A DNA stretch of 64,000 bases, from the IMG/VR virus record IMGVR_UViG_3300005537_000022, positions 34,383 through 98,382 of that record; one strand, 5' to 3'. The notes beneath the pieces are model-generated. The model ran no database searches. It was given only the letters and a program-made list of their open reading frames with translations, and was not told where the DNA came from. This document shows, one piece after another, positions 1 through 64,000 of this stretch. The DNA is from a virus. The stretch's first letter is position 1, and each line of letters starts with the position of its first letter. A program made the position numbers and the translations under genes.

Positions 1-1021
1 CCGGCTGGCCGATGAACTTGCACGCCACGACGGTCGCGTCACCCTGGAAGCTGCTGCCGAACAGCAGGCCGGGCACGTTTGCGGCGACCGCCGCGCCGGA
101 GAAGATGCAGTCGTTGAGGTAGGCGTGCACGCCGTAATCGAACTCGACGGCGGCAATGCTGTGATTGTTCAGCTCCAGGTCGTAGGCGAAGAAGATGTGC
201 GGCTGCTGGGGAATCGCGTCCTGCGTCCACAGGATGCCCCGGTCCCCGTCGTGGCAGATGACGTGCCGCAGGTTCACGCCGAGCGTCTGCCCCTGGAAGA
301 GGACCGACGCGGCCGTGGCCACGCCGGTCCCGGCCGGCTGCCAGACGGACGTGTTCGTGACCTCGCACACCTGGCATTCGCCGGTGAAGGCGATCCCGTT
401 GACGGCGGTGTACAGGTTGGCGTTGTCGATCAAGAGCTGGTTGCAGGCGTTGGCCACGATGCCCTGGTTGAGGCGCTGCGAGGCCCCGCCCTGGTAGAAG
501 CCGCAGTTGCGGACCGCCCCGTAGTTCACCCCGGACAGGTACAGGCCGATGTCCGTGTCGGCGAACGCGCCCGGCCAGTGGTCGGAGTAGAACGACAGGT
601 CGTCGATGATCACGGTGCCGTCGTTGCCGGACTGGCTGCCCCACGAGCCGGTCTGCGTGATCGACAGGCCGGTGACGCTCGTGCCCGTGGCCGCGAGACG
701 GAGCTGGGTGGCCTGCGGGCCGTCCCCGGTGATCGCCAGCGGCGCGGTGCCCGAGTAGGTGAGCCCGGACGTGATCTTGTAGCTGCCGGCGGGGATGCGG
801 ATGCGGCCGCCGTAAGTGGCGCCCGCGACCGCGGTCAGGGCCGCCTGGAACGCGCCGGTGGAGTCGGCGGAGCCGGTCGGGTCGGCGCCCCCGGCGAGTG
901 CCGTGTTCAGCACGTTCAGCGGGGCGCCGAGGCCGTTGAGGACGTCGGCTATGTTGTTGTGGTCGGGGGTGTGCCCCGGGTTGCCGACCGCGTGCGCGTC
1001 CGACGGGACGGTGAAGCTCAA
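1..1021 (-). CDS. Tailspike / right-handed beta-helix (pectate-lyase-like) protein, truncated by window edge
   Basis: Not in the ORF track because it has no stop in the window. Manual translation from TTG at 1021 (GGAGGGG RBS upstream) gives MSFTVPSDAH...GADPTGSADSTGAFQAAL...GGRIRIPAGSYKIT...ITGDG, the typical N-terminal motif of pectate_lyase_3-type beta-helices. Lies at the end of the tail module. Confidence 0.75.
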   Translation of the reverse strand, partial: MSFTVPSDAHAVGNPGHTPDHNNIADVLNGLGAPLNVLNTALAGGADPTGSADSTGAFQAALTAVAGATYGGRIRIPAGSYKITSGLTYSGTAPLAITGDGPQATQLRLAATGTSVTGLSITQTGSWGSQSGNDGTVIIDDLSFYSDHWPGAFADTDIGLYLSGVNYGAVRNCGFYQGGASQRLNQGIVANACNQLLIDNANLYTAVNGIAFTGECQVCEVTNTSVWQPAGTGVATAASVLFQGQTLGVNLRHVICHDGDRGILWTQDAIPQQPHIFFAYDLELNNHSIAAVEFDYGVHAYLNDCIFSGAAVAANVPGLLFGSSFQGDATVVACKFIGQP

Positions 1022-1043
1022 CGCGGCGCTCCCCTCCGGCCGG

Positions 1044-1589
1044 TCACGGGGTGATGGTCAGGAACGTCGACCCGTAGGTCGCCAAACCCTGGCCGGAGGA
1101 CGAGGCGCCGAACAGGTAGCCGAGCGCGATGTTGTCGGCGGCGGCCACGGTGAGGGTCTGGGACAGGGGGGCGAGCGGGACGGACCCGGAGCCGGGCGTG
1201 ACGCTGCTGGCCGTCTCCCCGATCGCGCCGGCAAGCGCGAACCGGGCTGTCGTCGCCGACAGCACCCGGACGGTGAGGACCAGCCAGCCCGCGATCGTCG
1301 CGCCGGAGGAGAACGCCCCCGTGCCCACGGAGGGGGCCATCGACGTCCACGTCCCGGCGACGTCGACGGCGAACGCGAGCGCGTTCCCCTGCCACGTGCC
1401 GGTGAACTCGGTGCTGATCATGTAGACGGTGCCGGCCGAGGGGGTGCCGGGGAGCATCGTCCAGAATTTCGTGAACGCGGTCGCGGTGGTGACGTTGCCG
1501 GGGTTGTAGGAGGTCGGGTCGGCGGAGCAGGCGACGGGGGCGTTGCCGCCGGTGAGGCTCGCGAGCAGCAGGACGGTCGCCGAGTCCAC
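1044..1589 (-). CDS. Minor tail / virion protein
   Basis: T/G/S/A-rich beta-type sequence, co-oriented in tail operon. Confidence 0.6.
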   Translation of the reverse strand: MDSATVLLLASLTGGNAPVACSADPTSYNPGNVTTATAFTKFWTMLPGTPSAGTVYMISTEFTGTWQGNALAFAVDVAGTWTSMAPSVGTGAFSSGATIAGWLVLTVRVLSATTARFALAGAIGETASSVTPGSGSVPLAPLSQTLTVAAADNIALGYLFGASSSGQGLATYGSTFLTITP

Positions 1590-1592
1590 GCC

Positions 1593-2324
1593 CTATGCCA
1601 CCCCCGTCAGCAGCGGCCCCGAGTAGGACAGGGTGCGCTTCGCGACCGCGTACCCGTTCGCCGACTGGCCCGCGGTGTATTCCTGGCTGCCGGTGAGCAG
1701 GCCGGCCGTGTAAGTGAGCCACGTCCACCGGGCGCCGGAGTCCTCCCACGTCCCGGCGAGCGGCAGCAGGGGCGACTGGTCCCAGACCTGGTACGTGAGC
1801 CCGTACGGCTGGGCGGTCCACGTCGCCCCGTCCGGTGAGGTCGACGCGCCGGAGGACTGGTTGGACTGGTGCCAGCCGTACCAGTCGCCGGAATCGCCCG
1901 TTTCCTGGGCGACGATCCAGTACCGGGTGCCCGCGACCAGGCCGGTGAAGGGCAGCGGGACCGGTATCCACCCGTAGGAGCCGGCGGCGAACTCTTTCGG
2001 GAGTGCCGCCTGCGACAGGATCGTGCCGGACGGGGCGCCGGAGCCGTTATCGGTTTGCAGGGTGAGCGGCCAGGGGGGCGGGGAGCCGGTGACCGCGGCG
2101 TATACCTCCACGTAGCCGGCCTGGTTATGGCCGAGGGCCGCGGTGAACGACTGGGCGTACCAGGCGGCATTGGACTGCTCGCCCGTGCCGCCGGCCGTCG
2201 CCTGGGATACGGCGAGCGCCCCCTGGTAGAGGTAGGTGACGGTGTGGGAGGCGAGGAACTGGTTGACCTGTCCCGCCTCGCCGGGGTACCCGGTGGTGGC
2301 GGCGAGCCATGTCGGGGCCGGCAT
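1593..2324 (-). CDS. Minor tail protein
   Basis: W/Y/T/G-rich (WYAQSFT, STSPDGATWT); tail operon position. Confidence 0.65.
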   Translation of the reverse strand: MPAPTWLAATTGYPGEAGQVNQFLASHTVTYLYQGALAVSQATAGGTGEQSNAAWYAQSFTAALGHNQAGYVEVYAAVTGSPPPWPLTLQTDNGSGAPSGTILSQAALPKEFAAGSYGWIPVPLPFTGLVAGTRYWIVAQETGDSGDWYGWHQSNQSSGASTSPDGATWTAQPYGLTYQVWDQSPLLPLAGTWEDSGARWTWLTYTAGLLTGSQEYTAGQSANGYAVAKRTLSYSGPLLTGVA

Positions 2325-2356
2325 CCGCTCACCGCCTCGCGTGGGATGCTGTCGGG

Positions 2357-2668
2357 ATGAGCCCTGTCACTGTCTTCGGCGCAACGGCCGATCCTGACGA
2401 GCTGCGCGAGATCGCCGCGCTGGCCGGCGCTGGCCGCTCACCCGGGCTGGCTGAGCGGCTGGCCGTCTATGGCCTCAAAACCACGCCCGCCGTCGACAGG
2501 AACGGCAACTACGGGCCGGCCGGGATGTTCCTGGTGGCGGCCCCTCCCGGCGGCGCGGCCTTCGTGTCCGAGGGATTCTGCCCGGACTGCCGGGTGCCGC
2601 TCGCAGGCGACGCGCGCAACTGGTGCCCGTCATGCACGGCCACCTGGCACCGGGCGCCGCGCGCCTAG
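2357..2668 (+). CDS. Small Zn-ribbon protein inserted antisense in tail operon
   Basis: CPDC...CPSC motif; fills the gap between two tail genes; GATGCT-6nt-ATG leaderless-type start. Confidence 0.6.
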   Translation: MSPVTVFGATADPDELREIAALAGAGRSPGLAERLAVYGLKTTPAVDRNGNYGPAGMFLVAAPPGGAAFVSEGFCPDCRVPLAGDARNWCPSCTATWHRAPRA

Positions 2669-3255
2669 CTGCCCGCGACGCTGAGGGCCACCTGCAAGAG
2701 CACGGTATCCGGCGACGTGACGGTCACCGGCGACCCGAGCGCGTAATGGTCGAGCATCGTCCCGCTCCCCGCCGATGAATTCGCGCCGGCGAACACCCCG
2801 GCCTCGGCGACCGTCCACGGCGAACTCGGGGGCGGGAAGTAGAACAGCCACGTCACCAGCGCCGGGATCGACGGGGTCGCCGGCGAGTACGCCCCGGCCC
2901 CCACGGTTTCCCGTCCGAGCTCGGCGTACAGCGCGGTATCGGACGCGGCCGGGGTGCCGGTCCCGGACCCGACGGCCCCGTACAGCGGGGTCAGGTACGT
3001 CGCGGCGGTGACGCCGAGGTTCGCGGCCTGGTCCTGGATCCCGGACCATGCGAGGGCGGCGGCGAACGCGGTCAGCCCGTTCGTGCAGGTCACGTTGTCG
3101 CCCTCGCACCGGGCGGTGACGGCCTCCGGCGGCGGGCTCAGCACGGCGCGGATGTCGCGGCGGTGCGCGCCCAGCCATGCGCCGTTGACGGCGGTGACCG
3201 TGATCCGGGCGTGCAGGCCGAGGGACGCGCCGGAGCGCGCACGGCTCAAGACCAT
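2665..3255 (-). CDS. Minor tail protein
   Basis: 3' part of ORF 2665..3651; GSGTGTPAASDTAL..EL.R and AEAGVF motifs typical of tail/baseplate-like proteins; start approximate (3249 or 3255). Confidence 0.65.
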   Translation of the reverse strand: MVLSRARSGASLGLHARITVTAVNGAWLGAHRRDIRAVLSPPPEAVTARCEGDNVTCTNGLTAFAAALAWSGIQDQAANLGVTAATYLTPLYGAVGSGTGTPAASDTALYAELGRETVGAGAYSPATPSIPALVTWLFYFPPPSSPWTVAEAGVFAGANSSAGSGTMLDHYALGSPVTVTSPDTVLLQVALSVAGS

Positions 3256-3461
3256 ATGAACTGCCCCCACTGGCCTGCGTCCCAGGCCGGGCTGACCTGG
3301 GCCGTCACTGTCGCGGAGTCGGTGATGCCGAGGGTCTCGTCGGCCTCGGTGAAGTGCCCGGTGCCGGTCGCGGTCGTGTCCCCCGCCGTGGCCGCGCCGA
3401 TCTGGTCCGACAGGGAGCCGAACACGTCGGCGAACGAGTACGGGCGGAACACGCCGGGCAA
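3246..3461 (-). CDS. Small virion-associated protein
   Basis: Tightly packed in tail operon; ends WDAGQWGQFIWS. Confidence 0.55.
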   Translation of the reverse strand: MPGVFRPYSFADVFGSLSDQIGAATAGDTTATGTGHFTEADETLGITDSATVTAQVSPAWDAGQWGQFIWS

Positions 3462-3488
3462 GGCACACCCCCCGGCCGGACTGCCTGA

Positions 3489-4880
3489 TCAAAGCCGGAT
3501 CCCGGTTATCTGGCAGGTCCGGTAGCCGGCCTCGCCGAAAGTGACCTGGTTGGCGATGGCGATGAACGTGTCGTTGATTCCCCACGCCGACCGCTGCACG
3601 TCGTAGACAAGCGGCGTGTCGAGGGTGAACGTCTGCCCGGCCCGCACCCACCCCACCCAGTCCGGGGAGGTGTTGAACGTGACCCGCTCAGCGATGAACG
3701 CGTACTCGGTGCGGTCCTGCATCGCCCTGGCGAGCGCCATCGGCATCGACGTGAGCGACGAGTCCGAGATGTACTCGGCGTACACGCCCCCGTTCGGCCC
3801 CGTGTAGGCCGCCTGGGACGCGGCGTCGTTCGCCTGGGCGATGACCGGCACCTCGTAGGAGTACCAGGCCTCGATCACCGTGCCGGCCGCCGGGGGGAAC
3901 TCTGCGACGAGGAACCAGCCGCCGCCCGCGTTCTGCACGATGGACCACGGCCCGGACGGCGCCTTCCCCGACGATTCGACGGTGACCGCGGTCGCGGCGC
4001 CCCCCACGTACAGGGCCGGGGCGGGCGAGGATGACACCGTGTACCGCAGCGGCCACGACGCGGCCGTCCCGTCCGCCCGCCACGTGTCCGTCGGCCCGGA
4101 CGCGTACGACCACCGGATCACCTGGGTGGCGCCCTGCACCAGCACCCGGTTGCGGACGGAGGTGCCGTCGTACTCGTAGGCGAACTGGGAGTCGTTCAGG
4201 ACGTGGCCCTCGTACAGCGATCCCATCGTCGTCGGCGACGTGGTGAAGGTGACGCCGGAGTCCTGTGCCGTGGACTGGTCGTAGAAGTGGAGCCGGCGGA
4301 ACTCGTCGACGTACCAGCCGTAGGGGGTGACCTGTCCCATGGCGGCGGCCAGGGTCCGCCACGCCCCCGACAGGGTGGTGTAGCCGGAGGTCCACTGGGG
4401 GAGCGCGGGGCCGGGGGCGACGTAGCCGCCGGCGGCGTAGGCGACGGCGGTGATGCCGCAGCCGGCCCCGTTGGTGAGGGCGATCACGATCTGGTCCCCG
4501 GCCTGCACTGATGACGGGGGCCAGCGGACGATCGCGTTGTCCGCGTAGGCCGTGTAATCGGTGCAGTTCAGGTACCATTCGTTGCGGTTCGGGCCGTCCG
4601 GGCGGAGCACCGGCTTGGTGATCACCCCGGCGAACAGCGTCTGCCCCGCCGTCGTGTCGTGGAGCTTCACCTGGGACATGGCCGGGATCTCGATGGCCGG
4701 GGTCCCGGAGTGCTCCTCGACGAGCGTGAGCGCCGCCGTGTCGCCCTGCCGGCCGAACGACTGGGTGATCGTGCATCCCTGGTCCGCCCCGTCGTACGCC
4801 AGGTACTGCGTGTAGTACGACGTGGAGCCGCCCGGCGGGGTGACCGCGAGCTGCACGTCCGGCAGGGGGATGCCCGGCAC
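3489..4880 (-). CDS. Minor tail / tail tip hub protein
   Basis: 463 aa immediately after tape measure; LFAGVI, CTDY, WYVD, NRVLVQG motifs. Confidence 0.75.
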   Translation of the reverse strand: MPGIPLPDVQLAVTPPGGSTSYYTQYLAYDGADQGCTITQSFGRQGDTAALTLVEEHSGTPAIEIPAMSQVKLHDTTAGQTLFAGVITKPVLRPDGPNRNEWYLNCTDYTAYADNAIVRWPPSSVQAGDQIVIALTNGAGCGITAVAYAAGGYVAPGPALPQWTSGYTTLSGAWRTLAAAMGQVTPYGWYVDEFRRLHFYDQSTAQDSGVTFTTSPTTMGSLYEGHVLNDSQFAYEYDGTSVRNRVLVQGATQVIRWSYASGPTDTWRADGTAASWPLRYTVSSSPAPALYVGGAATAVTVESSGKAPSGPWSIVQNAGGGWFLVAEFPPAAGTVIEAWYSYEVPVIAQANDAASQAAYTGPNGGVYAEYISDSSLTSMPMALARAMQDRTEYAFIAERVTFNTSPDWVGWVRAGQTFTLDTPLVYDVQRSAWGINDTFIAIANQVTFGEAGYRTCQITGIRL

Positions 4881-4881
4881 G

Positions 4882-7800
4882 TCAGCCCCTGATGCTGATC
4901 TTGCGGCCGGCGGCGGGCAGGAGCTGCGACGCGACCTGCCTGCCGATCTTCGCGGTCAGCTTGTCGATGTCGGAGTCGGACATGACGGTGTTGCCGTGCA
5001 CGTCGATCACCACCGTTATCCCGCCGCCGCCCCCGTAGCCGCCGCCTGCCGGGGCGACGGCGGAGGCCGCCAGCGCCGACCCTGCCGCGGCGCCGCCCGC
5101 GCCCAGCCCCGCCGTGGCCGACAGGGCGCTGCCCGCGACCCGGCGCGCCGCGCCGAGGATGTACGGGATGGAGGCGATGAGCCCGTTCCCGAGGCCCATG
5201 CCGAGGTACATGCCGTGCGGGTAGGTTTTCTTCGACGGGGAGGAGATGCCGAGCGCCGACCCGATGCCGCTGATGATCGACGACGCGAATCCCTCGATCT
5301 TGGACATCAGCCAGCCGGCCGCCCCGGAGATCCCGTTCCAGATGCCCTGCACGATGCCGGCGCCGATGGACACCATCTGCCCCGGGAGGCCGGACAGCCA
5401 GCCGAGGATCTTGCCGGGCAGCGACGAGTACCAGGCCAGGAACCTCGTCCCGGCGTTCCAGACCGCAGACGCGGCCCCGGCGATCCACCGGCCGAACATG
5501 CCCGGCAGGCCGGTGAACCAGGAGAGCACGTGCTGCACGAACTGGACGCCGTCGGAGAACCAGTGCTTGATGTCGTCCCAGTGCCTGACGATCTGCGTGA
5601 CGGCCAGGCCGAGCGGCCCGGCGACCAGCCCGACGATCAGCGTCCAATGCGACTTGACGAAAGATATTACGTCAGAGATAATTTTCGAAATAAAGTCGTA
5701 GACATCATCCCACGCGACCTCGACGCCGTGCACGATATCGTGCCAGTGCGTGACGATCTCGTAGACGGCGCCGGCGACGGCGGCGACCACGAGCCCGATC
5801 CCGAGCAGCATCACCGCGTTCGCCGCCACCCACGCCGCTGCCGTGGCCAGGGCCCCGGCGATGTTCCCCGCGACGACGACCGCGACCTTCGCCAGGCTCT
5901 GCGCTGCCCAGACCGCGCCCTGGACGGCCATCCCGGCCGCCGACGCCGCCCACGAAGCCGCCGTCGCAGCGGCCCCGGCGACGTTCCGCGCCACGACCAC
6001 GGCGACCTTCGCGACGGACTGCGCCGCCCAGGAAACGCCGGCCGCGGCCTGCTGCCCCATGGACGCCAGCCACGACGACGACGACTCCGCCGCGCCCTCC
6101 TCGTTCGCGACGGCGACCGCCCCCGCGTCGGCCTCCTGCTCGGCCGCCGCCGCGTCCGCCGCGGCGGCCTGCTCGCCGGAGGACTCCCCGGAGATGATCC
6201 CGAGCTTCTTCAGCAGGCCCATCGCCGCATTGGCGGCCTTGCCGACGTCGTCGATGGCGCCCTTGACCGCCTTGTAGGCTTTCGCGGCCCCGGCGATCAC
6301 CGCGATCGTCGCGGCGATCGCGGCCACGCCGACGAACAGGATCTCGGTCAGCGTCTTGTTCTTCGCCGTCCACTCGGCGATCGGGATGACCACCTTCGTG
6401 ACCGCCGACAGGATGGCGGTCACCGCAGGGAGGAGCGCGGTGCCGATCGCGATCCCGGTGTTCTCCACCCCGGTCTTCGCCTGGTCGAGCTTGAAGTTGA
6501 ACGTGGACTGGATCTTGCCCCAGTTGTCGACGGTGTCGCCGCCCTTGCGGGCCGCCGCCGCCACGGTCGCCGCGTTGTGCTGGAACGTCGACAGCCGGCC
6601 GCCGGTCAGCATCAGGGCGGTGGTCAGCCCGGTGGTGCCGCCCATCGCCTTGTACATGGCCTGCGTGTACGTCTGGCCCAGTGCCCCGGAGTGCTGCTTC
6701 GCCGCCGTGGCGACCATGTTCAGGGTGGCGGCCAGGCCCCGCTTGCCCATGTTCTTCGACAGGTCCGTGGCGGACAGGCCGAGCGCGCCCAGTTCCTTCT
6801 GCGCGACCTTATTCGGCGACTGGAGCGAGAGAATCGTGTGCCGTAGGTCCTGCGTGGCTTGCTGGGCGGACATGTTCTGCGCCGTCATCGTGGCCAGCGC
6901 GCCGCCCACGTCGGAGAAGCGGATCTTCGCGGCGGCGGCGACCGGGGCGACGTTGCCGAGCGAGGACGCGAGATCCTGCATCCGCATGTCGCCCGCGCCC
7001 ACGGTGGCGATGAGCTGGTTCATCATCGACGCCGCGTAATGCGTCTGCTTCCCGGCGTTGCTGCTGGTCATGCCGTAGGCGTTGAGGGTGCCGGTGAGGG
7101 TCTTGCCGATCGTGTCGAGGTCGGCGCCGCCGACCCGCGCGCCCTCGGCGGCGATCTTCAGCACGGCCAGGCCCTGCGCCCCGTGATAGCCGGCGCTCTC
7201 CACGTGATACATGGCGGCGGTGATCGCCTCGGCTGAGGTGCCGGTTGCCGTGGACACGTTCAGGATCCCGGCCCGGACCATGGCGAGGTTCCCCTGGGTC
7301 TCGCCCGCGTCCGTCACGAGATGCTGCGTGGAGTCCTGGAAGTTGCCGGCCGCCTTGACCATCACGCCGGCGGCGACCCCGAGGCCCAGCGCCATGATCC
7401 CGGCGATCTTCCCGGCCTTGCCGAAGCTGGCGCCCGACTTCTCGCCCGCCTTGCCGGCCCGGGTCTGCGCGGCGGCGGCCTCGTCGTTCTTCGCCGCTAC
7501 CGCCTTGGCGGTGTCCGCCTGGAGCTTCTCCGCACCGGAGAGGGTCTTCTGCGCGGCGGCGTTCTCCTTGGACGCGGCGGCGAGCCGTTCGTTCGCCTCC
7601 ATGAGCCGGTACTGCGCGGCGACGTCGTCGTCCGCGGCCCCGGCCGCTGCCTGGTGCGCTTCCAGGAGGCCGCGCTCGGCGTCGGCCTGCTCTTCCGCCG
7701 TCCGGGTGGCCCTTTCCTGGGCCGCGCTCACCCTCGCGGAGGCCAGTTCCAGCGCGTCGGCACCGGAGGCGGTCTTGAGCAGCGACTCGTCGATCGAGTC

Positions 7801-7941
7801 GCCGGCGCCCTTCGCGGCGCCCGCGGCACGCTCGGCGGTGCCGGCGAACTTGTCGAGGGACTCGTCGACCTTCGCGAAGATCTCCGACGCCCGGTCGCGG
7901 GCCTCGAGGATCGCCAGGAGCGTGAAGGACTCGGCACCCAC
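4882..7941 (-). CDS. Tail tape measure protein
   Basis: 1019 aa Ala-rich helical protein with TP901-like core and W-periodic repeats, downstream of tail chaperones. Confidence 0.95.
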   Translation of the reverse strand: MGAESFTLLAILEARDRASEIFAKVDESLDKFAGTAERAAGAAKGAGDSIDESLLKTASGADALELASARVSAAQERATRTAEEQADAERGLLEAHQAAAGAADDDVAAQYRLMEANERLAAASKENAAAQKTLSGAEKLQADTAKAVAAKNDEAAAAQTRAGKAGEKSGASFGKAGKIAGIMALGLGVAAGVMVKAAGNFQDSTQHLVTDAGETQGNLAMVRAGILNVSTATGTSAEAITAAMYHVESAGYHGAQGLAVLKIAAEGARVGGADLDTIGKTLTGTLNAYGMTSSNAGKQTHYAASMMNQLIATVGAGDMRMQDLASSLGNVAPVAAAAKIRFSDVGGALATMTAQNMSAQQATQDLRHTILSLQSPNKVAQKELGALGLSATDLSKNMGKRGLAATLNMVATAAKQHSGALGQTYTQAMYKAMGGTTGLTTALMLTGGRLSTFQHNAATVAAAARKGGDTVDNWGKIQSTFNFKLDQAKTGVENTGIAIGTALLPAVTAILSAVTKVVIPIAEWTAKNKTLTEILFVGVAAIAATIAVIAGAAKAYKAVKGAIDDVGKAANAAMGLLKKLGIISGESSGEQAAAADAAAAEQEADAGAVAVANEEGAAESSSSWLASMGQQAAAGVSWAAQSVAKVAVVVARNVAGAAATAASWAASAAGMAVQGAVWAAQSLAKVAVVVAGNIAGALATAAAWVAANAVMLLGIGLVVAAVAGAVYEIVTHWHDIVHGVEVAWDDVYDFISKIISDVISFVKSHWTLIVGLVAGPLGLAVTQIVRHWDDIKHWFSDGVQFVQHVLSWFTGLPGMFGRWIAGAASAVWNAGTRFLAWYSSLPGKILGWLSGLPGQMVSIGAGIVQGIWNGISGAAGWLMSKIEGFASSIISGIGSALGISSPSKKTYPHGMYLGMGLGNGLIASIPYILGAARRVAGSALSATAGLGAGGAAAGSALAASAVAPAGGGYGGGGGITVVIDVHGNTVMSDSDIDKLTAKIGRQVASQLLPAAGRKISIRG

Positions 7942-7960
7942 GGGGGATCACCCCCGCCCG

Positions 7961-8186
7961 CTAGCGACCGCCGCCGGCCCGCGCCCGCGCGGCCCTTGCC
8001 TGCTCCTCGCGGCGGATCAGCGAGATGAACAGGGCGTAGTCGTCGATCTCGCGGCGGGGCCTGTTCTCCAGGTCGTCCCGCGTCCAGCCGAGTTCCCTCC
8101 AGAACTCACGCTGGATCAGGAACGCCGTAAGCTGCGGCGGGCCCTCCGTCCCCATCCGGATCGCCGCCGAGGTCCTCGCCAGGAAA
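7961..8186 (-). CDS. Tail assembly chaperone C-terminal extension (gpT-like, reached by frameshift)
   Basis: Overlaps 8106..8579 in the +1 frame; REFWRELGWT..DL...P motif; no clear RBS of its own. Confidence 0.65.
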
Positions 8187-8579
8187 CTGGGCCGCTTCCT
8201 TGGAACTGCGCGGCCCGTTGAGGTCGTCGCACACCTCGTAGACCTCCATGCGCACGGCTACGGGAAGGGCGGCGATCGCCTTGCGCTTTTCCTTCTCCGG
8301 CTCCAGGGGCCACGGGGTGCCGTCCGGCCACGGGGCGCCGTCCAGGTTCCAGGCCGTGACCGACTGGAAGAGCATCTCTTCCTGGGCGCTGCGCGGGTCG
8401 ACCGTGATCGTCTGCGTGCCGCCGTCGACCCTGACCGCCATGCGCCCGGTGCCGAGGTGCCTCTCGACGGGGGCGTACTCGGCACTGGAAAGGGCGCGCT
8501 TGACTTCGATCCAGTAGCCGCCGGGGAGGTCGATGCGCTCCGTGCCGCCGTATCCGGCGGCATCGAGGAAACCTGGCAT
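8106..8579 (-). CDS. Tail assembly chaperone (gpG-like)
   Basis: Between major tail and tape measure; SVTAWNL motif. Confidence 0.8.
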   Translation of the reverse strand: MPGFLDAAGYGGTERIDLPGGYWIEVKRALSSAEYAPVERHLGTGRMAVRVDGGTQTITVDPRSAQEEMLFQSVTAWNLDGAPWPDGTPWPLEPEKEKRKAIAALPVAVRMEVYEVCDDLNGPRSSKEAAQFPGEDLGGDPDGDGGPAAAYGVPDPA

Positions 8580-8602
8580 TTATCGCCTTTCGCGGTCGCG
8601 GG

Positions 8603-9577
8603 TTAGTAGGGGGTGGTTACGCCGTTGGTGATCACGGCCTGCACCGTGTACTGGGAGCCGCCCGTCAGCGGCCTGGACGCCTCGAACGCGAGCGTCGACA
8701 TGACGACGTCTTCGAGCTTCACGTCGGGCGCCACCTTGGTGAGCGCGACCTGCGGGAGGGTGAACGCCACCGAGTAGCCGCCGCCGCCGGGGTGGGTGAA
8801 CGACAGGGCCAGGGCGCCGAGGGTGCCGTTCACCATCGTCGTGAAGTCGCCGTAGGTGGAATCGGTGAGCGACGACCAGACGACGTCGATCGTGCCGCTG
8901 GCCTTGACGGTCACCGGGGTGATGAAGCTGGGCCCGTGGTTGCCGGAGAACGTCCACGTCTCCTTGAGCCCGTTGTCGATTTCGAGCTGGATGCTGGAGA
9001 CCTCGGCGCGGGCGTGGCTGTCGAGGGTGACCGACGCCTCGGAGAACACGAACGGCAGCTCGTTCGTGATGCTGACCGCGGTCGGGGTGGTGAGGGCGGT
9101 GACGGACTGGGCGGACAGGTCGGCGCTCACGGACACGGCCTCGTTGCCCGCCGCCGCCTTGACGGTCAGCTTCCCGACCTTGCAGCCGGCGAACTGGAGC
9201 GACTGGTAGCCGCCGATGTTCTTTTCCACGGTCAGCGAGGCGAGCGTGTTGGCCTGCGAGATCGTGTGGACGTACGGGCCGGTGCCGGTCACGGCGTCGG
9301 TGCCGACCGACGCCCTGATCAGCGCCGCCGCGTTGGACGGGAACAGGGCGCCGTCGATGCTCCCGGTGCCCTTGGCTTCCCCGTACAGGTTGAAAACCTG
9401 CCTGTCGCGGACGTTCATCATCAGGCCGGGAGAGAACCAGCCGGGGTCCCATTCCAGGCCGTTGGTGGTCATCGGCAGGAAGGTGGAGGCGGCCACGGGC
9501 ACGCCGAAGGACGTTTCGATGGCCAGCCCGGTGGCGGAAAGGGAACCGGCGCGCTCGGTGATGGTCGGGAACGGCAC
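8603..9577 (-). CDS. Major tail (tube) protein
   Basis: GTG start at 9577 with AAGGAGG RBS; GLAIETSFG, SLTVEK, FAGCKV motifs; synteny. Confidence 0.88.
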   Translation of the reverse strand: MPFPTITERAGSLSATGLAIETSFGVPVAASTFLPMTTNGLEWDPGWFSPGLMMNVRDRQVFNLYGEAKGTGSIDGALFPSNAAALIRASVGTDAVTGTGPYVHTISQANTLASLTVEKNIGGYQSLQFAGCKVGKLTVKAAAGNEAVSVSADLSAQSVTALTTPTAVSITNELPFVFSEASVTLDSHARAEVSSIQLEIDNGLKETWTFSGNHGPSFITPVTVKASGTIDVVWSSLTDSTYGDFTTMVNGTLGALALSFTHPGGGGYSVAFTLPQVALTKVAPDVKLEDVVMSTLAFEASRPLTGGSQYTVQAVITNGVTTPY

Positions 9578-9617
9578 GGATGCCTCCTTGCTCCGCCCAC
9601 GGCGGCAGAATGGGCGG

Positions 9618-10088
9618 GTGAGCGAAGAACTGGCCGCGTGGCGGCAGGCGGAAGGCCGGCCTGGCGCGGAATGGGCGACCCCGCGCGAGGTGGCGCGCAT
9701 CCGCGTTGAGGTCGCCTACGGCGACGGGACCGCGATGACGTTCGCGGCCGACCGGCCGGAGAAAGCCGAGATCGACTTCGACTGGGCGCTTCCGGTCGCG
9801 CCGTTTCCCTGGGAGCCGCCGGCGCTCCAGGTCGCGCGGCCTCCTGTGCTCCGGGTGTCCGTCTCATTCGAGGCGCACCCGGCGCGGCCCGCGACCTCCG
9901 AGATCCGCACGGCGCCGGCTTGCGAAGCCCGGCTGACGGACAGGGAGCTACTTGACCCGGTCCTCGGCAGCCCCTGGATGCGCGCGCTCGCCGGGCGCGA
10001 CCGGGAAGCGTGGGCCGCCACGGGCGACCTCATCGCGCAGGCGTTCGAGGCAGGCAAGTTCGCGGCCGGTCCCGGCAGGAAGCCGTGA
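9618..10088 (+). CDS. Hypothetical protein, first of antisense 4-gene insert
   Basis: CAGAAT-7nt-GTG start; GTGA overlap with next gene. Confidence 0.6.
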   Translation: MSEELAAWRQAEGRPGAEWATPREVARIRVEVAYGDGTAMTFAADRPEKAEIDFDWALPVAPFPWEPPALQVARPPVLRVSVSFEAHPARPATSEIRTAPACEARLTDRELLDPVLGSPWMRALAGRDREAWAATGDLIAQAFEAGKFAAGPGRKP

Positions 10089-10492
10089 GTGATGCCAGCG
10101 GCCTGGCCAGGTTCTTCGCGGCCCGGCTGGACGACGACGCGCGCTACTGGCGCGTCATCAGTGAGGCGAGAGAACGCCGGTGGGCCAGCCCGAGCCCGAA
10201 AGACATCGCCGACGTGACGGCACTGTTCCTTGACCTGCTGTCCGACCCGGCGGTTCTTGACGAGTGCGAGCGGTGGGAGGCAGTCCCCACGCCGAACGCG
10301 ATAGAGAGGGGACTCGCTGACATCGAGGCCGACCGGGCGATCCTGGCCAGGTACGAGACGCTGCTGTGCCCGTCGTCGCCAGCCGACCGCCTGACGTTCC
10401 CGGCGCTGGCAGAGGCGGTCCTGGCGTGCATCCGCGACCGGGCGGCGAGGTACGCGGGGCACCCGGATTATGACGAGAGGTGGAAGCCGTGA
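10085..10492 (+). CDS. DUF6221-like actinophage protein
   Basis: FFAARLDDD...LADIEADRAIL...YAGHPDYDERWKP pattern. Confidence 0.7.
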   Translation: MSDASGLARFFAARLDDDARYWRVISEARERRWASPSPKDIADVTALFLDLLSDPAVLDECERWEAVPTPNAIERGLADIEADRAILARYETLLCPSSPADRLTFPALAEAVLACIRDRAARYAGHPDYDERWKP

Positions 10493-10836
10493 CCGCCACG
10501 TGGGACTGGCGCAAGCACTACCGCCAGACGCTGGAGATCGAGAGCCCGCTGGCCACCTGCGGCGGGTGCCGGTTCACCACGGCGCTTTCCGGGACGTGGA
10601 CAGTGGAGGACAGCAGGCTCGTGTTCCGCGCCGACCTGAACCCGCTGGCGAGACGGGGGCCGGGCATGGACTCCTGCTGCGAGGGAACCCACGAGGGCAC
10701 CCCTTCCGGGGTGCTCGATTTCCGGTACCTCACCGTGGACGGCAAGCCGCTGGGCGATGAAGAGTACGCGGCGCTCAAGGCGAGCGCGGCATCCCCGGAA
10801 GCACGGGAAGAGGAGATGGGACATGAGCGGCGGTAG
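10489..10836 (+). CDS. Hypothetical protein (Cys-containing)
   Basis: Translationally coupled ORF. Confidence 0.55.
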   Translation: MTATWDWRKHYRQTLEIESPLATCGGCRFTTALSGTWTVEDSRLVFRADLNPLARRGPGMDSCCEGTHEGTPSGVLDFRYLTVDGKPLGDEEYAALKASAASPEAREEEMGHERR

Positions 10837-11128
10837 CTACAACTATCTCTACTGCCACGTCCGGGGCCTCGAAGGGCAGCGCGAGGACATCGAGAAGATG
10901 GAGCGCCGCCTCCAGTCGCACGGCTACTACGCGGCGGCGAGGTCAACCCGCGAGGTGCTGCGCGCCCTGGACGCCGCCGAGCGGATCGCGGAGAGCCTTG
11001 AGGATGTCTGGCTGGCGGTCGAATGGGCCGACTCGGGCGACAGCGGCGAGGAATCGGTGCGGAAGGCCGTGGAGGCGTTCAGTCCCTGGCCGCCCGAGGG
11101 CGGCGCGGCGGCCCCGCTGCCGGGCTAG
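10823..11128 (+). CDS. Conserved phage hypothetical protein (MSGGSYNYL N-terminus)
   Basis: N-terminus recurrent in phage proteins; RBS present. Confidence 0.65.
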   Translation: MSGGSYNYLYCHVRGLEGQREDIEKMERRLQSHGYYAAARSTREVLRALDAAERIAESLEDVWLAVEWADSGDSGEESVRKAVEAFSPWPPEGGAAAPLPG

Positions 11129-11337
11129 GCGGCCGGCTCCCCGTTCCCGCCCTGGCCCGGCACCGGGCGCTTGCGCCGGGCGGCTTCCGCCTCTTCGATG
11201 TCCGGCCTCCGCAGGTAGCGTTCCGCCTGGTCCTCCGGCACCTCGAACTCGTCCCCCGGTTCCAGGTGCCCGGCTTCGGTGAACGCCTGCGGGTGCGTCC
11301 CGGTGTACCTCAGCCGCACTGTGCCGTCGCCGCTCAC
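11125..11337 (-). CDS. Small virion-operon protein
   Basis: PGDEFEVP motif; precedes major tail gene. Confidence 0.6.
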   Translation of the reverse strand: MSGDGTVRLRYTGTHPQAFTEAGHLEPGDEFEVPEDQAERYLRRPDIEEAEAARRKRPVPGQGGNGEPAA

Positions 11338-11777
11338 AGCCCCATCGTCTCCTTAACGGACGCCTCGAACAGCGCGGCCACGGCCGGCCCGATGGCGGCC
11401 ATCGCGTCCTCGGCGAACCTGTTCGGCCGCGTTCCCGGGTGGTTCACCCGCTTCGCGAACATGACGGCCCCGTGCCCGCTGTTGCCGACCCAGCGCAGGG
11501 CGCGGGCGTGGCGGGCCGCGATCGGGTGCGGCCCCGTGCCGCCGATGATGTACTTCGCGTACGAGGCCTGGCTGTAGTACATGACCAGCCGGGAGCCCGC
11601 CGAGGCTTCCTGCCGGTCAGCGACCGACTCGCGGAACGCGCCGGTCCGGAACGGGGCGCGGGCCCGCAGCATCTGCCGTCCGAGCGGCGCCGCCCGCGAA
11701 GCCCACAGGCCCGAGGCGGCCTCCCAGTCGAGCTTCGGGAGCCGGCCCTCGCGCTCCACCGTCATCCTGATGCTCAC
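11334..11777 (-). CDS. Neck / tail completion protein (HK97 gp10-like)
   Basis: AP.RTG, YAKY...GT.PH.I, VNHPGT.PN.F motifs. Confidence 0.8.
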   Translation of the reverse strand: MSIRMTVEREGRLPKLDWEAASGLWASRAAPLGRQMLRARAPFRTGAFRESVADRQEASAGSRLVMYYSQASYAKYIIGGTGPHPIAARHARALRWVGNSGHGAVMFAKRVNHPGTRPNRFAEDAMAAIGPAVAALFEASVKETMGL

Positions 11778-12280
11778 CCCTGCTTCACCTCCGTGATGCG
11801 GAGCTGTATCTCCGTCGAGAACCAGAGCTGCCGCAGGGACATGGTGGTCCGCTCGGGCGGGTAGTCCATGCCCCAGTTCTCGCCTATGGACGTGATCTGG
11901 GTGTCGGTCGCCGCCGTGGCGTTCGGCCCGACCGGATTACCGGCCGCGTCGATGAACAACGGCATGACAGTGGTCTCGAACACGTCCGTCACCGCGTCGA
12001 TCACCTGCGTGAACGGCTCGTTCGCGAGCGCGTCGTCCGGGGTGTCGAGGTAGGCGAGGTAGAGGCTGACCGGCCAGGTGCGCTTGCGGAAGCCGGGCCC
12101 GCGCGGCGCGGACTGGCGCACCACGTCGACCCGGCCCGGCCAGATGTAGGCGCGGGGCTCCTTCAGCTTCTCCGACGTAGGCGGCGTGATGTACGCCTTC
12201 AGCGGGCCGGGAACGCCCGGCGGCATGGCCAGCCCGTCGGCCAGGCCCCGGATATAGCGCGCCACGCTGTACAGCCCCAC
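11774..12280 (-). CDS. Head-tail joining / tail terminator-like protein
   Basis: Synteny and size. Confidence 0.6.
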   Translation of the reverse strand: MGLYSVARYIRGLADGLAMPPGVPGPLKAYITPPTSEKLKEPRAYIWPGRVDVVRQSAPRGPGFRKRTWPVSLYLAYLDTPDDALANEPFTQVIDAVTDVFETTVMPLFIDAAGNPVGPNATAATDTQITSIGENWGMDYPPERTTMSLRQLWFSTEIQLRITEVKQG

Positions 12281-12284
12281 GGGC

Positions 12285-12431
12285 TCACCAGATCCCCTTC
12301 GGGGCGTTGACCGTCTTCTTCCCGGCCCCGGCGGACTTGCCGGCGACGGCGCCCTTCGCCTTCTTCGCGGCCAGGGCTGCCGCCCGCCGGTTCCGGCCGG
12401 TCCTGCGGCTGCTTCCGCGCTTGTTCGCCAC
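12285..12431 (-). CDS. Small very basic protein (48 aa)
   Basis: Below ORF-track cutoff; GAGGAGG RBS, GTG start; MANKRGSSRRTGRNRRAAALAAKKAKGAVAGKSAGAGKKTVNAPKGIW. Confidence 0.6.
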   Translation of the reverse strand: MANKRGSSRRTGRNRRAAALAAKKAKGAVAGKSAGAGKKTVNAPKGIW

Positions 12432-12442
12432 GATGCGCCTCC

Positions 12443-13403
12443 TCAGATCACTCTCTTGAAGGGGTCGAGCAGCAGTTCCATCTCCGTCGCGATGTCCGAG
12501 ATCCCGGAGCCGGAGGAAACCTTCTCCCCGGTCAGGGTCTGGATCGTCACCGAGTCGATGCCGCCTTCCAGCGCCTGGATCGCCGCGGCGTAGACCGCGC
12601 TCTCGATGACCGTCGCGGGAAGCGCGGACACGACCGTGCCCGCCTCATGCTGGTACTGGAGCGGCGACGACAGGGTGAGCATGCCGGGGCCGGACAGGGC
12701 GAATCCCGCGCCGTTCGGCAGGGGGAACGCCGTGTTCGCGGTCACCGACGCGACGACGGCCTGCTCGGTCGCGCCGCCGTCGTAGGCGAAGCCGGCCGCC
12801 CCCGCCCACCCGGTCACGTCGTCGACGTACAGCGTTTCCGCCCCCTCCGGGGCGTCCTCGGTGAGCGACGTGTGCGGCCAGCCGTTCACGTGCGACGCCT
12901 GGACGAGCAGGCCGCCCCTGCGCCTGGCCGCCGCCTGCCACGAGATATAGCCGGGGGCGACGTCGACCGTCCAGCTCCCGTCCGGCCCGGTCGGGGCCGC
13001 GGAGTCGCCGGAGAAGACCAGCGGGTGGCGGATCCGCCACTGCCCGGCCGGAACCGGCGTCCACGCCGCGGGGAACGACCGCGCGGGCGACGTCTGGATC
13101 GCCAGGACCTCGGTGACCGGCCAGCGTTTCATGATGAGCACGCCGTTGCCCGTATCCGGGTCGACGTTGCAGCGGGGCATCCCCGGGCCCGCGGGGTACT
13201 CGGTGTTCACCGTGGCCCGCAGCACCTGGTGAACATAGGTGTCGATGCGGCTGGTGGCCTGCCAGCACATCTGCCGGGCGGCGGCGAGCTGGTCGGCCTC
13301 GGTGGACTGCGGGGCGGGGATGATCGACCACGACACGCCGGGGTAAACCAACCGGGGCGTTGATCAGCATTTGAGGGCTGACATAAGGCGTCCCGAGTGA
13401 CAT
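12443..13403 (-). CDS. Head-tail adaptor/connector protein, split by a 10-nt coding gap at 13337-13346
   Basis: GGAGGTG RBS and ATG at 13403 give MSLGTPYVSPQMLINAPVG; the body (VSWSIIP...LLDPFKRVI) is in another frame; C-terminal LL.P(F/Y)KR is typical of adaptors. Confidence 0.75.
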
Positions 13404-13462
13404 TGGCATCACCTCCCGGGGAAGACGCTGGGCGATCGGCAGCTTCGCGAACTGGCCGGCCG

Positions 13463-13828
13463 CTAGCAGCCGACGGCGGCCTGGGTTGCGAAGGCCGTCG
13501 TCGTCCCCGCCCACTTGAGGTACCAGCCCGCGGGCAGCCGGACGGTGTACACCGTCCCCGCCGTGGCCGCGGCCGACGCCATGATCGTGGCGGCGTTCGC
13601 CGCCGACGTGGGGCCGATCGTGATGGACGTCGCGGTACCCGAGGTCGTGCACTCCAGGTAAACCTGGTAATCCCGGGTGGTGTCCGAGAGCTGGGCCGCG
13701 GTGCCGCTCGCGAACGACGGGGTGAGGACGGGGGCTGAGGCGGCCGTGCTCGTCCCGGCCGGGAACGACACGGGGTCGGTAGGGACGCCGGCCAGGCTGC
13801 CGGGGCCGGACGCAAGGGCGTTGGACAT
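13463..13828 (-). CDS. Putative head decoration / virion protein
   Basis: A/T/S-rich, GGAGG RBS, downstream of capsid gene. Confidence 0.6.
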   Translation of the reverse strand: MSNALASGPGSLAGVPTDPVSFPAGTSTAASAPVLTPSFASGTAAQLSDTTRDYQVYLECTTSGTATSITIGPTSAANAATIMASAAATAGTVYTVRLPAGWYLKWAGTTTAFATQAAVGC

Positions 13829-13945
13829 GAAAACCTCCGGGCATGGGAAAGCGCCCCGGGGCGGTCGCGTCCGGGGATGGAACGAGCGGTGCAGGGGTTT
13901 TCTCACGCGGCCTGGCGCGGGTCGCGCCGGGTTCGCGGCGGCTTG

Positions 13946-14389
13946 TCAGGCGGACTTGTCCGCCGGGGCCTTCCGCCGCGGTGCGGGCTTGTCCGCAGGC
14001 TCGGCGTCGCCTGCGGCGTCACCTGGCTGCCCCGCGGCGGGACTGGCGGCGGCGCGAAGCTCGGCAAGCTCCCGGCGCAGCTCGGCAAGCTCGGCCGCCA
14101 GGTCCGCCGGGGCGCCCGCGCCATGCGCCTGCTTGCTCAGCTGTACCAGCTCGGACACGGCGGCGTACAGCACGGCCGGGTCCCGGTGCCGCTGCTCGGC
14201 TTCCTGGTGCATGCGCTCGGCGCGCATTTCCTCGTCTTCCCACATCCGCTTCTTGCGGACGTGCTGGCGCAGCAGCCGGTCCGACAGGTCGTCCGGGAAG
14301 GTGAACCCGCCGTCGCCGTCCGGCTCGAACCGGCCGTATTCCGGGTCCTCGTGCGCGATCGCGCCAATGCGCGAGTACAGCCTGGCCAT
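13946..14389 (-). CDS. Hypothetical protein after major capsid
   Basis: AAGGAG RBS before MARLYS; short coiled coil. Confidence 0.65.
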   Translation of the reverse strand: MARLYSRIGAIAHEDPEYGRFEPDGDGGFTFPDDLSDRLLRQHVRKKRMWEDEEMRAERMHQEAEQRHRDPAVLYAAVSELVQLSKQAHGAGAPADLAAELAELRRELAELRAAASPAAGQPGDAAGDAEPADKPAPRRKAPADKSA

Positions 14390-14519
14390 GCCTGGCGCTC
14401 CTTTGAACACGCCGGAAGCCCGGGAGGCGGAGCAGAATCCCCCCGGGGCTTCCGGCACGGGCGTTTGAGCCGCGATGCCGCGGCGGTGCTTTTCGGTGCA
14501 GTCGGCCGGTTACGTTCGG

Positions 14520-16022
14520 TTAGCCCACGTTCTGGAGCACGGACATGGCGAGCGGGGCGCGGTTCACGAAGGCGCCGTTGCACCTCAGCTCCGTCTCGCG
14601 GCGCGGGCCGCCGCCGGCCGTGTTCGCGATCCGGGAGGCGGCGTACTCGAACTGCGTCATGTCCCGCAGCGCCCGGTAGGCGAGCACCGAGGAAATGTTG
14701 GCCTGCGGGAACGGAACGCGGTCGCTGCGCGCGATGATCGTGCCCGGGGGCACCGACACGTGGACCTCGATCGGCACGGGAATGCCGCCCGCGGGGGCGT
14801 TGAGCACGTGCCCGACCCGGCCGCCGGCCACGACGTCGACACGGCCGTTCTTGTCGGTGTTGAGGAACGTCGTCGCCGAGTTGCTGCCCAGGATCAGGTT
14901 GGCTATCTCCTGCGCTTGGGCCGCGTTCACCATGATCGCGGTCGGGGAGACCTTGATCGACTGCCACAGCGCCAGGAACAGGTACTGCTCGATCTCGGTG
15001 ACGGTGCCGCCGGTCAGGGTGAGGGCGGCCCCGTTGAGGCTCGTGTTGATCGACGGGTTAGCAGTGCCGGTGCCGGTGGTGACCCACTGGCCGGTGGCGT
15101 TGTAGTCGCCGGACAGGGTGGCGAGCAGGCCGTCCATGTCCGCGGCGTTCGCCGACCCGTTGTCGGCGCCGCTGTTGAAGGTCGGGACCGTGTTCGCGAT
15201 GCCCTTCCAGCCGGTCGACAGGTCCGGGACGGTGATGGCGGACGGGAGCGCCTGATTCGAGGTGATGACCTTGGTCATCGTGACCGCGTTGGTGGTCGTG
15301 GTCGTGTAGTAGTACCAGGTCGTGCCGTTGCTGGACTGGAACCAGTCGTAGCAGACCGCGCCGCGTACGCTGGCCACCGAGGCGGTGATCGAGTTCGTCG
15401 TCCCGGACCCGAACGTGGTGCTGCTGCTGTTGCCCTGGCTGTTGCCCGAGCCGTAGTAGTACCCGCTGCCAGTCCGGGCCGCAACGCCGACGTACACCTG
15501 GACGGCGCCGATGGTGCCGCCTGTGCCGACCTGGGTGAGCGACGGCGCCGCCGGCTGGACCAGCGCGAACGACTGCGCGCCGATGAACTTGCGGTCCTTC
15601 GCGATCAGCATCTGGTTGACCAGGTTGAACGTCGCGACCGCGAAGGGGTCCGCGTATCCCAGGGCGAGATCGTAGGAGTCCTGGGTGACGATGGTGTCGA
15701 ACGACAGCACCTTGTATGCGGCCTGGAAGTCCTGCTCGCTGAAGACCAGCTCGGAGCCGGCGTAGTCGAACGGGGTGGCCGGGTCGGGCTGGGCGGCGTT
15801 GGTGTTGAGGATCGCCCGCCAGACGGCGTACTTGTTTCCGTCCTGGCTCTTCTCCGTCGGGATCATGTCGAAGAACGGGGTGACGACCGGGACCTGGGAG
15901 ACCAGGCCGGACAGGTCGTAGGACGTGATTCCGGTGGCAGTGGTGATGCCGGTGGTCTGCGCCTTGGCGATATCCGCCATGGCCGCGAGGGTCTCCTCGG
16001 AGATCTCCTGCTGCGTGGGCAC
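14520..16022 (-). CDS. Major capsid protein (about 500 aa, with inserted beta-rich domain)
   Basis: GTG start with AAGGAGG RBS; follows scaffold; YDLS...VPVVTPF N-terminus; strongly biased codons. Confidence 0.85.
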   Translation of the reverse strand: MPTQQEISEETLAAMADIAKAQTTGITTATGITSYDLSGLVSQVPVVTPFFDMIPTEKSQDGNKYAVWRAILNTNAAQPDPATPFDYAGSELVFSEQDFQAAYKVLSFDTIVTQDSYDLALGYADPFAVATFNLVNQMLIAKDRKFIGAQSFALVQPAAPSLTQVGTGGTIGAVQVYVGVAARTGSGYYYGSGNSQGNSSSTTFGSGTTNSITASVASVRGAVCYDWFQSSNGTTWYYYTTTTTNAVTMTKVITSNQALPSAITVPDLSTGWKGIANTVPTFNSGADNGSANAADMDGLLATLSGDYNATGQWVTTGTGTANPSINTSLNGAALTLTGGTVTEIEQYLFLALWQSIKVSPTAIMVNAAQAQEIANLILGSNSATTFLNTDKNGRVDVVAGGRVGHVLNAPAGGIPVPIEVHVSVPPGTIIARSDRVPFPQANISSVLAYRALRDMTQFEYAASRIANTAGGGPRRETELRCNGAFVNRAPLAMSVLQNVG

Positions 16023-16099
16023 GATGCCTCCTTCCGGGGGGCATGCGAAAGCCCCCGGAGCGGTGCTCACGGGGGCTGGTTCGGTCTTAGGGCGGAGCG

Positions 16100-18118
16100 C
16101 TACCGGCGGGCGCCGTGGATGGCCTCAAGGTGCGTGATGGCCGACCGGTTCAGCTCGGCCGCGATCCGGTTGGCCTCGGCGGGGTCCGCCGTGTACATGC
16201 GCTGCTTCATCTCCCTGGCCTTGGCCACGTCGATGAGGGGCGCCGCCCCGTGGTCCTGTCCGCGAAGCTGGCTCGCCGGGGGGACCTGCCCGTTCGTGAA
16301 TACCTTCGGCGCGGCGGGCGTCTCCTCCACCTTCGCGATGCGGGCCTCCAGCTCCCCGACCTTCGCGAGCGCCCCGGCGACGTCGGCCTGCTTGGCCACG
16401 TCCTGTGCCGGGGGCATCGCGCCGAGCGCTGCTGCCACTGCCTTCGCGACGGCGCTCTCGAGCGCGCCTTCCGTCACCGTGATCACGCCTGTGCCCGCGG
16501 CCTTCCCGACCGCGTCGGCGGGGGTTCCCGCGTCGGCCGGGGGCTGCGGGGTCATGTCGCCGGCATCCGGGGCGGCGTCCTGCGCCCCGTCGCCGTCCGT
16601 GCCGTCCGCGGCGGGCTTGCCGCCCGCGCCGGTGACCGGCTGGATCGCGTCGGGGTCGACGATGCCGATGAGGTCGCCGTCCTGGTCGAACACGGCCTGC
16701 ATCGCCTTCTTCTCCCCGTCGCCGTCGGCCTTCGCGACGCGGAGCGCGATCGACTCCGTGTCGGTGACGCCGACGAGGCGCCGGCCCTGGTCGTAGACGA
16801 GGGTGAGCGCGGCCTTGACGACCTGGCGCCCGGGGACGTCGCCGGGGAGCGCCGCGGCGGAGCCGGCCGCCACGGGCTCGCCCGGGGCGGCGTCGCGGGC
16901 CTGCCCGGCGGGGGATGCGGTCTCCTTGGCGACGTCCGCCGCCTTGGTCTCGGGCACGGTGCCCTCCTTCTCCTTGGCGACCGGCTCTGCGGCCTGGGGT
17001 GCGGACGGGAGGCTCGCGAGCACGTCGCCGAGGGCCTGCGCGGCGTCCCGGATCTTCGTCTCGTTGCTGGCGGACAGGACGCGGCCGGACTTGGCGACGG
17101 CCGCCAGTCCCTCGGCGGCGTCAAGGTGCGCGGTATCGAACCCGGCGAGCGCCTTGCACATCTCCGCCATCTCCGCGCCGATCTCCGCCTCGGCCTGCTC
17201 CCCGGCGGCGAACACCGCGAGGTTCCCGATGGCGTAGTCGATGGCGCAGGCGGCGTCCTCAAGGCTGAACGCGTTCTCCGCGTCGGACGGGTCGGCGGAG
17301 GCGGCTTCGAGCATTTCCCGCTCGGCGAGCATGCACAGGGCGTTCTTCGCGCGGGCGAGGATGCCCGCCCACTTCTGGGCGGTCGCCGCGTCGATCGCCT
17401 CCCACGCCGGGGAACCGGGGTCGGTCGGGTCGCCCGGGACGTCCATCTCGTCATCGGGGGCGGCGAGAGGAGTCGTCGGGTCCATGCCGTCGATGCCCTC
17501 GTCGAGGACGACGGCGTCCCCGGCCATGTCCATTACGTCCTTGCTCACCGCGTACGGCACGCCGGCCTCCTTGGAAACCTTCTTCTCGCCGAACCTCCGC
17601 TGGGCGGCTTCGACCTTGGGCTTCGCCTTGTCGCCGAACTTCGCGCCCTGGGCGATGCGGGCGGCGGCGTTGTCCGCGTGGGCCTTGTCGTGGATGGCGA
17701 AGTGCCGCAGCGAGCGCGGGGTCGTCTTGCCCTCGGCGTCCTTCTTGCCGCCCGGTTCGATGTAGGCGAATGCCGAGTCGGGCAAGTCGTTGAGGCTCTT
17801 CGTGCTCATGTCGGCCTTGGCGACGGAACCGGCTGGGTCCGCCTCGCGTACGCTCGCGGCGTGGATGAACGCGGCCATCGCCGCCGGGGAGCCCTTGATG
17901 ACGATCCCGTTCGGCAAGGTCGTTTCCCCCGCCTCGGCTACGGCTGGCACGGGGGCCTCCTCGATGAGGTCGCGGACGAAATCAGGCTCGAGAAGACCGC
18001 CGCCTTCCGTGCCCTTCATGACGAGCCACTCATCGACGCCGTGCGCCGGAGCGCTCACCAGGTCGGCGCGCGGCAGGTCGGCGTCGAACAGGCCCGTGAA
18101 CTCCTCGTCGTCATCCAT
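16100..18118 (-). CDS. Capsid scaffolding / head assembly protein
   Basis: Acidic, Ala-rich 672 aa with repeated V(A/S)K motifs and an LPDSAFAY...HF.IHDKAH..NA domain; between protease and capsid. Confidence 0.7.
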   Translation of the reverse strand: MDDDEEFTGLFDADLPRADLVSAPAHGVDEWLVMKGTEGGGLLEPDFVRDLIEEAPVPAVAEAGETTLPNGIVIKGSPAAMAAFIHAASVREADPAGSVAKADMSTKSLNDLPDSAFAYIEPGGKKDAEGKTTPRSLRHFAIHDKAHADNAAARIAQGAKFGDKAKPKVEAAQRRFGEKKVSKEAGVPYAVSKDVMDMAGDAVVLDEGIDGMDPTTPLAAPDDEMDVPGDPTDPGSPAWEAIDAATAQKWAGILARAKNALCMLAEREMLEAASADPSDAENAFSLEDAACAIDYAIGNLAVFAAGEQAEAEIGAEMAEMCKALAGFDTAHLDAAEGLAAVAKSGRVLSASNETKIRDAAQALGDVLASLPSAPQAAEPVAKEKEGTVPETKAADVAKETASPAGQARDAAPGEPVAAGSAAALPGDVPGRQVVKAALTLVYDQGRRLVGVTDTESIALRVAKADGDGEKKAMQAVFDQDGDLIGIVDPDAIQPVTGAGGKPAADGTDGDGAQDAAPDAGDMTPQPPADAGTPADAVGKAAGTGVITVTEGALESAVAKAVAAALGAMPPAQDVAKQADVAGALAKVGELEARIAKVEETPAAPKVFTNGQVPPASQLRGQDHGAAPLIDVAKAREMKQRMYTADPAEANRIAAELNRSAITHLEAIHGARR

Positions 18119-18137
18119 CAGCGACCGCCTTGCCTGC

Positions 18138-18656
18138 TCATGCCGTCTCGATCCGGCGGCGGGCCGCCCGGCCCTGCGGGGAGAAGCCGTTCACGCGCCG
18201 GGATTTCGCCAGGCTCCACGCGTACTCGTCGCAGATCCCGCCGATCAGCCATGCCATGCCGGACTTGATCACCAGGCCGCTGGGCTGCTCCCAGTCCGGC
18301 CCCCGGTAGATGTAGTTCTCGGTGACCGTCATGTGGCCGAGGGTGCCGTCCAGGTGGGCGATGCCGATCTGGCCGCCGCCGGGAAGGAAACTCCAGCAGG
18401 CTTTCTCAAGCTCGTCGGGGGTGAAGGTGTCCCGGCCGCCGTCCTGGCCCTTGCGGATGCGCGGGTCGGGGCCCGCCTGGTAGGCCAGCCCGAGGAGGAA
18501 GCGCTTCTCGTCGCCGGACTTGGCCACGGGAAGCGCCTGCCGGACCACGCCCCGCCGTACCGGGGCCGGGAGCTGGCGGGCGGCGTCCTCGGCGAGGATC
18601 TTTCGGATCTCCGCCCGCAGCGTGTCCGGGTCGATGTTCACCAGCACGGCCACCAC
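18138..18656 (-). CDS. XkdF-like prohead serine protease
   Basis: ELEKACW.F, IG..H, ENYI, W.....GFSPQG motifs. Confidence 0.8.
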   Translation of the reverse strand: MVAVLVNIDPDTLRAEIRKILAEDAARQLPAPVRRGVVRQALPVAKSGDEKRFLLGLAYQAGPDPRIRKGQDGGRDTFTPDELEKACWSFLPGGGQIGIAHLDGTLGHMTVTENYIYRGPDWEQPSGLVIKSGMAWLIGGICDEYAWSLAKSRRVNGFSPQGRAARRRIETA

Positions 18657-18679
18657 GTCACCTCCGCGAGAATGAGCGT

Positions 18680-19144
18680 GTGAGCGAAGACATCCACCGG
18701 GAAGGGCGAAGGCCGGTGAGCGGGCGAGACGAGCTGGTCCCGTGGCTGCGGCAGCGAATCCGCGAGCGCCGCTACCTTGCCGGGCGGGCCATCGAGCTGG
18801 GCAACGCGGCCGTGTGGGAAGAGACGAGCAGCGGCGTCCTCGTTACCGGCGAGCCGACCGAGGCTGACGCCTGGCACGGCACCTGGGCGATGGGCGACTC
18901 GTCGCTAGCCCGGCTGATGGAAGCCAACGACCCGAGGGACACGATCGCCCGGTGCGAGTCCGAGCTTGCGGTCCTTGACCTGCACGACGCCGAGCCGCTT
19001 GAGACGGACCTGCCTGACGGCGACTACCGGGTCCGGCAGGTCTGCACTCGGTGTGATGACGGCTACTGGCCTTGCCGTACCGTCCGCCTGCTCGGCTACG
19101 GGTACCGCTGGCAGCCCGGCTACAGGGAGGAGTGGAAGCCGTGA
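18680..19144 (+). CDS. DUF6221-like protein (second paralog)
   Basis: NDP...IARCE, WPCRTVRLL...Y...PGYREEWKP. Confidence 0.75.
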   Translation: MSEDIHREGRRPVSGRDELVPWLRQRIRERRYLAGRAIELGNAAVWEETSSGVLVTGEPTEADAWHGTWAMGDSSLARLMEANDPRDTIARCESELAVLDLHDAEPLETDLPDGDYRVRQVCTRCDDGYWPCRTVRLLGYGYRWQPGYREEWKP

Positions 19145-19326
19145 GCGAAGACGACTGTTACGACGGCTTCCTGCCGGCACTCGCGCGAGTGGGCGACGAC
19201 GTGACGCTGACGTGGGAGATTGTCAGCCGCGTCCTTTACGAGATGCGGAACGCCGAGAACGCGTACGGGCCGGGCGGCCCGTTGCCGGCTCGGCGGCTGG
19301 GGCGGCCAGGTGCCCGCCTCGCCTGA
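19141..19326 (+). CDS. Hypothetical protein
   Basis: GTGA-coupled to upstream gene; overlaps an opposite-strand ORF. Confidence 0.4.
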   Translation: MSEDDCYDGFLPALARVGDDVTLTWEIVSRVLYEMRNAENAYGPGGPLPARRLGRPGARLA

Positions 19327-19613
19327 TCTGCCAGTACGCGGATGACGCGCTCACTGAATGCCTCGTCGTCCTCCGGCTTCGCGACGGCCAGCCCTTCCCC
19401 TATGACGACGAGCACGCGGAACGGGAGGCCCTGCGCGTCAAGGACCTGCTGGTAGCAGTCGGCCTGGCCGGGCGTCCAGTCCGTGACCCGGATGACCAGC
19501 GTCTCGCCCGGCTTCACGACGGCGTGCCCGGCGATCACCTCGATGATCCGGTCGCGGAGTGCTTCCTCGTCGATCTCGGGGACGAGTTTCACGTGCATGG
19601 CCGCGTCAGCCAT
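19236..19613 (-). CDS. Hypothetical protein
   Basis: VVKPGETLVIRV segment looks coding; start uncertain. Confidence 0.5.
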   Translation of the reverse strand: MADAAMHVKLVPEIDEEALRDRIIEVIAGHAVVKPGETLVIRVTDWTPGQADCYQQVLDAQGLPFRVLVVIGEGLAVAKPEDDEAFSERVIRVLADQARRAPGRPSRRAGNGPPGPYAFSAFRIS

Positions 19614-20058
19614 GACCCTCTCCCAGAGCGCCGATCTCGGCTGCGGCACGGGCCCGGACCCGCATCTCGCCGACGAGGAACGGGAACGTGGCCGTCCGGA
19701 ACCCGCCGCCGTCCGGCACCGGCTCGCCGAACAGCGGCTCGCCGTCCTCGTCCGTCAGCATGGTCAGGTCGGCGGTGACGAGCGCCTCGGCATTCGCGCG
19801 GATCGTGATGTCAGTGCAGGTCTTGATCTGCGCGCCCGACACGGCGTCGGTGACCGTCAGCAGGCAGCCGGCCATGACGTTGTACGGGCTGCCGGCGTTC
19901 ACCGGGGCCGGCCATTCGATGATGATCACGCCCCGGTACGGTGCGGCTTCCCGCTCCTGCCTCGCGCCCTCAGCGGGAACGCGCAGGACCGTCAGGCCCT
20001 CGGGCACCGCGAAGCCGCCGTCGCCGACGGGGCATGGGCTGTCGTCGCTCAAGCTGCG
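19606..20058 (-). CDS. Hypothetical protein
   Basis: 3' part of ORF 19606..20274 has protein-like composition; start uncertain. Confidence 0.5.
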   Translation of the reverse strand, partial: RSLSDDSPCPVGDGGFAVPEGLTVLRVPAEGARQEREAAPYRGVIIIEWPAPVNAGSPYNVMAGCLLTVTDAVSGAQIKTCTDITIRANAEALVTADLTMLTDEDGEPLFGEPVPDGGGFRTATFPFLVGEMRVRARAAAEIGALGEGHG

Positions 20059-20519
20059 CACTCCCCGGTAATCGTCACGCCGCCGCCGAATACCGCCGGC
20101 CGGCTTTTGGTTGCCGTCGCCCACGAGACAAGCCCCACCGCCTCGTCGGCTCGCTTTTCGTCGGCCACCGCCATGTACCGGGCGCGGCCGGCGTCCCCCT
20201 GGCAAGAGGCGAATGTCCAGATGCCGGCTTCCCACAGGAGCCTGGCGTCGGCATGGATTCCCAGGTCCACCCACGCGACGCGACCGCCGGCTATCAGCAG
20301 TTCCTGCCGGTGGCGGGCCCCCGCCCAGAGGTACCCGGCCCCGCGCTTATGGGCCGCGCCCCCAGGGCAGTCGCACTGGACGAAGCCGGAGTGGAGCCCG
20401 GCCCAGGGCGTCGGGTACATCAGCGCCCCGTAGCACTTAACGCACCCGGCGTTGAGAACACGGGGCATCAGGCGCTCGTTCACGCCTGCTCGCCGCGTTC
20501 GCCAGGGATGATGGCCGGC

Positions 20520-20852
20520 ATGACCCCTTCCGAGTACGTCCACCCCGAGTCCGGCCGCCTCTACCGGGAGGGCGACCCCGCGCACCATTTCGCCCTGCTC
20601 GCCGCAGGGCTCGCAAGGGAATGCGAGACATTCCTCCGCCACTACAACGAGCGGCTCAAGAACGCGGACTACCTGGCCCAGTACCATGAATGGCCGTCCG
20701 ATCCCGGCAGCATCGCACGGTCCATGGCTCACACCATCGAGGCGCTCGACAAGGCGTACACGGCCATCACGGTCGACCGGGACCTGCACCTGTTCGGGCT
20801 CGGGAGGCAGGACGAGGAGTGGCACCGCAAGTACGGGAGACTTGAGGAGTGA
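20520..20852 (+). CDS. Hypothetical protein (antisense insert)
   Basis: GATGAT-7nt-ATG start; MTPSEYVHPESG. Confidence 0.6.
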   Translation: MTPSEYVHPESGRLYREGDPAHHFALLAAGLARECETFLRHYNERLKNADYLAQYHEWPSDPGSIARSMAHTIEALDKAYTAITVDRDLHLFGLGRQDEEWHRKYGRLEE

Positions 20853-21169
20853 CTGATCCCCAGGCGGCGGGCGTGTACGGGCCGCCACGCCGGCCAGAGC
20901 TCAACCGGCGGTTCCCCGCCTGCGCCTGGATCGCCCGCAGGCTCCTGGCCGAGGTGTACGGCTGCCAGCCCGGGGACCTGATTCCCGGCGAAGACGAGCT
21001 GCTCGCGCACGCCCGCACGGTCATCGCGGCCGAGAAGGAAGCGGAGCGGACGCGACGCGGCCTTTTCAGGGTTGTCGGCGGCAAAGCGCAGTACGCGGTC
21101 GCCATGGTGCAGGAAATCGGCGGCATCTTCGACCGGGCCGATGCCGACGAAAAGGGCAGCGGGGAGTGA
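20849..21169 (+). CDS. Hypothetical protein
   Basis: Coupled to upstream gene. Confidence 0.55.
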   Translation: MTDPQAAGVYGPPRRPELNRRFPACAWIARRLLAEVYGCQPGDLIPGEDELLAHARTVIAAEKEAERTRRGLFRVVGGKAQYAVAMVQEIGGIFDRADADEKGSGE

Positions 21170-21173
21170 GCAC

Positions 21174-21422
21174 GTGAACGAGGCCGCCGGCGAGACGCCG
21201 GGCGGCGATGAGACCGTCTTCGGCGTCCCTCTGCTGGCCCTGGTGCGCAGCTTCCGGAGCGACCCGCTCGCCGCGAAGGCGTTCCTCGCCGCCGAGGGCT
21301 ACCTGCTGGCCGTCGAGCGGCTGAAGACGGACCCCGGCGTGACCCTGGAGGAGGCCGCCGCGCTCAAGGCCGGCATCCACGGCACCGCCGGGGACCCTGG
21401 GCACGCGCCGCATCCGGGATAA
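21174..21422 (+). CDS. Hypothetical protein
   Basis: GGGGAG RBS, GTG start. Confidence 0.5.
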   Translation: MNEAAGETPGGDETVFGVPLLALVRSFRSDPLAAKAFLAAEGYLLAVERLKTDPGVTLEEAAALKAGIHGTAGDPGHAPHPG

Positions 21423-21430
21423 TCGCAGGC

Positions 21431-21931
21431 ATGACCGACAGTCCCGCAGAGATCCCCGCCGCCTTCAGCGGGCGGGTGAACGGCTCCCTGACTTCCGCGC
21501 AGCAGACCGCCGAGAACACGGCCCGGATCGCCGCCCTGGTCGCCCAGATCCCCCAGGCGATCGGGATGATGCTCGCCCAGGTGGCCCGCGCCATACCCTC
21601 GGGCCACCTGTGCGCCACGTGCCTGGCGAACAGGATCGCCTGGGAAGTGGCGAACCGTTCCCACGTCGAGGCGGCTATCGCCGGCGCGCGGGCGGCGCAC
21701 GGGCTCGCTGAAGGGGACCCGGTGCCGCCGGGGTTCGACCCGGCCCCGTTCCTGCCGGCGGACCTGCGGCCCGGCGCGGTGCGCGGCATGCCGCCGCTCA
21801 CGGCCGCCATCACCACGGTCGCCGGGACCGACACCTGCTCCGAGCACATTCCCGGCCGGGCCGGGGGCCGGACGCTGCTGGTCGCCTCCGGGGCGCTGTC
21901 CCCGTCGGGGATGGCGCGCTTCGGCACCTAG
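21431..21931 (+). CDS. Hypothetical protein with CxxC...CxxH
   Basis: GATAAT-7nt-ATG start; converges on MuF stop. Confidence 0.6.
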   Translation: MTDSPAEIPAAFSGRVNGSLTSAQQTAENTARIAALVAQIPQAIGMMLAQVARAIPSGHLCATCLANRIAWEVANRSHVEAAIAGARAAHGLAEGDPVPPGFDPAPFLPADLRPGAVRGMPPLTAAITTVAGTDTCSEHIPGRAGGRTLLVASGALSPSGMARFGT

Positions 21932-22734
21932 GCCGGGACTATCGCGCACCGGCAGCCGCCCGGGTGGGCCGGCGGGCACAGGTCGCCCGAAGGCCACTCG
22001 ATCCCGGCGGGACGGGGATCGGCGGCGGCATTGTCCAGGCACGCCTTGCAGGTCCGGGAGTCCTGTACGGCGGCCCACCGGAGCAGTCCCGCGCCGTTCG
22101 CCTGGTACCACTCCAGCGCGGCCAGGCCGCCCGCGACCGTGATCTGGGTGACGGCCAGCCCCTCGGCGTAAGCCCCGTCCGCCACGGCGGTCTCCAGCAT
22201 GCCCGCGAGCTCGGACGCGGCCGTGTCCGGATCCCAGCCGGCGAGCACGCGGGAGACTACGTTCAGGTAGCCGTCCCCGATCGCCTGGGCGATGCCCGGC
22301 CCTTCCCCGCCGCCGGAGCCGCCGGCGAGCGAGGCGAGCAGCGCGGCCAGGCCGAGCGCCTCCGCCAGCCGCCTCGCCTTCGCCGTGTCTCCCGGGGTCC
22401 AGCCGGCCGTGTCCGCGTCGGCGCTGCCCGCCATCGCGGCCTGCGCCGACGTCCCGCCGATCGCCAGGGCGTCGGCGGCGATCCGCTCGGCCAGGTCCCC
22501 GGCCGGGACCGTGATCCCCTGCGACCGCAGCCAGGCGAGAGCCGCCGCGTTCCGCTCCCGCTTGCCGGGCGCGCTGCCGTCCTGATCCGGGTGGCCGGCC
22601 GTGTACGCGGAGGCGATGGCGTCCAGTTTCCCGCGCGAGAGCGCCTGCCGCGCCGCGGCGGTGACCTTCGGGGCCCACCAGGCGGCGGCGGCCAGGTCTA
22701 GCTTCCAGCCCGGCCAGTCACCAGGGCTTTTGGG
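21928..22734 (-). CDS. MuF-like minor head protein domain (probably translated as a frameshift fusion to portal)
   Basis: W.AVQDSRTC..C...PPAHPGGCRCAIVP C-terminus; no own start/RBS; frame entered at CCCAAAA. Confidence 0.85.
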   Translation of the reverse strand, partial: PKSPGDWPGWKLDLAAAAWWAPKVTAAARQALSRGKLDAIASAYTAGHPDQDGSAPGKRERNAAALAWLRSQGITVPAGDLAERIAADALAIGGTSAQAAMAGSADADTAGWTPGDTAKARRLAEALGLAALLASLAGGSGGGEGPGIAQAIGDGYLNVVSRVLAGWDPDTAASELAGMLETAVADGAYAEGLAVTQITVAGGLAALEWYQANGAGLLRWAAVQDSRTCKACLDNAAADPRPAGIEWPSGDLCPPAHPGGCRCAIVPA

Positions 22735-25061
22735 ACGGGCATCGCCGCCTTCACCGCGACGGTCTCTTCCGGCTCGCAGCCCAGCAGCGGCAGCACGTCG
22801 CCGAGGGAGGCGGCCAGCTCTTCCCGCAGCATCGGGTTGCCGGGCAGGTCGCACGGGTCAGCCCACATGATCGCCTCGACGGCGTCGCCGTCCGGGTCGT
22901 CCGGGTTCGGCACCACGGCACCGCCGCGGACGGGGACCGCGGCCTCGGACTCGGTCGTCCACACGATGCCCCGGTAGATGCCGTCCCCGGCCGTCCACTC
23001 GCCCGTCACCGAGCCGGGAGGGGGAACGGCCCCGGTTTCCTCTGCCCATTCGCGCCATGCGGCGCGCAGCGGGGACTCATCGCCCTCGACGTGCCCGCCG
23101 GGGAACTCGATCTTGCCTCCGGCCGGGTCGCCGGGGTCGAGCGCCCGCTGGATCATCAGGACGCGGCCGGTGTCGGCGGCGAGGACCGCGAGGCCCGCGA
23201 CCGCGACCTCGCCCGCGGCCTTGCGGACCGCGAGCCTTCCGTCGTCGTTGAGGTTGTGCGCCCAGACCCCTGGCACCGAGCGGAACTCGAAGTCCCGCCA
23301 CTCGCCATCCTTGCGGCGGGCCTTCGCGAACCGGCGGAATGCCCGCATCTCCTTGAGGACGGCCGTGCTGCGGACCGCATCCGCGTCCTCGTCATCGTCG
23401 TCATCGCCGGCGAGGTCGTAGGAGTAGATCCCCGTCTCCGCGGTGATCCCCGCGGAGGCGTTCCCGGCCGGGGCCGCGCCCTCGCCTTCCTTGGCGACGG
23501 GCTGGCCGGGCCCGGCCTCGTCGGCCGGCGTCATCTTCGGCTGCGGGGGCGGCGCCGGTGGCATCGCGGACTCGCCGAACTCCCGCTCGGCCAGCGACAT
23601 GACCTTGATCGGCGGGTTCGGCAGGACGCCCTCCGTGCCGCCGAAGACCGTCCGCGGCAGCTCCGCGCCTTCCTCGGGCAGCCCGTCCGCCGGGTCGACG
23701 TCGCCCGCGACGGCCAGCAGCGAGGAAACCGGGATGGGCCCGGCTCTCTCCGTGTAGATGAACCGGGGGATCGGCCGGGCGTCGGTCAGCCCGTAGCGCA
23801 TCTCGCGGATCTCGGACGGGCCGATGACGCCCATCTTCATGTACTTGTCGTCGGCGTTCGCCTGGTCTACGCGGTCGTCCTGCTCCTCGCCGAGGTCGAA
23901 CGCGAACTTGAGCGGAAGCTGCATGTCGTCTTGCAGGAAAGCGGTCAGGATGTCCTGCACGTGGTGGGCGAGCGGGAGGTCGCCGACGCGGTGCTGCACG
24001 TCGGCCTGCGACTCGCCGCTGCTGCGGTTCACGCTCTCGGTGAACCCGAGGTCGCTGGGGACCACGGAGTAGGCGGCGCACGTCTTGCGCATCAGGAACA
24101 AGCTGAACTTGTCGTCGAAGTCCTTCTCGCTGCTCCACGCGAACGACGAGCCGCCCGGGATCCACCGGATCTGGTGCTTGCCCTCCTGGTTGCCCAGCAT
24201 GAAGCCGTCCCAGTATTCCTGGAACTGCTCGATCTGCTCCGGGGTCCAGCTTTCGGGGGCGCCCGCGAAGGCGGCGGGCAGGTTCCCGGCGGTGAACCGC
24301 TGGAGGAAGTAGAGCTGGAACCGGATGTCGGTGTTGGCGTTGAGGAGGATGTCCTCCAGCGGCGCCCGGCCGTAAGCCGAGTCGTCCTGCGGGTCGTACG
24401 GCTCGTAGATCAGGTCGTCGCGGGTCAGCCAGTCCCAGGCCAGCCCGTTGACGTACTGGACGTAGGCGGGGGCGGGAGAGTCCGGGGGGTCGCCCCAGTA
24501 GTCGAGCAGCGGCGCGATCGTGGTGCCGTCGACGACCCTCAGGCCGACGCACCGGCCGGCCCGGTTCCGCATCCGGGCCAGGGTGCCGGCGTCGTAGGAC
24601 AGTACGCCCCTCATCCACTTGGCCAGCCACGGCTTGAACAGGGTCTTGCGGTCCGGCCGCTTCAGCGCGCGCATCCCGGCGGCGATGTCATCGGCGACGT
24701 CGCCGTCGTGGCCGTCGGCGGCGACGAGCTTCCAGTCCAGGCTGCGGAGGCTGGCGATCCTGTGGCGGATGCAGAGCTGGGCTACGTCGTAGGAGCCGAT
24801 CAGGCCCTTGAGCGTCTCGAAGCTGACCCGTTCGTGGGTGCGCGGCCGGGTGGCCACGTTGTACTGCGGGACGTACTCCTTGGACCGCGGGGTGCGGGAG
24901 AACCCGTCGTACGGCGCGATCGGCTCGCCTGGCGAGAACGGGGACGACGGGCCCATCTGGGCGCGTTCCTCGGCTGCCTCGATCGCGGGCGGGACGGAGC
25001 TGCCGAAGACCTTCGCGACAGGCACCGGCGCGGCGGCGGCGGCGCGGGAACGGACGCTCAT
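22698..25061 (-). CDS. Portal protein with C-terminal NUDIX hydrolase domain
   Basis: VDGTTI, YGRAPLE, YSVVPSDLG portal motifs; intact Nudix box GHVEGDESPLRAAWREWAEETG. Confidence 0.92.
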   Translation of the reverse strand: MSVRSRAAAAAPVPVAKVFGSSVPPAIEAAEERAQMGPSSPFSPGEPIAPYDGFSRTPRSKEYVPQYNVATRPRTHERVSFETLKGLIGSYDVAQLCIRHRIASLRSLDWKLVAADGHDGDVADDIAAGMRALKRPDRKTLFKPWLAKWMRGVLSYDAGTLARMRNRAGRCVGLRVVDGTTIAPLLDYWGDPPDSPAPAYVQYVNGLAWDWLTRDDLIYEPYDPQDDSAYGRAPLEDILLNANTDIRFQLYFLQRFTAGNLPAAFAGAPESWTPEQIEQFQEYWDGFMLGNQEGKHQIRWIPGGSSFAWSSEKDFDDKFSLFLMRKTCAAYSVVPSDLGFTESVNRSSGESQADVQHRVGDLPLAHHVQDILTAFLQDDMQLPLKFAFDLGEEQDDRVDQANADDKYMKMGVIGPSEIREMRYGLTDARPIPRFIYTERAGPIPVSSLLAVAGDVDPADGLPEEGAELPRTVFGGTEGVLPNPPIKVMSLAEREFGESAMPPAPPPQPKMTPADEAGPGQPVAKEGEGAAPAGNASAGITAETGIYSYDLAGDDDDDEDADAVRSTAVLKEMRAFRRFAKARRKDGEWRDFEFRSVPGVWAHNLNDDGRLAVRKAAGEVAVAGLAVLAADTGRVLMIQRALDPGDPAGGKIEFPGGHVEGDESPLRAAWREWAEETGAVPPPGSVTGEWTAGDGIYRGIVWTTESEAAVPVRGGAVVPNPDDPDGDAVEAIMWADPCDLPGNPMLREELAASLGDVLPLLGCEPEETVAVKAAMPVPKALVTGRAGS

Positions 25062-25116
25062 CCGGCCGACCCCCCGCGTGCCGCGTGGCGGCGGTAGGCG
25101 TTGCCGTTCGCGCCCG

Positions 25117-25377
25117 TCACCCTGGCGGAGGCGTCCAGCCGAGCGAGACCAGCGCGTCCCGTGTCGCGTCGGTGACCTGCACCCGCGCGCCGGGGCCGAG
25201 CAGGAGCTTCAGCGCCCCCTGGTCGACCAGGCCGAGGGTGACCACGGGCACCCCGTCAGAGGCCGCGGCGACCGACCAGGAGGAGACGGACGAGAGGGGG
25301 TGGCCGTTGACCTTGACGGCGCCCGTGAACGGCCACTGCCCGTCGACCTCGAACACCGGGGGCTGGTCGTCAGCCAA
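25117..25377 (-). CDS. Hypothetical protein
   Basis: Between TerL and portal, co-oriented. Confidence 0.55.
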   Translation of the reverse strand: MADDQPPVFEVDGQWPFTGAVKVNGHPLSSVSSWSVAAASDGVPVVTLGLVDQGALKLLLGPGARVQVTDATRDALVSLGWTPPPG

Positions 25378-25768
25378 GTCGCGCTCCAGTCATGTCGTGG
25401 CGGACCATCCCGGTGGCCGCGTCCCAGGGCGCCCCGTCCCGCGAGATCACCGCAGGCGTCAGCGGCTCCGGGGCGCGGCCGGTCCGCTCGTAGAAGTCCT
25501 GCTCGGCCCCGGCCAGCAGGCCGATGTCGCGCCGTGCCTCGTCCCGCGCGGCGCCCTCGGACGGCTGCGGGAGCCCCGCCGGGCAGATGACCCGGCCGTC
25601 GGAAGCCAGGCGGAGCGGGTAGAACCAGTCCTCCCCGGCCCAGGGCTCAAGCGGGGGCGGCAGGCCGGAGCCGCGGACGACTGCCCAGCGGCAGCCGAAC
25701 AGGGTAGCGGGACGCTGTTCGGGGACCGTGCGGGCGAGGGTGACGGGGCCGGGGTCGACGGAGGGCAC
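25370..25768 (-). CDS. Hypothetical protein
   Basis: GAGGAGG RBS; co-oriented. Confidence 0.5.
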   Translation of the reverse strand: MPSVDPGPVTLARTVPEQRPATLFGCRWAVVRGSGLPPPLEPWAGEDWFYPLRLASDGRVICPAGLPQPSEGAARDEARRDIGLLAGAEQDFYERTGRAPEPLTPAVISRDGAPWDAATGMVRHDMTGARLG

Positions 25769-25790
25769 AGGCGGTCGCCTCCTCGCCTGT

Positions 25791-27455
25791 CTACCGGCCT
25801 GTCATGCGCGCCCGCATCGCCGCGTCCCTCGCCAGCTTCCTCGCGGTCACCGGGTCGGGAGGGACTGGCGGTTCGGGTTCCGGGGCGTCCTCGGGGGCCG
25901 GGGCGCGGCGCGGGGACGGCGCGGGGTTCCCGGCTTCGGCCTCCGCGAGTTCGGCTTTTCTTTTCGCCCAGTTAATCCAGGCTTCAGCACCGCCGCCGAC
26001 ATTCAATAGCCAGTACCTCAATGCGTCCATGAGGTGGTCGGGGGCGCTGGAGTTCGCATCTTCAGGGTCGCCCCGGGTCGCGTGCGGGAGATTGGATAGT
26101 TCCCACCACGTCTTCGGCAGCGTCCGGAAGAAATGGATCATCGGGCAGGTTTCCCAGCCCATCCCCCGGTGCATCAGGCAGGCAGGGCCTTCGGCGAGGT
26201 AGGAGTGGACGCGCTGCCACCCCGAGACCCTCGATCCCGGACCCTTGCCCGCAGGCGTCAGGTGGACGCCGTTGTCCGAGTAAATCCGGGAGATCGCCTT
26301 GGCATCGCCCCTGGTGGCAAACATCGCGTCGTCGCCGTACCGCGCCGCGATGTGCTCGGCCTCGCCCTCGGACGCGAGGATGCGCTTCGCCTGCTCCGCT
26401 TCGCCGACCTGGGTCTCGTAGATCTCGCGGTAAGCCCAGCATCTGCCGTCCTCGTCGACCGCGCCCCACAGCACAGCCCACGGTGCCGTGTAGCCCCAGT
26501 CAACCGAGCAGTACCGGCGCCACGAGGCGGGGAGCGTGAACGGGTCGACAGAGTGCCGGTCCCAGCGGAGCTCGGGGAACATCTGCCCGGCGAACTGGCC
26601 CCAGTCGCCGTCTCGCATCGCCGCGCGACGGGCCGGGTCGGGGATGGCGTCCAGGCGGCGGAAGTACGCCTCGTCCAGGTGGGGGTTGTCGGTGGCCTTC
26701 GCGGGGATGAACCGCACCGTGAGGCCGTGGTCGTCAGTGACGACCTTGCGCCCGTGCTCCGTCGGGTCGATGTACCGGGCGCGGACCTCGCCGTGACCGG
26801 GGCCGCCCGGGTTGGACGTCGACCGGATGCCGATCACCGGGACGCCGTGCGCCGACCGGAGCCGCTCAAGCGCGATCACGTCAACGATCCCCGGGGCGAG
26901 CAGCGTGCGCTCGTCGACGAACACGAGCTGGTACGCGCCGCCCTGGCGCCGGGACGCGTCGTCGAGCGTCTCCATGTAGCGCAGCCGGATCAGCGAACGG
27001 TTCGGGAAGGCGACTTCCTTCTCCGTCTTGTTCAGCCTGCCGCCGAGGGCCTCGCCCCAAGCGAACCGCTGGAACTCCGGGTAGATCGACTCCGCGAGCT
27101 CGTCATAGGAGCGGCGCAGGATCAGGACGCGGATTCCGGGGTACCGGGCACAGGCCCGCAGTGCCTCGGCGACGATCGCGGCCGTCTTGCCGCCGCCCGC
27201 CGATCCGCCGTACAGGACGTCGTCCTCGGTCGCCGCATGGAACTGCTCTTGCGGGCACTGGCCGCAGGGCTCGGGAACAATCGCGTCGCCCCGCTTGCGG
27301 GCCGCCTGGCGCGGCAGGCAGATCGGCTCGTAGCCCAGCACCTTGAAGGCGTCTACATTGCGGAGCCGCTCTTCGTCGGCCGCGCGCTTGCGCTCGCGGA
27401 GCTCGGCGAGACGGCGGAGGGTGTCAGGCGACGCCAGGACGAGGGGTGCCGGCAT
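25791..27455 (-). CDS. terL: Terminase large subunit
   Basis: Walker A YGGSAGGGKT, Walker B VFVDE, TSNPGG, DNPHL, nuclease DWGY and DHLMDALRY. Confidence 0.96.
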   Translation of the reverse strand: MPAPLVLASPDTLRRLAELRERKRAADEERLRNVDAFKVLGYEPICLPRQAARKRGDAIVPEPCGQCPQEQFHAATEDDVLYGGSAGGGKTAAIVAEALRACARYPGIRVLILRRSYDELAESIYPEFQRFAWGEALGGRLNKTEKEVAFPNRSLIRLRYMETLDDASRRQGGAYQLVFVDERTLLAPGIVDVIALERLRSAHGVPVIGIRSTSNPGGPGHGEVRARYIDPTEHGRKVVTDDHGLTVRFIPAKATDNPHLDEAYFRRLDAIPDPARRAAMRDGDWGQFAGQMFPELRWDRHSVDPFTLPASWRRYCSVDWGYTAPWAVLWGAVDEDGRCWAYREIYETQVGEAEQAKRILASEGEAEHIAARYGDDAMFATRGDAKAISRIYSDNGVHLTPAGKGPGSRVSGWQRVHSYLAEGPACLMHRGMGWETCPMIHFFRTLPKTWWELSNLPHATRGDPEDANSSAPDHLMDALRYWLLNVGGGAEAWINWAKRKAELAEAEAGNPAPSPRRAPAPEDAPEPEPPVPPDPVTARKLARDAAMRARMTGR

Positions 27456-28017
27456 CCGCCTCTCCGAGTTCGGCCGCCAGCCGGGCTATCTCGGCGTTCA
27501 CCACGTCATCGGTGATGACCTCGATGCGCGACTGGGACGGCGCGTCGTAGCCGATCATCTTCGCGCGGCGCTCGACGAGGGCACGGATCTCGCGGATCGC
27601 CGCGACGGCCGGGGCGTCGTCCATGACGTCTTCGTACAGCGGGAGGGGTGCCCCGTCGCCGTCACGCAGAACCTCGCCAGTCTCGGGATCCCGCTGCCAG
27701 CCGATCTGCTTGCCGACCACATGCCCCTGGGAAACGGTGACGTGCGGGCGGAGCATGATGTCCCATGCCTGCTCGATGAGGCGGTCGATCCGTTCGAGGT
27801 CAAGCTGCTTGGCCTGCTTGACGTCCTCGGAGGGGATGTCGGCGTAGGCGCGCATGACCGCGTCGTGGGCCTTGCCCTTGGAGGCGAAGCCGAGCTTGTC
27901 GGCGATGCGCTGGAAGCTGTAGCCGCGGGCGCGGAGGGCGGCGGCCTCGGCGTCGCGCTTCACGCTGCTGGCGGTGCGGGCGAAGCGGCCGTTGCCGCCC
28001 CGGGTTCCCGTGGTCAT
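27424..28017 (-). CDS. terS: Terminase small subunit
   Basis: HTH (LRARGYSFQRIADKLG), ERRAKMIGYDAP; overlaps terL start. Confidence 0.85.
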   Translation of the reverse strand: MTTGTRGGNGRFARTASSVKRDAEAAALRARGYSFQRIADKLGFASKGKAHDAVMRAYADIPSEDVKQAKQLDLERIDRLIEQAWDIMLRPHVTVSQGHVVGKQIGWQRDPETGEVLRDGDGAPLPLYEDVMDDAPAVAAIREIRALVERRAKMIGYDAPSQSRIEVITDDVVNAEIARLAAELGEADAGTPRPGVA

Positions 28018-28230
28018 GGGTTCCTCCCGTCGCCAGTGCTCAAGATCGCGCCCGGGACCCGGCGCCGCACGGGGCTGCCGCCGTCTTGCGCGTGATTGCC
28101 CGCGCCAGCTTCTGCGCGTGGCGGGCGGCGGAGAGCGCGTCCGGGTGGCCTGCCGTGCAGCAGGGGAAGGACTGCCCCTCGAACGGGATGATGGCGCGGT
28201 GGATGCCGTTGTCGTTTTCGACGGTGACGG

Positions 28231-28485
28231 TCACGCGGCGGCGGTCGCCGGCCGGGGTACGGCCCGGCGTGCCCGGTACTTCGTCGCGTGGTCGGCCTTG
28301 GCGACCTCGACGGGGTCGAGCAGCACGGTCCTGCCCTCGCGCGCGGCGACCGGGAGCTTCTTCTTGGCGGCTCGCGGCCCGTAGCCGCGGCTGATCCACT
28401 GGGAGATCGTGTCCGGGGTGACGCCGCACAGCCGGGCCGCGGTGTCCCTGTCGATCAGGCCGTCGTCGCGGGTGATGGCCAGCAT
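28231..28485 (-). CDS. HTH DNA-binding protein
   Basis: AARLCGVTPDTISQWISRG; GGAGGTG RBS. Confidence 0.75.
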   Translation of the reverse strand: MLAITRDDGLIDRDTAARLCGVTPDTISQWISRGYGPRAAKKKLPVAAREGRTVLLDPVEVAKADHATKYRARRAVPRPATAAA

Positions 28486-28603
28486 CCGGGGCACCTCCCG
28501 GGAACTGGAAAGGCCCCGGGCCTGGCCGAAGCCTGATCCGGGGCACACGTCTCCTGGGCCTGATACTGACATGTCAGGAACGGGAGCGCAATCCGGCGCG
28601 CGG

Positions 28604-29509
28604 TCAGGCGAGGGTTTCGGGCTGCCGGCCGTCCGCCCACCGGGCGTAGCGCCTGGTCCAGTCCCGGTACCCGGCCTCGGTCATGACGTCGCCGCACTCG
28701 GCGCACACCGACCACGGAGGGTCCTGGCCGGGGTCGTCGGGCAGGTCGGCCCGGCGGAGGGCGAGCATGTCGCATTCCGGGCAGGGGACGCCGAGCAGCT
28801 CGACCGGGCGGGGCCGGGTCTCGCCGAGGGCGGCCCGTGCCATGCGGTGGAGCCAGAGGATCTCCAGTCCCGCGTCGGCGCCGCCGAGCTCGGGGCGCAT
28901 GGCGGCGTAGCCGGAGCGGACGGTGCCGTCGGGGGCGGCGTCGCCGAGCATGGCGATGAGATGGTGGGCGGCGGCGCGGCGCACCGGCTCCGGCTCGAGG
29001 GCGAGCAGGGCGTCCAGGCGGGGGGACAGCACTTTCACGGCCCGGTCCACGAGCCAGCCGTCCCGGACGATCCTGCGGCCCTCGCCGTCGCGGTCGGGCA
29101 GTTCCGCGAGCGAGGCGACGCCGGCGACGCGGTCATGCCAGGAGGCGAGGGACTCGGTGATGGCGCGCATGAGGGCCTCGGTGCCGAGGCCGAACGGGAT
29201 GCGGGGGCCGAACGGGGAGCGGACCGCCGTAGTGCCCTGTCCCGGGTTCCGGAGGTCCCCGGCGAGCGCGGCGTAGTCGCGGGGCAGGGCGTCCAGGGCG
29301 GTGGCGGCCTTGCCCCGGTCGGGGTCGCAGAAGGCGCGCGGGCCGCGGAGGGGGATGCGTTCCGGCCCGTCGGGGCCGTCGGCGGTGACGGCGGACGCGC
29401 AGTGCTCCCCCAGGGCGCAGGGGCGGCCGTCCAGGGGCCTGCCGTCGCGTTCCGGATCGCCGCGGAAGCTGGTTGACGGGGGTGAATATGCCCAGGGAGG
29501 CAGTGCCAT
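28604..29509 (-). CDS. Zn-finger protein typical upstream of actinophage packaging genes (possible late regulator)
   Basis: CPEC...CAEC at C-terminus; position; function inferred only. Confidence 0.6.
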   Translation of the reverse strand: MALPPWAYSPPSTSFRGDPERDGRPLDGRPCALGEHCASAVTADGPDGPERIPLRGPRAFCDPDRGKAATALDALPRDYAALAGDLRNPGQGTTAVRSPFGPRIPFGLGTEALMRAITESLASWHDRVAGVASLAELPDRDGEGRRIVRDGWLVDRAVKVLSPRLDALLALEPEPVRRAAAHHLIAMLGDAAPDGTVRSGYAAMRPELGGADAGLEILWLHRMARAALGETRPRPVELLGVPCPECDMLALRRADLPDDPGQDPPWSVCAECGDVMTEAGYRDWTRRYARWADGRQPETLA

Positions 29510-29560
29510 GCGCCCATGATCACCTACCGGGGCATGCGGGGCGAACGAGGCGCGCGGGTC

Positions 29561-30841
29561 CTATCCCGTCTCGCCGAGTGAGCGCTTCAGGAACTGCTTC
29601 TTGTGCTCCTGTCCCCACCGCTCGGACATCCCGACGCGCTCGGCGAGCTGGGCCCCGCTGATGTCCGGCTCCGCGGCAAGGATCTTGTCCGCGTCCTCCC
29701 GCGCGGCCCGCGCGATTTCGAGTTGCGTGCGGCCCGCAGGAGCACCCGCAGGGACAGCCCTGGACCCCGCAGGCGCGCCGGCCTTGCGGGTAAGCGACGC
29801 CGCCTTTGCCTCGGCCCGCGCGGCCCGCTGGCCGGCTTCCGCGCGGGCGGCTTCCGCGGCCTCCAGCGCCGTCCGCGCGGACTCGGCCGCGGCCCGCGCC
29901 TCGTCGAGCTGAGCCTGGAGGACAGGCCGCAGGACAGCGTCCCGCTCCACGCCGGCACGGGCGTTCCGCTCGGCATCGAGGCTGGTACGCAGGTTCCGCG
30001 TCTCGGTCTCGCGCGCCTCCCGCACCGTCCTCAGCTCAGCCCGCGCCGAGTCGAGCGCCATCTCAAGTTCCCCGCACCGCGCCTCCCGCAGGGCAGCCTC
30101 GCGGGCCGCGCCCGCGGCCTCCCGCGCGGCCTGCGTGCGGGCCTCCCCCGCGGCTTGCGCGGCAGCCCTTGCGGTCTCCAGTTCCTTGCGGAAGGCGTCC
30201 CGCTCGGCTTCGATCGCGGGGCGCAGGGCAGCCTCCCGCCGGGCCGTTTCGCGGGCCGCGCGCTCAGCCTCAAGCTCCTCCCGCAGGGTCCGCACGTCCG
30301 TCTCGCGCGCCCCCCGCGCGGTGTCGAGCGCGGCCCGCAGGGCGGTGATCTCGTCCGCCTCCGCGGCCTTGCGCCCGGCGGCCTCGGCGCGGTCCCGGTC
30401 GAGATGGCGCAGGTGCGCCAGGATGGCGCTCAGCCCGACCGCGACCAGCGGGATGGGCGTTATGAGCGCCGCCATCCACAGGGGGGCCTGCCGGTGGGCG
30501 GCGCTCACCAGGTGGCCCGCTTCCTGGCCGCCCAGGCTGAGGGCGAACATCACGATCGCGGACCACATGGCGAATGCCCGGGAGCGCGGCCCGGGTGCGC
30601 CGGCGAGCCACGCCCACAGCGCGTATCCCCAGTACGCCTCGGTGGTCACGGGGAGGATCCAGCCGGTGGTCATGCGGCCGAACTTCGGGAAGCCGGAGAC
30701 GCTGCCGATGACGAGCCATGACGCCCAGACTTCGATGAGGGCGCAGGCGGCGATGATCGCGAGGACCCAGAGGTGGTCGCGGCGGGACGTGCCCGCGGCG
30801 GGGTGCGCTTCTTCGGCTGAGTGACTGCCCATGTCGGCCAT
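29561..30841 (-). CDS. SpdB-like plasmid spread protein (TM helices, coiled coil, C-terminal HTH)
   Basis: About four N-terminal hydrophobic segments, long coiled coil, ISGAQLAERVGMSERW; downstream of traB. Confidence 0.65.
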   Translation of the reverse strand: MADMGSHSAEEAHPAAGTSRRDHLWVLAIIAACALIEVWASWLVIGSVSGFPKFGRMTTGWILPVTTEAYWGYALWAWLAGAPGPRSRAFAMWSAIVMFALSLGGQEAGHLVSAAHRQAPLWMAALITPIPLVAVGLSAILAHLRHLDRDRAEAAGRKAAEADEITALRAALDTARGARETDVRTLREELEAERAARETARREAALRPAIEAERDAFRKELETARAAAQAAGEARTQAAREAAGAAREAALREARCGELEMALDSARAELRTVREARETETRNLRTSLDAERNARAGVERDAVLRPVLQAQLDEARAAAESARTALEAAEAARAEAGQRAARAEAKAASLTRKAGAPAGSRAVPAGAPAGRTQLEIARAAREDADKILAAEPDISGAQLAERVGMSERWGQEHKKQFLKRSLGETG

Positions 30842-30915
30842 AATCTCCCGTTCCTCAAGATCGTTCCGGGTTTCGGCGCAGGGAGGCGGGGTGCCTCCCT
30901 GCGCGGGGCGGTCCG

Positions 30916-31230
30916 TCAGGCGAACTCCGCCAGCAGCGCCCGCGTCTGCTTCGGGCCCAGGCCCCGTATCCGGCGGTCGCGGGCGATGCCGATCCGGTCC
31001 ATGACCTGGCCGGCACGGACCCCTCCGAGGCCCGGCAGGGACATGAGCAGGGTCTTCACCTTCATGCCCGCGAGGACGTCGTTCTCAGCGGCCTCCGCGA
31101 TGACCGCGGCGAGCGTGACCTCCCCGGACTTGAGGCGGTTCTTGAGAGCGGCGCGCTCCTTGCGGGCCGTTGCCGCCTTCTGCAACGCTTCGGCGCGCTG
31201 CTCGGGGGTTAGTTCGGGGAGTGTTCCCAT
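30916..31230 (-). CDS. mihF: Actinobacterial integration host factor (mIHF/sIHF)
   Basis: LPELTPEQRAEALQKAA.AR..RA.LK..LK.G...MKV..LL.SLPG.G.VRA...RR.RGLG..Q..ALL.EF matches the family end to end. Confidence 0.93.
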   Translation of the reverse strand: MGTLPELTPEQRAEALQKAATARKERAALKNRLKSGEVTLAAVIAEAAENDVLAGMKVKTLLMSLPGLGGVRAGQVMDRIGIARDRRIRGLGPKQTRALLAEFA

Positions 31231-31285
31231 AATCTGTTTCTCCTTGTCGGGTAGTTCGGGTTTGATGCTGACTGCTCTCGGGCTG

Positions 31286-31510
31286 TCAGTTCCGCAGGCT
31301 GGCGGCGCGGGCCTCGTCCGGGGTGCCCCGCCCGTCGAATCCGCGCTTCTCGAAGCCCAGGGCCCGGCCGGTCGCGGGGTCCGTCCGGGACATGACCGGG
31401 GCGCCGTTTCCGTCCGTCAGGCCGAAGTCGCCTGGTGCCGCCTCCACCTGGACCTTCTTCCGCAGGCCGAGCGCCTTCATGAGCTTGCCGGGGCTCTCGC
31501 GGATCGGCAT
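31286..31510 (-). CDS. Hypothetical protein
   Basis: AAGGAG RBS; MPIRESPGKLMK. Confidence 0.5.
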   Translation of the reverse strand: MPIRESPGKLMKALGLRKKVQVEAAPGDFGLTDGNGAPVMSRTDPATGRALGFEKRGFDGRGTPDEARAASLRN

Positions 31511-31553
31511 GTTCCCCACTCTCCTTCCCTGATTGGTTACTGTGCGTGATTTC

Positions 31554-31699
31554 GACGGGGTGTCCAGGGTGTCCAGAACGGACAGTCCAGGGTGTCCAGA
31601 ACGGTGTCCAGAACGGGTGTCCTCGCGCCCGCGCGCGCACGCCTGCGCGCGTAGGGGGGCGCAGGCGGCCTCCCGGCTGGACACCCTGGACACCCCGTC
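31554..31699. repeat. clt-like array: GGTGTCCAG direct repeats bounded by a 23-bp perfect inverted repeat
   Basis: GGTGTCCAG at 31559, 31568, 31591, 31603 (partials at 31583, 31616); inverted CTGGACACC at 31677, 31686; directly after traB stop. Confidence 0.8.
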
Positions 31700-31710
31700 A
31701 CTCAGCGTGG

Positions 31711-33825
31711 TCACTGTGCGGAGTGGACGAGGGTCAGCAGGGCGGCGTCGCCCTCGGCGACCGCCCCCAGCTCGGCGTGGACCGACCGGCCCGGGACCGG
31801 GCGCCACACGCCGTCATCCACCCTGGTCACGGCGCCCCGGTCGGCCAGCCGGGACAAGGTGTCCGACACCCATGACGGGGACATGCCCGACGCCTCGATG
31901 AGTTCCCGGCGGGAGATCCCGGCGGGGCCCGCTGCGGCGAGCGCGTCGCAGAACGCCTTGCGCCTGGCGGCCTTGCCCGCGCTGGCGCGGGCCGCCGCCC
32001 CGGGGGCGGGGGCGATGTCGTCGCCCTCGGTCTCGGCAGCGATCCGGGCCGCCACCGCGGCGCCGTCCTCGTCCTGGCCGCCGGCGGGGGGAGGGACGGC
32101 TGCCGCCGGCGCGTAACCGGGGCCGTGTTCCGTTTCGCCCGGGTCGCCGAACATCTCGACGGCAGCCGCGTACTGCGGCGAGACCGGGCGGAACGCCGGG
32201 TCGGTCCGCAGGTGCCTGCGGTCCCACCACTCCTGCCACGTGAGGCTCCCGAAGCCGCTCGGCTCGCCCCCGCAGAACAGGAGCAGGCGGGGGCGCTTCA
32301 CCGTGCGGGCGTTCTCCGCGCACACCCGTTCGAGCAGCGAGTGCGGCACGTGCGGGGCGCGGAGCTTCTCCGGCCTGGCACGCGGGCCGAGCTTCATCAG
32401 GAACTCGCCCTTCTCCTCCAGCCTGGAGGCGTCGCTGCGGGCGTCGCCGAGCGCGTACGACCCGTGGTCGGCGTGCTCGACCGCGTAGCAGGCCCGCAGC
32501 GGCAGGTTCATCCGCGTCTGCTCCGTCCTGACGCTCTCCTCCAGGGCGCCGTACTGGGTGTAGACCTCGAAGTACTCCTCCAGGCCCGATCCCTGGCTGG
32601 CGCCGATGGCCAGCAGCCGGGCGCACTCGGAGTCGCCCGCGGTCACCGACGTGAGCGGGTTGGCCTCGTCGATGAGGACGTGGATCGCGGGCGTGCGCGG
32701 GTCGGCCAGGGCCTGCTCCTGGCCGGTGTCCCAGTCGCGGGCGCGGGCGGCGATCTCGGCGCACAGCATCCGCAGGCAGGCGCGGGCCTCGTCCAGGTCC
32801 GTGATCACCCAGTCGACCGCGGCGGACTTGAGCAGGGGCCGGGCGCTGCGCTTCTTCAGGTCGATGACGATCTGCCGGCTGTCGGGGCAGCCGGAGAGCT
32901 GGACGACGCGCAGCGCCAGGTGGTTCGACTTCCCGGACCTCGTCTTGCCGTTGACGAACGCATTCGTGCGCTGCGGCACGCGGACCAGCTCCCCGGTCTC
33001 GGACATGCCGAGGACCGCGTCCTCGTGCACGGAGCGGGGGGCGAGCGACGGGTCCCACTCGATGACCTCGCGCAGCGGGTTCTCCCGCTTCATGAACACG
33101 TCGGCCTGGCTGGGGTTGCCCTTGACGGGCTCCACGCGGACCATGCCGATGTCCGAGTGGCCCTGGAGCGCGGACTCGATCAGGTGCACGGCGTCCTTCA
33201 CGCTGTGGAACGACTGGCGGCCGGGCACGAGCTGGACGCGCAGCCGCACCTGGGACGGCTTCTCCTCGGCGGCGATGACCCGGGAACCGCCCACTCCCCA
33301 CGCGGGGGCGTGGGCGGCCCACCATGCCTGCCAGCCGGCCAGGAGCCTTTCCCGGTCCTTGGTGCCGCGGACCCGGTGATGCTGCCACCAGAAATATCCC
33401 CACGCGCCGGACAGGACGGCGAGGGAGCCGGCCAGGCCGGGGCCCGCGCCCGACACGGGGCCGAGCAGCGAGGCGGCGGACAGCCACCCGCAGCCCGCGA
33501 CGGCCGACAGCCGGGCGTACCACACCTCGGGCATGCGGGGCGTCCCGTCCTTCCGCGTCCACTTGTGGGGCGCGAACCACCATACGGCCGCGGTCAGGGC
33601 CGCCCCGGCGTAGGCGGCGTCCGAGCCGGTCCCGTTCGCGTGCATGATCTCCGCCGCCGTCCACGCGACGGCCGGGACCGCGACGGGCACGGAGATGTCG
33701 CGGCGGCGCCGCGCCGCCCGGATGATCCGGGCCGGGAGCGCCTCGGACTGCCGCCTCGGCTGCGGCATGCCGGGCACGTGCACGGGCGCGTGGTCCGGGC
33801 GGGGCTCGACTTCGGTGCCGGGCAC
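31711..33825 (-). CDS. traB: TraB-type FtsK/SpoIIIE conjugative DNA translocase
   Basis: N-terminal TM segments, Walker A GKTRSGKS, IDLK, Walker B VLIDE, C-terminal winged helix (GISRRELIEASGMSPSWVSDTL). Confidence 0.85.
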   Translation of the reverse strand: MPGTEVEPRPDHAPVHVPGMPQPRRQSEALPARIIRAARRRRDISVPVAVPAVAWTAAEIMHANGTGSDAAYAGAALTAAVWWFAPHKWTRKDGTPRMPEVWYARLSAVAGCGWLSAASLLGPVSGAGPGLAGSLAVLSGAWGYFWWQHHRVRGTKDRERLLAGWQAWWAAHAPAWGVGGSRVIAAEEKPSQVRLRVQLVPGRQSFHSVKDAVHLIESALQGHSDIGMVRVEPVKGNPSQADVFMKRENPLREVIEWDPSLAPRSVHEDAVLGMSETGELVRVPQRTNAFVNGKTRSGKSNHLALRVVQLSGCPDSRQIVIDLKKRSARPLLKSAAVDWVITDLDEARACLRMLCAEIAARARDWDTGQEQALADPRTPAIHVLIDEANPLTSVTAGDSECARLLAIGASQGSGLEEYFEVYTQYGALEESVRTEQTRMNLPLRACYAVEHADHGSYALGDARSDASRLEEKGEFLMKLGPRARPEKLRAPHVPHSLLERVCAENARTVKRPRLLLFCGGEPSGFGSLTWQEWWDRRHLRTDPAFRPVSPQYAAAVEMFGDPGETEHGPGYAPAAAVPPPAGGQDEDGAAVAARIAAETEGDDIAPAPGAAARASAGKAARRKAFCDALAAAGPAGISRRELIEASGMSPSWVSDTLSRLADRGAVTRVDDGVWRPVPGRSVHAELGAVAEGDAALLTLVHSAQ

Positions 33826-33827
33826 GG

Positions 33828-34793
33828 TCAGCGGCCCGCCGTCTCGGCGAGCTGGTCGTGGTGGGGCATCCGCCGGCCCGCGGCCATGGACTCCTCGACG
33901 CTGGCCTTCAGCAGGGCGGCGAGGGCGGCATCGGATTCGGCGAACGCGGACGCCGCCGCGTTCAGGTGCGAGGCGCCCATGGCTATGGGCTCGCTCACGT
34001 CATGGCCGTAGTGCTGGTCCGGCTCGGACAGGGCGCGGGCCATCGACAGGGCCATGGCGGCGGCGCGGCGGCAGATGGCGATCAGCGCGATCATGGCGCG
34101 GCGCTTGGCCTTGATGTTGCCGGCCAGCGCGTAGGCGCGGACGCGGCTCATTCCCTCGACTGCCTGCTCGACTCCGGGTACCGCCTCGGCGGCTGCTGGC
34201 GTGGTCACGGTGTTCCCTTCAGGGACGGGCGTTCCGGTAGGTCCCGGCGCGGGGCGGGGCGGGAGCGGGGGGCCGCCTCCGTCCCGCGCCGGGGGCTCTG
34301 GCGGCTGCGGGGGGTCCTGGGGGAGTGCGGGGTCCCGGGGGGTGCCGGGGCGTTCTGGGTCCGGCAGAGGGCTGGCCGGCGGCGCGGCCCCGCCGCCGCC
34401 GGGGCTGGCGCCGGCCGGGGAGTCCCGGCGGGGACGCTCGTCCCCGAGCCGGATGACCCGTCCGCGGACGGTGCCGCCCCGCGGGCGGGGGCCGAGCGGT
34501 TCCGGGGACTGCGGGCCGCCGCCCGCCGTTCCGCGGTCCCGTCCGCGCGCCCGCGCGGCGGCCTCCTGCTCTTCGAGCCTGTGCTTGTGCCGGGCCGCGT
34601 CGCGGAGCAGGCTGTTGTAGTGCTTCGCGGTCTCCAGCCGCAGGGCGCGCCGGTGAGCCAGCCAGCCGGAGAGGGGACCGCCCCGCTTCTTCCCGCCCTC
34701 GCCCCGGTGCCGCACGCGGAGCCGGGCCACGAACAAGCCCGGCACGCCGATGAGGACCAGCGCCAGGACGACATCTGCGCCGTGCACGTGCAC
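33828..34793 (-). CDS. TraA-like transfer accessory protein (TM anchor, Pro-rich linker, helical domain)
   Basis: Immediately upstream of traB; possible internal start near 34208. Confidence 0.55.
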   Translation of the reverse strand: MHVHGADVVLALVLIGVPGLFVARLRVRHRGEGGKKRGGPLSGWLAHRRALRLETAKHYNSLLRDAARHKHRLEEQEAAARARGRDRGTAGGGPQSPEPLGPRPRGGTVRGRVIRLGDERPRRDSPAGASPGGGGAAPPASPLPDPERPGTPRDPALPQDPPQPPEPPARDGGGPPLPPRPAPGPTGTPVPEGNTVTTPAAAEAVPGVEQAVEGMSRVRAYALAGNIKAKRRAMIALIAICRRAAAMALSMARALSEPDQHYGHDVSEPIAMGASHLNAAASAFAESDAALAALLKASVEESMAAGRRMPHHDQLAETAGR

Positions 34794-34797
34794 CGCA

Positions 34798-35250
34798 TCA
34801 TCCGCCTATCCACTGCGACACCTGCGCAGCCCACTGCTGCACGGGGAACACGGTCAGCACGCCGTGCAGGTGGCCGCCGCTCAGCGCCGCCGCGAAGGGA
34901 AGCGCCAGCGCGAACCAGGCGACCCTGGGCCCGGGTTCCAGCCACGCGCCGAGGACCGCCGCGAGGAACAGCGTGAAGCCGCTGATGACGACGATCTCGT
35001 GCCCGGTGCCCGTGCGGACGGGGCCCGCCATCGACACCAGGCTGGCCTCCCAGCCGGTCAGGATGCCGCCGAGGGGCGACACGACGACCGCCGCGCCGCC
35101 GGTGAACATGCCGAAGATCAGCAGCCGGTACGCCCACGGGTGCAGGCGGGGCGGCAGGTTCCCGCCGTGGCGTCCCGCGAACCATAGCAGCGCGATTACC
35201 GCGCCGAGGAGGATGACGCCGAACGAGGACCCGGCGATGGCGGCCGTCAT
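34798..35250 (-). CDS. Small multi-pass membrane protein (Spd-like)
   Basis: About four hydrophobic segments; in tra operon. Confidence 0.65.
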   Translation of the reverse strand: MTAAIAGSSFGVILLGAVIALLWFAGRHGGNLPPRLHPWAYRLLIFGMFTGGAAVVVSPLGGILTGWEASLVSMAGPVRTGTGHEIVVISGFTLFLAAVLGAWLEPGPRVAWFALALPFAAALSGGHLHGVLTVFPVQQWAAQVSQWIGG

Positions 35251-35561
35251 GCCGCCAGCCCGTTCCGCCCGGAGTTCCGCCCGGCGATGATCGCGCGCCG
35301 TTCCCGTTCGGTCGTGCCGCCCCACACGCCCCACAGCTCGCCGGCGTCCAGCGCGTGCTCGAGGCAGGCGCCCCGGACGGGGCAGGCGGCGCAGACGCGG
35401 AGGGCGGGGGCGGCAGACTGGCCGGGGTCCGGGTAGAACAGGGCCGGGTCGGTCTCGGCGCACAGCGCGCCGTCCTGCCAGGGGGGCTCTCCCGGCTGGT
35501 CCCAGCCGGGAACCGGGGGCTGCCAGGCCAGGACCTGGATGACGCGGGGATTCGCGGTCAC
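35247..35561 (-). CDS. whiB: WhiB-family regulator
   Basis: ALCAETDPALFYP...C..CPVR..C...GVWGGTTERER. Confidence 0.92.
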   Translation of the reverse strand: MTANPRVIQVLAWQPPVPGWDQPGEPPWQDGALCAETDPALFYPDPGQSAAPALRVCAACPVRGACLEHALDAGELWGVWGGTTERERRAIIAGRNSGRNGLAA

Positions 35562-35824
35562 GCCGCGCTCCTTTCCCGGCGCAGCACGGTGGCCCGCTCG
35601 CGGGCGGTCAGGCCGCCGAACACGCCGTGCCCGATCCGGTTCGCGAGCGCGAACCGAAGGCACTCGGGGCGCACCGTGCAGCCGGCGCACCAGGTGATCG
35701 CCTTGCGTGCCTGCGCCTTGAACGCCCGGGTGTCCGGGCGGGCGGCCGGGAAGAAGATCTCCGGGTCGGCGGTGCGGCAGGCGGCGAGCGCCGTCCAGTC
35801 ACGGACGGGAAACGGGGCGGTCAC
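35558..35824 (-). CDS. whiB: WhiB-family regulator (second)
   Basis: AACRTADPEIFFP...C..C.VR.EC...GVFGGLT.RER. Confidence 0.9.
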   Translation of the reverse strand: MTAPFPVRDWTALAACRTADPEIFFPAARPDTRAFKAQARKAITWCAGCTVRPECLRFALANRIGHGVFGGLTARERATVLRRERSAA

Positions 35825-35973
35825 GACGGGTCCTCCTCTTCGTCTTCGGGCCACATGACGCGGCGGAGCGCGTCGCCGAACTCCTGGGCGGCCCCCGCGT
35901 CCTTCGCGCCGATCTTGCGGACCGTGTCCCACAAGGGGTTAAGGTCCGTTTCGGTGTAGGTCCGGATGCTCAC
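35821..35973 (-). CDS. Small hypothetical protein
   Basis: GTGA-coupled in operon. Confidence 0.45.
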   Translation of the reverse strand: MSIRTYTETDLNPLWDTVRKIGAKDAGAAQEFGDALRRVMWPEDEEEDPS

Positions 35974-36064
35974 CGCTCCGGCCTCACCGGCTGGGACGGG
36001 ACGCCGCAGTGCTCGGGGGCGGTGCCCATGGCACCGCAGGCGCAGGTGTAGACGGGCTGGTCCC

Positions 36065-36370
36065 TCACGGCGCACCGCCGTCAAGGGCCGCCCGCGGGAC
36101 CGGGACCACCGGGCCGGCCAGGTCACGGCACCGCTCCGGGGTCACGCCCTGCTCTTCGAGCACGGCCATCGCGCCGGCCAGCTCGGCGAGCAGCATGTCC
36201 CCCGGGTGCGCGCCGTCGCGGATGCCCTGCGCGGTGAAGCCGGCGGCGGTGAACACCATCGCGCTGTCCCGGGCCGCCTCCGGGTCAGCGAAGCCGGGAC
36301 GGGGCCAGGTGTGGCAGCGGGCAGGCTCCCCGCCCGCCGCGCGGGGAGGGGACTCAACGGTTATTGTCAT
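36065..36370 (-). CDS. Hypothetical protein
   Basis: In operon. Confidence 0.5.
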   Translation of the reverse strand: MTITVESPPRAAGGEPARCHTWPRPGFADPEAARDSAMVFTAAGFTAQGIRDGAHPGDMLLAELAGAMAVLEEQGVTPERCRDLAGPVVPVPRAALDGGAP

Positions 36371-36455
36371 CAGTCAAGCGCTCCGATCGGTTCTGCGGTT
36401 GGGGTGCCAGGCCCGTCGCGGTGGTTGAGTCACCTGCGGCGGGCCGTCCTGTTTT

Positions 36456-36689
36456 TCAGGCTGCCGGCTTGAGCCTTGCGAGCAGGGCGAGCGCGTCGGC
36501 TTCCCTGACGCGCCGCTGGCCGCCGGGCGTGCGGGAAACCGGAAGGTGCCCCGCCTTGTCCCAGTCGCGAAGAGTGCTGGCGGGGACGGGGTAGAGCCCG
36601 GCTTCCACGAAGAGGGCCGAGACCTCGTGCGGCCTCAGCCACTTCTCTGGTGCTCGTTGCGGTGCTTCCAACGCTGTTGTCCGTCTCAT
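36456..36689 (-). CDS. MerR/excisionase-like (BldC-related) HTH protein
   Basis: LRPHEVSALF...STLRDWDKAG...RTPGGQRR. Confidence 0.8.
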   Translation of the reverse strand: MRRTTALEAPQRAPEKWLRPHEVSALFVEAGLYPVPASTLRDWDKAGHLPVSRTPGGQRRVREADALALLARLKPAA

Positions 36690-36719
36690 GGTCGGTGGGT
36701 CTTCCGGTGGTTCCGTTGC

Positions 36720-36797
36720 TTGCACTAGACTAAGGCGTCAATCCAGTGCAGTCAAGGAGGCTTTCACTAGTGCAGGCAGCTCAACTAGCCTTGGCAG
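36720..36797. promoter_or_regulatory. Divergent promoter/operator between tra operon and GntR repressor
   Basis: Minus strand TTGACT-17-TAGTCT; plus strand TAGCCT-6nt-GTG; repeated TGCACT(A/G)G half sites including CACTAGTG palindrome. Confidence 0.7.
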
Positions 36798-37265
36798 GTG
36801 CCAGTGCCCGACTATTCAGACCCGACCCCGGCCCGCAAGCAGATCGCCGACGACCTGCGGGCGCGGATTCGAGCGGGCGAATTCGCGCCCGGCAGCCGGC
36901 TTCCGTCGAACATCGCGCTGTCGGAGCAGTACGGGGTCGCGACCGAAACGGTCCGGGCGGCGCTCGAAGAACTGCGCGCCGAGGGCGTCGTGGCCACGCA
37001 GTCGACGCGCGGCACCTACGTGACGACCAGGCCGGCTGATGGCGTGCAGCCTGATCTCAGGGCGGTCGGCGAGCAGGTGGCAGAGCTTCGGCAGGAAGTC
37101 CGCGAACTTGCGGAACGCGCCGATTCCGGCGAGCTGCTCGCGAGGATCGGCCGGATCGAGGCCATCCTCGTCGGCCTCCACAGGAGGCTTGGCTTCCCGG
37201 ACCCGTACGACGGCGGCCAGGACGGCACGGAGGAAGCGGCCGCGCAGGGGAACCCGGAGCGGTAA
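36798..37265 (+). CDS. GntR-family repressor (KorA/TraR-like)
   Basis: QIADDLRARIRAGEFAPGSRLPS...L...YGVA..TVR.AL..L..EG...RGTYV; divergent from tra operon. Confidence 0.88.
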   Translation: MPVPDYSDPTPARKQIADDLRARIRAGEFAPGSRLPSNIALSEQYGVATETVRAALEELRAEGVVATQSTRGTYVTTRPADGVQPDLRAVGEQVAELRQEVRELAERADSGELLARIGRIEAILVGLHRRLGFPDPYDGGQDGTEEAAAQGNPER

Positions 37266-37446
37266 CGCCGGAATAGCGGGCCTCGCGGAAATAAGTACCC
37301 CCGGGTGATTCGTGGTCGCCCGGGGGGTTTACCGCCGATCAAGTTCCCTTACCCAGAGGATCGACTTGCCCAATTCTAGGGGCACGCCTTCGGCGTGCCC
37401 TCCCGAAATCCCATTTCGTCGCGCGCCGGCAACGGCGGCATTACCC

Positions 37447-38397
37447 GTGGGAGCCTCCAACGCGATGTCAGCACTCCGGCTGTACTCCTCCAGGGTGCCG
37501 CCGCTTTCCATGTGCGCGCTCGCCTATATGGCGCTCGTCTCCATCGACAAGGATGCTGAGCCGTGGTACCAGGCGGGGGCCGAGCTGCTCGCCGTCATGG
37601 CACTCGGCCGCGACCCGCTAGCCGAGACCGGCGACGCGAAGGCGGACGCCAGGGCGCGGAAGGCGATGGAAGTCGCTTGCGAGCGCGCACTACGGCCGCT
37701 GTTCGCCACGGGTGCGATCACGACCGCCAAGCGCTCATCGGGGCATCTGCGGGGGTCGCACCACGCGAAGTACCGGCTGTGGCTGGACGCGCCCGCACCC
37801 GACGAGGCGCGCGACCCGCGCAACCGCGCGGCGCGGGGAGCGCCCTACGGAAACCGTGGTGTGCAGAACCCGGGCGAGACGGAGGCCGGGAACCCCGCCG
37901 ATGACGGCGTGCCCTACGGAAACCGTAGGGCACCCGAGGATGGCACCCTACGGAAACCGTGCCCGCACCCTACGGAAAGCGTTACAGCGCCCTACGGAAT
38001 CCGTAGGGCTAAGGAGTACGAGGAAGAAGAGGAGCGAATAGAAAACCTAGAGGAACATCCGCCTCTCTCGTCGGACCCGGTACCGGTACGCGCACGCGAG
38101 GCATCCGACGACCGGAATCATGTGACCTCAGTTCGGGTGATCGAGTCGCCGCTGCTCGCCGTCGTCCAGACCGAGGAGACCGGGGAGGACGCCCGGTGCC
38201 GGTACGACAGGTGCCTTACGCCACCCCAGCCCATTGAGGGCGACGGCCATCACGCCCGCTGCCGTCTCCTCGCGTCCGTCAAGGCCAAGGGCAAGCAGTC
38301 CCCGGCGGCGTCACGAGCCGGGCAGCGCCAGGACCACCGGGCCGGTGCAGGCAGCACCGGCCCGGGACTAACCGAACCCAGTCAGGAGACAGCATGA
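37447..38397 (+). CDS. Putative replication initiator with internal iterons
   Basis: Helical N-terminal domain followed by linker containing five 15-bp repeats and a purine-rich tract (lambda O-like layout); start approximate. Confidence 0.65.
   Translation: MGASNAMSALRLYSSRVPPLSMCALAYMALVSIDKDAEPWYQAGAELLAVMALGRDPLAETGDAKADARARKAMEVACERALRPLFATGAITTAKRSSGHLRGSHHAKYRLWLDAPAPDEARDPRNRAARGAPYGNRGVQNPGETEAGNPADDGVPYGNRRAPEDGTLRKPCPHPTESVTAPYGIRRAKEYEEEEERIENLEEHPPLSSDPVPVRAREASDDRNHVTSVRVIESPLLAVVQTEETGEDARCRYDRCLTPPQPIEGDGHHARCRLLASVKAKGKQSPAASRAGQRQDHRAGAGSTGPGLTEPSQETA
37843..38004 (+). repeat. Iteron array CCCTACGGAAACCGT x5 (candidate origin)
   Basis: Copies at 37843, 37912, 37946, 37968, 37990; last three 22 bp apart. 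Confidence 0.85.
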
Positions 38398-39008
38398 CCG
38401 CCATGAACAGCCCTGCCGTCCCGGTCCCCCCGGCCGCGCTCGCGGCGATGGACCCCGACGCCTTCGCCGAGCTCGTCCGCGCCTCCATCGGGAAGGAAGC
38501 CGGCCCCGACGTCTGGGATGCCCTCACCGCGCCGGAGGTCATCCACCGCACCAGGCTGGCACTCGGGGCCATTCACGCAGACGTGCAGAACCAGCTCAGC
38601 CTTGCCAACGCGAAACTGGAGGACGTGAACGGGCGGGACGCCTACTTCAGCGCCCGCGCCGGCCAGGCCGAGTGGAGGCGCAGGGCGATCGGGTTCCGCG
38701 GCCTTGTCGAGCGTCGCCTCACCTTCGTCAAATCCCGGATACCCCGCGCCCCCGCGCAGCAGCCGGCCGGGTCCGCCCTGACCCGGATGCGCTACCGGGA
38801 AGCCCTGGAGAAGCTGGGCCGCGCGGTCGCCGCCCACCGGGACCGGGTCCTGTCCGGAGAGGGGGGCGAGGATGACGACGACAGCCTGTGGGATCACCTT
38901 GAGGCAATCACCGTCCCGAACGGGCGGGGCGGCGAGATGCCCCTCAGTGAATGGCTGGACTGGCTGGACGACATGCGCGCCGAGGATGCGAGCGCCCCGC
39001 GCCCGTGA
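38394..39008 (+). CDS. Hypothetical helical protein
   Basis: AGGAG RBS, ATGA overlap with rep. Confidence 0.65.
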   Translation: MTAMNSPAVPVPPAALAAMDPDAFAELVRASIGKEAGPDVWDALTAPEVIHRTRLALGAIHADVQNQLSLANAKLEDVNGRDAYFSARAGQAEWRRRAIGFRGLVERRLTFVKSRIPRAPAQQPAGSALTRMRYREALEKLGRAVAAHRDRVLSGEGGEDDDDSLWDHLEAITVPNGRGGEMPLSEWLDWLDDMRAEDASAPRP

Positions 39009-39101
39009 GAAGAGACCGCGTGTACCACGATCACTGCCGCCGCTACGCGTCCGTCAAGGCGCGCGGCAGGAAGCCCGCATGATCAGGAAGGATATGGACC
39101 C

Positions 39102-39839
39102 ATGACCACCGACGCCGGGACCGCCGCCGTGGCGGAGATCAAGCCGCCGCCGAACGTGCTGCTCGCGGGCATCAACGGATCAACCGCCTACGGTTTGGCG
39201 ACCGAGGACTCTGACGTTGACCGGATCGGCTGCTACGCTGCCCCGACATCCCAGTTCCACGGGCTGCACCTCCCGGTCGGCAAGGCCGCGACCTGGGTCA
39301 GCACGAAGCCCGACGCCACCTACCACGAGGCGGGGAAGCTGGCCGCGCTGCTGCTGAGCTGCAACCCAACGGTCACGGAGCTTGTCTGGCTGGGGTCCTA
39401 CGAGGTCAAGACACCCGAGGGTGAGGCGCTGATCGGAATCCGCGCCTCGTTCCTGTCGGCGAAGGCGGTCCGCAACGCCTACCTCGGCTACGCAACCAGC
39501 CAGTTCGGGCGGATACGGAACCGGGGTGACGGGTCGTTCTCGGCCGACACCCGCAAGCGCACGGCCAAGCACGCCCGGCACCTGTGGAGACTGCTGTACC
39601 AGGGTTCCGAGGTTCACCGGACCGGTTACCTGCCCGTATGGCTCTCGCCGAACCGGGCGGCGAACTGCCGCGCGTTCGGCGAGCGCGTCGCGGCCGGGGA
39701 CCTGGACCTTGCTGCCGAAGCGCTGCGAGACGCCGAGGAGGCATTCGACCAGCCCGGCGAGCTGGCCGACCGACCCGACCCGTCGGCGGCCGAGGCTTGG
39801 CTACAGGATGTCCGCCGCGCCCACTGGGACCGGCCGTGA
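39102..39839 (+). CDS. Pol-beta superfamily nucleotidyltransferase (YcgL/RlaP-like)
   Basis: GSTAYGLATEDSDVD, NPTVTEL, YLGYA..Q, KHARHL.RLL. Confidence 0.88.
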   Translation: MTTDAGTAAVAEIKPPPNVLLAGINGSTAYGLATEDSDVDRIGCYAAPTSQFHGLHLPVGKAATWVSTKPDATYHEAGKLAALLLSCNPTVTELVWLGSYEVKTPEGEALIGIRASFLSAKAVRNAYLGYATSQFGRIRNRGDGSFSADTRKRTAKHARHLWRLLYQGSEVHRTGYLPVWLSPNRAANCRAFGERVAAGDLDLAAEALRDAEEAFDQPGELADRPDPSAAEAWLQDVRRAHWDRP

Positions 39840-40075
39840 CCGCAGTGGACGGCGACGCCGGCAGGCCCGCGTACACCGCCATCGCGAGACGCTGGGAACA
39901 CGGCCTGGAACTGCACGTCAACGGCGTCGGCGTGACCCAGTCGCACGGCATGGACGACGCCGAGGCGATGGCCCGCGACTACATCGCCCTCAGCACCGGG
40001 GCAGATCCCGGCTCGTTCGACGTGGAGATAATCTCCGAAGCCCGGACTGAACACGGCAGCGCCCCGCGCCCGTGA
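39836..40075 (+). CDS. HicB-like protein
   Basis: YTA.ARRW...ELHV.GVGVTQS...DDAEAMARDYIAL. Confidence 0.7.
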   Translation: MTAVDGDAGRPAYTAIARRWEHGLELHVNGVGVTQSHGMDDAEAMARDYIALSTGADPGSFDVEIISEARTEHGSAPRP

Positions 40076-40104
40076 CCGGGCGCGGGGCGCTGCCTGCCGC
40101 CGGC

Positions 40105-40449
40105 CTAGCCGACTTTCCCGCCGGTCCTCTCCGTCGCGTAGGCGGCGAAGGCGTCAACGCAGTTGACCCTCTTGGAGCCGTATGCGGAGACGATGGTTGC
40201 GAGGTGGCCGGCGAGCTGCGTGACCGACTCGTCCTTCACGCCGCCCTTGACCTCGATCTGGCGGGTGGCGGAGATCTCCGCCGCGAGCTGGGCGCGGGTG
40301 CCGGTGCAGTGGGCGGCTATCGCCGTGATGGCGGACTGCTCGGCGGCGGGGATCGCGGGGGCGGCCGGGGCCTCCGAGGCGTGGACGGTGCAGCCTGCGG
40401 CGGTGATCGCGGCGGCCAGGGCCAGGGCGGTGCGGACGGTGCTGTTCAA
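40105..40449 (-). CDS. Small lipoprotein
   Basis: Signal peptide with lipobox TAAGC; two further Cys. Confidence 0.7.
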   Translation of the reverse strand: MNSTVRTALALAAAITAAGCTVHASEAPAAPAIPAAEQSAITAIAAHCTGTRAQLAAEISATRQIEVKGGVKDESVTQLAGHLATIVSAYGSKRVNCVDAFAAYATERTGGKVG

Positions 40450-40631
40450 GATCGTTTTCCCTCCCGTTCGCGCGGGGCACGCCGCCCCGCGTCACCCGCG
40501 ATTCGACCGGCGGCCAAGATCGATTGCAGCGGGTTGCCCGTACTGAAGCCGGGGCGTTGCCGGGGCGTTACGGGGAGTCCCCGGCATGAGGGAGCCGGCA
40601 AGCCCGCCCCTGCGGCGGTACCGTGGGCCGC

Positions 40632-41000
40632 GTGACCACGATTCTCGACTCGATCGACGGCGCGGTCCGCGACTGGGAAACTAGCCGCGACGCGATGCGG
40701 TGGGTGCCGGGGGAAGCACGGGGCGGCCTGCCGCCGGCACGGGACGGGGCCGTGCACGTGCAGGTGCACGTGGATGTCGCCCCGCTCGCCGAGGCACTGG
40801 GGCTGATGCTCGCCGACCTGACGCGCCTCCTCGGCAGCTTCACGTCTGCTGCCGGCTCGGCGGCGGGGGAGATCGTGCACCTGGCGGCGGTTCTCGGCGT
40901 GCGGCCGGAACGCCGGCGTGGCGGCGGCAGGCTCGCGGTCGACGGGCACGCCTATCAGCGCAGGCTCCGCGCCCGGCGGAAGCGGAAGAGGCACGGCTGA
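40632..41000 (+). CDS. Hypothetical protein with basic tail
   Basis: TACCGT-7nt-GTG start. Confidence 0.55.
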   Translation: MTTILDSIDGAVRDWETSRDAMRWVPGEARGGLPPARDGAVHVQVHVDVAPLAEALGLMLADLTRLLGSFTSAAGSAAGEIVHLAAVLGVRPERRRGGGRLAVDGHAYQRRLRARRKRKRHG

Positions 41001-41028
41001 GCCGGACCGGGCCGCTAGCATGGCCTCC

Positions 41029-41307
41029 GTGCGACTGACCACGAACCCATTGACCGCCGACGCCGAGGCGTGGGACCCCGCGAACCCGGCCCCGTTCACC
41101 CGGCTGGCAGGCTCCCAGTACCTCGGCACGGACGGCGACACCGCCCTGTACCGGTCACGGGAAGGCCGGGAGGGGCGCGCCTGGCCGGGCTGGCTGGTGA
41201 TCCGCCCGGACGGCAGCGGGGACGGGGAGGCGCTGTTCACCGATCCGGTGAACGTCGGGGACGGCGAGATCTGGGGCGCGGAGACCGCCGGGCCGGGCCG
41301 CGACTAG
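41029..41307 (+). CDS. Hypothetical protein
   Basis: TAGCAT-7nt-GTG start. Confidence 0.55.
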   Translation: MRLTTNPLTADAEAWDPANPAPFTRLAGSQYLGTDGDTALYRSREGREGRAWPGWLVIRPDGSGDGEALFTDPVNVGDGEIWGAETAGPGRD

Positions 41308-41313
41308 TTCCGC

Positions 41314-41350
41314 TTGTCAAATCTCTTACACGTACTGTAAGATTATTTAC
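41314..41350 (+). promoter_or_regulatory. Sigma70-type leaderless promoter with operator
   Basis: TTGTCA-18-TAAGAT-7-ATG; inverted repeat TCTTACA-5-TGTAAGA. Confidence 0.8.
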
Positions 41351-41860
41351 ATGACGATGAAGGCACAGCCCCGGCGGCCCGCGATCTTCCGGGGCGTCCA
41401 GGGACACTGCGAAGTCCGCTTCACCTGCACCTTCCCCGGCGGCGCGGCCGGCTACGTGTCCGGCCACCTCTGCCAGTTCACCGCCACCCGCCCCGACGAG
41501 AACGGCATCCGCACCCTCAGCGGCATCTGGGTGAAGCCCGGCATCCGCAGCGACATCCCCGCCTCCGCGATCCGCGACGACGACGGCAACGTCTGGTGCG
41601 CCGCCTCCGGCATCACCGGCGACCCCGGAACCGGCCTGATCATCCCCGTCTCGAAGAAGGAGATCGCCACCGGGACCGGCGCGGCCCGCCACCTGGCCCC
41701 CTCCGAGCGGCAGGTCTCCTACGCGCTGTCCCTCTGCGACCGCGACGGCGACCCCGGCGGCGGCAACTTCTACAGGCCGTCCGAAGAAGAATTCCGCGCC
41801 ATGAGCCGCGCCCAGATCAGCGCGTGGACCGGCACGGCCGAATCGGAGCTGAGGATCTGA
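41351..41860 (+). CDS. Hypothetical protein
   Basis: First gene after strong promoter. Confidence 0.7.
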   Translation: MTMKAQPRRPAIFRGVQGHCEVRFTCTFPGGAAGYVSGHLCQFTATRPDENGIRTLSGIWVKPGIRSDIPASAIRDDDGNVWCAASGITGDPGTGLIIPVSKKEIATGTGAARHLAPSERQVSYALSLCDRDGDPGGGNFYRPSEEEFRAMSRAQISAWTGTAESELRI

Positions 41861-42336
41861 TGGGCAGCGTCAAGGTGTACGCGCCGGGCCTGTTCGACGA
41901 TCAGGGCGAAATCTGGGCCAGGTTCGACTACGACCGCATACGCGGCAGGTGGTCCGATGCCGACCCGGTGACCGGGGCGGGCAGTGGCGGCACGGGACGC
42001 GGCGAGGCCGTGATCCTCACCGGCGACGGCCGGGCCAGGTGGGTGCTGGAGAAGTGGACCAACTGGGGCGGCGAGGCCGCCCGGCACGAGCGCCTGGACG
42101 AGCCGGAAGCCCGCGAGTGGCTGGAGCGCAACGGGTTCGACCGCGCGGTCGCCGAGCACTTCGGCGGCAGCCTCGACGACGCGCTCCACGACGCGGCCAT
42201 GTACAGGGAGATCACCGCGCGGCGCGACGAGATCATCCGCGCCTGCAAGCGCGCCGGGGCGGAAGTCGCCCAGATCGCGAAGGTGATGGGACTGAGCAGG
42301 CCGACCGTCTACGAGGCGCTGAAGAGCACGGAGTAG
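41860..42336 (+). CDS. Protein with C-terminal HTH
   Basis: VAQIAKVMGLSRPTVYEAL; TGATG coupling. Confidence 0.75.
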   Translation: MGSVKVYAPGLFDDQGEIWARFDYDRIRGRWSDADPVTGAGSGGTGRGEAVILTGDGRARWVLEKWTNWGGEAARHERLDEPEAREWLERNGFDRAVAEHFGGSLDDALHDAAMYREITARRDEIIRACKRAGAEVAQIAKVMGLSRPTVYEALKSTE

Positions 42337-42337
42337 C

Positions 42338-42395
42338 TTGCGGTGGTAGTACAACCCTGATAGGTTGGTACTACCACCGAGCGAGGGAGACGGAA
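42338..42395 (+). promoter_or_regulatory. Promoter/operator copy 1
   Basis: TTGCGG-17-TAGGTT overlapped by inverted repeat CGGTGGTAGTAC...GTACTACCACCG. Confidence 0.75.
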
Positions 42396-42623
42396 ATGGC
42401 ACTCAGGTCACAGCGCAGCCAGGCAATCCAGCAGGCGGCACTCGCAGTCGTCGAGGGCGGCAGGTACGACGCCAGCCTCACCGAGACAGCCGAGCGGCTC
42501 ATCAGGTCAGCAGACCCGCACACCGTCACCGACCAGCGCGGCAGTCATTTCGAGTGGTCCTTCAGCTACGACGACGTGCCCGAGATCGTAGCCGCGGCAG
42601 AAAAGATCCTGGCCGGTGCCTAA
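42396..42623 (+). CDS. Small hypothetical protein
   Basis: GAGGGAG RBS; MALRSQRSQAIQQ. Confidence 0.7.
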   Translation: MALRSQRSQAIQQAALAVVEGGRYDASLTETAERLIRSADPHTVTDQRGSHFEWSFSYDDVPEIVAAAEKILAGA

Positions 42624-42774
42624 CCAGCACAAGAGAGCCCCTTTGTCGATCCGGCTCCCGGAGGCCGAGGAGGCGCGCCTGCGCGAGTACGCCAAGGCGC
42701 ACCGCATCTCGATCGGCGAGGCGGTCAGGCTGGCCGTCCGGGAGCTGCTCGGCGACGAGGTGCCGGAAGTCTAG
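42616..42774 (+). CDS. Ribbon-helix-helix protein
   Basis: Below ORF-track cutoff; MPNQHKRAPLSIRLPEAEEARLREYAKAHRISIGEAVRLAVRELL. Confidence 0.75.
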   Translation: MPNQHKRAPLSIRLPEAEEARLREYAKAHRISIGEAVRLAVRELLGDEVPEV

Positions 42775-42826
42775 GCGCGCGGGATGGCCGTTCCCGGTTG
42801 TCGGTGCCCGACCCTACCGTGGCCTC

Positions 42827-43102
42827 ATGGACCTGGACCAGCCGGCGTTCCCGGGCATCGCGCCCGCACCGCCGCCTGATGGCATGGAGCCGCTGTTCCC
42901 CGAGCTGGGGCCGCCCGGCGCGAGGCCCGTCGAGGTGATGGTCACCGTGCCGGACGGGCGCTCGCGGCGGTGCGTGATGCACATCGTGGCGTCGGAGGAT
43001 GACGCGGCCAAGGCGGTGTCGGTGGCGATGTCCGCGTGCCGTGGCGTGGAGGGGTTCGAGGTCACGGCGAGGCGGTTCGCGCCGGAGGCGAAGCCGGCGT
43101 AG
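42827..43102 (+). CDS. Hypothetical protein
   Basis: TACCGT-6nt-ATG start. Confidence 0.55.
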   Translation: MDLDQPAFPGIAPAPPPDGMEPLFPELGPPGARPVEVMVTVPDGRSRRCVMHIVASEDDAAKAVSVAMSACRGVEGFEVTARRFAPEAKPA

Positions 43103-43104
43103 TG

Positions 43105-43222
43105 CCTGCGCGCCCGCGCGGCCGAGATGGGGCTGGCGATCGGCCCGCTCGTCGCGGACGCGGTGCGGGAGAAGCTGGACCGCCTGGACGCCGAGAGGGG
43201 CCCGCTGGAAATTTCCGCCTGA
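43105..43222 (+). pseudogene. 3' remnant of an RHH gene
   Basis: LRARAAEMGLAIGPLVADAVREKLDRL resembles the helices of 42616..42774 but lacks the N-terminal strand. Confidence 0.45.
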
Positions 43223-43226
43223 CCGC

Positions 43227-43286
43227 TTGCGGTGGTAGTACCCCCATGCTAAGGTGGTACTACCACCAAGCGGGAGGAGAACGGAA
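43227..43286 (+). promoter_or_regulatory. Promoter/operator copy 2
   Basis: TTGCGG-17-TAAGGT with GGTGGTAGTACC...GGTACTACCACC; same ACGGAAATG start context as copy 1. Confidence 0.75.
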
Positions 43287-43553
43287 ATGAGCACCATCAT
43301 CATCGCCGGACGGATCGCCGAGGCATACGAGACCATCGCCCCCGCAGGCGGCTACGCCAGCATCCTCCGGCTCCGCGAGGCCCTGGCCGACATCCCCGCC
43401 CGCGACCTGGACGGCACGCTCGCGAAGATGTACGAGGAGCAGCTAGTCAACCTGGTGCCCCGCTCCTGCCAGGCGCTGCTCACCCCGGCCGACCGGGCGG
43501 CGGCGGTCACGGTCGGCGGCGAGGCCAAGCACCTCATCGCCTGGGCCGCCTGA
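43287..43553 (+). CDS. Small hypothetical protein (possible winged helix)
   Basis: GGAGGAG RBS. Confidence 0.7.
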   Translation: MSTIIIAGRIAEAYETIAPAGGYASILRLREALADIPARDLDGTLAKMYEEQLVNLVPRSCQALLTPADRAAAVTVGGEAKHLIAWAA

Positions 43554-44067
43554 AGGGAAGGCCGGCAGTTGCCGGGTTGTCCGGGACTGGGCGGCGGACA
43601 ACCCGGACAACCCTGGGTAGGCTGCAATCGTGCGCACTCGCGCCCCCGATCCCCCGGAGATGATCTTGAACCCCGCCGTGCTCGCGTACGCCGAGATCGG
43701 CCGGGCGGCACTCCCGCTCGCGGCCCCGGCGGAACTCGCACGGCGCGCGGAGCTGCTGGAGGCCGGGAGGCTCGACGCGGGCGACGAGCGGCGCACGGTC
43801 AACGACATGCGCCTCGTCGCGTCGGCACTGACGCAGGCAGCCGGACCGGGCCGCGTGAACCAGGCGGCGATATTATGCCATCGGGCCGTTTCCGCAGGCC
43901 AGAGACCGGGATCTTATAGTTCCGCCCCTTGATTCGAGGGACGTGTCTATGCCTGCGACGCGCCCGGCACCGCCGCTAGGCTCTGCTGTGAGGATCTAGA
44001 AAAGGTGACGGGACAGGCGGGCTCCAACCGCCTGTCCCGTGCGGTTTCCGGGCGACGGCGGGGGGCC

Positions 44068-44304
44068 ATGGACTACCTCACTGACGACGAGCGCGAGGCC
44101 GTGCGCCTCGCGGGCGAGCTCTACACGCTGATCGCCGAGCGCGTCGTGGCGCACGGCCCCACCCGCGAAGATGATCTTGCCGAGATCTGCGGCCTGGTCC
44201 ACGCAATCCAGGGGAGGGTCCTCGCCAACGCCGCCGCCCGGCTTTACCCAGCCGAGTTCAGGGTCCTCGGCGGAACCGTCGGGGAGCACCATCCCGCAGG
44301 ATGA
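44068..44304 (+). CDS. Hypothetical protein
   Basis: MDYLTDDEREAV; its 3' end is duplicated downstream. Confidence 0.6.
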   Translation: MDYLTDDEREAVRLAGELYTLIAERVVAHGPTREDDLAEICGLVHAIQGRVLANAAARLYPAEFRVLGGTVGEHHPAG

Positions 44305-44465
44305 TCTTGGTTATATCCGCGCGATACCGGTATATATCCGCGCCGCACGGGCCCGTTCGCCGCTGTGCGGATATCAGTCGCGCGCCTGTACCCCGGCCGA
44401 GTTCCGGGTCCTGGGAGGAACGGTCGGGAATCACCATTCCGCAGGATGATCTTGGCGCTATCCGT
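44239..44465 (+). repeat. Diverged direct repeat of about 80 bp
   Basis: gccgagttc.gggtcct.gg.ggaac.gtcggg...caccat.ccgcaggatgatcttgg present twice. Confidence 0.8.
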
Positions 44466-44599
44466 GGGATGCCGTCCGGTTGCCGCCCCGCCGGGCATTA
44501 CTGCACCGTAACGAGGCAATGACTGTCCGGCATGACTGGACCCCGCACGCTAATGTGAATCTTGTCGAGGGATTCACCAGCAGCAGGCGGGGTCTAGTC

Positions 44600-45802
44600 A
44601 TGAACGATAGCACGGTCGAAAGCACGATCGGGAGCCGTCTCCGCGCCGCGCGCCGCGAGCGCGGCCTCACCCAGGAACAGCTCGCCGCCCGCTCGGGGGT
44701 GAGCCTGGAACTGATCGGCAAGCTGGAGCAGGGCAAGCGCGAGACCGCGCGGATCACCACCCTCACGAAGCTCGCCAACTCCCTTGGAGTCTCCTTGTCC
44801 TCACTGCTCGGCCGCCGGGAGCGGCTGGAGCGGGGCGCGTCCGAAGGCGTCCTCGCCGTCCGCGACACGCTCCTGTCCGTCGCCGACCTCCCCGGCATCG
44901 ACGCCACCGCCGACACGGGGGAGCCCACGCCGCTGAGCGTGCTGGACGCCGCCGTGCGGCGCGGCTGGGACCTGTACTGGGACGGCCGCCTCGCCGATCT
45001 CGCCGCCATGCTGCCGGGCCTGGTCGGCGAGGCCAGGCTCGCCCGCGACCGGGGCGGCCCGGAGGCGGCACGGCCGCTCGCGCAGGCATACCAGCTCGCC
45101 GCGGACCTCATGGTTCACATGGGGAGCGACGACCTGGCCATGGTCGCCGCCGAGCGGGCGCTCCGCGCCGCGGCGGACGGGAACGACGAACTCCAGTACG
45201 CGACGCTGTTCGGGACGGCGTCCTGGGTGCTCCTGCACCAGGGACGGACCGCCGAGGCGGAGAAGGTCGCCAGGGCGGCGGCGGAGCGGATCGAGCCGCG
45301 CCTGTCGTCGGCGACCCCGGAGCACCTGACCGTCTGGGGCGCGCTGCTGCTGTCGGCTGCCGCGCCGGCCGCCACGGCGGCGCGGGCGGATGACGTGGAG
45401 ACGTACATCGGCCTGGCGCGGTCGGCGGCGGGGCGGTTCGATGCCGACCGCCACGACTACTGGGTCAGCTTCGGCCCGTCCCAGGTCGCCATGCAGGACT
45501 GCTACACGTCCTCCGTCCTCGGCCGCCCCGGGCGGGCGATCAAGGCGGCGGCGGGAGTGCGGCGGGAGCACCTGCTGGGCATCTCGTGGGGTGCCCACCA
45601 CCTTGACGTCGCGCAGGCGTGGGCTTCCGACGGGCAGCATGACGCGCAGGCGGCGCAGGCGCTGGCGGTCGCCTGCGAGGTGTCGCCGGAATGGTTCAGG
45701 CACCAGGGGCTGGCCCGGAGCCTGACGCGGGAACTGGCGGAGCGGCGGACCCGGCTCGGCGAGCCGCTGAGCACCCTCATGGCGGCGATCGGCGCGCGGT
45801 GA
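44600..45802 (+). CDS. XRE-family HTH regulator with helical C-terminal domain
   Basis: IGSRLRAARRERGLTQEQLAARSGVS...IGKLEQG; architecture common on actinomycete mobile elements. Confidence 0.88.
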   Translation: MNDSTVESTIGSRLRAARRERGLTQEQLAARSGVSLELIGKLEQGKRETARITTLTKLANSLGVSLSSLLGRRERLERGASEGVLAVRDTLLSVADLPGIDATADTGEPTPLSVLDAAVRRGWDLYWDGRLADLAAMLPGLVGEARLARDRGGPEAARPLAQAYQLAADLMVHMGSDDLAMVAAERALRAAADGNDELQYATLFGTASWVLLHQGRTAEAEKVARAAAERIEPRLSSATPEHLTVWGALLLSAAAPAATAARADDVETYIGLARSAAGRFDADRHDYWVSFGPSQVAMQDCYTSSVLGRPGRAIKAAAGVRREHLLGISWGAHHLDVAQAWASDGQHDAQAAQALAVACEVSPEWFRHQGLARSLTRELAERRTRLGEPLSTLMAAIGAR

Positions 45803-45931
45803 CCATACCCGTACGCAGTGTACGGGAATGGTCGCGCTCGCAGCCGTTACCCGTACGCCATGTCCCTGGTACTAGCCCGCCTACCCCGCGTAGCGTCTGC
45901 GTCACTTGAGACATTCCCAGGGGAGGGGTCT

Positions 45932-46279
45932 ATGGGACTGTGGTGCAGGCGGTGCAGGCTTCCGGCCAGGACGACGGCGATCGTCTTGGTGCCGCTTCCG
46001 AGTGAGGCGGTCCACGCGCTTACCGGGCGGAGGGAGTGCGCCGACGGCAGCGACATCCGCCCGTCCGCCGAGGACCCTGTCCTGCGCGACGAGGCGGACG
46101 AGATCGAGCGGGAGTTCCCGGAATACGCCGTGTCAGTAAGCGCCGGGTTCTTCCGCGCCGACCCGCTGAACGTGCCCCTGGGGCACTTCGCGGTCCACTA
46201 CGAGGCTGATTCCGGCGGGGAGCTGCGCCGCAAGCTCGCGCAGGCCGCCGGCCGCGCCCTCGCGGAGGCCGCCCGGTGA
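45932..46279 (+). CDS. Hypothetical protein
   Basis: GGAGG RBS; C..C near N-terminus. Confidence 0.5.
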   Translation: MGLWCRRCRLPARTTAIVLVPLPSEAVHALTGRRECADGSDIRPSAEDPVLRDEADEIEREFPEYAVSVSAGFFRADPLNVPLGHFAVHYEADSGGELRRKLAQAAGRALAEAAR

Positions 46280-46506
46280 ACGCCCCGCAGTCCCGCGCAG
46301 ACCTGATCCGGGAACTCGAGCGGGAATTCCCCGCCTGGCACGTGTGGATGTCCAGCGCCGGCCGTCCGTGGGCCGTCCAGAGGGGCCCGCGCCCCCGGCC
46401 CCGGATCGTGAACCGCACGGAAATCCCCGTCACGTTCGACACCGACGACTTCAGCCAGATGCGGGCGCAGCTCCGGGAGTACGCCGATCTCACCGGGGAA
46501 GGCTGA
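46276..46506 (+). CDS. Hypothetical protein
   Basis: LEREFPAWHVW.S..GR.WA motif; coupled. Confidence 0.6.
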   Translation: MNAPQSRADLIRELEREFPAWHVWMSSAGRPWAVQRGPRPRPRIVNRTEIPVTFDTDDFSQMRAQLREYADLTGEG

Positions 46507-46724
46507 TGCCGCCGTCCCCCGGGGACCCGCTGACCCCCCGCGAGGCCGAAGTCGCCAGGCTCGCCGCCCAGGGCCTCCAGGCGAAGCAGATCGCGAGGCG
46601 CCTGCACATCGGCAAGCGCACCGTGAATTGCCACCTGGAGAAGATCCACGCCAAGGCCGGCGTCGGCAACCGGGTCGGCCTGCTGAACTGGCTGCTCGAA
46701 CGCCAGCAGGGTGCCGCCCCGTGA
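46506..46724 (+). CDS. LuxR-type HTH protein
   Basis: LTPREAEVARLAAQGL..KQIARRLHI..RTV..HL..I..K. Confidence 0.88.
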   Translation: MPPSPGDPLTPREAEVARLAAQGLQAKQIARRLHIGKRTVNCHLEKIHAKAGVGNRVGLLNWLLERQQGAAP

Positions 46725-47068
46725 GCCCGGGGCCGGCGGCGCCCCGCGTGATCCGGGTCGCCGCCGTCAAGGGCCCCGGGCGCCTGGCACGGCACCTGGG
46801 CGACGGGGCAGCTCAGTTCAGCGTCTGGGTCGTGCTCGATGGCGGCGGAAGCGCCCTGCTGACCCTCGACGGGACGGCGGCCGTCCTGCTCGTGGCGGAA
46901 ATCATGGACCCGCTGATGGAGGCTGCGCCCCTCCCCGCCACGGGAAGACGGGAAGCGCCCGCCGCGGTCAGGCAGGCCCGGCGGGAAGCCCTGGAAGCCG
47001 CGGGCAGGCTGCTCACCGCCATGGAGGAATCCGGCATGATCCCGCGGCGGAACGCGCCCGCCCCCTAG
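46721..47068 (+). CDS. Hypothetical protein
   Basis: GTGA-coupled. Confidence 0.45.
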   Translation: MSPGPAAPRVIRVAAVKGPGRLARHLGDGAAQFSVWVVLDGGGSALLTLDGTAAVLLVAEIMDPLMEAAPLPATGRREAPAAVRQARREALEAAGRLLTAMEESGMIPRRNAPAP

Positions 47069-47262
47069 ACCCGTTCCCGGCTGCGCTCCCGAGCGCCCAG
47101 GGCGGCCGGGAACGGCCAGACGGCACCCGGGGCGCCATCCCCGCCCCGGCGTCCCGGGTGCTTCCCCGCACGGCAGGAGGCGGCCGTGCGGGAGACGGAG
47201 GCCGCCGCGCACGGAGGGGCGCGCGCGGCGCCCCCGACCACTGGACCAGGCAGGAGAACCCC

Positions 47263-47410
47263 CATGGCCGAGGCCGAGCACGTGCACAAATTCCGCGCCT
47301 GGTGCCTTGACTGCGGCACCATCGCCGCCGACTGCCCTAAGCGGCGCGGCCCGCCGGAAGACCAGCACCAGCTATGCCAGTTTTGCGAATGCGGAGAGAC
47401 AGTCTACTGA
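47263..47410 (+). CDS. Small Cys/His-rich protein
   Basis: AGGAG RBS; C.DC...CQFCEC; start approximate. Confidence 0.5.
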
Positions 47411-47432
47411 GCCGGGAGACGAGGAGACCACT

Positions 47433-47672
47433 ATGGGACTGTTCGGCAAGGGCGGCAAGGACAAGGACGGGGAACCGGGAGTGCCCTTGCCCGACGAGGT
47501 CAGGAAGGCCGGGCGCAACGTCCTGAACGCGTCGATGGCCGCGTACACGGCGGCCGTGAAGAGAGGCGACGGCCAGGCCGCGGCGGCCGAGCTCGACGCC
47601 CTGGAGACGCTCGGGCTGATCGGGCGCGACGAGAACGGGGTGATCCAGGTAAGCCCGGACGTGGCGCCCTAG
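47433..47672 (+). CDS. Hypothetical protein
   Basis: GAGGAG RBS; MGLFGKGGK. Confidence 0.55.
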   Translation: MGLFGKGGKDKDGEPGVPLPDEVRKAGRNVLNASMAAYTAAVKRGDGQAAAAELDALETLGLIGRDENGVIQVSPDVAP

Positions 47673-47923
47673 CCGTCTTGCGGAGGCGAGGCGAAGGTGC
47701 CGAGCCGGGCCCTGGTGTAGACCAGGCCCCGTTCGCGCAGCACGCCGATCGCGGCGCTGACGGTGTGCTTCGATACTCCGGCCTCGGCCGCCATCCGGTC
47801 CTGCGACGGGAGCCGGGAGCCGGGCGGGAACTCGCCGGAGGCGATGGCGGCGGCGATCGCGCGGGCGACCTGCTCGTGCTGCCACAGGTCCGACCCTGGC
47901 GTGATCCCGCTCCAGTCCGGCAT
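47669..47923 (-). CDS. GntR-family winged-helix protein
   Basis: IASGEFPPGSRLPS...GVS..TV..A...L...GLV....LGTF. Confidence 0.85.
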   Translation of the reverse strand: MPDWSGITPGSDLWQHEQVARAIAAAIASGEFPPGSRLPSQDRMAAEAGVSKHTVSAAIGVLRERGLVYTRARLGTFASPPQDG

Positions 47924-48042
47924 CCCGGGAGCGTTGCACCAGGGGAGCGCCGGATCGTGGTGCAGGCTGGTGCAGTTTTATTACCTGCCGGTCATAGCGG
48001 TCTTACCGCCTCCGGGTGCAACGTTGGATGCGAGGAGGGGTG

Positions 48043-48825
48043 ATGGACGGGAACGGCGACAGGGCGGCGTGGGTGCGGGCGGCGCTTCAGGGGTCGCTCC
48101 TGGCCCCGGCTGCCGACCGGGAGGCGGCTGCCGGGCTGGACCGGCTCTGGCCCGGGACCGGGGACCTGATCGCGCAGGCGCACGGCTTCCACCGGCGGGC
48201 CGCGGCGTGGGGGGTGCGGGACAAGCCGGGCGTCCCGGCGGCGAGGGCGGTGATCTTCTCCGCATGCGGCCTGCCGCCGCGTGACGGGCCGCTTCACGCC
48301 CAGGCGGCGGCGGAGGCCCCGCAGGCGCTGTTCGGCTACTGCGACCCTGACGCGGAGGCGACCGTGGTCAACAGGAGCCTGCTCGCGCTCCCGGACCCGG
48401 GCCGCGTCTCGGCGCGGACCGCCGACCCCGCCGACCCCGCCGGGGTGCTCGGCGACGTGATGGCATGGCGGGAGATCCGGGCGGGGCGGCCGGTCCAGGT
48501 CCACGCGGTCCTCGTGCCGCAGCGGTGGCCCGGGGACCTGCTGCGGCGCGTGCTCGCCGGGTACGCGCAGATCCTGCCTCCCGGTTCGTCGGTCGCCCTG
48601 TCGGCGATCCAGTACGCGGACGGCGGCTACCTCGCGGCGTGCGAGGCCGTGACCGGGGCGCGGATCTGGTCGCACGACCCGGCGGACGTGGCCCGGACGG
48701 TCGCGCAGGCCGGGCTGCGGCTGCACCCGTGGGGGGTGCGGGACGCGGCCCAGTGGGGCAGGCCCGCCCCGGGCGGCGACCGCCGTCCGGCCCGGGCCAT
48801 CTGCGCCGTGTGCACCGCCGCCTAG
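48043..48825 (+). CDS. Actinomycete SAM-dependent methyltransferase-like protein (DUF574-type), degenerate motif I
   Basis: ADREAA, GLP, Y.D.D, AD..DP..VL, LPPGS.VALS patterns. Confidence 0.6.
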   Translation: MDGNGDRAAWVRAALQGSLLAPAADREAAAGLDRLWPGTGDLIAQAHGFHRRAAAWGVRDKPGVPAARAVIFSACGLPPRDGPLHAQAAAEAPQALFGYCDPDAEATVVNRSLLALPDPGRVSARTADPADPAGVLGDVMAWREIRAGRPVQVHAVLVPQRWPGDLLRRVLAGYAQILPPGSSVALSAIQYADGGYLAACEAVTGARIWSHDPADVARTVAQAGLRLHPWGVRDAAQWGRPAPGGDRRPARAICAVCTAA

Positions 48826-49115
48826 CCGGCGCGCCGGCCGGGTAAGACGGCGCGCAGGTGCCCGCGGCCCCTGCGGGCTCCCGCCTCGATCGCCGCCCGC
48901 TCGTCGGCGCGGCCCTGCCGGTAGGAGACCGCGAGCAGGCCCGCGGTCACCTCCAGCGCCGCGAGGACGTCCCGCTGCTCCATGAGCCCCTTGTAGATCA
49001 GGCCCGCCTCGGGGGTGGCGGGCCTCGTGGCCGCCTCGTACGCCGCCCTGACGATGACCAGTGCCGCCGAGATGATGCCCAGCGCGGTTTCCGGGCTCGC
49101 CGCTACCGATTCCAT
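48822..49115 (-). CDS. Hypothetical protein
   Basis: Downstream of repressor, same strand. Confidence 0.45.
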   Translation of the reverse strand: MESVAASPETALGIISAALVIVRAAYEAATRPATPEAGLIYKGLMEQRDVLAALEVTAGLLAVSYRQGRADERAAIEAGARRGRGHLRAVLPGRRAG

Positions 49116-49312
49116 GCTGACGCTCACGCCTGTGTCCCTCTCCCCTCGGCAGGACCGCCCCCGTGCGGTTCCCCCCTGCCGTCCCTCCCTGCGCACGTGC
49201 CCTGCATGCGATTGCAGGCCCGTGCGATTGCAGCCGAAACCGGCTTTACCGAGCGTAATTCGCTGATCGCGCCGAAGATCACAAGGTGATCAATCCGTTA
49301 CAGGAGGGAATG

Positions 49313-49777
49313 TCAGCCTGCCGCGTCGGCGCGGCGCCGGTCGTTGATCTCCAGCAGCGACTGGAGCATGTCCCGCCGCACCCCCCACGGGACCAGGCCG
49401 CCGCCAGGGGAAGGCAGGTCCATGATCGTGCGGGCCACCGTCTCCTCGTCGCCCTCAAGGGACAGCGGCAGCGGCGAAGGGGCGGCCGGGAGCGCTTCCG
49501 CCCGCAGCGCGGGCACCGGCTCCCGGCCCTCGAGGATGGCCTCGAACGAGCCGGGCGCGTACCCGTACAGGGACTCGAGGGCGGTGATCGTCGCGGCCGG
49601 GTAAGAGGTGCGCTCGCCGCGCTCGAGCCTGGCGATCATCTTGAGCGACGGCGGGGGGCCGCCCCGGTCGCGGAGGAAGTTCTCGCGCTGGCGGAAGCCG
49701 TAGCCTAGCTGGCCCCGGCGGCGCTCAAGTTCCCTGCCGAGCCGTTTCCACGCTTCGGGCGGGTACGCCTTGTCCAT
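49313..49777 (-). CDS. Immunity repressor (XRE HTH)
   Basis: WKRLG..L..RR..LG...IARLERGER...TITALE...G..PGS; divergent from cro-like gene. Confidence 0.8.
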   Translation of the reverse strand: MDKAYPPEAWKRLGRELERRRGQLGYGFRQRENFLRDRGGPPPSLKMIARLERGERTSYPAATITALESLYGYAPGSFEAILEGREPVPALRAEALPAAPSPLPLSLEGDEETVARTIMDLPSPGGGLVPWGVRRDMLQSLLEINDRRRADAAG

Positions 49778-49859
49778 CAATGTCCCGTCTGCAAGCGCTC
49801 CGGCGTCAATACTCACGGATGCGAACAGGGTCCGTCAACTCGTTCCCGATGCACGTTAC

Positions 49860-49995
49860 CACCAATATCCGTGGCTGCATCGTGCCTGGCAGAAGTACGT
49901 AAAGACATTGGCAGATATTGGCACCGGGGCAGCTGTGTCCCGCTGTGGCGCTCCGGACTTGCCAATAAGTGCCGATCGGGTCTACGGTGTCCCTC
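49860..49995. promoter_or_regulatory. Genetic switch: early promoter and operators
   Basis: TTGCCA-18-TACGGT-7-ATG; recurring CCAATA/TATTGGC motifs in an AT-richer interval. Confidence 0.65.
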
Positions 49996-50307
49996 ATGGA
50001 AGAGACACCGAAGGACACAGAGTCCCGCCGGGTCACCCGCCGCGGTGCCCTGCCGCGCCAGAACGGCCCCGCGATCCGGGCGCTCCGCGAGAAAGACGGT
50101 TACAAGCAGCGCGGCTTCGCCAGGCTCGTCGGCCTCAGCCAGGGCGGCCTCTCGGCCATCGAGGCAGAGAAGGACAACGCCGAGGTCGCCACCCTCAACC
50201 GGATCGCCCGCCAGCTCCGCGTGCCCGCGGCTGCGATCATGCGCGACTCCCGGGACGAGGAGCTGCCCGCGACCGCCGCGCCGGCGGCGGAAGGGGCGGC
50301 GGCATGA
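49996..50307 (+). CDS. Cro-like XRE protein
   Basis: NGPAIRALREK.G..Q..FA..VGLSQ..LS.IE. Confidence 0.85.
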   Translation: MEETPKDTESRRVTRRGALPRQNGPAIRALREKDGYKQRGFARLVGLSQGGLSAIEAEKDNAEVATLNRIARQLRVPAAAIMRDSRDEELPATAAPAAEGAAA

Positions 50308-50768
50308 AGACCCCGGACTGGTACCGCGAGGCGGTCGCCGCCCACGGGGAGCGGATCGCCGCCGGGGCCGAGGAGCCCGGCGACGCCGCCGAGGCAATCG
50401 GCGCCCTCCTCAAAGAGCACCCCGAGTTCCTCGAGGACATCGCCGCCAGGGACATCACCAAGTGGACCGACAAGCACGCCCGCCCCGGGTACCTCCAGTC
50501 GGCGCTGTTCCCCGCCATCCCCTCCGTCCTGGCCGTCGCCGTCGGCCAGAAGGCCAGGGTCGCGGACATGACCGGCGCCGACCTCGACAAGGCCCGCCGC
50601 ATGCTCCTGACCCGCACCCGGAACGCCGAAGGCGCCGCCCGCCGCCAGCGGAAGGCGTTCCTTCGCTTCTACGGCGAGATCCGGCCCGTCCTCGACGAGA
50701 ACCCCGGCATGACGGTCGCCGAGGCGATCGACGAACTCCACGGCCGCCGCAAGGAAAAGGCCGCCTGA
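50304..50768 (+). CDS. Hypothetical protein
   Basis: ATGA-coupled to cro. Confidence 0.65.
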   Translation: MKTPDWYREAVAAHGERIAAGAEEPGDAAEAIGALLKEHPEFLEDIAARDITKWTDKHARPGYLQSALFPAIPSVLAVAVGQKARVADMTGADLDKARRMLLTRTRNAEGAARRQRKAFLRFYGEIRPVLDENPGMTVAEAIDELHGRRKEKAA

Positions 50769-50853
50769 AAGAAGAAGGCCCGGCGAGCGACCGCCGGGCC
50801 AAGGAGTCGGAGACGACTCGAAACCGATGGTAACCGAGAAGGAGACGACTTAG

Positions 50854-51552
50854 GTGACAATCACCGACGGGACGGCAGGACCCGAGAACCCCGGCACGGC
50901 CGCGGAAACGTTCGCGAGAACCGGCACCGACCCCCTGGACCTGCCCGTCCGCATGCCCCAGCCGACGTTCACGCCCCGCCACGAGCCGCCGCTCGGCAAG
51001 AAAGAGCTCGGGGTGGTCGCGGACAGGATCAGGAACCTGCCCGGCGGCCCTGACGCCGGGCCCTCCTACCGGAGCATCGGCGAGATGCTGGACGCCCAGC
51101 GGCTGGCGCCCGGCCGTCCCCCGCTTCCCGTCCGCGTCCCGGGGGCCGAGTGGGACGCGATCACCGCGGCGTGGCCCGTGCTGGAGGAGGCGGTGCCCGC
51201 GGGCCCGCGGACGGGACGGCATGCCGCCCCCGCTCCAGCTCCCGCCCCCGGGCCCGTCCCTGTTCCCGAGCCGTCCCCGGACGGGACGTGGCTGAGGGAC
51301 TTCCTCGCCGACGCCCTCCAGGACGCCGCCGACGGAGCCGTGCGGCTGCTATCCGTGCGGTGCCAGTGCCGCGAGCCGCACGACGGCTGGTGCCCCAGGC
51401 AGCGCGCCGGGCTCGACCGCACCGACCTGTACGCCCGGCTCGCCGGGCTGCTCAAGACCGCCCCCGGGGACCGCGCCGCGATCACGGCGCTGCTCGCCGA
51501 GGAATGGCGCGAAGACGACGCCGCTGCGGACGGGAACGGGGGCGCACGGTGA
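50854..51552 (+). CDS. Hypothetical protein
   Basis: AAGGAG RBS. Confidence 0.55.
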   Translation: MTITDGTAGPENPGTAAETFARTGTDPLDLPVRMPQPTFTPRHEPPLGKKELGVVADRIRNLPGGPDAGPSYRSIGEMLDAQRLAPGRPPLPVRVPGAEWDAITAAWPVLEEAVPAGPRTGRHAAPAPAPAPGPVPVPEPSPDGTWLRDFLADALQDAADGAVRLLSVRCQCREPHDGWCPRQRAGLDRTDLYARLAGLLKTAPGDRAAITALLAEEWREDDAAADGNGGAR

Positions 51553-52592
51553 GCGGGCGCAAGGTCACGCCCACCGGCATCCTTGCCGCGCCGTCGGACA
51601 TCCCCGAGCGCGAGTGGCTTGAGATGCGGCGCACCGGCATCGGCGGCAGCGACATCGCCGCCCTGGTCGGCCTCAGCAGGTACACGTCCCCGTTCCAGCT
51701 CTACCTGGACAAGCGCGGCGAGCTTCCCGACCTTCCCCGCTCCGAGGCGCTGGAGCGGGCCGCCGAATGGGGCCACATGATGGAACCGCTGATGGCGCAG
51801 CGGTTCTCGGACCTTCACGGCGTGAAGGTCCGCCGCGTCGGCCTGATCCGCCACGAGGCGGACCCGTGGCGGCTGGTGAACCTTGACCGGCAGGTCGCGG
51901 GCTGCGATGACGGCCCGTGCCTCCTGGAGATCAAGAACCGCTCGGCATGGAAGGCCGGGGAATGGGGCGAGTCCGGCGACCCGGCCGGCGTCCCGGACAG
52001 CGAGGCGCTCCAGGCCCACTGGGGCATGGGCGTGACCGGCTACCGGCACTCGCACCTCAGCGTCCTGATCAACGGGAACGACGACCGCCACTACCGGATC
52101 GATTACGACCCCGGCATCGCCGGGGACGTGACCGCGATGGCCCGCTCGTTCTGGCAGCGGGTGCAGGACGGGAACCCGCCCCCGGTCGACGGCTCCGACG
52201 CCGTGACCGAACTGCTGTCCGTGCTGTGGACCGGGCGCGAGAAGGCCGAAAAGATCATCGACCCCGCCGAGGCCGGCCCCCTCAAGGCCGAGCTCAGGCG
52301 CCTCCAGGCGCAGGCGGCCGAGACCGAGGCGCAGATCGCCGAAATCAAGAACCGGATGGCGTTCATGCTCGGCGACGCCGAGGAAGCCGTCTGGGACGGC
52401 GAGACCCTGTTCACCCGCCGGCAGAACGGCGCGTTCTCCGCCAAGCGGTTCGAGGCCGACCACCCGGATCTCGCCGCCAAGTACACGCACCTGGTCCCCG
52501 CGATCGACGCCAAGGCCCTCGCGGCCGACCAGCCAGAGCTTTACCGCGCCTACCGCGCGCGGGTCCTGCGCATTCCAGGGGGAACGAAATGA
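51549..52592 (+). CDS. YqaJ/RecE-like exonuclease
   Basis: WL..RR.GIGGSD, WGH..EP, NLD, LEIK, Q.HW.M.VTG. Confidence 0.93.
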   Translation: MSGRKVTPTGILAAPSDIPEREWLEMRRTGIGGSDIAALVGLSRYTSPFQLYLDKRGELPDLPRSEALERAAEWGHMMEPLMAQRFSDLHGVKVRRVGLIRHEADPWRLVNLDRQVAGCDDGPCLLEIKNRSAWKAGEWGESGDPAGVPDSEALQAHWGMGVTGYRHSHLSVLINGNDDRHYRIDYDPGIAGDVTAMARSFWQRVQDGNPPPVDGSDAVTELLSVLWTGREKAEKIIDPAEAGPLKAELRRLQAQAAETEAQIAEIKNRMAFMLGDAEEAVWDGETLFTRRQNGAFSAKRFEADHPDLAAKYTHLVPAIDAKALAADQPELYRAYRARVLRIPGGTK

Positions 52593-53467
52593 CCGAGCAG
52601 GCTAACGGAAGCACCCTGAGAGACCGGGTGCGCAGCCAGCGGGAGCAGTCCGAGCAGCCGGACGGCAGCGAGGTCGACAAGCGCCGCGAGCCGCCGAGGA
52701 CGATCGCGCAGTTCATCGAGCAGATGAAGGGCGAGATGGCGCGGGCGCTGCCGAAGCACCTGAACGCCGACCGGCTCGCCCGCATCGCCCTGACCGAGGT
52801 GCGCCGCACCCCCCGGCTCGCGCAGTGCACCCAGCCGTCATTCGGCGGCGCGCTGATGACCTGCGCCCAGCTCGGGCTTGAGCCCGGGGTCACCGGCGAG
52901 GCGTACCTGATCCCCCGCAAGAACGGCCGGCTCACCAAGGAAGCCGGGCGCGACGTCTACGAGGTGCAGCTCACGATCGGCTACCAGGGAATGGCGAAGC
53001 TGTTCTGGCAGTCGCCGCTCGCCAGGTCACTCGACGCCCAGGCTGTCCACGAGCGCGACGACTGCTTCGAGTTCGAGAACGGCCTCACCCCCGTGCTGCG
53101 GCACAAGCCGTCGCTGGGAGACCGGGGTGCCACCACCGCCTACTACTCGGTGGCGACCCTGACCAACGGCGGCTTCGCGTTCACCGTCCTGTCGCGCTCG
53201 GACGTGGAGAAGATCCGCATCCGGTCCAAGGCCGGAACCGGGGACCAGGACAGCCCCTGGAAGACCGACTACGACGAGATGGCCAAGAAAACCTGCCTGC
53301 GCCGGATGTTCAAGCTCCTGCCGAAGTCACCCGAACTGGCCCGCGCGCTGAGCCAGGACGAGGGCATCCGGACCGACTGGGCCGAGGATGCGATCGACAT
53401 CCAGCCCGAGTACCCGGACGCGGTGCCCGGCGAGGTCGAGAACGACGAATACGGCGACGCGGGGTGA
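52589..53467 (+). CDS. recT: RecT single-strand annealing recombinase
   Basis: ALPKHL..DRL.RIAL, QLGLEP, GEAYLIP, IGYQG, PW.TDY.EMAKKT..RR..K.LP.S. Confidence 0.95.
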   Translation: MTEQANGSTLRDRVRSQREQSEQPDGSEVDKRREPPRTIAQFIEQMKGEMARALPKHLNADRLARIALTEVRRTPRLAQCTQPSFGGALMTCAQLGLEPGVTGEAYLIPRKNGRLTKEAGRDVYEVQLTIGYQGMAKLFWQSPLARSLDAQAVHERDDCFEFENGLTPVLRHKPSLGDRGATTAYYSVATLTNGGFAFTVLSRSDVEKIRIRSKAGTGDQDSPWKTDYDEMAKKTCLRRMFKLLPKSPELARALSQDEGIRTDWAEDAIDIQPEYPDAVPGEVENDEYGDAG

Positions 53468-53642
53468 AGCGCTCGCCGATGCCTGCGCGCCGCATCCCGC
53501 TGAAGGCCGGCGGGGCGGCGGCGGGGCGGGAACGGGTCCCGCCCCGCCGCGTCCCCCTGCGGGCGGCCCCGGGGAACGGCCCGTCCCCCGGGGCGCCGGA
53601 CGGGTCGCGGCACGCGGCCGGCCCCGGAGAGACGGTCGCGCC

Positions 53643-53936
53643 GTGAGGATCCAGCTCAGCCTCCTGCGGGGCACCGGCGCGGGCGCGTCGCAGCCGAACG
53701 GGCGCGGCGAGTGGAGGCCGTACGAGTGGGGCGGCAAGCCCGGATGGGACCCGGCGGCGCTGGGCCGTATGCCGTCCCCGTCGGAGGAGAAGCAGGCCCG
53801 GATGGCCGAGTTCGCCCGGCTGCGCGCCGAGGGCCTGACGATCGGGGAGGCCGCTAAGGCGGTCGGCGTCGGCGAGGATGCCGGCCGGGAGTACGAGCGG
53901 CACCTGAAGCAGGAACGGGAAAGGGGCGGGCGGTGA
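53643..53936 (+). CDS. HTH protein
   Basis: LRAEGLTIGEAAKAVGV. Confidence 0.65.
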   Translation: MRIQLSLLRGTGAGASQPNGRGEWRPYEWGGKPGWDPAALGRMPSPSEEKQARMAEFARLRAEGLTIGEAAKAVGVGEDAGREYERHLKQERERGGR

Positions 53937-54160
53937 GCGGGGACGGCCGGCAGGAGCCGCCGCTGACGGCACCGGAGCGCCCGCCGCTGACGGCCGGCGA
54001 GGTCGCGGCACTGTGGCGGGTCGACCCGAAGACGGTGGTCAGGTGGTCGAAGGCGGGAAAGATCTACTCGTTCCGGACGATCGGCGGCCACCGCCGTTTT
54101 CCCGCTGCCCAGTTTCCCGAGGGGCTCAGGAACGCCGCCCGCACGGACGGCCAGTCATGA
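53933..54160 (+). CDS. bldC: BldC-like MerR-type regulator
   Basis: LT.GEVAALWRVDPKTVVRWSKAGKI.S.RTIGGHRRF closely follows the BldC core. Confidence 0.8.
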   Translation: MSGDGRQEPPLTAPERPPLTAGEVAALWRVDPKTVVRWSKAGKIYSFRTIGGHRRFPAAQFPEGLRNAARTDGQS

Positions 54161-54951
54161 GCTACGCGGATGACCGCACCCGCCTTTTCGCGCCGTCCGG
54201 GCGCGTGGCCCACCTGCGCCCCCCGTTCGGGCTCGCGGACGTCCTGTGCGGCCGGCCGGAGCCGGAGGGCGGCTGGCTCGGCACCGGGAACCAGGCCGAG
54301 CATGACCGGGCTGCCGGGCTGCCGGCATGCAGGCGGTGCGGGCGGCGGGCGGCACTGGACGGCACGTCCGCCGAGCCCGTGACCGGGCTCGGTGACGCGG
54401 CGAAGACCCTGCTCCGCGAGCACGGGATCAGCACGGCCCTGTGGGCGCGGGCGAACTGGTACGTGGACGGCGGCTGGGGCGGGGACTCGTGCGGGTGCCC
54501 GGACGACCGCTGTATCGGCCATCACCACGATGCGGGCGGGGAATGCGGCTGCCTGCGGGCGCTGCTCGCCGACTTCACCGCGGGGAAGGGCACGGGCGGC
54601 ATGTTCGACCCCGCCGCCCTGCCGCCGGTGCGCAGGCCGTACGGCGGGTTCTACCGGCCGCGCAAGCTCACCGTCGTCGTCCTGGACGAGTACGGCGATG
54701 AGGAGGACGGCGGGATAGCCGTGTTCGGCACCCACAACGAGGACGTCGCCGGGCTCCTGGCCGACGAGGCCGCCGTGCGCCTTGAGGGGGCGGCCTGGCA
54801 TGCGGCGGACCCGGTGCGGGTGTGGTGGCGGGACGGGTACAGCGGCGGGCGCCGCTGCTGGGTGACCGACGAGCTCGCCGGCCGCGCCGGGGTGCTGTTC
54901 CGCCGCATCGAGGAGACGACAGGAGAGGCGGTGGGACATGGAACCGTTTGA
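54157..54951 (+). CDS. Hypothetical Cys-rich multidomain protein
   Basis: CGCPDDRCIGHHH...CGC. Confidence 0.6.
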   Translation: MSYADDRTRLFAPSGRVAHLRPPFGLADVLCGRPEPEGGWLGTGNQAEHDRAAGLPACRRCGRRAALDGTSAEPVTGLGDAAKTLLREHGISTALWARANWYVDGGWGGDSCGCPDDRCIGHHHDAGGECGCLRALLADFTAGKGTGGMFDPAALPPVRRPYGGFYRPRKLTVVVLDEYGDEEDGGIAVFGTHNEDVAGLLADEAAVRLEGAAWHAADPVRVWWRDGYSGGRRCWVTDELAGRAGVLFRRIEETTGEAVGHGTV

Positions 54952-55384
54952 GATCACCGACCATGACGGGGCGCGCGTCGGGGTGCGCGAATGCGGCCAG
55001 GACGAGCACGGCTACCTGTACGCGGAGGACGAGCACGGGACCGCCGTCTCGGTATGCGTCAGGCTGCCGGAGATCGGCGCCCTCGCCGCGGAGCTGTACC
55101 GGGCGTGCGGGAAAACGCCGCCGGCGATGCCCGGCCGCCCGGACCCCGGCTGCCGGCCCGCGGACAGCGTCAACGCCCGGTTCGCCGCGAGCATGCGCCT
55201 CCTGCGGCAGGAGCAGCAGGTGAGCCCGGCGCAGCTCGCGAAATCCGCGGGCGTCGCGAAGGACACCGTCCTCAAGCTGGAACGCGGCACGAACGGCGTC
55301 TCGCTGCGCGTCGCCGACTCGATCGCGACGGCGCTCGGAACCACGGTAGGCGCGATGACGGACGCCGGGGTGCGCTGTGGCTGA
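54938..55384 (+). CDS. XRE HTH protein
   Basis: QLAKSAGVAKDTVLKLERG. Confidence 0.75.
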   Translation: MEPFEITDHDGARVGVRECGQDEHGYLYAEDEHGTAVSVCVRLPEIGALAAELYRACGKTPPAMPGRPDPGCRPADSVNARFAASMRLLRQEQQVSPAQLAKSAGVAKDTVLKLERGTNGVSLRVADSIATALGTTVGAMTDAGVRCG

Positions 55385-55688
55385 CGCCCAGGTGCTCGAA
55401 CGCCCCGCCGAGACGGCCACGGGGGTCCCGAAGTGCCAGGCGATGATCCCGGTCTTCCTCGACCCGGATGACGCCGTGCCGCTCCTGATGCAGTGCCCCG
55501 AGGACGCCGAGGGGCTGTTCGAGGGCTGGTGCGCCTGCGGGCACGTCCGGCGCGCATGGCTGTGCGCGCCGCACGCGGAGCTGCTCGGCGAGACGGGCTG
55601 CCGGGCCTGCGCCGAAGACGAGGCGTACCCGCACGACTGCCCGCTGACAGCGGCCCCCGTCACGGGACGGGGGGACGGCCGTGGCTGA
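55377..55688 (+). CDS. Cys-rich hypothetical protein
   Basis: Coupled early gene. Confidence 0.55.
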   Translation: MADAQVLERPAETATGVPKCQAMIPVFLDPDDAVPLLMQCPEDAEGLFEGWCACGHVRRAWLCAPHAELLGETGCRACAEDEAYPHDCPLTAAPVTGRGDGRG

Positions 55689-56004
55689 CATGCCGTCCAG
55701 GACGCGCCTTGAGGCCGGCACCGACCAGGAGCTCGCCGCGGCCAGGGAACTGCGGGCCGGGCTGGCAGCTATGCGCGGCGACGGCGACTACCTGCTCGGC
55801 CTCGGGGACGGCCTCGCAGGGCTCCTGCGGGAGCAGTTTCCCGCCGCGCCGGCGCTCGGCCGCATCACGCTGGCCGTCGCCGGGTCGATCGCGGCGATGC
55901 GGGAATCCTGGAAGGCCAAGGGCATGCCGCTCACCGAGCGGGAAGTGGGCGCGGCAGTGCGCCTGGCTGCGGAGCGGCTCGAGCGGGAGGCCGGCCGTGG
56001 CTGA
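55681..56004 (+). CDS. Hypothetical protein
   Basis: Coupled early gene. Confidence 0.55.
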   Translation: MADMPSRTRLEAGTDQELAAARELRAGLAAMRGDGDYLLGLGDGLAGLLREQFPAAPALGRITLAVAGSIAAMRESWKAKGMPLTEREVGAAVRLAAERLEREAGRG

Positions 56005-56965
56005 GATGAGCGCCTTCATGTGCGGCGGCATGCTCCCCGCAGTCGAGCTTCCCGATGCCGGGGAGGGTGCCTGCTGCATGGGGGCGGTGATGGGCGGCCC
56101 GCAGCACTGCACCTGCTGGGAGCCCGTTTTCGACTTGGAGCAGCGCCAGCCGCAGACCGGGCCGATGGGGCTGCGCGCCGTCCGCTGCCATGACTGCGCA
56201 TATCTCAGGGACTCCCCGGAGCGGCGGGGCGAGAACGGCTACCAGGGCGATGCCGAGTCCCTTGAGCAGATGGCGCGCGACGGGTCTCCGTTCGCCTGCC
56301 ATCAGGGCATGCGCAAGCCGGTGAAGTACGTCCACCCGTCGGGTGCCGAGATCCCCGGCCATCCCGCCGCCTACGACCCGCCGGTGACCGGCGGCGTGCC
56401 GTACAAGGCCGACGGGTCGCCGGGCGACCTGTGCGCCGGATGGGCCGCGCGCCGCCTGCACTACATGACGCGGGAAGCCCCGGGGCCTTCCGCGTCCGCT
56501 GGACTCCCGGCCGGGGAAGACCACCCCAAGTCCCCTTCCCCGGCCGGGCCTGCACTTCCCGCGCCCTTTCCATCCCCCCAGGGCGCGGGAACCGGATCCG
56601 CCGCTGTCCCGCCCCCCGTGGGCACGGCGGACCACGGCGGAACGGTGAAGCGTCCCGTCCGCCACGCCCCGGGCGGGGCAACAGGCCCCCGCCCCCCTCG
56701 CCCGGGGCACCCACTCTCCCCGCCCCTGGTCGGCGGCGGGGAACCGGGGCCGTCCCCCGTAGCGCCCGGAGGCGGCCCCGGCACAAGCCCGGCGGGGGCG
56801 GGGCGTGATGCGGACCGCCCTGCTCCCGCCGGTTCCACCGGACAGGACGCCCGCGACGCGTGGAAACGGGAGATCGCGAAGCAGAACGCGGACAAGCGGC
56901 GCAGGCGCGGGAAAAGGCAGGAGCCCGGATACCGGCCGGGCATGACCAGGAGGCAGCCCGGATGA
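55997..56965 (+). CDS. Cys-rich protein; low-complexity C-terminal half overlaps a hairpin array
   Basis: CTCW, C.DCAY, FACHQG, CAGW motifs. Confidence 0.6.
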   Translation: MAEMSAFMCGGMLPAVELPDAGEGACCMGAVMGGPQHCTCWEPVFDLEQRQPQTGPMGLRAVRCHDCAYLRDSPERRGENGYQGDAESLEQMARDGSPFACHQGMRKPVKYVHPSGAEIPGHPAAYDPPVTGGVPYKADGSPGDLCAGWAARRLHYMTREAPGPSASAGLPAGEDHPKSPSPAGPALPAPFPSPQGAGTGSAAVPPPVGTADHGGTVKRPVRHAPGGATGPRPPRPGHPLSPPLVGGGEPGPSPVAPGGGPGTSPAGAGRDADRPAPAGSTGQDARDAWKREIAKQNADKRRRRGKRQEPGYRPGMTRRQPG

Positions 56966-57227
56966 GCATCCTGGTGCCCGCGCCGCTTCCCCCGCTGCCG
57001 CCCGTCGAGCGCGTGAACAGCGCCCTGTTCGTGCCCGGCTGGGAGCGTGCCGAGCGGGACCGGCTCGACGCCGGGCGCTGCCCGGAGCCGGGGTGCGGTG
57101 AGCTTCCGCCGAACCACCGTGCCGGCTGCGCCCGCGTCCGCCTGCCCGACCCTGGCGCGAAGCGGTGCCGGTCGTGCGGATACGTCAGGGCCTCGCTCGG
57201 ATGCCGGCTGACATGCGGGAGCACGTC

Positions 57228-57527
57228 GTGAACGGGCCGCTGGTCCGGATCGCCATGACCGGGGATCGCCACGGCTACGTGATCGCGGTCATGCCGGCGC
57301 CGGACAGGTACGGCAACGGCGAGCGCCTCGTCACAGGCGACGTCCGCAGGATCAGCGCCGACGGGGAGCCGGAGGCGTGGAAGGCGTGGCTGTGGCCCGT
57401 CGCGGGCGGTGCCGGGCGGCACGGCCAGTCCTGCGAGGCGGTCGAGAGCCCTAACCAGGTGCGGCTGCTGGAAAGGCTCCAGCAGCGGGCGGACAAGGAG
57501 TCCTGGTGGGAACGCGGCGAGTCGTGA
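57228..57527 (+). CDS. Hypothetical protein
   Basis: Coupled early gene. Confidence 0.5.
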   Translation: MNGPLVRIAMTGDRHGYVIAVMPAPDRYGNGERLVTGDVRRISADGEPEAWKAWLWPVAGGAGRHGQSCEAVESPNQVRLLERLQQRADKESWWERGES

Positions 57528-57833
57528 AGCCCCGGCTCTCTCCCGCCGCGACCGCCGTCCTGAAGGCGTCCCGCCGCCTCCGTGACCGCCGGGCCCGGAG
57601 ATTCATGCCGCCGGGCGGCTGGCAGCCGGTCGACGTTCCCGCGTTCGGCCGCGAGATGGCGGCGATGGACGCCTGGGCGCGGGGGGTTCCGTGGTTAAGA
57701 CCGTGACCCGCGCCCGCTGCATGCGCTGCGGCTGGAGCGCCGAAGGCGACCCGGAGAAGACCGACAAGGCGGCTGAGAAGCACACCGCCGTCGACCATCC
57801 CACGGCGACCGTGACGGAGCCGGAGGCGGTCAC

Positions 57834-58055
57834 GTGACCAACTCCGACATCCGCGCGTTCCTGGCCGGATGCGACCCCCGCGCGGCCCGCACGGGCTGCG
57901 GGATCACCCAGGCGGTGATCGCCGCCGCGGTCGGCTGCACGCGGAGGACGGTGGGGCATTGGGAGCGCCGGGTGAGTACCCCGTCGGGAGCCCTCGGTGC
58001 CCGCTACTGCCGGATCATCGCGGGGTTTCAGCGGCACCTGGCGGTGACCTGGTGA
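57834..58055 (+). CDS. XRE HTH protein
   Basis: GITQAVIAAAVGCTRRTVGHWERRVSTP. Confidence 0.75.
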   Translation: MTNSDIRAFLAGCDPRAARTGCGITQAVIAAAVGCTRRTVGHWERRVSTPSGALGARYCRIIAGFQRHLAVTW

Positions 58056-58382
58056 GCCTGTTCTGGCGGTTCGCGCTCGCGGGAGGCTTGTGGATGCTCC
58101 CCGGTGCCGCCCTGTACCTGGCCTGCGCCGCGTGGGCCCTGGTGCCGGTGGCCCTGTCGCGGATCGGGCGGTTCGCGCGGAGCCTGGACACCGCGGTGAA
58201 GCCCGACGATCCCCACCCGTACGCGGCCGAGGTCTCGTGGCCGGGGTCGTGCTGGTGCGGGCGCGGCAAGGAGCACCCGAAGCACCTCAAGGCCGGCGGG
58301 GCGATGACGGCGCTGAAGGAGGACCGGCGTTGACCCGGCTCCTGGAGGAGACTCCCCGGCTGCGGAGGCGGCGGTGACCGGG

Positions 58383-58640
58383 TCAGGGCTCGCGGCGCTT
58401 GGCCTGCGATCTGAGGTACCGCTGCGTGGGCTCGATCTCGCCGCGCCTGATGCGCTCGTCCTCGATGTGACGGCGGATCGTCTCGCGGGTCAGGCCGGTC
58501 GCGGCGACGAGGTCGCGCTGCCGCCTGCCCGCCTTGTCGGCCGCGTACAGCGCGGCGGCGAGGCGCGCGATGCGCTTCGGCTGGCCCTGCACGTCGGCGA
58601 GGGCTTCGGCGAGTTCGGTCATGGCCTGCTCCGGGTCCAC
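58383..58640 (-). CDS. Small HTH repressor
   Basis: QRDLVAATGLTRETIRR; start approximate. Confidence 0.7.
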   Translation of the reverse strand: MDPEQAMTELAEALADVQGQPKRIARLAAALYAADKAGRRQRDLVAATGLTRETIRRHIEDERIRRGEIEPTQRYLRSQAKRREP

Positions 58641-58649
58641 TGGGTCATG

Positions 58650-58742
58650 TTGCCACACGGATGTGGCCAACTCCAGCCTAGCAGTACGGCCAATCGATGT
58701 GGCCTTGTTGACCATGCCTATCTGATGTGGCATCTTTAGTGT
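58650..58742. promoter_or_regulatory. Divergent promoter with three GATGTGGC boxes
   Basis: GATGTGGC three times; first forms a GCCACA..TGTGGC palindrome; TTGACC -35-like hexamer. Confidence 0.6.
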
Positions 58743-58785
58743 TGCACGGCCGGATGGGCCGTGCCGGTATGCGGGGAGGGCGGCA

Positions 58786-59361
58786 TTGGGAACCAGAGGG
58801 TTCATGACCTTCGTCATCGACGGCGGCGAGAAGACCGCCTACCGGCACTCGGACGCCTACCCCGGCGCCTTCGGGCTGGACGTCCTGCGCTGGCTGCGGG
58901 AGGCGTCACGGGACGCCGGCACGCTGGCCGTGCGGGCGCGCGCCCTCCGCGTCGCATCCCCGGATTCCGCCCCTGCGCCCGCCGACGTCGAGCGCCTGCG
59001 GCGCTTCGCGGACGGCGGGAGCCGGGCGTACTCCGACTGGTACTGGCTCCTGCGCCGCACCCAGGACAACCCGGGCCTCATGCTGGACGCCGGCGTCATC
59101 GAGGACGCCGGCGGGTTCCCCTGCGAGCCGCTGGCCCGGTGGGGCTACGTCGCCGACATCGACGCCCGGCGGTTCGAGGTCTACCAGGGCGGCCAGAGAG
59201 AACCCCACCGCCGGGGCCGCTTCGCCGGGCGGCGGATCGCACCCGAACCGGGGCGCACCGCCTTCTGGCCGGCCGCGCTCGCCGCCTCGTGGCCGTTCGG
59301 CGCGCTCCCCTCCGACGATGAATTCACGGCGGCCTGCCGGGAGACGGAGAGTGCCGGGTGA
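58786..59361 (+). CDS. Conserved phage hypothetical protein (MGTRG...Y.HSD.YP type)
   Basis: GGAGG RBS, TTG start. Confidence 0.7.
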   Translation: MGTRGFMTFVIDGGEKTAYRHSDAYPGAFGLDVLRWLREASRDAGTLAVRARALRVASPDSAPAPADVERLRRFADGGSRAYSDWYWLLRRTQDNPGLMLDAGVIEDAGGFPCEPLARWGYVADIDARRFEVYQGGQREPHRRGRFAGRRIAPEPGRTAFWPAALAASWPFGALPSDDEFTAACRETESAG

Positions 59362-59687
59362 AAGAGGTCATCTACCTCGCCGTCAGCCGCTCGAAGGTTG
59401 AGCGCATGACGAAGAACCTGCCCGACCTCAGGCGCGGCGAGATCCCCGTGAAGCTGGAGATCACCGTCGATGACAGCGCGTTCCGCGAGCCCGTCATCAC
59501 CAGGCAGGTCCACATCGCCGACTGGCGCGAGGGAACCGATATCGCCGACGTCGAGCTGAAGGAAGCCGTCATCACCGAGGAAGAGGCGGCGCTGATCCGC
59601 GCTCGCCGTCTCGCCAGGATGCAGGAAATCCTCATCGCCCACGGGTGGGAAGTCTTCGCGCCGGAAGACGAGGACGGCGATGAGTGA
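59358..59687 (+). CDS. Hypothetical protein
   Basis: Coupled; strongly coding codon usage. Confidence 0.7.
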   Translation: MKEVIYLAVSRSKVERMTKNLPDLRRGEIPVKLEITVDDSAFREPVITRQVHIADWREGTDIADVELKEAVITEEEAALIRARRLARMQEILIAHGWEVFAPEDEDGDE

Positions 59688-59955
59688 GCAGATGGCCGTC
59701 ACCGAGGACGGAACGCTCAAGCCCGTCAGCGAGTTCACCGCTGCCGAGAAGTGGTGGTGCGACGGCGAGGAGTGCGACGGCTGGCCGCTGACCGTACCGC
59801 ACGTCCACACCTACGGAGACCGCCCCACCCGCGCCGTTGACCTGCTCACCGGCAAGGAGCTTGAGCTGTGCCCCGGCGGCTGCGGCTGCCAGCTCGGCAC
59901 CGACGACGCGGACCGCCGCGAGTGCGGCTGCGACGGGGGCTGCTGCGATGGCTAG
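59680..59955 (+). CDS. Cys-rich small protein
   Basis: CPGGCGC...ECGCDGGCC. Confidence 0.6.
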   Translation: MSEQMAVTEDGTLKPVSEFTAAEKWWCDGEECDGWPLTVPHVHTYGDRPTRAVDLLTGKELELCPGGCGCQLGTDDADRRECGCDGGCCDG

Positions 59956-60205
59956 CTGCAAGTCGTGCTTCATCAAGATCGACTGGGCCACGGTCGACGG
60001 CAAGACGGTCCCCCTCGACCACGCCAGCGCGGGCAGCCCCGAGGGCAACATCGCCGTTCGCCGCATGCCCGGCGGCACCCTCAAAGGCCGGTACCTCAAG
60101 CGCGGCGAGCAGCCCGAGCCGGGCGAGGTGCGCGGCATCAGCCACTACGCGACCTGCCCCCAGGCGGCCGAGTGGCGCGAGCGGAAGACGGCGGGCCGTG
60201 GCTGA
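59948..60205 (+). CDS. Zn-binding phage protein
   Basis: C.SC...I.W..T..GK..PLD...SHYATCPQA. Confidence 0.7.
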   Translation: MASCKSCFIKIDWATVDGKTVPLDHASAGSPEGNIAVRRMPGGTLKGRYLKRGEQPEPGEVRGISHYATCPQAAEWRERKTAGRG

Positions 60206-60493
60206 CGTGAGCAGGCTCCTCGCGGCGATGGCGGACGCGCTCGGCCGACTGCTCGGCCTGCACGGCCCGCTCGCCGTGCCCCGCCTGGTCCTGGCCGCCG
60301 CCCCCGTGCCCCGCGCCACGGCGGCACAGGTCCCGCACGTCCCGCGACTGCCGGGCCACTGGACTCCGATGACAGGAGGTGAGCCGTAGCGATGGAGTTC
60401 CGCTCCGCCTTTCCCTTAAGCCGTTTCTGCCGCCTGGAGATGACCCGCGTTGCCTGCTTCCCGTCGTCCCGCGTCCCGGAGGTCCTTACCGCC

Positions 60494-61459
60494 GTGGCGA
60501 TCCGCTTCACTGACCAGTTCCCCTCGCTCCGCGAGGTAGATGGCCTTTCGGACACTGCGTTCCGCCTCCACGTGACAGCGTTCTTCTGGTGCTCGGTCAA
60601 CCGCACTGACGGTCTGATACGCGCCGAGGACCTCGATCTCGTGTGCGCGCGGGTGCGAGCTTCGGAACGCTTCGCTGCCGAGTGCGTGCGGCGGGGAGCC
60701 TGGCATGACGCCCGCCACGACTGCGGCTCGCCGCACTGCCTCGGGCCGGTCGACGAGGACGGATGGGTCGTCCACGACTACCTGAAGGACAACCCCAGCA
60801 GGGCCGAGCTGGAAGCGGAAGAGGCCGGGAAGTCGGGCGGCGGCAAGCTCGGCAACCACCGCCGGTGGCACGAGCAGCGGGGCATCGCGGTCCCCGGGTG
60901 CCAGTGGTGCAAGGCCGCCGGGAGCGGAAAAACCGCAGGTCACAGGCCCCCCGTGAAACGGACATCGGATAACCGATCGCATACCGATCGGATAAGCGAT
61001 TCGGATCCGATTCCTATAGATAGATCTGATCTTGATCTTGACTTTAATCCTGGTCCGGCTGCTGAAAATCATCGGTCAAAGTCAAAATCCGCGCGCGACG
61101 ACATCGCCCCGGCGATCGTCGCCGACGTCGTCGCCGCACTGTCGGAGAAAGCGGGCCGGATCGTCTCCGACGATGACGCCCGCCACGCCATCAGCGTCAT
61201 CGCCAAACGCGCCGGGGCGGCCGGGACGGTCATCCACGACCCGCCGAGGTACTACCCGGCCGCCGTCCGGAACGAGGCGGACGCGGACGGCCTGATGCCC
61301 CAGCCGCCGCCGCTCGCCGAGATCCTCGCCGAGCCGTGGCAGCCCGTCCCCGGCTCGCACACGTTCGAGCTCAACGAGGCAACCGGCGCCTGCGCGCACT
61401 GCGACATGCCCAGTCCGCATGTCTCGCACAAGACCCAGGAAGCGAGGAGGACCGCATGA
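60494..61459 (+). CDS. Phage replication initiator (RepA-like)
   Basis: GGAGGT RBS; RF.DQFP...GLSD.AFRLH..W...TDG, GWVVHDYL..NPSR, GNHRRWH...C.WC; AT-rich linker. Confidence 0.75.
   Translation: MAIRFTDQFPSLREVDGLSDTAFRLHVTAFFWCSVNRTDGLIRAEDLDLVCARVRASERFAAECVRRGAWHDARHDCGSPHCLGPVDEDGWVVHDYLKDNPSRAELEAEEAGKSGGGKLGNHRRWHEQRGIAVPGCQWCKAAGSGKTAGHRPPVKRTSDNRSHTDRISDSDPIPIDRSDLDLDFNPGPAAENHRSKSKSARDDIAPAIVADVVAALSEKAGRIVSDDDARHAISVIAKRAGAAGTVIHDPPRYYPAAVRNEADADGLMPQPPPLAEILAEPWQPVPGSHTFELNEATGACAHCDMPSPHVSHKTQEARRTA
60960..61090. other. Candidate lytic replication origin
   Basis: Repeated ATCGG/CCGAT units followed by an AT-rich GATCTT-repeat tract inside rep. Confidence 0.6.
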
Positions 61460-61779
61460 CCGACAGGCCGAGACCCGGCATCGGCGGCTGCCCCCACTGC
61501 GGCGTCCGCGTGCTGTTCGCGCTCGCCGTGACCGGCGACCTGGTCGCGCTCGACGAGGGCCAGGACGGGCCGGTCGCCGTCCGCTGGGACTGCACGAGGA
61601 CGCCCCGCGTCCGGCGTGTGCCCCCGGCGTACCGGCCTGGCGACGGGGAGCACAGGTTCCGGCTCCACAACGACGCGTGCATCGGGCTCGCCCCCGTGGT
61701 GTCGATCGGCCGCGCCCCGTCGCTCCGCCGCCGCCCAGCCCGTTCCGCACCTGCGAGGAGGGAAGCCCGTGCCCGCTGA
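61456..61779 (+). CDS. Zn-binding phage protein (similar layout to 59948..60205)
   Basis: CPHC..V.FA...TG..V.LD...H...C. Confidence 0.6.
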   Translation: MTDRPRPGIGGCPHCGVRVLFALAVTGDLVALDEGQDGPVAVRWDCTRTPRVRRVPPAYRPGDGEHRFRLHNDACIGLAPVVSIGRAPSLRRRPARSAPARREARAR

Positions 61780-62626
61780 CGCCCGCAAGGCCGCCGGGCA
61801 GCTCAAGCCGCCGTTCAGCTATTTCGGCGGGAAGACGCGCATCGCCGGCGGGATCGCCGCGCTGCTGCCGGCGCACGAGCACTACGTGGAGCCGTTCGCC
61901 GGCTCGCTGGCCGTCCTGCTCGCCAAGCCCCGGTCGCCGCACGAAACCGTGTCCGATGTCAACCGGGACATCATGGCGTTCTGGCGGGTCCTGCGCGACC
62001 GTCCGGCTGAGCTTGAGCGGGCCTGCGCGCTGACCCCGCACTCGCGCGGAGAGTACCTGGCGGCAGCCGGGCCGGCTGAGGACGACGTCGAGCAGGCGCG
62101 CAGGACGTGGGTCCGGCTGACGCAGGGACGTTCCGGGCAGCTCCACCACCTGACCGGCTGGAGGCACTACCAGGACCCGCAGAACTCTTTCTCGATGGCC
62201 GCCTACCTGGCGACGTACGCGGGCCGCCTCGCCCCGGCCGCGGCGAGGCTCGCCGGGGTGTCGCTGGAGTGCCTGCCCGCGCTGGAAGTCATCGCCCGCT
62301 ACGGACGCCACGACGGGGTGCTGCTGTACTGCGACCCGCCCTACCTTGACGAAACGCGTTCAACAGCCGGGAGCGACTCCTACCCGGACGAGATGCGAGG
62401 CGACGCAGATCACCGCGGACTGGCCGCCGCGCTCGCCGGGTGCCGCGCCGCCGTCGTCCTCTCAGGCTACGACTCGGACCTTTACGCCGGGCTTTACGAC
62501 GGCTGGCACAGGGCCAGGATGGGCGGCTACGCCGGCAACGGGACAAGCACGCGCGCCGAGGTGCTGTGGTCGAACCGGCCGTTCCCCCGGCAGGAGACGC
62601 TGTTCGACGGGCTGGAGGCGTCGTGA
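61769..62626 (+). CDS. DNA adenine methyltransferase (Dam/D12 class)
   Basis: YFGGK, YVEPFAGS, YCDPPY, EVLWSN. Confidence 0.93.
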   Translation: MPADARKAAGQLKPPFSYFGGKTRIAGGIAALLPAHEHYVEPFAGSLAVLLAKPRSPHETVSDVNRDIMAFWRVLRDRPAELERACALTPHSRGEYLAAAGPAEDDVEQARRTWVRLTQGRSGQLHHLTGWRHYQDPQNSFSMAAYLATYAGRLAPAAARLAGVSLECLPALEVIARYGRHDGVLLYCDPPYLDETRSTAGSDSYPDEMRGDADHRGLAAALAGCRAAVVLSGYDSDLYAGLYDGWHRARMGGYAGNGTSTRAEVLWSNRPFPRQETLFDGLEAS

Positions 62627-62976
62627 CGTCGGCAGCGGACCGTGAGGAAGAGTTCGAGGCTTTCCTGTGGCGGCGGGTCGCCCCCGCGTTCGGCGACCGG
62701 GCGGAGGGTGCGGCTGTCGTCGCGGAGGCCATGGCGTCAGCCGGGGCGTGGGCGAAGGCCAGCCGCCGCGTGGGGCCGGGAGCGCCCGCCGCCCCGAAGA
62801 AACCCCCGGCCGTGCACTACGCCGGGACGCGTCCCGGGACTGCTGCCTGCCGGCCGGGTGACCGGGCGGATCTGAACGGCTGGGCGCTGACCGGCGACCC
62901 GGAGGCGGTTACCTGCGGGCACTGCCGGAAGACAACCGGGCTGGCCGCCCGTGAAACGGCAGGAGCAACCGAATGA
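62623..62976 (+). CDS. Hypothetical protein
   Basis: Coupled; VTCGHC. Confidence 0.55.
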   Translation: MTSAADREEEFEAFLWRRVAPAFGDRAEGAAVVAEAMASAGAWAKASRRVGPGAPAAPKKPPAVHYAGTRPGTAACRPGDRADLNGWALTGDPEAVTCGHCRKTTGLAARETAGATE

Positions 62977-63326
62977 GCGACTACGAGGCCGTGAAGAAAG
63001 CCCTCGCCGCCGGCGCCGATCCGGCGATGCTGTGCACGACGTGCCCGTGGGACCGCAACTGCCTGACGCCGCCCTCGATGACCGCGATGGACATCGACGA
63101 GCAGATCCAGCAGGCGGCCCTGAAGGACCGGCAGCCTGGCGGACCCCCCCCGCCCGAGGGGGAGGGCCGGTTTCCCGTGGCCACGATGATGGCGGCGCTC
63201 GTCTACGCCGGGAAGGACACGGCCATCCAGGGCTGCCCGGTCGCCGTCGTGCGGCTGCGCTCCGGCGACGGCCGGAAGATCGCCGAGATGGTCAAGGCGC
63301 TGATGCAGTCATGGGAGAAGTCTTGA
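62973..63326 (+). CDS. Hypothetical protein
   Basis: AGGAG RBS; CTTCPW..C. Confidence 0.65.
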   Translation: MSDYEAVKKALAAGADPAMLCTTCPWDRNCLTPPSMTAMDIDEQIQQAALKDRQPGGPPPPEGEGRFPVATMMAALVYAGKDTAIQGCPVAVVRLRSGDGRKIAEMVKALMQSWEKS

Positions 63327-63385
63327 CCGCCCGCCGCCGGGCCGGCAGCGGTCATCGCGTCCCCGGTGCCGGGCGGTGAGCCGTC

Positions 63386-63613
63386 GTGAACGTCTACGTT
63401 CCCGGTGCCGAGTGGCCGTCCCGCTGCCTCGGGTCGCCCGGCGGCATCCGCGTCTGGGAGTCGATGGAACGCGACCCGCAGGCCCCGGCGTGGCGCACGG
63501 TCACCGACTGGTGCGCCGTGCTGCGCCGGGAACGGGAGCGGAGGCCGCTGCGCAGGATCGGGCCCGGCGAGATCTACCGCGCCTGCCCGGAACTCGCGGG
63601 GAGGCTGTTCTGA
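63386..63613 (+). CDS. Hypothetical protein
   Basis: Co-oriented ORF. Confidence 0.4.
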   Translation: MNVYVPGAEWPSRCLGSPGGIRVWESMERDPQAPAWRTVTDWCAVLRRERERRPLRRIGPGEIYRACPELAGRLF

Positions 63614-64000
63614 CCGCCCCCGAGCCCTCGGATGCCGCCGAGCTTGACCGCCGCCGGTGGCGTGCCCTGTTCGACTGGGCGTGCGCTCACGCGGCGGAAC
63701 GCGGGGACTGGGACGAGAACGGCCTGCTGTGCGTCATGCAGGTCTGCCGTCAGGCGGGCGTCCCCTACGCCGTCCTCGCCCCGGTCCTGTGGCGGCTCGC
63801 CTGGTCCGGGGAGGACCCGGCGGGATTCGCGGAACTGCGGGAGCTGGCCCGCCGCGAACGGTTCTCCGGGCGCGGCCTGACCAGCGAGGAACGCGAAGAA
63901 CTGCGGGCGAGCGTGCTCGCGGACTGCGCGGCGGCAACCGAGAAATGGAAGCGCCCGGCAAGCTCCCTCCCCGGCATCAGGGCCGGGGAGGGCTCATCCC

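What the first reader, a model, noticed from the sequence alone, without database searches (positions are those of the whole stretch)
13334..13403. TTA-triggered 10-nt coding gap in the head-tail adaptor gene: candidate programmed translational bypass
Seen (minus strand): RBS-ATG...AAC GCC CCG GTT GGT [TTA CCCC GGC] GTG TCG TGG. The start and the body of the gene are in different frames. Taking off at GGT (13347-13349), skipping exactly 10 nt that begin with the very rare TTA codon, and landing on the synonymous GGC (13337-13339) yields NAPVGVSWSIIP. Reading TTA normally leads into an unrelated frame ending at 12645. Upstream codons are unusually A/T-ending. Known: a UUA-associated 10-nt bypass has been proposed for the terminase gene of Streptomyces phage Hau3, and UUA decoding depends on the developmentally regulated bldA tRNA. 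Inference: virion completion is gated by host tRNA-Leu(UAA) level, here in a different gene.
Basis: partly seen in the sequence, partly recalled or inferred. Interest (0 to 1): 0.88.

Follow-up and report, generated by a model that had tools for sequence, protein, structure and literature searches.

The report
Ribosome hop in phage neck gene
A single-copy virion (neck/adaptor-like) gene of an uncultured 98-kb high-GC soil phage is broken by 10 real extra bases that begin with the almost unused codon TTA. Sixteen differently built versions of such breaks in related phages indicate that ribosomes stall on TTA and hop over the insert, a decoding trick published so far only for a few Streptomyces phage terminase genes.

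Summary
On the minus strand a ribosome-binding site and ATG (13403) open a 19-codon segment, MSLGTPYVSPQMLINAPVG. It ends at GGT (13349-13347). Ten bases follow (TTACCCCGGC, 13346-13337), and the 297-codon body (VSWSIIP...) resumes at GTG 13336 in another frame.

About 100 homologous proteins, and all but two of 97 unbroken related DNA loci (L139, L007), read APxG(V/I)SW with no extra residue.

The decisive evidence is comparative. Among about 120 distinct related loci, 16 carry short inserts of 5 to 26 nt at six sites near the gene's 5' end. Fifteen begin with an in-frame TTA and one with TAG. Two contain in-frame stops. All keep an intact body.

In 14 of 16, the last three bases of the insert match the preceding codon at positions 2 and 3. 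That fits peptidyl-tRNA take-off and landing; here the pair is GGT to GGC.

A frameshift, a pseudogene, a later start or an assembly error fit poorly.

This is a new member of the phiHau3-type UUA bypass class, in a different gene. The link to host tRNA-Leu(UAA) level is inferred, not shown.

Earlier notes of this scan report the same kind of gap on other DNA.

The parts
13409..13417 (-). Shine-Dalgarno-like GGGAGGTGA, 5 nt upstream of the ATG
   Evidence: Read directly. No comparable motif precedes TTG 13351 or GTG 13336.
13347..13403 (-). Pre-gap coding segment: 19 codons, MSLGTPYVSPQMLINAPVG
   Evidence: Matches the conserved N-terminus of about 100 homologs. Against the nearest unbroken relative L008 there are 8 synonymous and 2 non-synonymous codon differences.
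13347..13349 (-). Take-off codon GGT (Gly)
   Evidence: Last codon that aligns with homologs in the upstream frame.
13337..13346 (-). 10-nt coding gap TTACCCCGGC
   Evidence: Absent from all unbroken homologs. Present in an independent contig at depth about 49.
13344..13346 (-). In-frame TTA (UUA), the proposed slow or 'hungry' A-site codon
   Evidence: TTA is 3 of 18,967 called codons in this genome. The phage encodes no tRNA-Leu.
13337..13339 (-). Landing codon GGC (Gly), synonymous with the take-off codon
   Evidence: in 14 of 16 gaps the last triplet matches the take-off codon at positions 2 and 3.
12443..13336 (-). Post-gap body: resume codon GTG 13336-13334, 297 codons, stop at 12445-12443. 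The joined product is 316 aa, a neck/adaptor-like protein.
   Evidence: AlphaFold2 model with pLDDT 80.6. Whole-length fold matches to phage neck chains.
12645..13346 (-). 0-frame read-on if UUA is decoded as Leu: 233 unrelated codons plus stop (aberrant product)

Best explanation
The gene at 13403-12443 (minus strand) is one functional gene for a 316-aa neck/adaptor-like virion protein, interrupted by a 10-nt non-coding insert that ribosomes bypass. Proposed steps follow. (1) Translation starts at ATG 13403 (shown: RBS and a conserved N-terminus under purifying selection). (2) With peptidyl-tRNA-Gly on GGT in the P site, the A site holds UUA, which is nearly unused in this phage and presumably poorly served by the actinobacterial host (inferred). 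(3) The stalled ribosome releases codon-anticodon pairing, slides 10 nt and re-pairs the same tRNA-Gly on GGC (inferred from the take-off/landing rule seen across 16 gaps). (4) Decoding resumes at GTG and gives ...NAPVG-VSWSIIP... (the product sequence is shown by homology; the event itself is not shown). Ribosomes that do decode UUA run into a 233-codon junk frame. The yield of full-length protein should therefore rise when charged tRNA-Leu(UAA) is scarce. Whether the phage uses this as a sensor of host state, or the insert is a tolerated selfish scar, is open.
For: Homologs: about 100 proteins and all but two of 97 unbroken loci (L139, L007) read TPY..APxG(V/I)SW with no indel at the junction. 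Sixteen distinct gapped relatives were found. Their inserts are 5, 5, 7 (five loci), 8, 8, 9, 10 (three loci), 11, 12 and 26 nt, at six sites. Fifteen start with an in-frame TTA and one with TAG. Two are in frame but contain TGA or TAG. Lengths congruent to 0, 1 and 2 mod 3 all occur, so no single frameshift rule fits. Every body ORF is intact (289-308 codons; 260 for the more distal L046 gap) and every joined product aligns without an indel at the junction. The landing triplet matches the take-off codon at positions 2 and 3 (wobble allowed) in 14 of 16 gaps, against 2.6 expected, p < 5e-5, and only at offset 0. Gapped genes are scattered over the tree. Close relatives (79-87% identity) carry different gaps, and genes only 52% identical share an identical gap. 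Outside gaps, TTA occurs in only 3 of about 18,000 body codons of the family and in 3 of 18,967 codons of this genome. The gene is single copy. Bases are confirmed. Published precedent: phiHau3 terminase has two 10-nt UUA gaps and two prophages have 7-nt gaps; a junction peptide was seen by mass spectrometry in E. coli with UAA substituted, and full-length product was seen in S. coelicolor (PMC10732093).
Against: There is no protein, ribosome-profiling or RNA evidence for this gene. The host is unknown, so limiting tRNA-Leu(UAA) is assumed. No significant RNA structure surrounds the gaps (z -0.9 to +0.5 here, mean z +0.3 over 16 gaps). [quoted passage not shown] A +1 event cannot be excluded for this single gene on sequence alone. 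Two landing triplets (L135, L052) do not fit the rule fully.
Confidence: 0.82

Rival explanations
1. A programmed +1 frameshift rather than a hop. Either UUA is read as Leu and tRNA-Pro slips on CCC-C (product …VG-LPG-VSW…), or the incoming tRNA-Tyr binds out of frame at U-UAC (…VG-YPG-VSW…). Either route adds three residues.
For: The two frames differ by +1, and CCC-C is a slippery run. The phiHau3 authors also could not exclude +1 from sequence alone.
Against: The junction is length-invariant in all but two of 97 unbroken homologs. Relatives have gaps of 5, 8, 9, 11, 12 and 26 nt, some with in-frame stops (TTA-TGA, TTA-TAG) or a TAG in the +1 frame (TTAG in eight distinct loci: L014, L115, L116, L137, L120, L135, L018 and, as TTA-TAG, L046). 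A +1 shift cannot rescue any of these. The landing-codon rule has no role in a +1 model.
Confidence: 0.07
2. The insert is an inactivating indel and the gene is a pseudogene in a decaying or defective phage.
For: A 10-nt insertion breaks the frame. The contig comes from a metagenome, so viability is unknown.
Against: Body ORFs remain intact in all 16 gapped loci. The pre-gap segment is under purifying selection: 8 synonymous against 2 non-synonymous differences. The gene is single copy in an otherwise complete virion module with terminase, portal, protease, capsid and tape measure. The insert begins with the rarest codon, in frame, 15 of 16 times. One gapped form was recovered in three records (L014, L015, L069), drawn from at least two sample datasets.
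Confidence: 0.03
3. The protein starts after the gap, at TTG 13351 or GTG 13336 (as the public gene call P0001 does), and the upstream 19 codons are not part of it.
For: An automatic gene call starts at GTG 13336 (P0001, 297 aa). Open start codons exist there.
Against: No SD-like motif precedes those starts, whereas GGGAGGTGA precedes ATG 13403. The 19 upstream codons encode the family's conserved N-terminus in this locus and in all 16 gapped loci. Homologs are 312-326 aa long.
Confidence: 0.04
4. A rival about purpose that is compatible with the hop. The insert is a selfish scar that protects the gene from a homing endonuclease, as with mobE and the T4 gene 60 gap. Bypass merely neutralises it, and there is no sensing of host state.
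For: A LAGLIDADG endonuclease gene lies directly upstream, 79-190 nt from the gap, in gapped L052, L126 and L046. Enrichment against unbroken loci is 3 of 16 versus 2 of 97, Fisher p = 0.02. Gaps turn over fast among close relatives, and an identical gap sits in genes only 52% identical. GC3 is depressed before gaps, and the unbroken, endonuclease-bearing L131 has a run of rare synonymous codons at the same spot. Earlier scan notes raised this link.
Against: There is no endonuclease gene next to the gap in this window, and no homolog of those endonucleases in this genome. Thirteen of 16 gapped loci show none in the DNA held. The statistic rests on small numbers.
Confidence: 0.35

Closest known systems
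UUA-led coding gaps in the large terminase of Streptomyces phage phiHau3 (g6/g7/g8) and of the StrepC.1 and S. catenulae prophages (Smith et al. 2013; Antonov et al. 2023, PMC10732093)
   Same: A short non-coding insert (10 nt; 7 nt in the prophages) begins with an in-frame UUA inside a conserved, essential virion-assembly gene of a high-GC actinophage. Homologs are uninterrupted. A take-off/landing codon pair has been proposed.
   Different: The gene differs (neck/adaptor-like, not terminase). The gap lies at codon 20, not mid-gene. No SD-like element or significant stem-loop is found here. The family shows far more cases: 16 gaps at 6 sites, 5-26 nt long, against 3 of 100 terminases. There is no experimental support here.
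Phage T4 gene 60 50-nt bypass with the mobE homing endonuclease
   Same: A Gly take-off codon with a matched landing codon and a slow A-site codon. The relative L126 has ACA-TAG followed by a 26-nt gap, with an endonuclease gene upstream.
   Different: The gap is 10 nt, not 50. The trigger is a rare sense codon rather than a stop. No nascent-peptide or hairpin signal is demonstrated. No endonuclease lies next to this window's gap.
Translational bypass elements ('byps') in Magnusiomyces capitatus mitochondria (Lang et al. 2014, cited in PMC10732093)
   Same: Many short inserts lie in conserved genes, a non-decodable codon follows take-off, take-off and landing codons match, and the inserts show signs of mobility.
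   Different: Those elements are 27-55 nt long, occur in a mitochondrial system and form a family related in sequence. The gaps here are 5-26 nt and share only the leading TTA.
Hungry-codon hopping in E. coli (Weiss et al. 1987; Gallant and Lindsley; cited in PMC10732093; recalled from own knowledge)
   Same: A-site starvation lets the peptidyl-tRNA slide a few nucleotides to a cognate or near-cognate triplet.
   Different: Those are low-level laboratory events. Here the arrangement is fixed in natural, essential genes.
Mycobacteriophage Bxb1 gp50/gp51 primase, a possible UUA-linked bypass (PMC12646305)
   Same: A rare UUA lies at a frame break in an actinophage gene.
   Different: That case involves overlapping ORFs and its mechanism is undecided. 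It is a replication gene.

Membership tests
phiHau3-type UUA-triggered translational bypass | A short insert that begins with an in-frame UUA interrupts an otherwise conserved ORF | tested here: met
   GGT-[TTACCCCGGC]-GTG at 13349-13334
phiHau3-type UUA-triggered translational bypass | Homologs are continuous across the junction with no extra residues | tested here: met
   All but two of 97 unbroken loci (L139, L007) and about 100 proteins have no indel there; the joined product aligns without a gap
phiHau3-type UUA-triggered translational bypass | The take-off codon and the last triplet of the gap can pair with the same peptidyl-tRNA | tested here: met
   GGT/GGC here; 14 of 16 gaps match at positions 2 and 3, p < 5e-5
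phiHau3-type UUA-triggered translational bypass | The host decodes UUA poorly (rare codon, bldA-type limiting tRNA) | not testable with these tools
   The host is unknown. Indirect signs: 71.7% GC, a WhiB gene, TTA in 3 of 18,967 codons, no phage tRNA-Leu, and prophage relatives in Kitasatospora and Catenulispora
phiHau3-type UUA-triggered translational bypass | A 5' stem-loop and an internal SD-like stimulator, as proposed for phiHau3 | tested here: not met
   z -0.9 to +0.5 here and mean z +0.3 over 16 gaps; no SD-like motif in the 27 nt ending with the take-off codon here. These features are proposed, not proven, for the family.
phiHau3-type UUA-triggered translational bypass | The junction peptide or full-length product is demonstrated | not testable with these tools
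   No cultured phage and no RNA run listed
Phage head-to-tail adaptor / neck protein | Gene lies between the major capsid gene and the tail-completion gene in the virion module | tested here: met
   Capsid-like ORF at 14520-16070 (phrog_13692) and Neck1/tail-completion at 11334-11777 (phrog_5); portal, terminase, protease and tape measure
Phage head-to-tail adaptor / neck protein | Fold resembles solved adaptor or neck chains | tested here: inconclusive
   Whole-length matches to 8q01_b, 8qje_W, 6toa_D, 9lw9_C, 8hqo_P and 9ilp_a: Z 7.6-8.6, rmsd 3.8-6.5, 145-177 residues aligned. An inserted beta-barrel (residues 158-245) matches tail and EF-Tu domain-2 barrels. Foldseek E 2.6e-3.
Phage head-to-tail adaptor / neck protein | Sequence membership in a curated adaptor family | tested here: not met
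   No Pfam, PHROG or PDB sequence hit
T4 gene 60-type bypass cassette | A homing endonuclease gene lies next to the gap | tested here: not met
   None within 1 kb in the window and no homolog in this genome. Present in relatives L052, L126 and L046.

The most novel reading that the evidence does not exclude
UUA-headed micro-gaps may be a widespread and fast-evolving class of bypass elements in virion genes of soil actinophages, not an oddity of three terminase genes. They would follow a simple rule: take-off codon NXY, then UUA (or a stop), then 0-23 nt, then a landing triplet nXY'. Their origin would be tied to homing endonucleases, generalising the logic of T4 gene 60. This neck gene family alone would then hold at least 10 independent gains.
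Probability: 0.5. Interest if true: 0.85.

Novelty: new member of a known kind. Interest (0 to 1): 0.7.

Why it matters
Translational bypassing is one of the rarest departures from collinear decoding. In bacteria the published natural cases are T4 gene 60 and its relatives, and the phiHau3-type terminase gaps (3 of 100 genes surveyed in PMC10732093).

This gene family offers 16 natural variants of one event. They differ in gap length (5-26 nt), trigger (UUA or UAG), take-off codon (Gly, Thr, Ile, Ser, Cys) and quality of the landing match. Together they amount to a ready-made mutational series for working out the rules of short-range hopping.

The finding also matters for annotation. Gene callers truncate such genes (P0001 starts after the gap) or would label them pseudogenes.

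If yield depends on tRNA-Leu(UAA), the gap links virion assembly to the developmental state of the host.

Tried and rejected
The DNA behind proteins that start at VSW or MSW (P0085, P0087, P0096) could not be fetched. Scans of viral contigs with P0087 and P0085 found only unbroken relatives.
- Pfam and PHROGs gave nothing for the protein. A PDB sequence profile search gave nothing. tblastn found no homolog in 50,697 cultured-phage records.
- RNA folding found no structure better than shuffles, here or across the 16 gaps. No SD-like motif lies before the gaps.
- A crude GC3-based scan for other TTA-led frame breaks in this genome and in flanking genes of the loci gave only gene ends and antisense artefacts. 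This scan is insensitive and does not exclude other gaps.
- No RNA holder was listed for the region, so expression could not be examined. The only DNA holder may be the source sample, so one search is an independent assembly, not an independent sample.
- The TraB-like gene noted earlier was not confirmed by Pfam: only a weak MarR_2 match.
- In 401 Streptomycetaceae genomes, eight carry full-length, uninterrupted prophage copies and none is gapped. No cultured lysogen with a gap is therefore available from that sample.

Full report
**1. The observation**

On the minus strand the upstream gene ends at 13463. After 60 nt comes GGGAGGTGA (13417-13409) and then ATG 13403. The frame reads MSLGTPYVSPQMLINAPVG and ends at GGT 13349-13347. 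It continues with TTA (13346-13344) into an unrelated frame that stays open for 233 codons, to the stop at 12647-12645.

The long gene body (VSWSIIP..., 297 codons, stop at 12445-12443) is in the +1 frame. It is closed just upstream by TGA 13366-13364.

**2. What homologs show**

A search with the body found 558 relatives. Most are 312-326 aa long, 10-24 residues longer than the ORF from TTG 13351. Their N-termini read M.LGTPY(V/I)TPxMLxNAPxG(V/I)SWSIIP, that is, the window's two pieces joined with nothing in between. The window therefore carries exactly 10 extra bases, TTACCCCGGC, between GGT and GTG.

I fetched DNA of related loci: 7 from genomes, 54 from viral contigs, 80 from metagenomes and further ones later. 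I screened them with tblastn using 80 full-length references. Of 97 distinct unbroken loci, only L139 and L007 have any indel between TPY and SW(S)II.

**3. The decisive result: the same design recurs**

Sixteen distinct loci, out of about 120 distinct sequences, have a short insert at one of six sites in the 5' part of the gene. Notation below is take-off codon, [gap], resume codon.

| Site | Locus | Sequence | Gap length |
|---|---|---|---|
| After the G of APxG | window | GGT[TTACCCCGGC]GTG | 10 nt |
| After the G of APxG | L014 = L015 = L069 | GGA[TTAGCGA]GTT | 7 nt |
| After the G of APxG | L066 | GGT[TTAAGGC]GTT | 7 nt |
| After the G of APxG | L101 | GGT[TTACCGGC]CTT | 8 nt |
| After the G of APxG | L115 | GGT[TTAGC]ATC | 5 nt |
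| After the T of APT | L052 | ACA[TTATGAGAGACC]GGC | 12 nt |
| After the T of APT | L109 | ACT[TTATGTGAACC]GGC | 11 nt |
| After the T of APT | L116 and L137 | ACA[TTAGGTCGCA]GGC | 10 nt |
| After the T of APT | L120 | ACA[TTAGACG]GGC | 7 nt |
| After the T of APT | L124 | ACT[TTAAGCC]GGC | 7 nt |
| After the T of APT | L126 | ACA[TAG + 23 nt]GGA | 26 nt |
| Further downstream | L133 | ATT[TTACGCTC]GAC | 8 nt |
| Further downstream | L135 | TCT[TTAGC]CTC | 5 nt |
| Further downstream | L018 | ATT[TTAGCTC]CCT | 7 nt |
| Further downstream | L046 | TGT[TTATAGGGC]AAC | 9 nt |

- Fifteen gaps begin with TTA in the frame of the upstream segment. One begins with the stop codon TAG.
- Gap lengths fall in all three classes mod 3.
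- The 9-nt and 12-nt gaps are in frame but carry TAG or TGA directly after TTA.
- In every case the conserved N-terminal peptide is kept in the upstream frame. The body stays open: 289-308 codons after the N-terminal gaps and 260 after the more distal L046 gap.
- Every joined product aligns to the nearest reference with no indel at the junction.

Outside gaps, TTA is used for a conserved Leu only 3 times in 17,984 body codons of 61 loci.

**4. Take-off and landing**

The last three bases of the gap match the preceding codon at position 2 in 15 of 16 cases, and at position 3 (wobble allowed) in 15 of 16. Both positions match in 14 of 16. Random triplets from the same genes give 2.6 on average and never more than 10 in 20,000 resamplings. 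The signal exists only at that exact offset. This is what re-pairing of the P-site peptidyl-tRNA predicts. The window has the cleanest form, GGT to GGC, both readable by one tRNA-Gly.

**5. Independence and selection**

On a maximum-likelihood tree of 119 distinct bodies, the gapped genes are scattered among unbroken ones.
- L124, L126 and L133 are 79-87% identical yet carry three different gaps. Their sister L131 has none.
- L116 and L137 are only 52% identical yet share an identical gap.
- The window's nearest relatives, L008 and L062 (about 71-72% identity), are unbroken.
- Against L008, the 19 pre-gap codons differ at 8 synonymous and 2 non-synonymous positions. The pre-gap segment is therefore translated and constrained.
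- The gene is single copy in this 98,382-nt virus record.
- The surrounding module is complete: terminase, portal-NUDIX, protease, capsid-like gene, Neck1/tail completion and tape measure.

**6. Are the bases real?**

A Logan contig of 82 kb, from a soil run that may be the source sample, reproduces 12900-13900 without a difference at word depth about 49. The gapped form of L014 was recovered in three records, from at least two sample datasets.

**7. Codon context**

This genome is 71.7% GC. It encodes only tRNA-Ser(GCU) and tRNA-Asp(GUC). TTA fills 3 of 18,967 codons in 87 strictly called genes, which is 3 of 1,548 Leu codons. A WhiB gene and prophage relatives in Kitasatospora and Catenulispora point to an actinobacterial host, but the host itself is unknown.

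**8. Signals looked for and not found**

- No structure stands out against shuffles. The window can form a modest hairpin (-16.1 kcal/mol) with UUA in its loop, but 36 of 200 shuffles fold as well.
- No SD-like motif precedes the gaps.
- A real feature is depressed GC3 in the 19 codons before a gap: 0.67 against 0.90 in the body. Unbroken genes show 0.80 against 0.86. Mann-Whitney p = 3e-6. Its meaning is open. It could reflect slow or unstructured approach, or synonymous changes left by endonuclease-driven conversion.

**9. Homing endonucleases**

Earlier notes of this scan report the same kind of TTA-led gaps in portal, tail-tube, capsid and other genes of at least 35 genomes, often beside endonuclease genes. 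I tested that lead here.
- A LAGLIDADG gene lies directly upstream of the gapped gene in L052, L126 and L046.
- It also lies upstream of unbroken L034/L086 and L131.
- The enrichment is 3 of 16 against 2 of 97, Fisher p = 0.02.
- The window has no such gene near the gap and no homolog anywhere in its genome.

The link is real in part of the family but does not explain this locus directly.

**10. What the protein is**

An AlphaFold2 model (pLDDT 80.6, pTM 0.76) matches phage neck chains over its whole length: phage 812, RcGTA, Mycofy1, DT57C and T5, with Z 7.6-8.6. An inserted beta-barrel occupies residues 158-245. With the gene's position in the module, 'head-to-tail adaptor-like' is reasonable but not proven.

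**11. Comparison with what is known**

Smith et al. (2013) proposed, and Antonov et al. (2023, PMC10732093) supported, UUA-triggered bypass of two 10-nt gaps in the phiHau3 terminase and of 7-nt gaps in two prophages. That was 3 of 100 terminases. The evidence was full-length product in S. coelicolor and a junction peptide in E. coli after UUA was replaced by UAA. A 2025 paper raises the same possibility for the Bxb1 primase. I found no paper describing such gaps in a neck or adaptor gene, or in this number. The window is therefore a new member of a known kind. The family-wide series and the landing rule add mechanistic material.

**12. Verdict**

A programmed hop over 13346-13337 is the best explanation (0.82). 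If UUA is decoded, the ribosome makes junk. Full-length protein should therefore be favoured when charged tRNA-Leu(UAA) is scarce. That regulatory reading, and the alternative that the gap is a selfish scar, remain inferences.

Noticed in passing
L126:1978-2010: The homolog has a 26-nt gap that begins with the stop codon TAG instead of TTA (ACA-TAG...CCA-GGA). A LAGLIDADG endonuclease gene ends 89 nt upstream, which makes a miniature of the T4 gene 60/mobE arrangement.
   Followed up: partly
L052:1900-2910; L126:909-1892; L046:2146-2919; L034:1915-2889; L131:67-432: LAGLIDADG homing-endonuclease genes are inserted in the same intergenic spot, directly upstream of the neck gene, in five lineages. 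Three of those lineages are gapped and two are not.
   Followed up: partly
L131:520-560: This unbroken, endonuclease-bearing homolog uses a run of rare A/T-ending synonymous codons (GCA CCA ACC GGG ATA GAC TGG TCA ACG ATT GGT) exactly where relatives carry gaps. It may be target-site immunity achieved by substitution.
   Followed up: no
window 13347-13403 and the equivalent segment in 15 gapped loci: GC3 of the 19 codons before a gap is about 0.23 below the gene body in gapped genes, against 0.06 in unbroken genes (p = 3e-6).
   Followed up: yes
window 22698-25061 (minus strand): The portal protein is fused to a C-terminal NUDIX domain (Pfam Phage_portal plus NUDIX).
   Followed up: partly
window 48845 and 57695: Two of the three other in-frame TTA codons in strictly called genes lie 2-6 codons before the stop of their ORF. 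The third is codon 7 of a 440-aa ORF (window 44498) and may lie upstream of the true start.
   Followed up: no
window 35247-35690 (minus strand): A WhiB-family gene (PF02467, 80.6 bits) indicates an actinobacterial host. The neighbouring 704-aa ORF, noted earlier as TraB-like, gave only a weak MarR_2 match.
   Followed up: partly
L003:5402-5764 and similar places in about 25 loci: A second gene about 2.4 kb downstream shares the beta-barrel region (query residues about 120-290) with the neck protein. No such second hit exists in the window's genome.
   Followed up: no

Follow-up and report, generated by a model that had tools for sequence, protein, structure and literature searches.

A conserved slippery heptamer suggests programmed -1 frameshifting between portal and MuF in a family of actinobacterial phages

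Organization of the portal/MuF locus

The window, the whole 64,000-nt stretch of viral DNA analysed here, comes from a phage of high-GC actinobacteria (IMG/VR record IMGVR_UViG_3300005537_000022). The gene order at the locus is terminase, portal, MuF. The portal-NUDIX ORF lies on the minus strand (25061-22698), encodes 787 aa in the zero frame, and ends with a TAG stop (22700-22698). It consists of a portal domain, a linker, a NUDIX domain, and a short tail ending in ...MPVPKALVTGRAGS. The portal domain (aa 97-421) matched PF04860 (Phage_portal) with 56.2 bits, above the curated cut-off of 39.1; the NUDIX domain (aa 624-745) matched PF00293 with 55 bits, above the cut-off of 21.1. The Nudix box, as read from the translation, is intact (GGHVEGDESPLRAAWREWAEETG), and is consistent with GX5EX7REUXEEXG. 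A tRNA-Asp predicted by ARAGORN inside the portal gene was judged spurious.

The 3' end of the portal gene reads ...GTC CCA AAA GCC CTG GTG ACT GGC CGG GCT GGA AGC TAG. The original prediction placed a -1 slip site at this junction, and the heptamer was confirmed: C CCA AAA lies at 22734-22728 on the minus strand, fits the X XXY YYZ pattern, and is followed by the portal stop 30 nt further on. It is read as GTC CCA AAA in the portal frame and as CCC AAA A in the MuF frame. The portal and MuF frames overlap over 160 nt (22698-22857, minus strand), from the upstream TGA of the MuF frame (22857-22855) to the portal TAG. These two stops bound the region, so any change of frame must occur within it. 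As expected of a canonical -1 site, the heptamer is positioned in the zero frame inside the ORF overlap; it is the sole slippery heptamer there, and a GTG at 22854 is the sole start-like codon. The codons of the heptamer are rare, as had been proposed: CCA accounts for 4 of the 69 Pro codons of the window's portal gene, and the heptamer AAA is the sole AAA among its 25 Lys codons.

The MuF segment occupies the -1 frame on the minus strand (21928-22734), with 268 codons from CCC AAA AGC... to a stop at 21930-21928. Its translation from 22734 runs PKSPGDWPGWKLDL...HPGGCRCAIVPA. The predicted slip product would contain 778 + 266 = 1044 aa, close to the fusion of roughly 1040 aa that had been estimated. 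The window copy scored 22 bits against PF04233 (Phage_Mu_F / SPP1 gp7), below the cut-off of 29.6; of the 21 aligned homologs, 17 matched this family, the best of them at E = 1.4e-13, and the PHROG minor head and head morphogenesis families were matched at 1e-6. No match was found among the PDB sequences searched with the MuF profile. The segment lies directly after the portal gene and contains the conserved Cys/His core of the MuF family (C..C...HP.CRC, C-terminal), in which C223, C226, H251, R256, and C257 are invariant in the homolog alignment.

Conservation of the slippery heptamer

The searches for relatives included a genome scan with a 10-sequence portal alignment. Loci derived from the motif are pre-selected for the heptamer, and only the protein-derived sets test its conservation. 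The test set comprised relatives that were recovered through protein patterns away from the junction and in which the P/G-K site is still present. All 38 of these relatives keep X XXY YYZ, 35 as CCCAAAA and three as GGGAAAA. The residue before the heptamer is variable, with 13 different residues across these relatives; the third base of the preceding codon is C before CCA in 35/35 and G before GGA in 3/3. Gene-wide, CCA makes up 4.7% of the Pro codons and AAA 11.6% of the Lys codons in these genes. The conservation thus concerns synonymous positions, and it reaches portals of 24-46% identity. This is a strongly positive outcome for the conservation of CCCAAAA that the original prediction would lead one to expect. 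The same slip site appears to be common to about 80 related phages and prophages, 44 of which were selected by the heptamer. The four loci that have lost the heptamer (L160, L164, L167, and L168) are all in frame.

Two cultured phages belong to the conserved set. The gp3 proteins of the Arthrobacter phages Mufasa8 and Sonali are 39-46% identical to the portal ORF of the window; both are in-frame portal-MuF fusions, which carry C CCA AAA G and a downstream hairpin. A distant fused portal-MuF was found in the Brevundimonas phage Polewnik. Its junction has no in-frame heptamer, which suggests that the C CCA AAA site is specific to the actinobacterial family. Among cultured phages, there was no match to the window region by megablast, or to the window MuF part alone by tblastn. 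Searches with the Sonali MuF and a divergent portal (L066) recovered only Sonali, Mufasa8, and distant phages, so these searches yielded no cultured representative of the -1 arrangement.

Frame relationship between portal and MuF

The MuF frame was compared with the heptamer frame at 80 junctions verified with a MuF HMM, 44 of which came from a frame-blind motif scan. In-frame fused homologs, whose existence bears directly on the original prediction, account for 62 junctions; 18 are at -1, and none at +1. A nineteenth -1 case (L161) lies beyond the verified set. The 19 -1 loci are from independent samples and include four separately sequenced Kitasatospora isolates. The spacers of the -1 loci are 5, 8, 11, 14, and 20 nt long, all equal to 2 modulo 3. 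Two further loci (L073 and L150) have MuF at +1 of the portal frame, where the portal reads CCC AAA AGT; these do not fit a simple -1 model.

A tree of the portal-MuF loci requires at least five switches between the two arrangements. Among the -1 clades, one joins the window to L004 (80% identity) and a deep one holds L145, L096, L037, and L066; the protein divergence within the -1 clades ranges from 20% to more than 60%. The MuF ORFs in the -1 loci are intact, and MuF dN/dS in -1 pairs is 0.3-0.6. Together, these data show that the -1 state is real and stable.

The in-frame loci have a feature of their own. Their -1 frame stops at a median of 6.5 codons past the site, compared with 65 at control positions; a -1 stop falls within 4 codons in 41% of the in-frame loci and in 5.7% of the controls, and in 18 in-frame loci it comes 3 codons after the site. 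The early stop implies that slippage in these relatives would yield a truncated product. Two other variations of the region were seen. In contig L011, the NUDIX region is interrupted by an unrelated frame break, and L013 has a 2H phosphoesterase domain instead of NUDIX between the portal and the slip site.

Candidate stimulatory elements

A canonical -1 site would be expected to have a stimulatory RNA structure 5-9 nt downstream or an SD-like element before it. In the window, a candidate stimulator, the hairpin GGCCGGGCUGG-AAG-CUAG.ACCUGGCC, lies 12 nt after the heptamer (22690-22715, minus strand). This hairpin (GGCCGGG...CCTGGCC, -16.2 kcal/mol) overlaps the WPGWKLDLA codons. The original prediction was thus right about its presence and distance. 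Statistically, the hairpin is not distinctive: compared with shuffled sequence, z was -1.4 for the 38 nt after the site and -0.6 for 75 nt, which is unremarkable for the composition, and the hairpin is not significant evidence on its own. Many relatives have stable hairpins beginning 1-10 nt downstream of the site. One 7-bp stem, located 5 nt downstream, shows compensatory changes at three pairs among few sequences; in Sonali and Mufasa8, CCCTCC-5nt-GGAGGG lies 8 nt past the heptamer. The candidate stimulators are not homologous across the family. By eye, the hairpin energies of -1 and in-frame loci are both roughly -33 kcal/mol, which gives no clue to efficiency.

Upstream, AAGGCGG (22745-22751, minus strand) falls in the codons of a conserved K-A motif and ends exactly 10 nt before the heptamer. 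The same 10-nt spacing is found only in close relatives (L004, L015, and L020), and the spacing is 4-22 nt in other relatives. Speculatively, this element could possibly act as a Shine-Dalgarno-like upstream stimulator.

Alternative explanations

Programmed -1 frameshifting would by far best explain the comparative data. Three other explanations were weighed against it. It is unlikely that the CCCAAAAG motif owes its conservation to something besides slippage, for instance to a pause in translation ahead of the MuF domain or to the binding of a nucleic-acid ligand, with MuF produced in the -1 loci by, for example, termination-reinitiation. Rare codons can indeed serve as pause sites, and no downstream stimulator of the window could be shown to be special. 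However, the GGGAAAA variant swaps P for G, yet keeps X XXY YYZ and the matching preceding base. In the -1 frame, the N-terminal WPGW motif of MuF (22716-22705) precedes the portal stop, and reinitiation past that stop cannot yield it; pausing also leaves the close -1 stop of the in-frame loci unexplained.

It is very unlikely that MuF is a separate gene that overlaps the portal end and is translated from GTG 22854 or from a non-canonical start, with no recoding. This GTG shares the MuF frame and precedes the heptamer by 120 nt, and a GC content of 71% commonly brings long overlaps and open stretches in other frames. However, it is the only ATG, GTG, or TTG between the upstream stop and the conserved MuF N-terminus, it is preceded by TCATGTGGGCTGACCC with no Shine-Dalgarno sequence, and its use would lengthen the protein by about 40 Arg-rich residues resembling off-frame translation. 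In L004, L005, and L068, no start codon was found before or near WPGW. A MuF-frame TGA lies 3-6 nt before the heptamer in five -1 loci (L004, L034, L045, L068, and L096) and in the Kitasatospora loci, and the conserved WPGW has no start codon ahead of it. A separate start would also leave unexplained why the heptamer is conserved at synonymous sites and why MuF was never found at +1 among the verified junctions. These observations agree with the original view that MuF lacks both a ribosome-binding site and a separate start; as is typical of canonical -1 sites, the second ORF occupies the -1 frame and carries no initiation signal.

There is hardly any chance that the break in frame arose from faulty sequencing or assembly, or from an indel that recently inactivated the gene of a decaying element, and that the gene is truly or ancestrally a plain in-frame fusion: although most relatives are such fusions, the window derives from a metagenomic virus record, and the L011 contig has its unrelated frame break, the in-frame relatives share an A4 run rather than A5, the 19 independent loci are always at -1 across diverged clades, no MuF ORF among them is disrupted, and spacer lengths vary between them in steps of multiples of 3. 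A homopolymer read error, which the original prediction had named as the thing that might hide a plain fusion, was rejected on the same A4 run; the occurrence of the -1 arrangement in independent metagenomes as well as in the four Kitasatospora isolates also argues against it. RNA polymerase slippage needs runs far longer than four A's, and transcriptional slippage was rejected on run length.

A recoded portal-MuF gene

The portal and MuF coding regions are very probably one recoded gene, expressed through a programmed -1 frameshift at C CCA AAA. In the window phage, most ribosomes would end at the TAG (22700-22698) and make the 787-aa portal. A fraction of ribosomes would slip back one base at the heptamer, where the P-site Pro-tRNA would re-pair from CCA to CCC and the A-site Lys-tRNA from AAA to AAA. 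The slipped ribosomes would read on in the -1 frame and make the 1044-aa portal-NUDIX-MuF protein. Since MuF appears to have no initiation site of its own, slippage would be the only way for the window phage to make it.

The slip site was probably ancestral to a large family of portal-MuF genes in actinobacterial phages and prophages. In most members of this family, MuF is in frame, and a slip would lead to a nearby -1 stop and a portal without MuF; in Sonali and Mufasa8, the product would be a truncated portal of about 750 aa (about 748 aa, ending in ...NPKSAYPSVLEG) next to the fusion of 995 aa. About a quarter of the family, including the window, have the inverted arrangement, in which the slip would add MuF. 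With either arrangement, one gene could supply both MuF-bearing and MuF-free portal subunits. In portal proteins, the C-terminus points into the capsid, and MuF proteins, SPP1 gp7 among them, are internal proteins of low copy number that bind the portal. A mixed portal ring may be the purpose of the slip. The original proposal that a minority of the subunits carry MuF is plausible for the window phage. It does not hold as a general rule, because about three quarters of the relatives are in-frame fusions, in which the slip would remove MuF.

Should a single site serve the two arrangements, the product ratio would invert between close relatives. This would need a roughly intermediate slippage efficiency, or a tolerance of either ratio. 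A broader view, to which we give an even chance, is that the site is an ancient bidirectional recoding switch, which determines the number of MuF-bearing subunits among the twelve of the portal. One-base changes of the spacer would flip lineages between the arrangements (five or more flips in the sampled tree), the same octamer, read in a third register as CCC AAA AGU in L073 and L150, may drive a +1 slip, and the enzyme domain would be present in both products.

If the frameshift is real, it would be a genetic mechanism for fixing the copy number of MuF as an internal portal-bound protein, and it would explain the abundance of portal-MuF 'fusions' in actinophages. It would also affect annotation. 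Where portal and MuF are now called as split genes, as in metagenomic phages and in prophages of Kitasatospora and Streptomyces, the two would be one recoded gene, and a second, shorter protein may be encoded by in-frame fusions like Sonali gp3. One site with apparently opposite polarities in close relatives would be an unusual natural experiment on the evolution of frameshift efficiency and product ratios. Two cultured SEA-PHAGES phages, along with several lysogens that can be cultured, make the model directly testable.

Comparison with known systems

The documented frameshifts of tailed phages concern tail chaperones, capsid proteins, and tail proteins, and the portal/MuF pair would be a new addition. 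No report of a programmed frameshift in a portal gene was found in the literature searched, and the word 'portal' is absent from the available portion of the recoding review (PMC5009743, 2016). The G/GT frameshift of the lambda-like phage tail assembly chaperones (Xu, Hendrix and Duda 2004, cited by PMC7302621) resembles the portal/MuF case in several features. Both involve a conserved -1 X XXY YYZ slip in a phage virion operon, two proteins with a common N-terminus and a downstream ORF without its own start, and a site that is kept despite diverging protein sequences. They differ in that G/GT are tail chaperones, whereas the window pair would act at the head vertex; moreover, most homologs of the window are in-frame fusions that keep the site, and the slip would shorten the product as often as lengthen it.

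A 'portal and MuF-like fusion' has been annotated for Sonali gp3 and for the Microbacterium clusters EA3/5/8 and EB (PMC7302621). These share the domain order portal-(cargo)-MuF in a single ORF, and Sonali and Mufasa8 are true homologs of the window gene. The annotated fusions were recorded as simple fusions, and frameshifting was not mentioned.

Frameshifted capsid proteins are described for T3/T7 gene 10, Lactobacillus phage A2, and the Listeria phages A118/A500 in the recoding review (PMC5009743). In these cases, as in the proposed model, a head structural protein is made in two C-terminal forms by -1 slippage; both forms are incorporated in the virion. They add a decoration-type domain to the major capsid protein, whereas here a portal and an internal minor head protein would be joined. 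The slip site of phage A2 is reportedly also C CCA AAA.

In dnaX, a -1 slip meets a near-immediate stop and gives a shorter product without the C-terminal domains. This is a cellular replication gene with the heptamer A AAA AAG, and its stimulators are proven; the evidence for portal-MuF, by contrast, is comparative. The window may share with it the SD-like element 10 nt upstream of the site. Like the E. coli dnaX tau/gamma system, which is covered in the recoding review (PMC5009743), the in-frame relatives would meet an almost immediate stop after the slip, as at the 18 loci with a stop at 3 codons, and the shorter product would be a dnaX-like portal without MuF.

Portal-NUDIX and MuF coding regions

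The window derives from an IMG/VR virus record of 98,382 bases, rated complete by CheckV. The portal-NUDIX ORF (787 aa; 25061-22698, minus strand) is the next after the large terminase (27455-25791, minus strand; PHROG terminase match). It matches PF04860 (56.2 bits) and has a C-terminal NUDIX domain (PF00293, 55 bits). Its 3' end reads GTC CCA AAA GCC CTG GTG ACT GGC CGG GCT GGA AGC TAG, which contains the putative slip heptamer C CCA AAA (22734-22728, minus strand). In this portal gene, CCA accounts for 4 of 69 Pro codons and AAA for 1 of 25 Lys codons, the one in the heptamer. ARAGORN also called a 96-nt tRNA-Asp antisense within the gene (24492-24587, plus strand), which is probably a false positive.

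Read in the -1 frame from CCC AAA AGC at 22734 (minus strand), the translation starts with PKSPGDWPGWKLDL and finishes with HPGGCRCAIVPA at 21931. This segment matches the PHROG minor head and head morphogenesis families. Its PF04233 score is 22 bits, under the cut-off of 29.6; 17 of 21 aligned MuF homologs match PF04233 (best E-value 1.4e-13). On the PHROG matches and the PF04233 matches of the homologs, the segment is assigned to the MuF-type minor head proteins. The MuF frame is open over 123 nt 5' of the heptamer, where the sole start-like codon is a GTG at 22854 that lacks a Shine-Dalgarno sequence; a start there would add an Arg-rich, off-frame leader to MuF. The predicted product of a slip at the heptamer has 1044 aa. 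The original prediction had described the portal end, the heptamer and the -1 MuF frame accurately, as read directly from the window; its view that MuF has no ribosome-binding site or start of its own also holds, and its fusion of roughly 1040 aa agrees with the computed length.

Among isolate genomes, the closest relatives are prophages in Kitasatospora, Streptomyces, Streptacidiphilus, and Catenulispora, which makes a host in the Streptomycetaceae or a neighbouring group probable.

Conservation of the putative slip site

IMG/VR was scanned with peptide patterns drawn from the body of the portal and avoiding the junction, which gave 30 loci (29-79% identity). NNC CCA AAA stands directly before the MuF motif W-[PH]-G-W in all loci reaching the junction except L024, whose GCG GGA AAA likewise fits X XXY YYZ. 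L013 was rejected as an exception: CGC CCA AAA is present at 5352, and an antisense HNH endonuclease gene has been inserted after it. The cultured Arthrobacter phages Sonali and Mufasa8 have AAC CCA AAA G and TTC CCA AAA G at the junction, respectively. A second scan, independent of the first, covered one genome per prokaryotic species and yielded 23 loci: MuF is in frame with CCCAAAA in 10, in frame with GGGAAAA in 2, in the -1 arrangement with CCCAAAA in 4, and in frame without heptamer or P-K in 4; the other 3 have no usable junction. The Streptomyces prophages L160, L164, L167, and L168 are in-frame portal-MuF fusions with an acidic linker in place, lacking both P-K and heptamer, and serve as natural "no slip" controls.

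In the pooled protein-found sets, the slip pattern occurs at 38 junctions. The check set by the original prediction, conservation of the heptamer in relatives, thereby has a positive outcome. It is preceded by 13 different residues. The codon before CCA ends in C (35/35), and that before GGA ends in G (3/3). Over whole genes, CCA makes up 4.7% of Pro codons and AAA 11.6% of Lys codons. Three observations assign the constraint at this site to RNA rather than protein: a change from P to G is tolerated with the pattern retained, its first base follows the second and third, and lineages without the pattern have also lost P-K.

Frame relation and persistence of the -1 arrangement

Forty-five portal/MuF loci were added by a frame-blind search for the motif CCCAAAA, 1-31 nt, TGGCMNGGNTGG; portal identity to the window was as low as 24-27% in some. 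After removal of duplicates and checking of each junction with a MuF HMM, 80 junctions were available: MuF is in the heptamer frame in 62, in -1 in 18, and in +1 in none. L161, outside this count, is a nineteenth -1 case. The spacers between heptamer and WPGW are 3, 6, ... 36 nt in the in-frame loci and 5, 8, 11, 14, or 20 nt in the -1 loci. Random indels or errors would predict equal +1 and -1 numbers, and would not be expected to concentrate immediately after a single heptamer of a 3-kb gene.

In five -1 loci (L004, L034, L045, L068, and L096), a MuF-frame TGA lies 3-6 nt 5' of the heptamer and the portal stop 24-51 nt 3' of it; the Kitasatospora loci have the same layout. No ATG, GTG, or TTG was found ahead of WPGW in these five. 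The conserved WPGW codons precede the portal stop, so that they cannot arise from reinitiation after it.

In a portal tree of 38 sequences, the two arrangements require 6 changes, and at least 5 changes are forced by well-supported branches. The window and L004 form a -1 pair (80% identity; spacers 11 and 20 nt), and L145, L096, L037, and L066 make up a deeply branching -1 clade (spacers 14 and 20 nt). The MuF ORFs of the -1 loci are intact (255-380 codons), with dN/dS of 0.3-0.6 (estimated with a method that yields too low a dS at this GC content). The -1 arrangement also occurs in four culture-collection Kitasatospora isolates, each representing a different species. It is therefore neither a sequencing artefact, such as a read error hiding an in-frame fusion, nor a recent pseudogene. 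With the slip pattern conserved and MuF never in +1 at the 80 junctions, the proposed joining of portal and MuF by a -1 slip in this phage is essentially right, and we consider it highly probable that the window MuF is reached via slippage at C CCA AAA.

Candidate stimulators

Many relatives have a stable hairpin beginning 1-10 nt 3' of the heptamer. One class (L014, L016, L017, L024, L025, L063, L075, and others) has a G+C stem of 7 bp located 5 nt 3' of the heptamer, with compensatory changes at three pairs (e.g. CCCCC/GGGGG vs CCUCC/GGAGG). In the deep -1 clade, the WPGW codons themselves form the 3' arm, with one compensatory pair. In Sonali and Mufasa8, CCCTCC-5nt-GGAGGG is located 8 nt downstream. 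The hairpin proposed for the window is present (22715-22690, minus strand), yet it is ordinary at 71% GC.

An SD-like AAGGCGG ends 10 nt 5' of the heptamer in the window, L004, L015, and L020; its role as an upstream stimulator is speculative, because its distance differs in other relatives. At 22745-22760 (minus strand) and the same position in relatives, [VILFW]-x-K-A is conserved 2-9 residues before P-K (VAKA, LEKA, VLKA, and similar). This could be a maturation-protease site releasing MuF, or could reflect the SD-like AAGGCGG.

Atypical relatives

In L073 (2366-2393, plus strand) and L150 (5545-5575, minus strand), the portal frame reads CCC AAA AGT, and MuF (CCA AAA GTx...WPGW) is +1 of it. 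An independent GTG start of MuF is possible, because in L073 a GTG GTG lies eight to nine codons upstream. It is also conceivable that Lys-tRNA slips +1 on AAA-A over a slow AGU codon; in the L073 portal, none of the 18 Ser codons is AGT.

Several loci differ in domain content. In L013 (4849-6130), the portal has a 2'-5' RNA ligase/2H phosphoesterase domain (PF13563, 36.8 bits) at the place of the NUDIX domain of the window; its antisense HNH gene (5371-6099; PF13392, 51 bits) lies between heptamer and MuF, and the forward ORF is open throughout. Big in-frame inserts occur within the portal domain of L027 (3562-4788), L031 (3988-5079), L019, and L022; from the matches of those in L027 (LAGLIDADG_3, 24.5 bits) and L031 (weak Hint match), the inserts look like inteins. 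The MuF ORF runs 540-950 codons past the heptamer in L018 (6121-6936), L027, L073, L078, L081, L108, and L150, vs about 260-290 in most loci; the extra C-terminal cargo of L018 gave only a sub-threshold PI3_PI4_kinase match. L011, otherwise in frame, has a second frame break in the NUDIX region (5121-5169) with no evident slippery site; an assembly error or an indel would account for it.

In-frame relatives and comparison with known systems

In-frame fused homologs, for which the original prediction proposed a search, exist: portal, NUDIX, and MuF share one frame in gp3 of Sonali (995 aa; annotation "portal and MuF-like fusion protein") and in gp3 of Mufasa8 (1000 aa). In the in-frame loci, the -1 frame stops at a median of 6.5 codons past the heptamer, vs 65 at control positions (same frame, same genes); a stop within 4 codons is found in 41% of loci vs 5.7% of controls. 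Eighteen in-frame loci read AAA AGN TGA. A slip in these relatives would give a portal with the enzyme domain and without MuF; the predicted short product of Sonali ends with NPKSAYPSVLEG. We lean towards the view that the in-frame relatives also slip to yield this truncated portal.

Were both arrangements served by a single site, the long-to-short product ratio would be expected to invert between sister lineages. Efficiency may be intermediate, both ratios may be tolerated, or efficiency may co-evolve with the arrangement; by eye, the folding energies of the -1 and in-frame groups look alike, with no sign of co-evolution. The picture is then no longer one of a frameshift-made fusion but of one gene with two products, in either polarity. 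As judged by sequence comparison, a slip site conserved in both in-frame and -1 members of one gene family provides stronger evidence than the window alone could.

Portal-MuF fusions have been reported in Microbacterium and Arthrobacter phages without mention of recoding (PMC7302621), and the PRFect paper raises MuF solely with regard to VIP2 fusions (PMC10885494). A 2016 review of recoding covers frameshifts of capsid, tail, and chaperone genes, and "portal" is absent from the portion of its text considered here (PMC5009743). Full-text searching found no report of a portal/MuF frameshift. The proposed mechanism would be a canonical tandem -1 slip; novelty appears to lie in the gene pair, in how widely the site is conserved, and in the occurrence of both polarities. 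The in-frame relatives would follow the same logic as dnaX tau/gamma, where the slip leads to the shorter product.

Follow-up and report, generated by a model that had tools for sequence, protein, structure and literature searches.

An uncultured tailed phage with a temperate lifestyle, whose host is a likewise uncultured filamentous soil actinomycete, carries, ahead of its packaging genes, a conserved TraB-like module that would serve to move its double-stranded DNA genome between hyphal compartments or hyphae, a reading to which a probability of roughly 0.6 is assigned. The window, i.e. the whole 64-kb stretch of DNA analyzed, represents the right two thirds of a 98.4-kb genome that is complete or near-complete. 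As the host, a Streptosporangiaceae-like organism is probable, not Streptomyces. The module is transcribed leftward and lies upstream of and co-oriented with the terminase and virion genes, as had been noted before; all window genes given with coordinates below are located on the minus strand unless marked otherwise.

The core of the module is a TraB-like DNA translocase of 704 aa (31711..33825), in which an N-terminal part with membrane-type helices and TraB-like homology precedes an FtsK-type motor and a C-terminal winged helix, the two parts originally named for it. Its Walker A (GKTRSGKS) and Walker B (LIDEA) motifs are invariant in 25 homologues, and at least 208 full-length homologues were found, every one of them metagenomic. 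For the AF2 model (pLDDT 82.9), fold matches were obtained with 6t8b, an FtsK motor (E 3e-17), and with TcpA, a coupling protein of conjugation (E 2e-16). In the NCBIfam search, plasmid_TraB was the top family with 59.9 bits (E 1.7e-16), a score far below the equivalog cut-off of 800 bits, and no FtsK model was reported. The Pfam FtsK score (13.9 bits) falls under the 24-bit cut-off; as a control, the product of the pZL12 tra gene 71c lacks any Pfam FtsK match. Similarly, the winged helix yields a MarR_2 match of 21 bits, and the C-terminus of the experimentally defined pIJ101 Tra gives the same weak match. Alignment with hhalign reached 96.4% with pIJ101 Tra over 422 columns, spanning the ATPase and the C-terminal wHTH, and 96.3% with pZL12.71c. 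Judged by these profiles, the ATPase is remotely homologous to TraB, the transfer protein of plasmids and AICEs, and a comparison proposed at the outset, TraB versus chromosomal FtsK, groups it with the plasmid Tra proteins.

The repeat array noticed earlier next to traB (31554..31699) consists of two blocks of an 8-mer in opposed orientation, with four exact copies of GTGTCCAG plus degenerate ones in one direction and two copies of the inverted CTGGACAC. Between the blocks lies a conserved GC-rich core (31621-31653). Six of the nine exact 8-mers of the whole 98-kb genome are found here, within 134 bp after the traB stop codon, and random 270-nt windows of the genome contain seven copies of any 7-mer in just 0.35% of cases. 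A lineage-specific array of 7-8-mers directly follows traB in nearly all of the 54 testable related loci. Array similarity tracks the identity of helix 3, the recognition helix of the wHTH, when ATPase identity is controlled (partial Mantel r 0.35, 0 of 5000 permutations). In the opposite direction, array versus ATPase, the partial correlation is 0.07; phylogeny is controlled only in part in this comparison. Exchange of wHTH and array as one cassette could account for part of the covariation. The array is regarded as a putative clt/TRS equivalent, i.e. a candidate docking site of the TraB-like winged helix.

Upstream of traB, the module starts with a gene for a MerR/Xis (excisionase)-type HTH protein (36456..36725; Pfam MerR 28.8 bits at a cut-off of 28.2, HTH_17 20 bits), homologues of which precede TraB in four related loci. 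It is followed by two WhiB-family genes (35558..35932 and 35247..35690; Pfam Whib 70.2 and 80.6 bits), a WhiB gene preceding TraB in 29-31 related loci as well, and by a small polytopic membrane protein (34798..35250) that shows four hydrophobic segments in a hydropathy scan. The latter matches no family, and a homologue occupies the same position in 34 related loci. These assignments agree with the initial annotation. The next gene (33828..34793) had been termed TraA-like. By translation and hydropathy, the product is rich in Pro and has a single TM segment at its N-terminus, and it is encoded directly upstream of TraB here and in 47 of 63 related loci; its identity as TraA was not borne out, as Pfam, NCBIfam, and PHROG searches gave no family match, and the name is only a label.

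Downstream of traB, a small ORF of 77 aa (31286..31519; GC3 0.94) without a match in Pfam, NCBIfam, or PHROG precedes a gene for an mIHF/sIHF-type nucleoid protein (30916..31230). The latter identification, already made from the sequence, is corroborated by H2TH_5 (95.4 bits) and by matches to the PDB entries 4ITQ (SCO1480, sIHF; E 2.9e-30) and 6TOB (mIHF; E 5e-24), and mIHF is also encoded downstream of TraB in three related loci. A perfect 12-bp hairpin (30876-30904) is situated after the mIHF gene. The last gene (29561..30841), described as SpdB-like, encodes a membrane protein with TM segments, a long Ala/Arg/Glu coiled coil, and an HTH-like C-terminal end, and it has homologues after TraB in 15 related loci. 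These features stand; the Spd identity is unproven, since no DUF2637 or Spd family match was obtained, apart from weak Atlas leads to SpdB_N/DUF2637 (scores 0.78-0.83). At the equivalent position, two relatives encode DUF2637 proteins and three encode YdjM proteins. None of the membrane proteins flanking TraB in the window matches Spd families.

Divergent from the module, as noted before, lies a gene for a GntR-family regulator in a Kor-like position (36798..37265, plus strand; GntR 66.7 bits). The arrangement matches korA-tra of pIJ101 and that of pZL12.80, and a divergent GntR gene is kept in seven related loci. The adjacent gene (37447..38397, plus strand) had been called an iteron-bearing Rep. 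Its five iterons of 16-19 nt were confirmed (37840-38005, three of them in 22-bp phase), while the Rep identity found no backing in Pfam, NCBIfam, or PHROG matches or in a significant fold match. The product comprises a wHTH-like N-terminus (AF2 pLDDT 83-93), a disordered middle encoded by the iterons (pLDDT below 50), and a C-terminal zinc finger. Besides its own cluster, 16 homologues with repeated AP(Y/H)GNRG peptides were found, two of which match Phage_zn_bind_8. The gene is an unproven candidate for a lambda-O-like initiator carrying its origin. A phage replication-initiation protein is encoded in the early operon (60392..61459, plus strand; phrog_3926, E 1.3e-13).

The packaging and virion genes follow the module. 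A phage DNA-binding protein (28604..29509; phrog_1568, E 3e-17) is encoded between TraB and the terminase, a position kept in at least six loci. The module is located 3.5 kb upstream of a probable small terminase subunit (TerS; 27424..28017; phrog_645, E 3e-24), a family annotated beside TerL in Arthrobacter phages and syntenic with TerL in three related loci, and of the large subunit (TerL; 25791..27455; Terminase_6N 32 bits). TerL shares 56.5% identity with the terminase of the Amycolatopsis plasmid pAmyja1 and 30-35% with many phage TerL proteins. A portal fused to a NUDIX domain is encoded further downstream (22698..25061; Phage_portal 56 bits, NUDIX 55 bits). A search for other genomes with the TraB module near terminase or portal genes, as suggested at the outset, was successful: the synteny of WhiB, TM protein, TraA-like protein, and TraB recurs in 63 related loci at 36-69% identity, the terminase lies 5-6 kb downstream of TraB in five lineages (the window included), and two relatives whose genomes are complete and bear terminal repeats encode TraB along with portal and integrase. 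In about half of the long related loci, no recognizable terminase was detected within 8-10 kb, so the link to packaging genes is recurrent, not universal. These observations support the view that the TraB/clt-type module is native to the genome of a tailed phage and conserved there.

The initial annotation had reported the lack of an integrase and considered a phage-plasmid. No integrase is encoded within the 64-kb window; a search of the remaining contig, in contrast, revealed a tyrosine integrase of 487 aa about 17 kb before the window start. An HTH_3 repressor and a tRNA-Ser-like attP lie next to it. Exact matches to the final 33 nt of the attP tRNA were found in tRNA-Ser genes of three actinomycete MAGs, one of which harbors a related integrase adjoining the matching tRNA-Ser. 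ParA, the other gene to be checked on the full contig, was not found in the phage genome, nor was ParB, and one relative of the phage is classed as a provirus. These findings speak against a phage-plasmid, and phage/AICE hybrid, denoting an integrative phage that carries a transfer module, is the more fitting description of the element.

The proposed process can be outlined as follows. By analogy with Kor repressors, the divergent GntR regulator would keep the module switched off. Upon expression, hexamers of the TraB-like protein may dock via their C-terminal winged helix on the 8-bp repeats after traB, which would serve as the equivalent of clt/TRS. The motor would then pump the double-stranded phage genome, either excised or replicating, across a membrane or septal cross-wall into an adjacent hyphal compartment or into another hypha in contact. 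Assistance of the Spd kind might come from the small membrane proteins whose genes flank traB, and DNA bending from mIHF. After arrival in the new compartment, the genome could integrate at tRNA-Ser by means of its own tyrosine integrase or turn lytic.

FtsK-type pumps with 8-mer-reading winged helices serve chromosome segregation, and the same anatomy could thus serve vertical inheritance: motor and repeats would move the phage genome, excised or replicating, inside one organism, into branches, compartments, or prespores, as a substitute for partition. The motor fold and winged helix follow the logic of FtsK/KOPS and SpoIIIE, the opposed repeat blocks converge on the conserved core as KOPS point to dif, ParA and ParB were not found in the genome, and intramycelial spread has been argued to be inseparable from plasmid stability (PMC4170104). 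However, the nearest characterized profile relatives are transfer proteins and not chromosomal FtsK, and a phage with integrase and attP does not need a partition device; such a segregation pump is considered unlikely. Even less probable is an ATPase that acts from the membrane on host or competitor DNA by pumping it out, by blocking it, or by kil-type growth arrest, the repeats being regulatory. Tra proteins of Streptomyces plasmids do show kil phenotypes that make Kor repressors necessary, and the ATPase also matches phrog_1358 (FtsK/SpoIIIE-like, E 5e-12), which PHROGs files under 'moron, auxiliary metabolic gene and host takeover'. Yet the concentration of the repeats beside traB on the phage's own genome and their covariation with the DNA-reading helix point to action on the phage's own DNA.

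The proximity of the co-oriented TerS/TerL genes, recurring in the five lineages, would also suit a pac or cos region formed by array and GC-rich core, with the ATPase aiding the terminase. This is highly improbable, as the TerS/TerL pair is complete, a recognizable terminase is missing from the vicinity in roughly half of the long related loci, and the motor has membrane-type N-terminal helices with TraB-like homology. Two further readings, a prophage into which a separate AICE or a piece of a plasmid has inserted and a chimeric contig, are largely refuted. The block does contain every AICE-type function except an integrase of its own, but no convincing direct repeats bound it, in agreement with the initial annotation, no second integrase is encoded on the contig, and the GC content of the module agrees with that of the remaining genome. 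Gene order is kept in the 63 loci down to 36% identity, including the two terminally redundant complete genomes, and three independent assemblies of the same phage have near-equal lengths (98.1-98.5 kb); both the inserted AICE and the chimera were rejected on these grounds.

Transfer by a TraB-like pump, the reading preferred here, invites comparison with known systems. The Streptomyces plasmids pSVH1, pIJ101, and pSG5 encode TraB/Tra acting with clt (8-bp TRS), Spd proteins, and a GntR-type Kor/TraR (PMC4170104). The phage shares the FtsK-like ATPase with C-terminal winged helix, short repeats beside its gene, membrane proteins downstream, and the divergent GntR gene; in contrast, its ATPase is only remotely homologous (59.9 bits versus the 800-bit cut-off), its repeats are split into two blocks of opposite orientation with a conserved GC-rich core between them, Spd matches are absent for the window, and the carrier is a 98-kb tailed phage instead of a small plasmid. 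AICEs are defined by Int, Rep, and an FtsK-domain Tra and mostly reside in tRNA genes (PMC3218068). Like AICEs such as pSAM2, the phage combines a tyrosine integrase and an attachment site in a tRNA with an FtsK-type Tra, a GntR regulator, and an iteron-bearing candidate initiator, but it has a full set of virion, lysis, and packaging genes and exceeds, with 98 kb, the 30- to 60-kb regions scanned for AICEs in that study. FtsK/KOPS/dif and SpoIIIE/SRS resemble the phage system in motor fold and in a winged helix reading oriented 8-mers, and the convergence of the phage repeats on a central site recalls FtsK/KOPS/dif; the profiles, however, place the phage ATPase nearer to plasmid Tra proteins, and the phage repeats are confined to one 146-bp locus and not distributed replicon-wide. 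Among deposited sequences, pAmyja1 (NZ_CP008954), a 92.5-kb circular plasmid of Amycolatopsis japonica, is most closely related in its packaging and virion genes (TerL, as well as portal, tail tube, and tape measure). It carries ParB, PAPS-reductase, and ParB upstream of the terminase, where the phage has the Tra module, and no TraB-like match was found on it.

The pZL12 plasmid-phage (GenBank GQ919031; Zhong et al. 2010, J Bacteriol 192:3747), cited in a passage of PMC3583192, is similar in size (90 kb versus 98 kb) and layout, with virion genes and terminase, an FtsK-like tra gene plus two adjacent genes, a divergent GntR gene, and a replication gene. Nevertheless, there is almost no sequence kinship: only seven of about 155 proteins have weak matches, TraB and 71c sharing 28% identity over 165 aa. 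Moreover, pZL12 is a circular plasmid with ParA and ParB, and its tra gene is not directly followed by a repeat array, whereas the phage encodes an integrase beside a tRNA attP, and a search for Par genes found none. The Streptomyces element, also known as phiZL12, reportedly forms infective virions and undergoes conjugal transfer, and to our knowledge it is the one element reported with both. Dual spread by virions and conjugation is thus not a new concept, as pZL12 (2010) precedes, and for the present phage it is suggested by analogy with this single experimental precedent. With a conserved TraB-type pump and docking repeats on its genome, the phage may, in addition, travel from hypha to hypha independently of virions.

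The gene map identifies the element as a temperate tailed phage. The 98,382-bp record has a GC content of 71.7% and a completeness of 100% (CheckV); neither direct nor inverted terminal repeats were found on the contig. Since this DNA contains many spurious open reading frames, genes were called by third-position GC, and the larger ones were then compared with Pfam, NCBIfam, and PHROGs. The virion, packaging, and lysis gene set is complete, comprising TerL, portal, tail tube, tape measure, prohead protease, GH25 lysin, and tail fibres. On the minus strand, tail fibre genes extend from the window start and are followed by the tape measure gene (4882-7941), recognised by homology to its counterpart on the Amycolatopsis plasmid pAmyja1 (34% identity), the tail tube (8603-9700), the prohead protease (18138-18656), a portal protein fused to a NUDIX hydrolase domain (22698-25061), TerL (25791-27455), and a TerS-like gene (27424-28017). 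The plus strand carries regulators, a YqaJ/RecT recombination pair, and methylases from about 36.8 kb onwards, as well as a phage-type “replication initiation protein” (60392-61459, PHROG match); small early genes, the GH25 lysin, and tail spikes are located to the left of the window. When 20 kb of the sequence was compared with plasmids and phages by megablast, nothing useful emerged. The sole DNA-level match to any deposited phage is a 156-nt stretch within an RlaP-type nucleotidyltransferase gene (39102-39839, 72 bits), which shares 86.7% identity with the nucleotidyl transferase gene of the Streptomyces jumbo phage Frankenweenie.

The genes that the initial annotation had listed for a conjugation module upstream of the terminase genes are all present in the window. 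The module is centred on a TraB-like ATPase of 704 residues (31711-33825, minus strand), whose Walker A (GKTRSGKS) and Walker B (LIDEA) motifs are invariant across 25 homologues. Its AlphaFold model (pLDDT 82.9) matches the FtsK motor in Foldseek (6t8b, E 3e-17, 387 columns) as well as the conjugation coupling protein TcpA (E 2e-16). The choice between TraB and chromosomal FtsK, on which the initial annotation had made its proposal depend, falls on the side of the transfer proteins: the top NCBIfam family is plasmid_TraB (59.9 bits, E 1.7e-16, residues 54-364), a score far below the 800-bit cut-off of the curated TraB equivalog (NF041214), FtsK models are absent from the NCBIfam matches, and Pfam FtsK_SpoIIIE reaches 13.9 bits, under its cut-off of 24. 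As a control, pZL12.71c, the transfer gene of a Streptomyces plasmid-phage, likewise yields no Pfam FtsK match. In hhalign, a profile of 25 family members aligns with Tra of pIJ101, an experimentally defined Tra protein, at 96.4% probability (E 1e-9, 422 columns, query positions 160-679, winged helix included), and with pZL12 71c at 96.3%. Taken together, family scores, profile alignments, and controls point to a remote relative of plasmid Tra proteins that lies outside the curated TraB equivalog.

The C-terminal winged helix of the ATPase matches MarR_2 weakly (21.2 bits, residues 628-671), as does the C-terminus of pIJ101 Tra, used as a control, and the AF2 model places helices at 639-662 and a beta hairpin here with pLDDT above 90. 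Six helices are predicted over residues 26-176 of the N-terminal region, with the TraB profile aligning from residue 54; no segment of this region passes a Kyte-Doolittle threshold of 1.5. One homologue, P0093 (1070 aa), carries PF14528 (LAGLIDADG_3), probably as an intein within the motor domain.

An array of short repeats begins straight after the traB stop codon and consists, in gene direction, of two copies of GTGTCCAG, a GC-rich stretch (31621-31653), and four exact plus two degenerate copies of CTGGACAC. The genome holds nine exact copies in total, six of which are packed into 134 bp here; seven or more copies of any 7-mer occur in 0.35% of random 270-nt genome windows. In 54 loci, 200 nt or more of sequence is available after traB, and nearly all of these show 3-10 copies of a 6-8-mer at the equivalent site. 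The repeat word is lineage-specific (TGGACAC, GTGGAAA, GCGGACA, TGGACGA, CGGAGGA, CCGGAAT, CGCGAACA, and others), and similar words accompany similar recognition helices across loci: GRxRTWCHDQ is found with CGCGAACA, SGVSSxxAY with GTGGAAA, GMSxSWIHP with TGGACGA, and GMSRSWIM with TGGACACC. A partial Mantel test, run over 39 non-redundant loci, links k-mer similarity of the arrays to helix-3 identity once ATPase-domain identity is removed (partial r 0.35, reached in none of 5000 permutations); with the roles reversed, the partial correlation is 0.07. The TRS repeats of clt are bound by TraB (PMC4170104), and the covariation supports, indirectly but well, a comparable predicted binding of the adjacent repeats by the winged helix, with the caveats that winged helix and array may be exchanged as one cassette and that residual phylogenetic structure may contribute.

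About 45 of the 54 loci share a core between the repeat blocks, TACGCGCGCAGGCG...GCGCGAGG in form, though the flanking 7-8-mers change. It corresponds to the GC-rich stretch of the window and, in the related loci L006 to L070, is situated 40-76 nt past each traB stop. The core is not a T-tailed terminator, nor is it a promoter of the sigma-70 type; sigma-70-like promoters were not detected, and terminator-like sites were no commoner than in shuffled sequences.

Membrane proteins flank traB. The gene encoding a TM/coiled-coil protein downstream had been labelled “SpdB-like”, a name that stays tentative here: DUF2637 has no match in this genome, pIJ101 SpdB shows no similarity to the protein, and the Atlas scores for a Spd-type match (0.78-0.83) stay below 0.9 and are to be taken as leads only. 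DUF2637 is no test for pIJ101 SpdB, because pIJ101 SpdB itself scores no match to this domain. DUF2637 proteins occupy the same position after traB only in L044 and L057 (37 and 74 bits), and a YdjM-family inner-membrane protein, in place of the TM/coiled-coil or DUF2637 type, follows the array in three other related lineages (L011:12316-12927, L012:12248-12916, and L025:10383-11063; 60-72 bits). Judged from these gene contents, the pump's membrane partner seems to be exchangeable. A second GntR-type HTH gene (84 aa; 47669-47923, minus strand) was also observed; it matches the GntR gene pZL12.80, and L006, L007, and L013 carry homologues of it close to their Tra modules.

The gene annotated as an iteron-bearing Rep has its best start at 37447 (37447-38397, plus strand) and harbors five iterons (37840-38005). 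Its family consists of proteins of 270-316 aa with a confidently folded, winged-helix-like N-domain (AF2), a disordered middle part encoded by the iterons, and a C-terminal zinc finger. Homologues with 44-63% identity retain the repeated AP(Y/H)GNRG peptides, followed by an acidic EYEE tract and the zinc finger, and therefore keep the iterons, too. An initiator role gains no support from family searches or from structure comparison, where the best Foldseek E value, 0.26, is not significant, although iteron-binding initiators recur among the weak matches. No homologue of this gene was found in the TraB loci. The lambda O gene holds the phage’s origin within it, and the layout of the iteron gene recalls this arrangement of an origin inside the initiator gene.

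Full-length homologues of the ATPase (45-70% identity) number at least 208, all metagenomic and several on contigs of 90-165 kb. A tblastn search with TraB against 50,697 phage records gave no match at 1e-5 and one marginal match at 0.04, and a profile scan of genome contigs revealed no relative. The gene neighborhood was compared in 63 related loci, eight from IMG/VR and 55 from metagenome contigs, many of them short: a gene for a Pro-rich protein lies directly upstream of TraB in 47, a 4-TM gene upstream in 34, WhiB upstream in about 30, and the TM/coiled-coil gene downstream in 15. The adjacency of TraB and terminase genes, which the initial annotation had suggested searching for in other genomes, recurs in four further lineages (L009/L028, L011/L067, L012, and L016), where TerS and TerL follow 5-6 kb downstream as in the window; in about half of the long loci, no terminase could be recognised over 8-10 kb. 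Direct terminal repeats are present in two relatives (97.8 and 88.9 kb), each of which encodes TraB, portal, and integrase, and a further relative with a 74% identical TerL (G007) is classed as a provirus. The protein cluster of the window itself derives from three assemblies of 98,122-98,520 bp.

These data bear on two other explanations of the hybrid, namely an independent actinomycete integrative and conjugative element (AICE) inserted into a prophage and a chimeric assembly. AICEs combine Int, Rep, and an FtsK-domain Tra and, when integrated, occupy the 3' end of a tRNA gene (PMC3218068). The present element resembles them in possessing Int and a tRNA attP, and its Tra is matched remotely; unlike AICEs, it is also a full phage. 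The att-like repeats that would have marked an insertion are missing, no direct repeats bounding the Tra block, and the composition of the block equals that of the rest of the genome. Because the module is conserved across related loci and present in complete, terminally repeated relatives, and because three assemblies of nearly equal length agree, both the inserted AICE and the chimera are effectively excluded by these comparisons. A large group of uncultured actinophages has carried the Tra module for a long time.

Persistence as a plasmid, proposed initially because no integrase was seen in the window, is not borne out by the full contig. It encodes a tyrosine integrase of 487 aa (contig 15944-17407), adjoined by an HTH_3 repressor, and ARAGORN identified a tRNA-Ser(GCT)-like sequence beside it (contig 15759-15844), some 18.5 kb ahead of the window (locus L002). 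In its sequence features this is a normal attP, at which the phage is predicted to integrate. As the attP is intact, the sequenced molecule was an excised, replicating, or virion form; the excised form is compatible with integrated or extrachromosomal lysogeny, and integration is clearly encoded. Of the features proposed for inspection on the full contig, the integrase was found and ParA was not, and ParB was not found either; the search of the 98-kb record for ParA/ParB covered the families AAA_31 and ParB_N only. By these predictions, the phage would lack both the extrachromosomal lysogeny of phage-plasmids of the P1, N15, SSU5, and pZL12 type and, within the two families searched, a partition system. 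The last 33 nt of the attP tRNA exactly match tRNA-Ser genes in three actinomycete MAGs, one of them from the Streptosporangiaceae, and in one of the three (L074) a 38%-identical integrase adjoins the same tRNA. Because of these matches, the host is probably not Streptomyces, which was rejected as a candidate.

The concept of a phage with a transfer module is already known, pZL12 having been described in 2010. pZL12/phiZL12 (GQ919031) is a 90-kb circular plasmid-phage of Streptomyces with the same layout: virion genes, terminase, the FtsK-like 71c together with 72c and 73c, the divergent GntR gene 80, and the replication gene 82; features of its own are ParA, ParB, and an integrase/recombinase. 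Its original description reportedly includes plaques, virions, and transfer. The present phage is unrelated to pZL12 by sequence, as seven weak matches resulted when all called proteins were compared with GQ919031 by tblastn, and only a Dam methylase reached 45% among them. In PMC4487206, pZL12 is called well characterised and a relative of it, pSLE1, is described. What is new in the present phage is a different Tra family, an integrative instead of a plasmid lifestyle, and a conserved core flanked by repeat blocks in opposed orientation. A survey of phage-plasmids screened for conjugation genes with CONJscan, i.e. relaxase and mating-pair genes (PMC7969092). No paper joining AICE, prophage, TraB, and terminase was retrieved in a literature search.

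Based on these sequence comparisons, the best reading of the module, to which a probability of about 0.6 is assigned, is that a TraB/clt-type machine under GntR control would transfer or spread the phage genome as dsDNA independently of virions. The main rival, in which the ATPase serves intracellular segregation, is considered unlikely. The closest deposited virion genes, including the most similar terminase, belong to the circular pAmyja1 (NZ_CP008954), which carries ParB, PAPS-reductase, and ParB genes (16691-19000, L001) directly upstream of the terminase, where the present phage harbors the Tra module. It thus seems that related virion modules are combined with a cassette of either the partition or the transfer type. 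A farther-reading version of virion-independent transfer, in which a large group of tailed actinophages would routinely spread their genomes from hypha to hypha by a built-in TraB pump, with the GC-rich core as the loading or opening site for the dsDNA circle, is rather improbable. If it were true, phage infection of mycelial bacteria would gain a second, receptor-independent route, and a defined cis site would become available for studying how an unprocessed circular plasmid is threaded by TraB.

The family's dozens of natural pairs of protein and repeat, which differ in their 7-8-mers, could be used as a resource for understanding how TraB/FtsK winged helices read DNA. Hybrids of the present kind may go uncounted in CONJscan-based surveys, because single-protein TraB systems would escape a screen of this type. 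If the module operates as it does in plasmids, these phages would possess two routes of spread, via virions and via direct DNA passage between hyphae, which would change views of host range, receptor-based resistance, and the spread of lysogens in mycelial soil bacteria.
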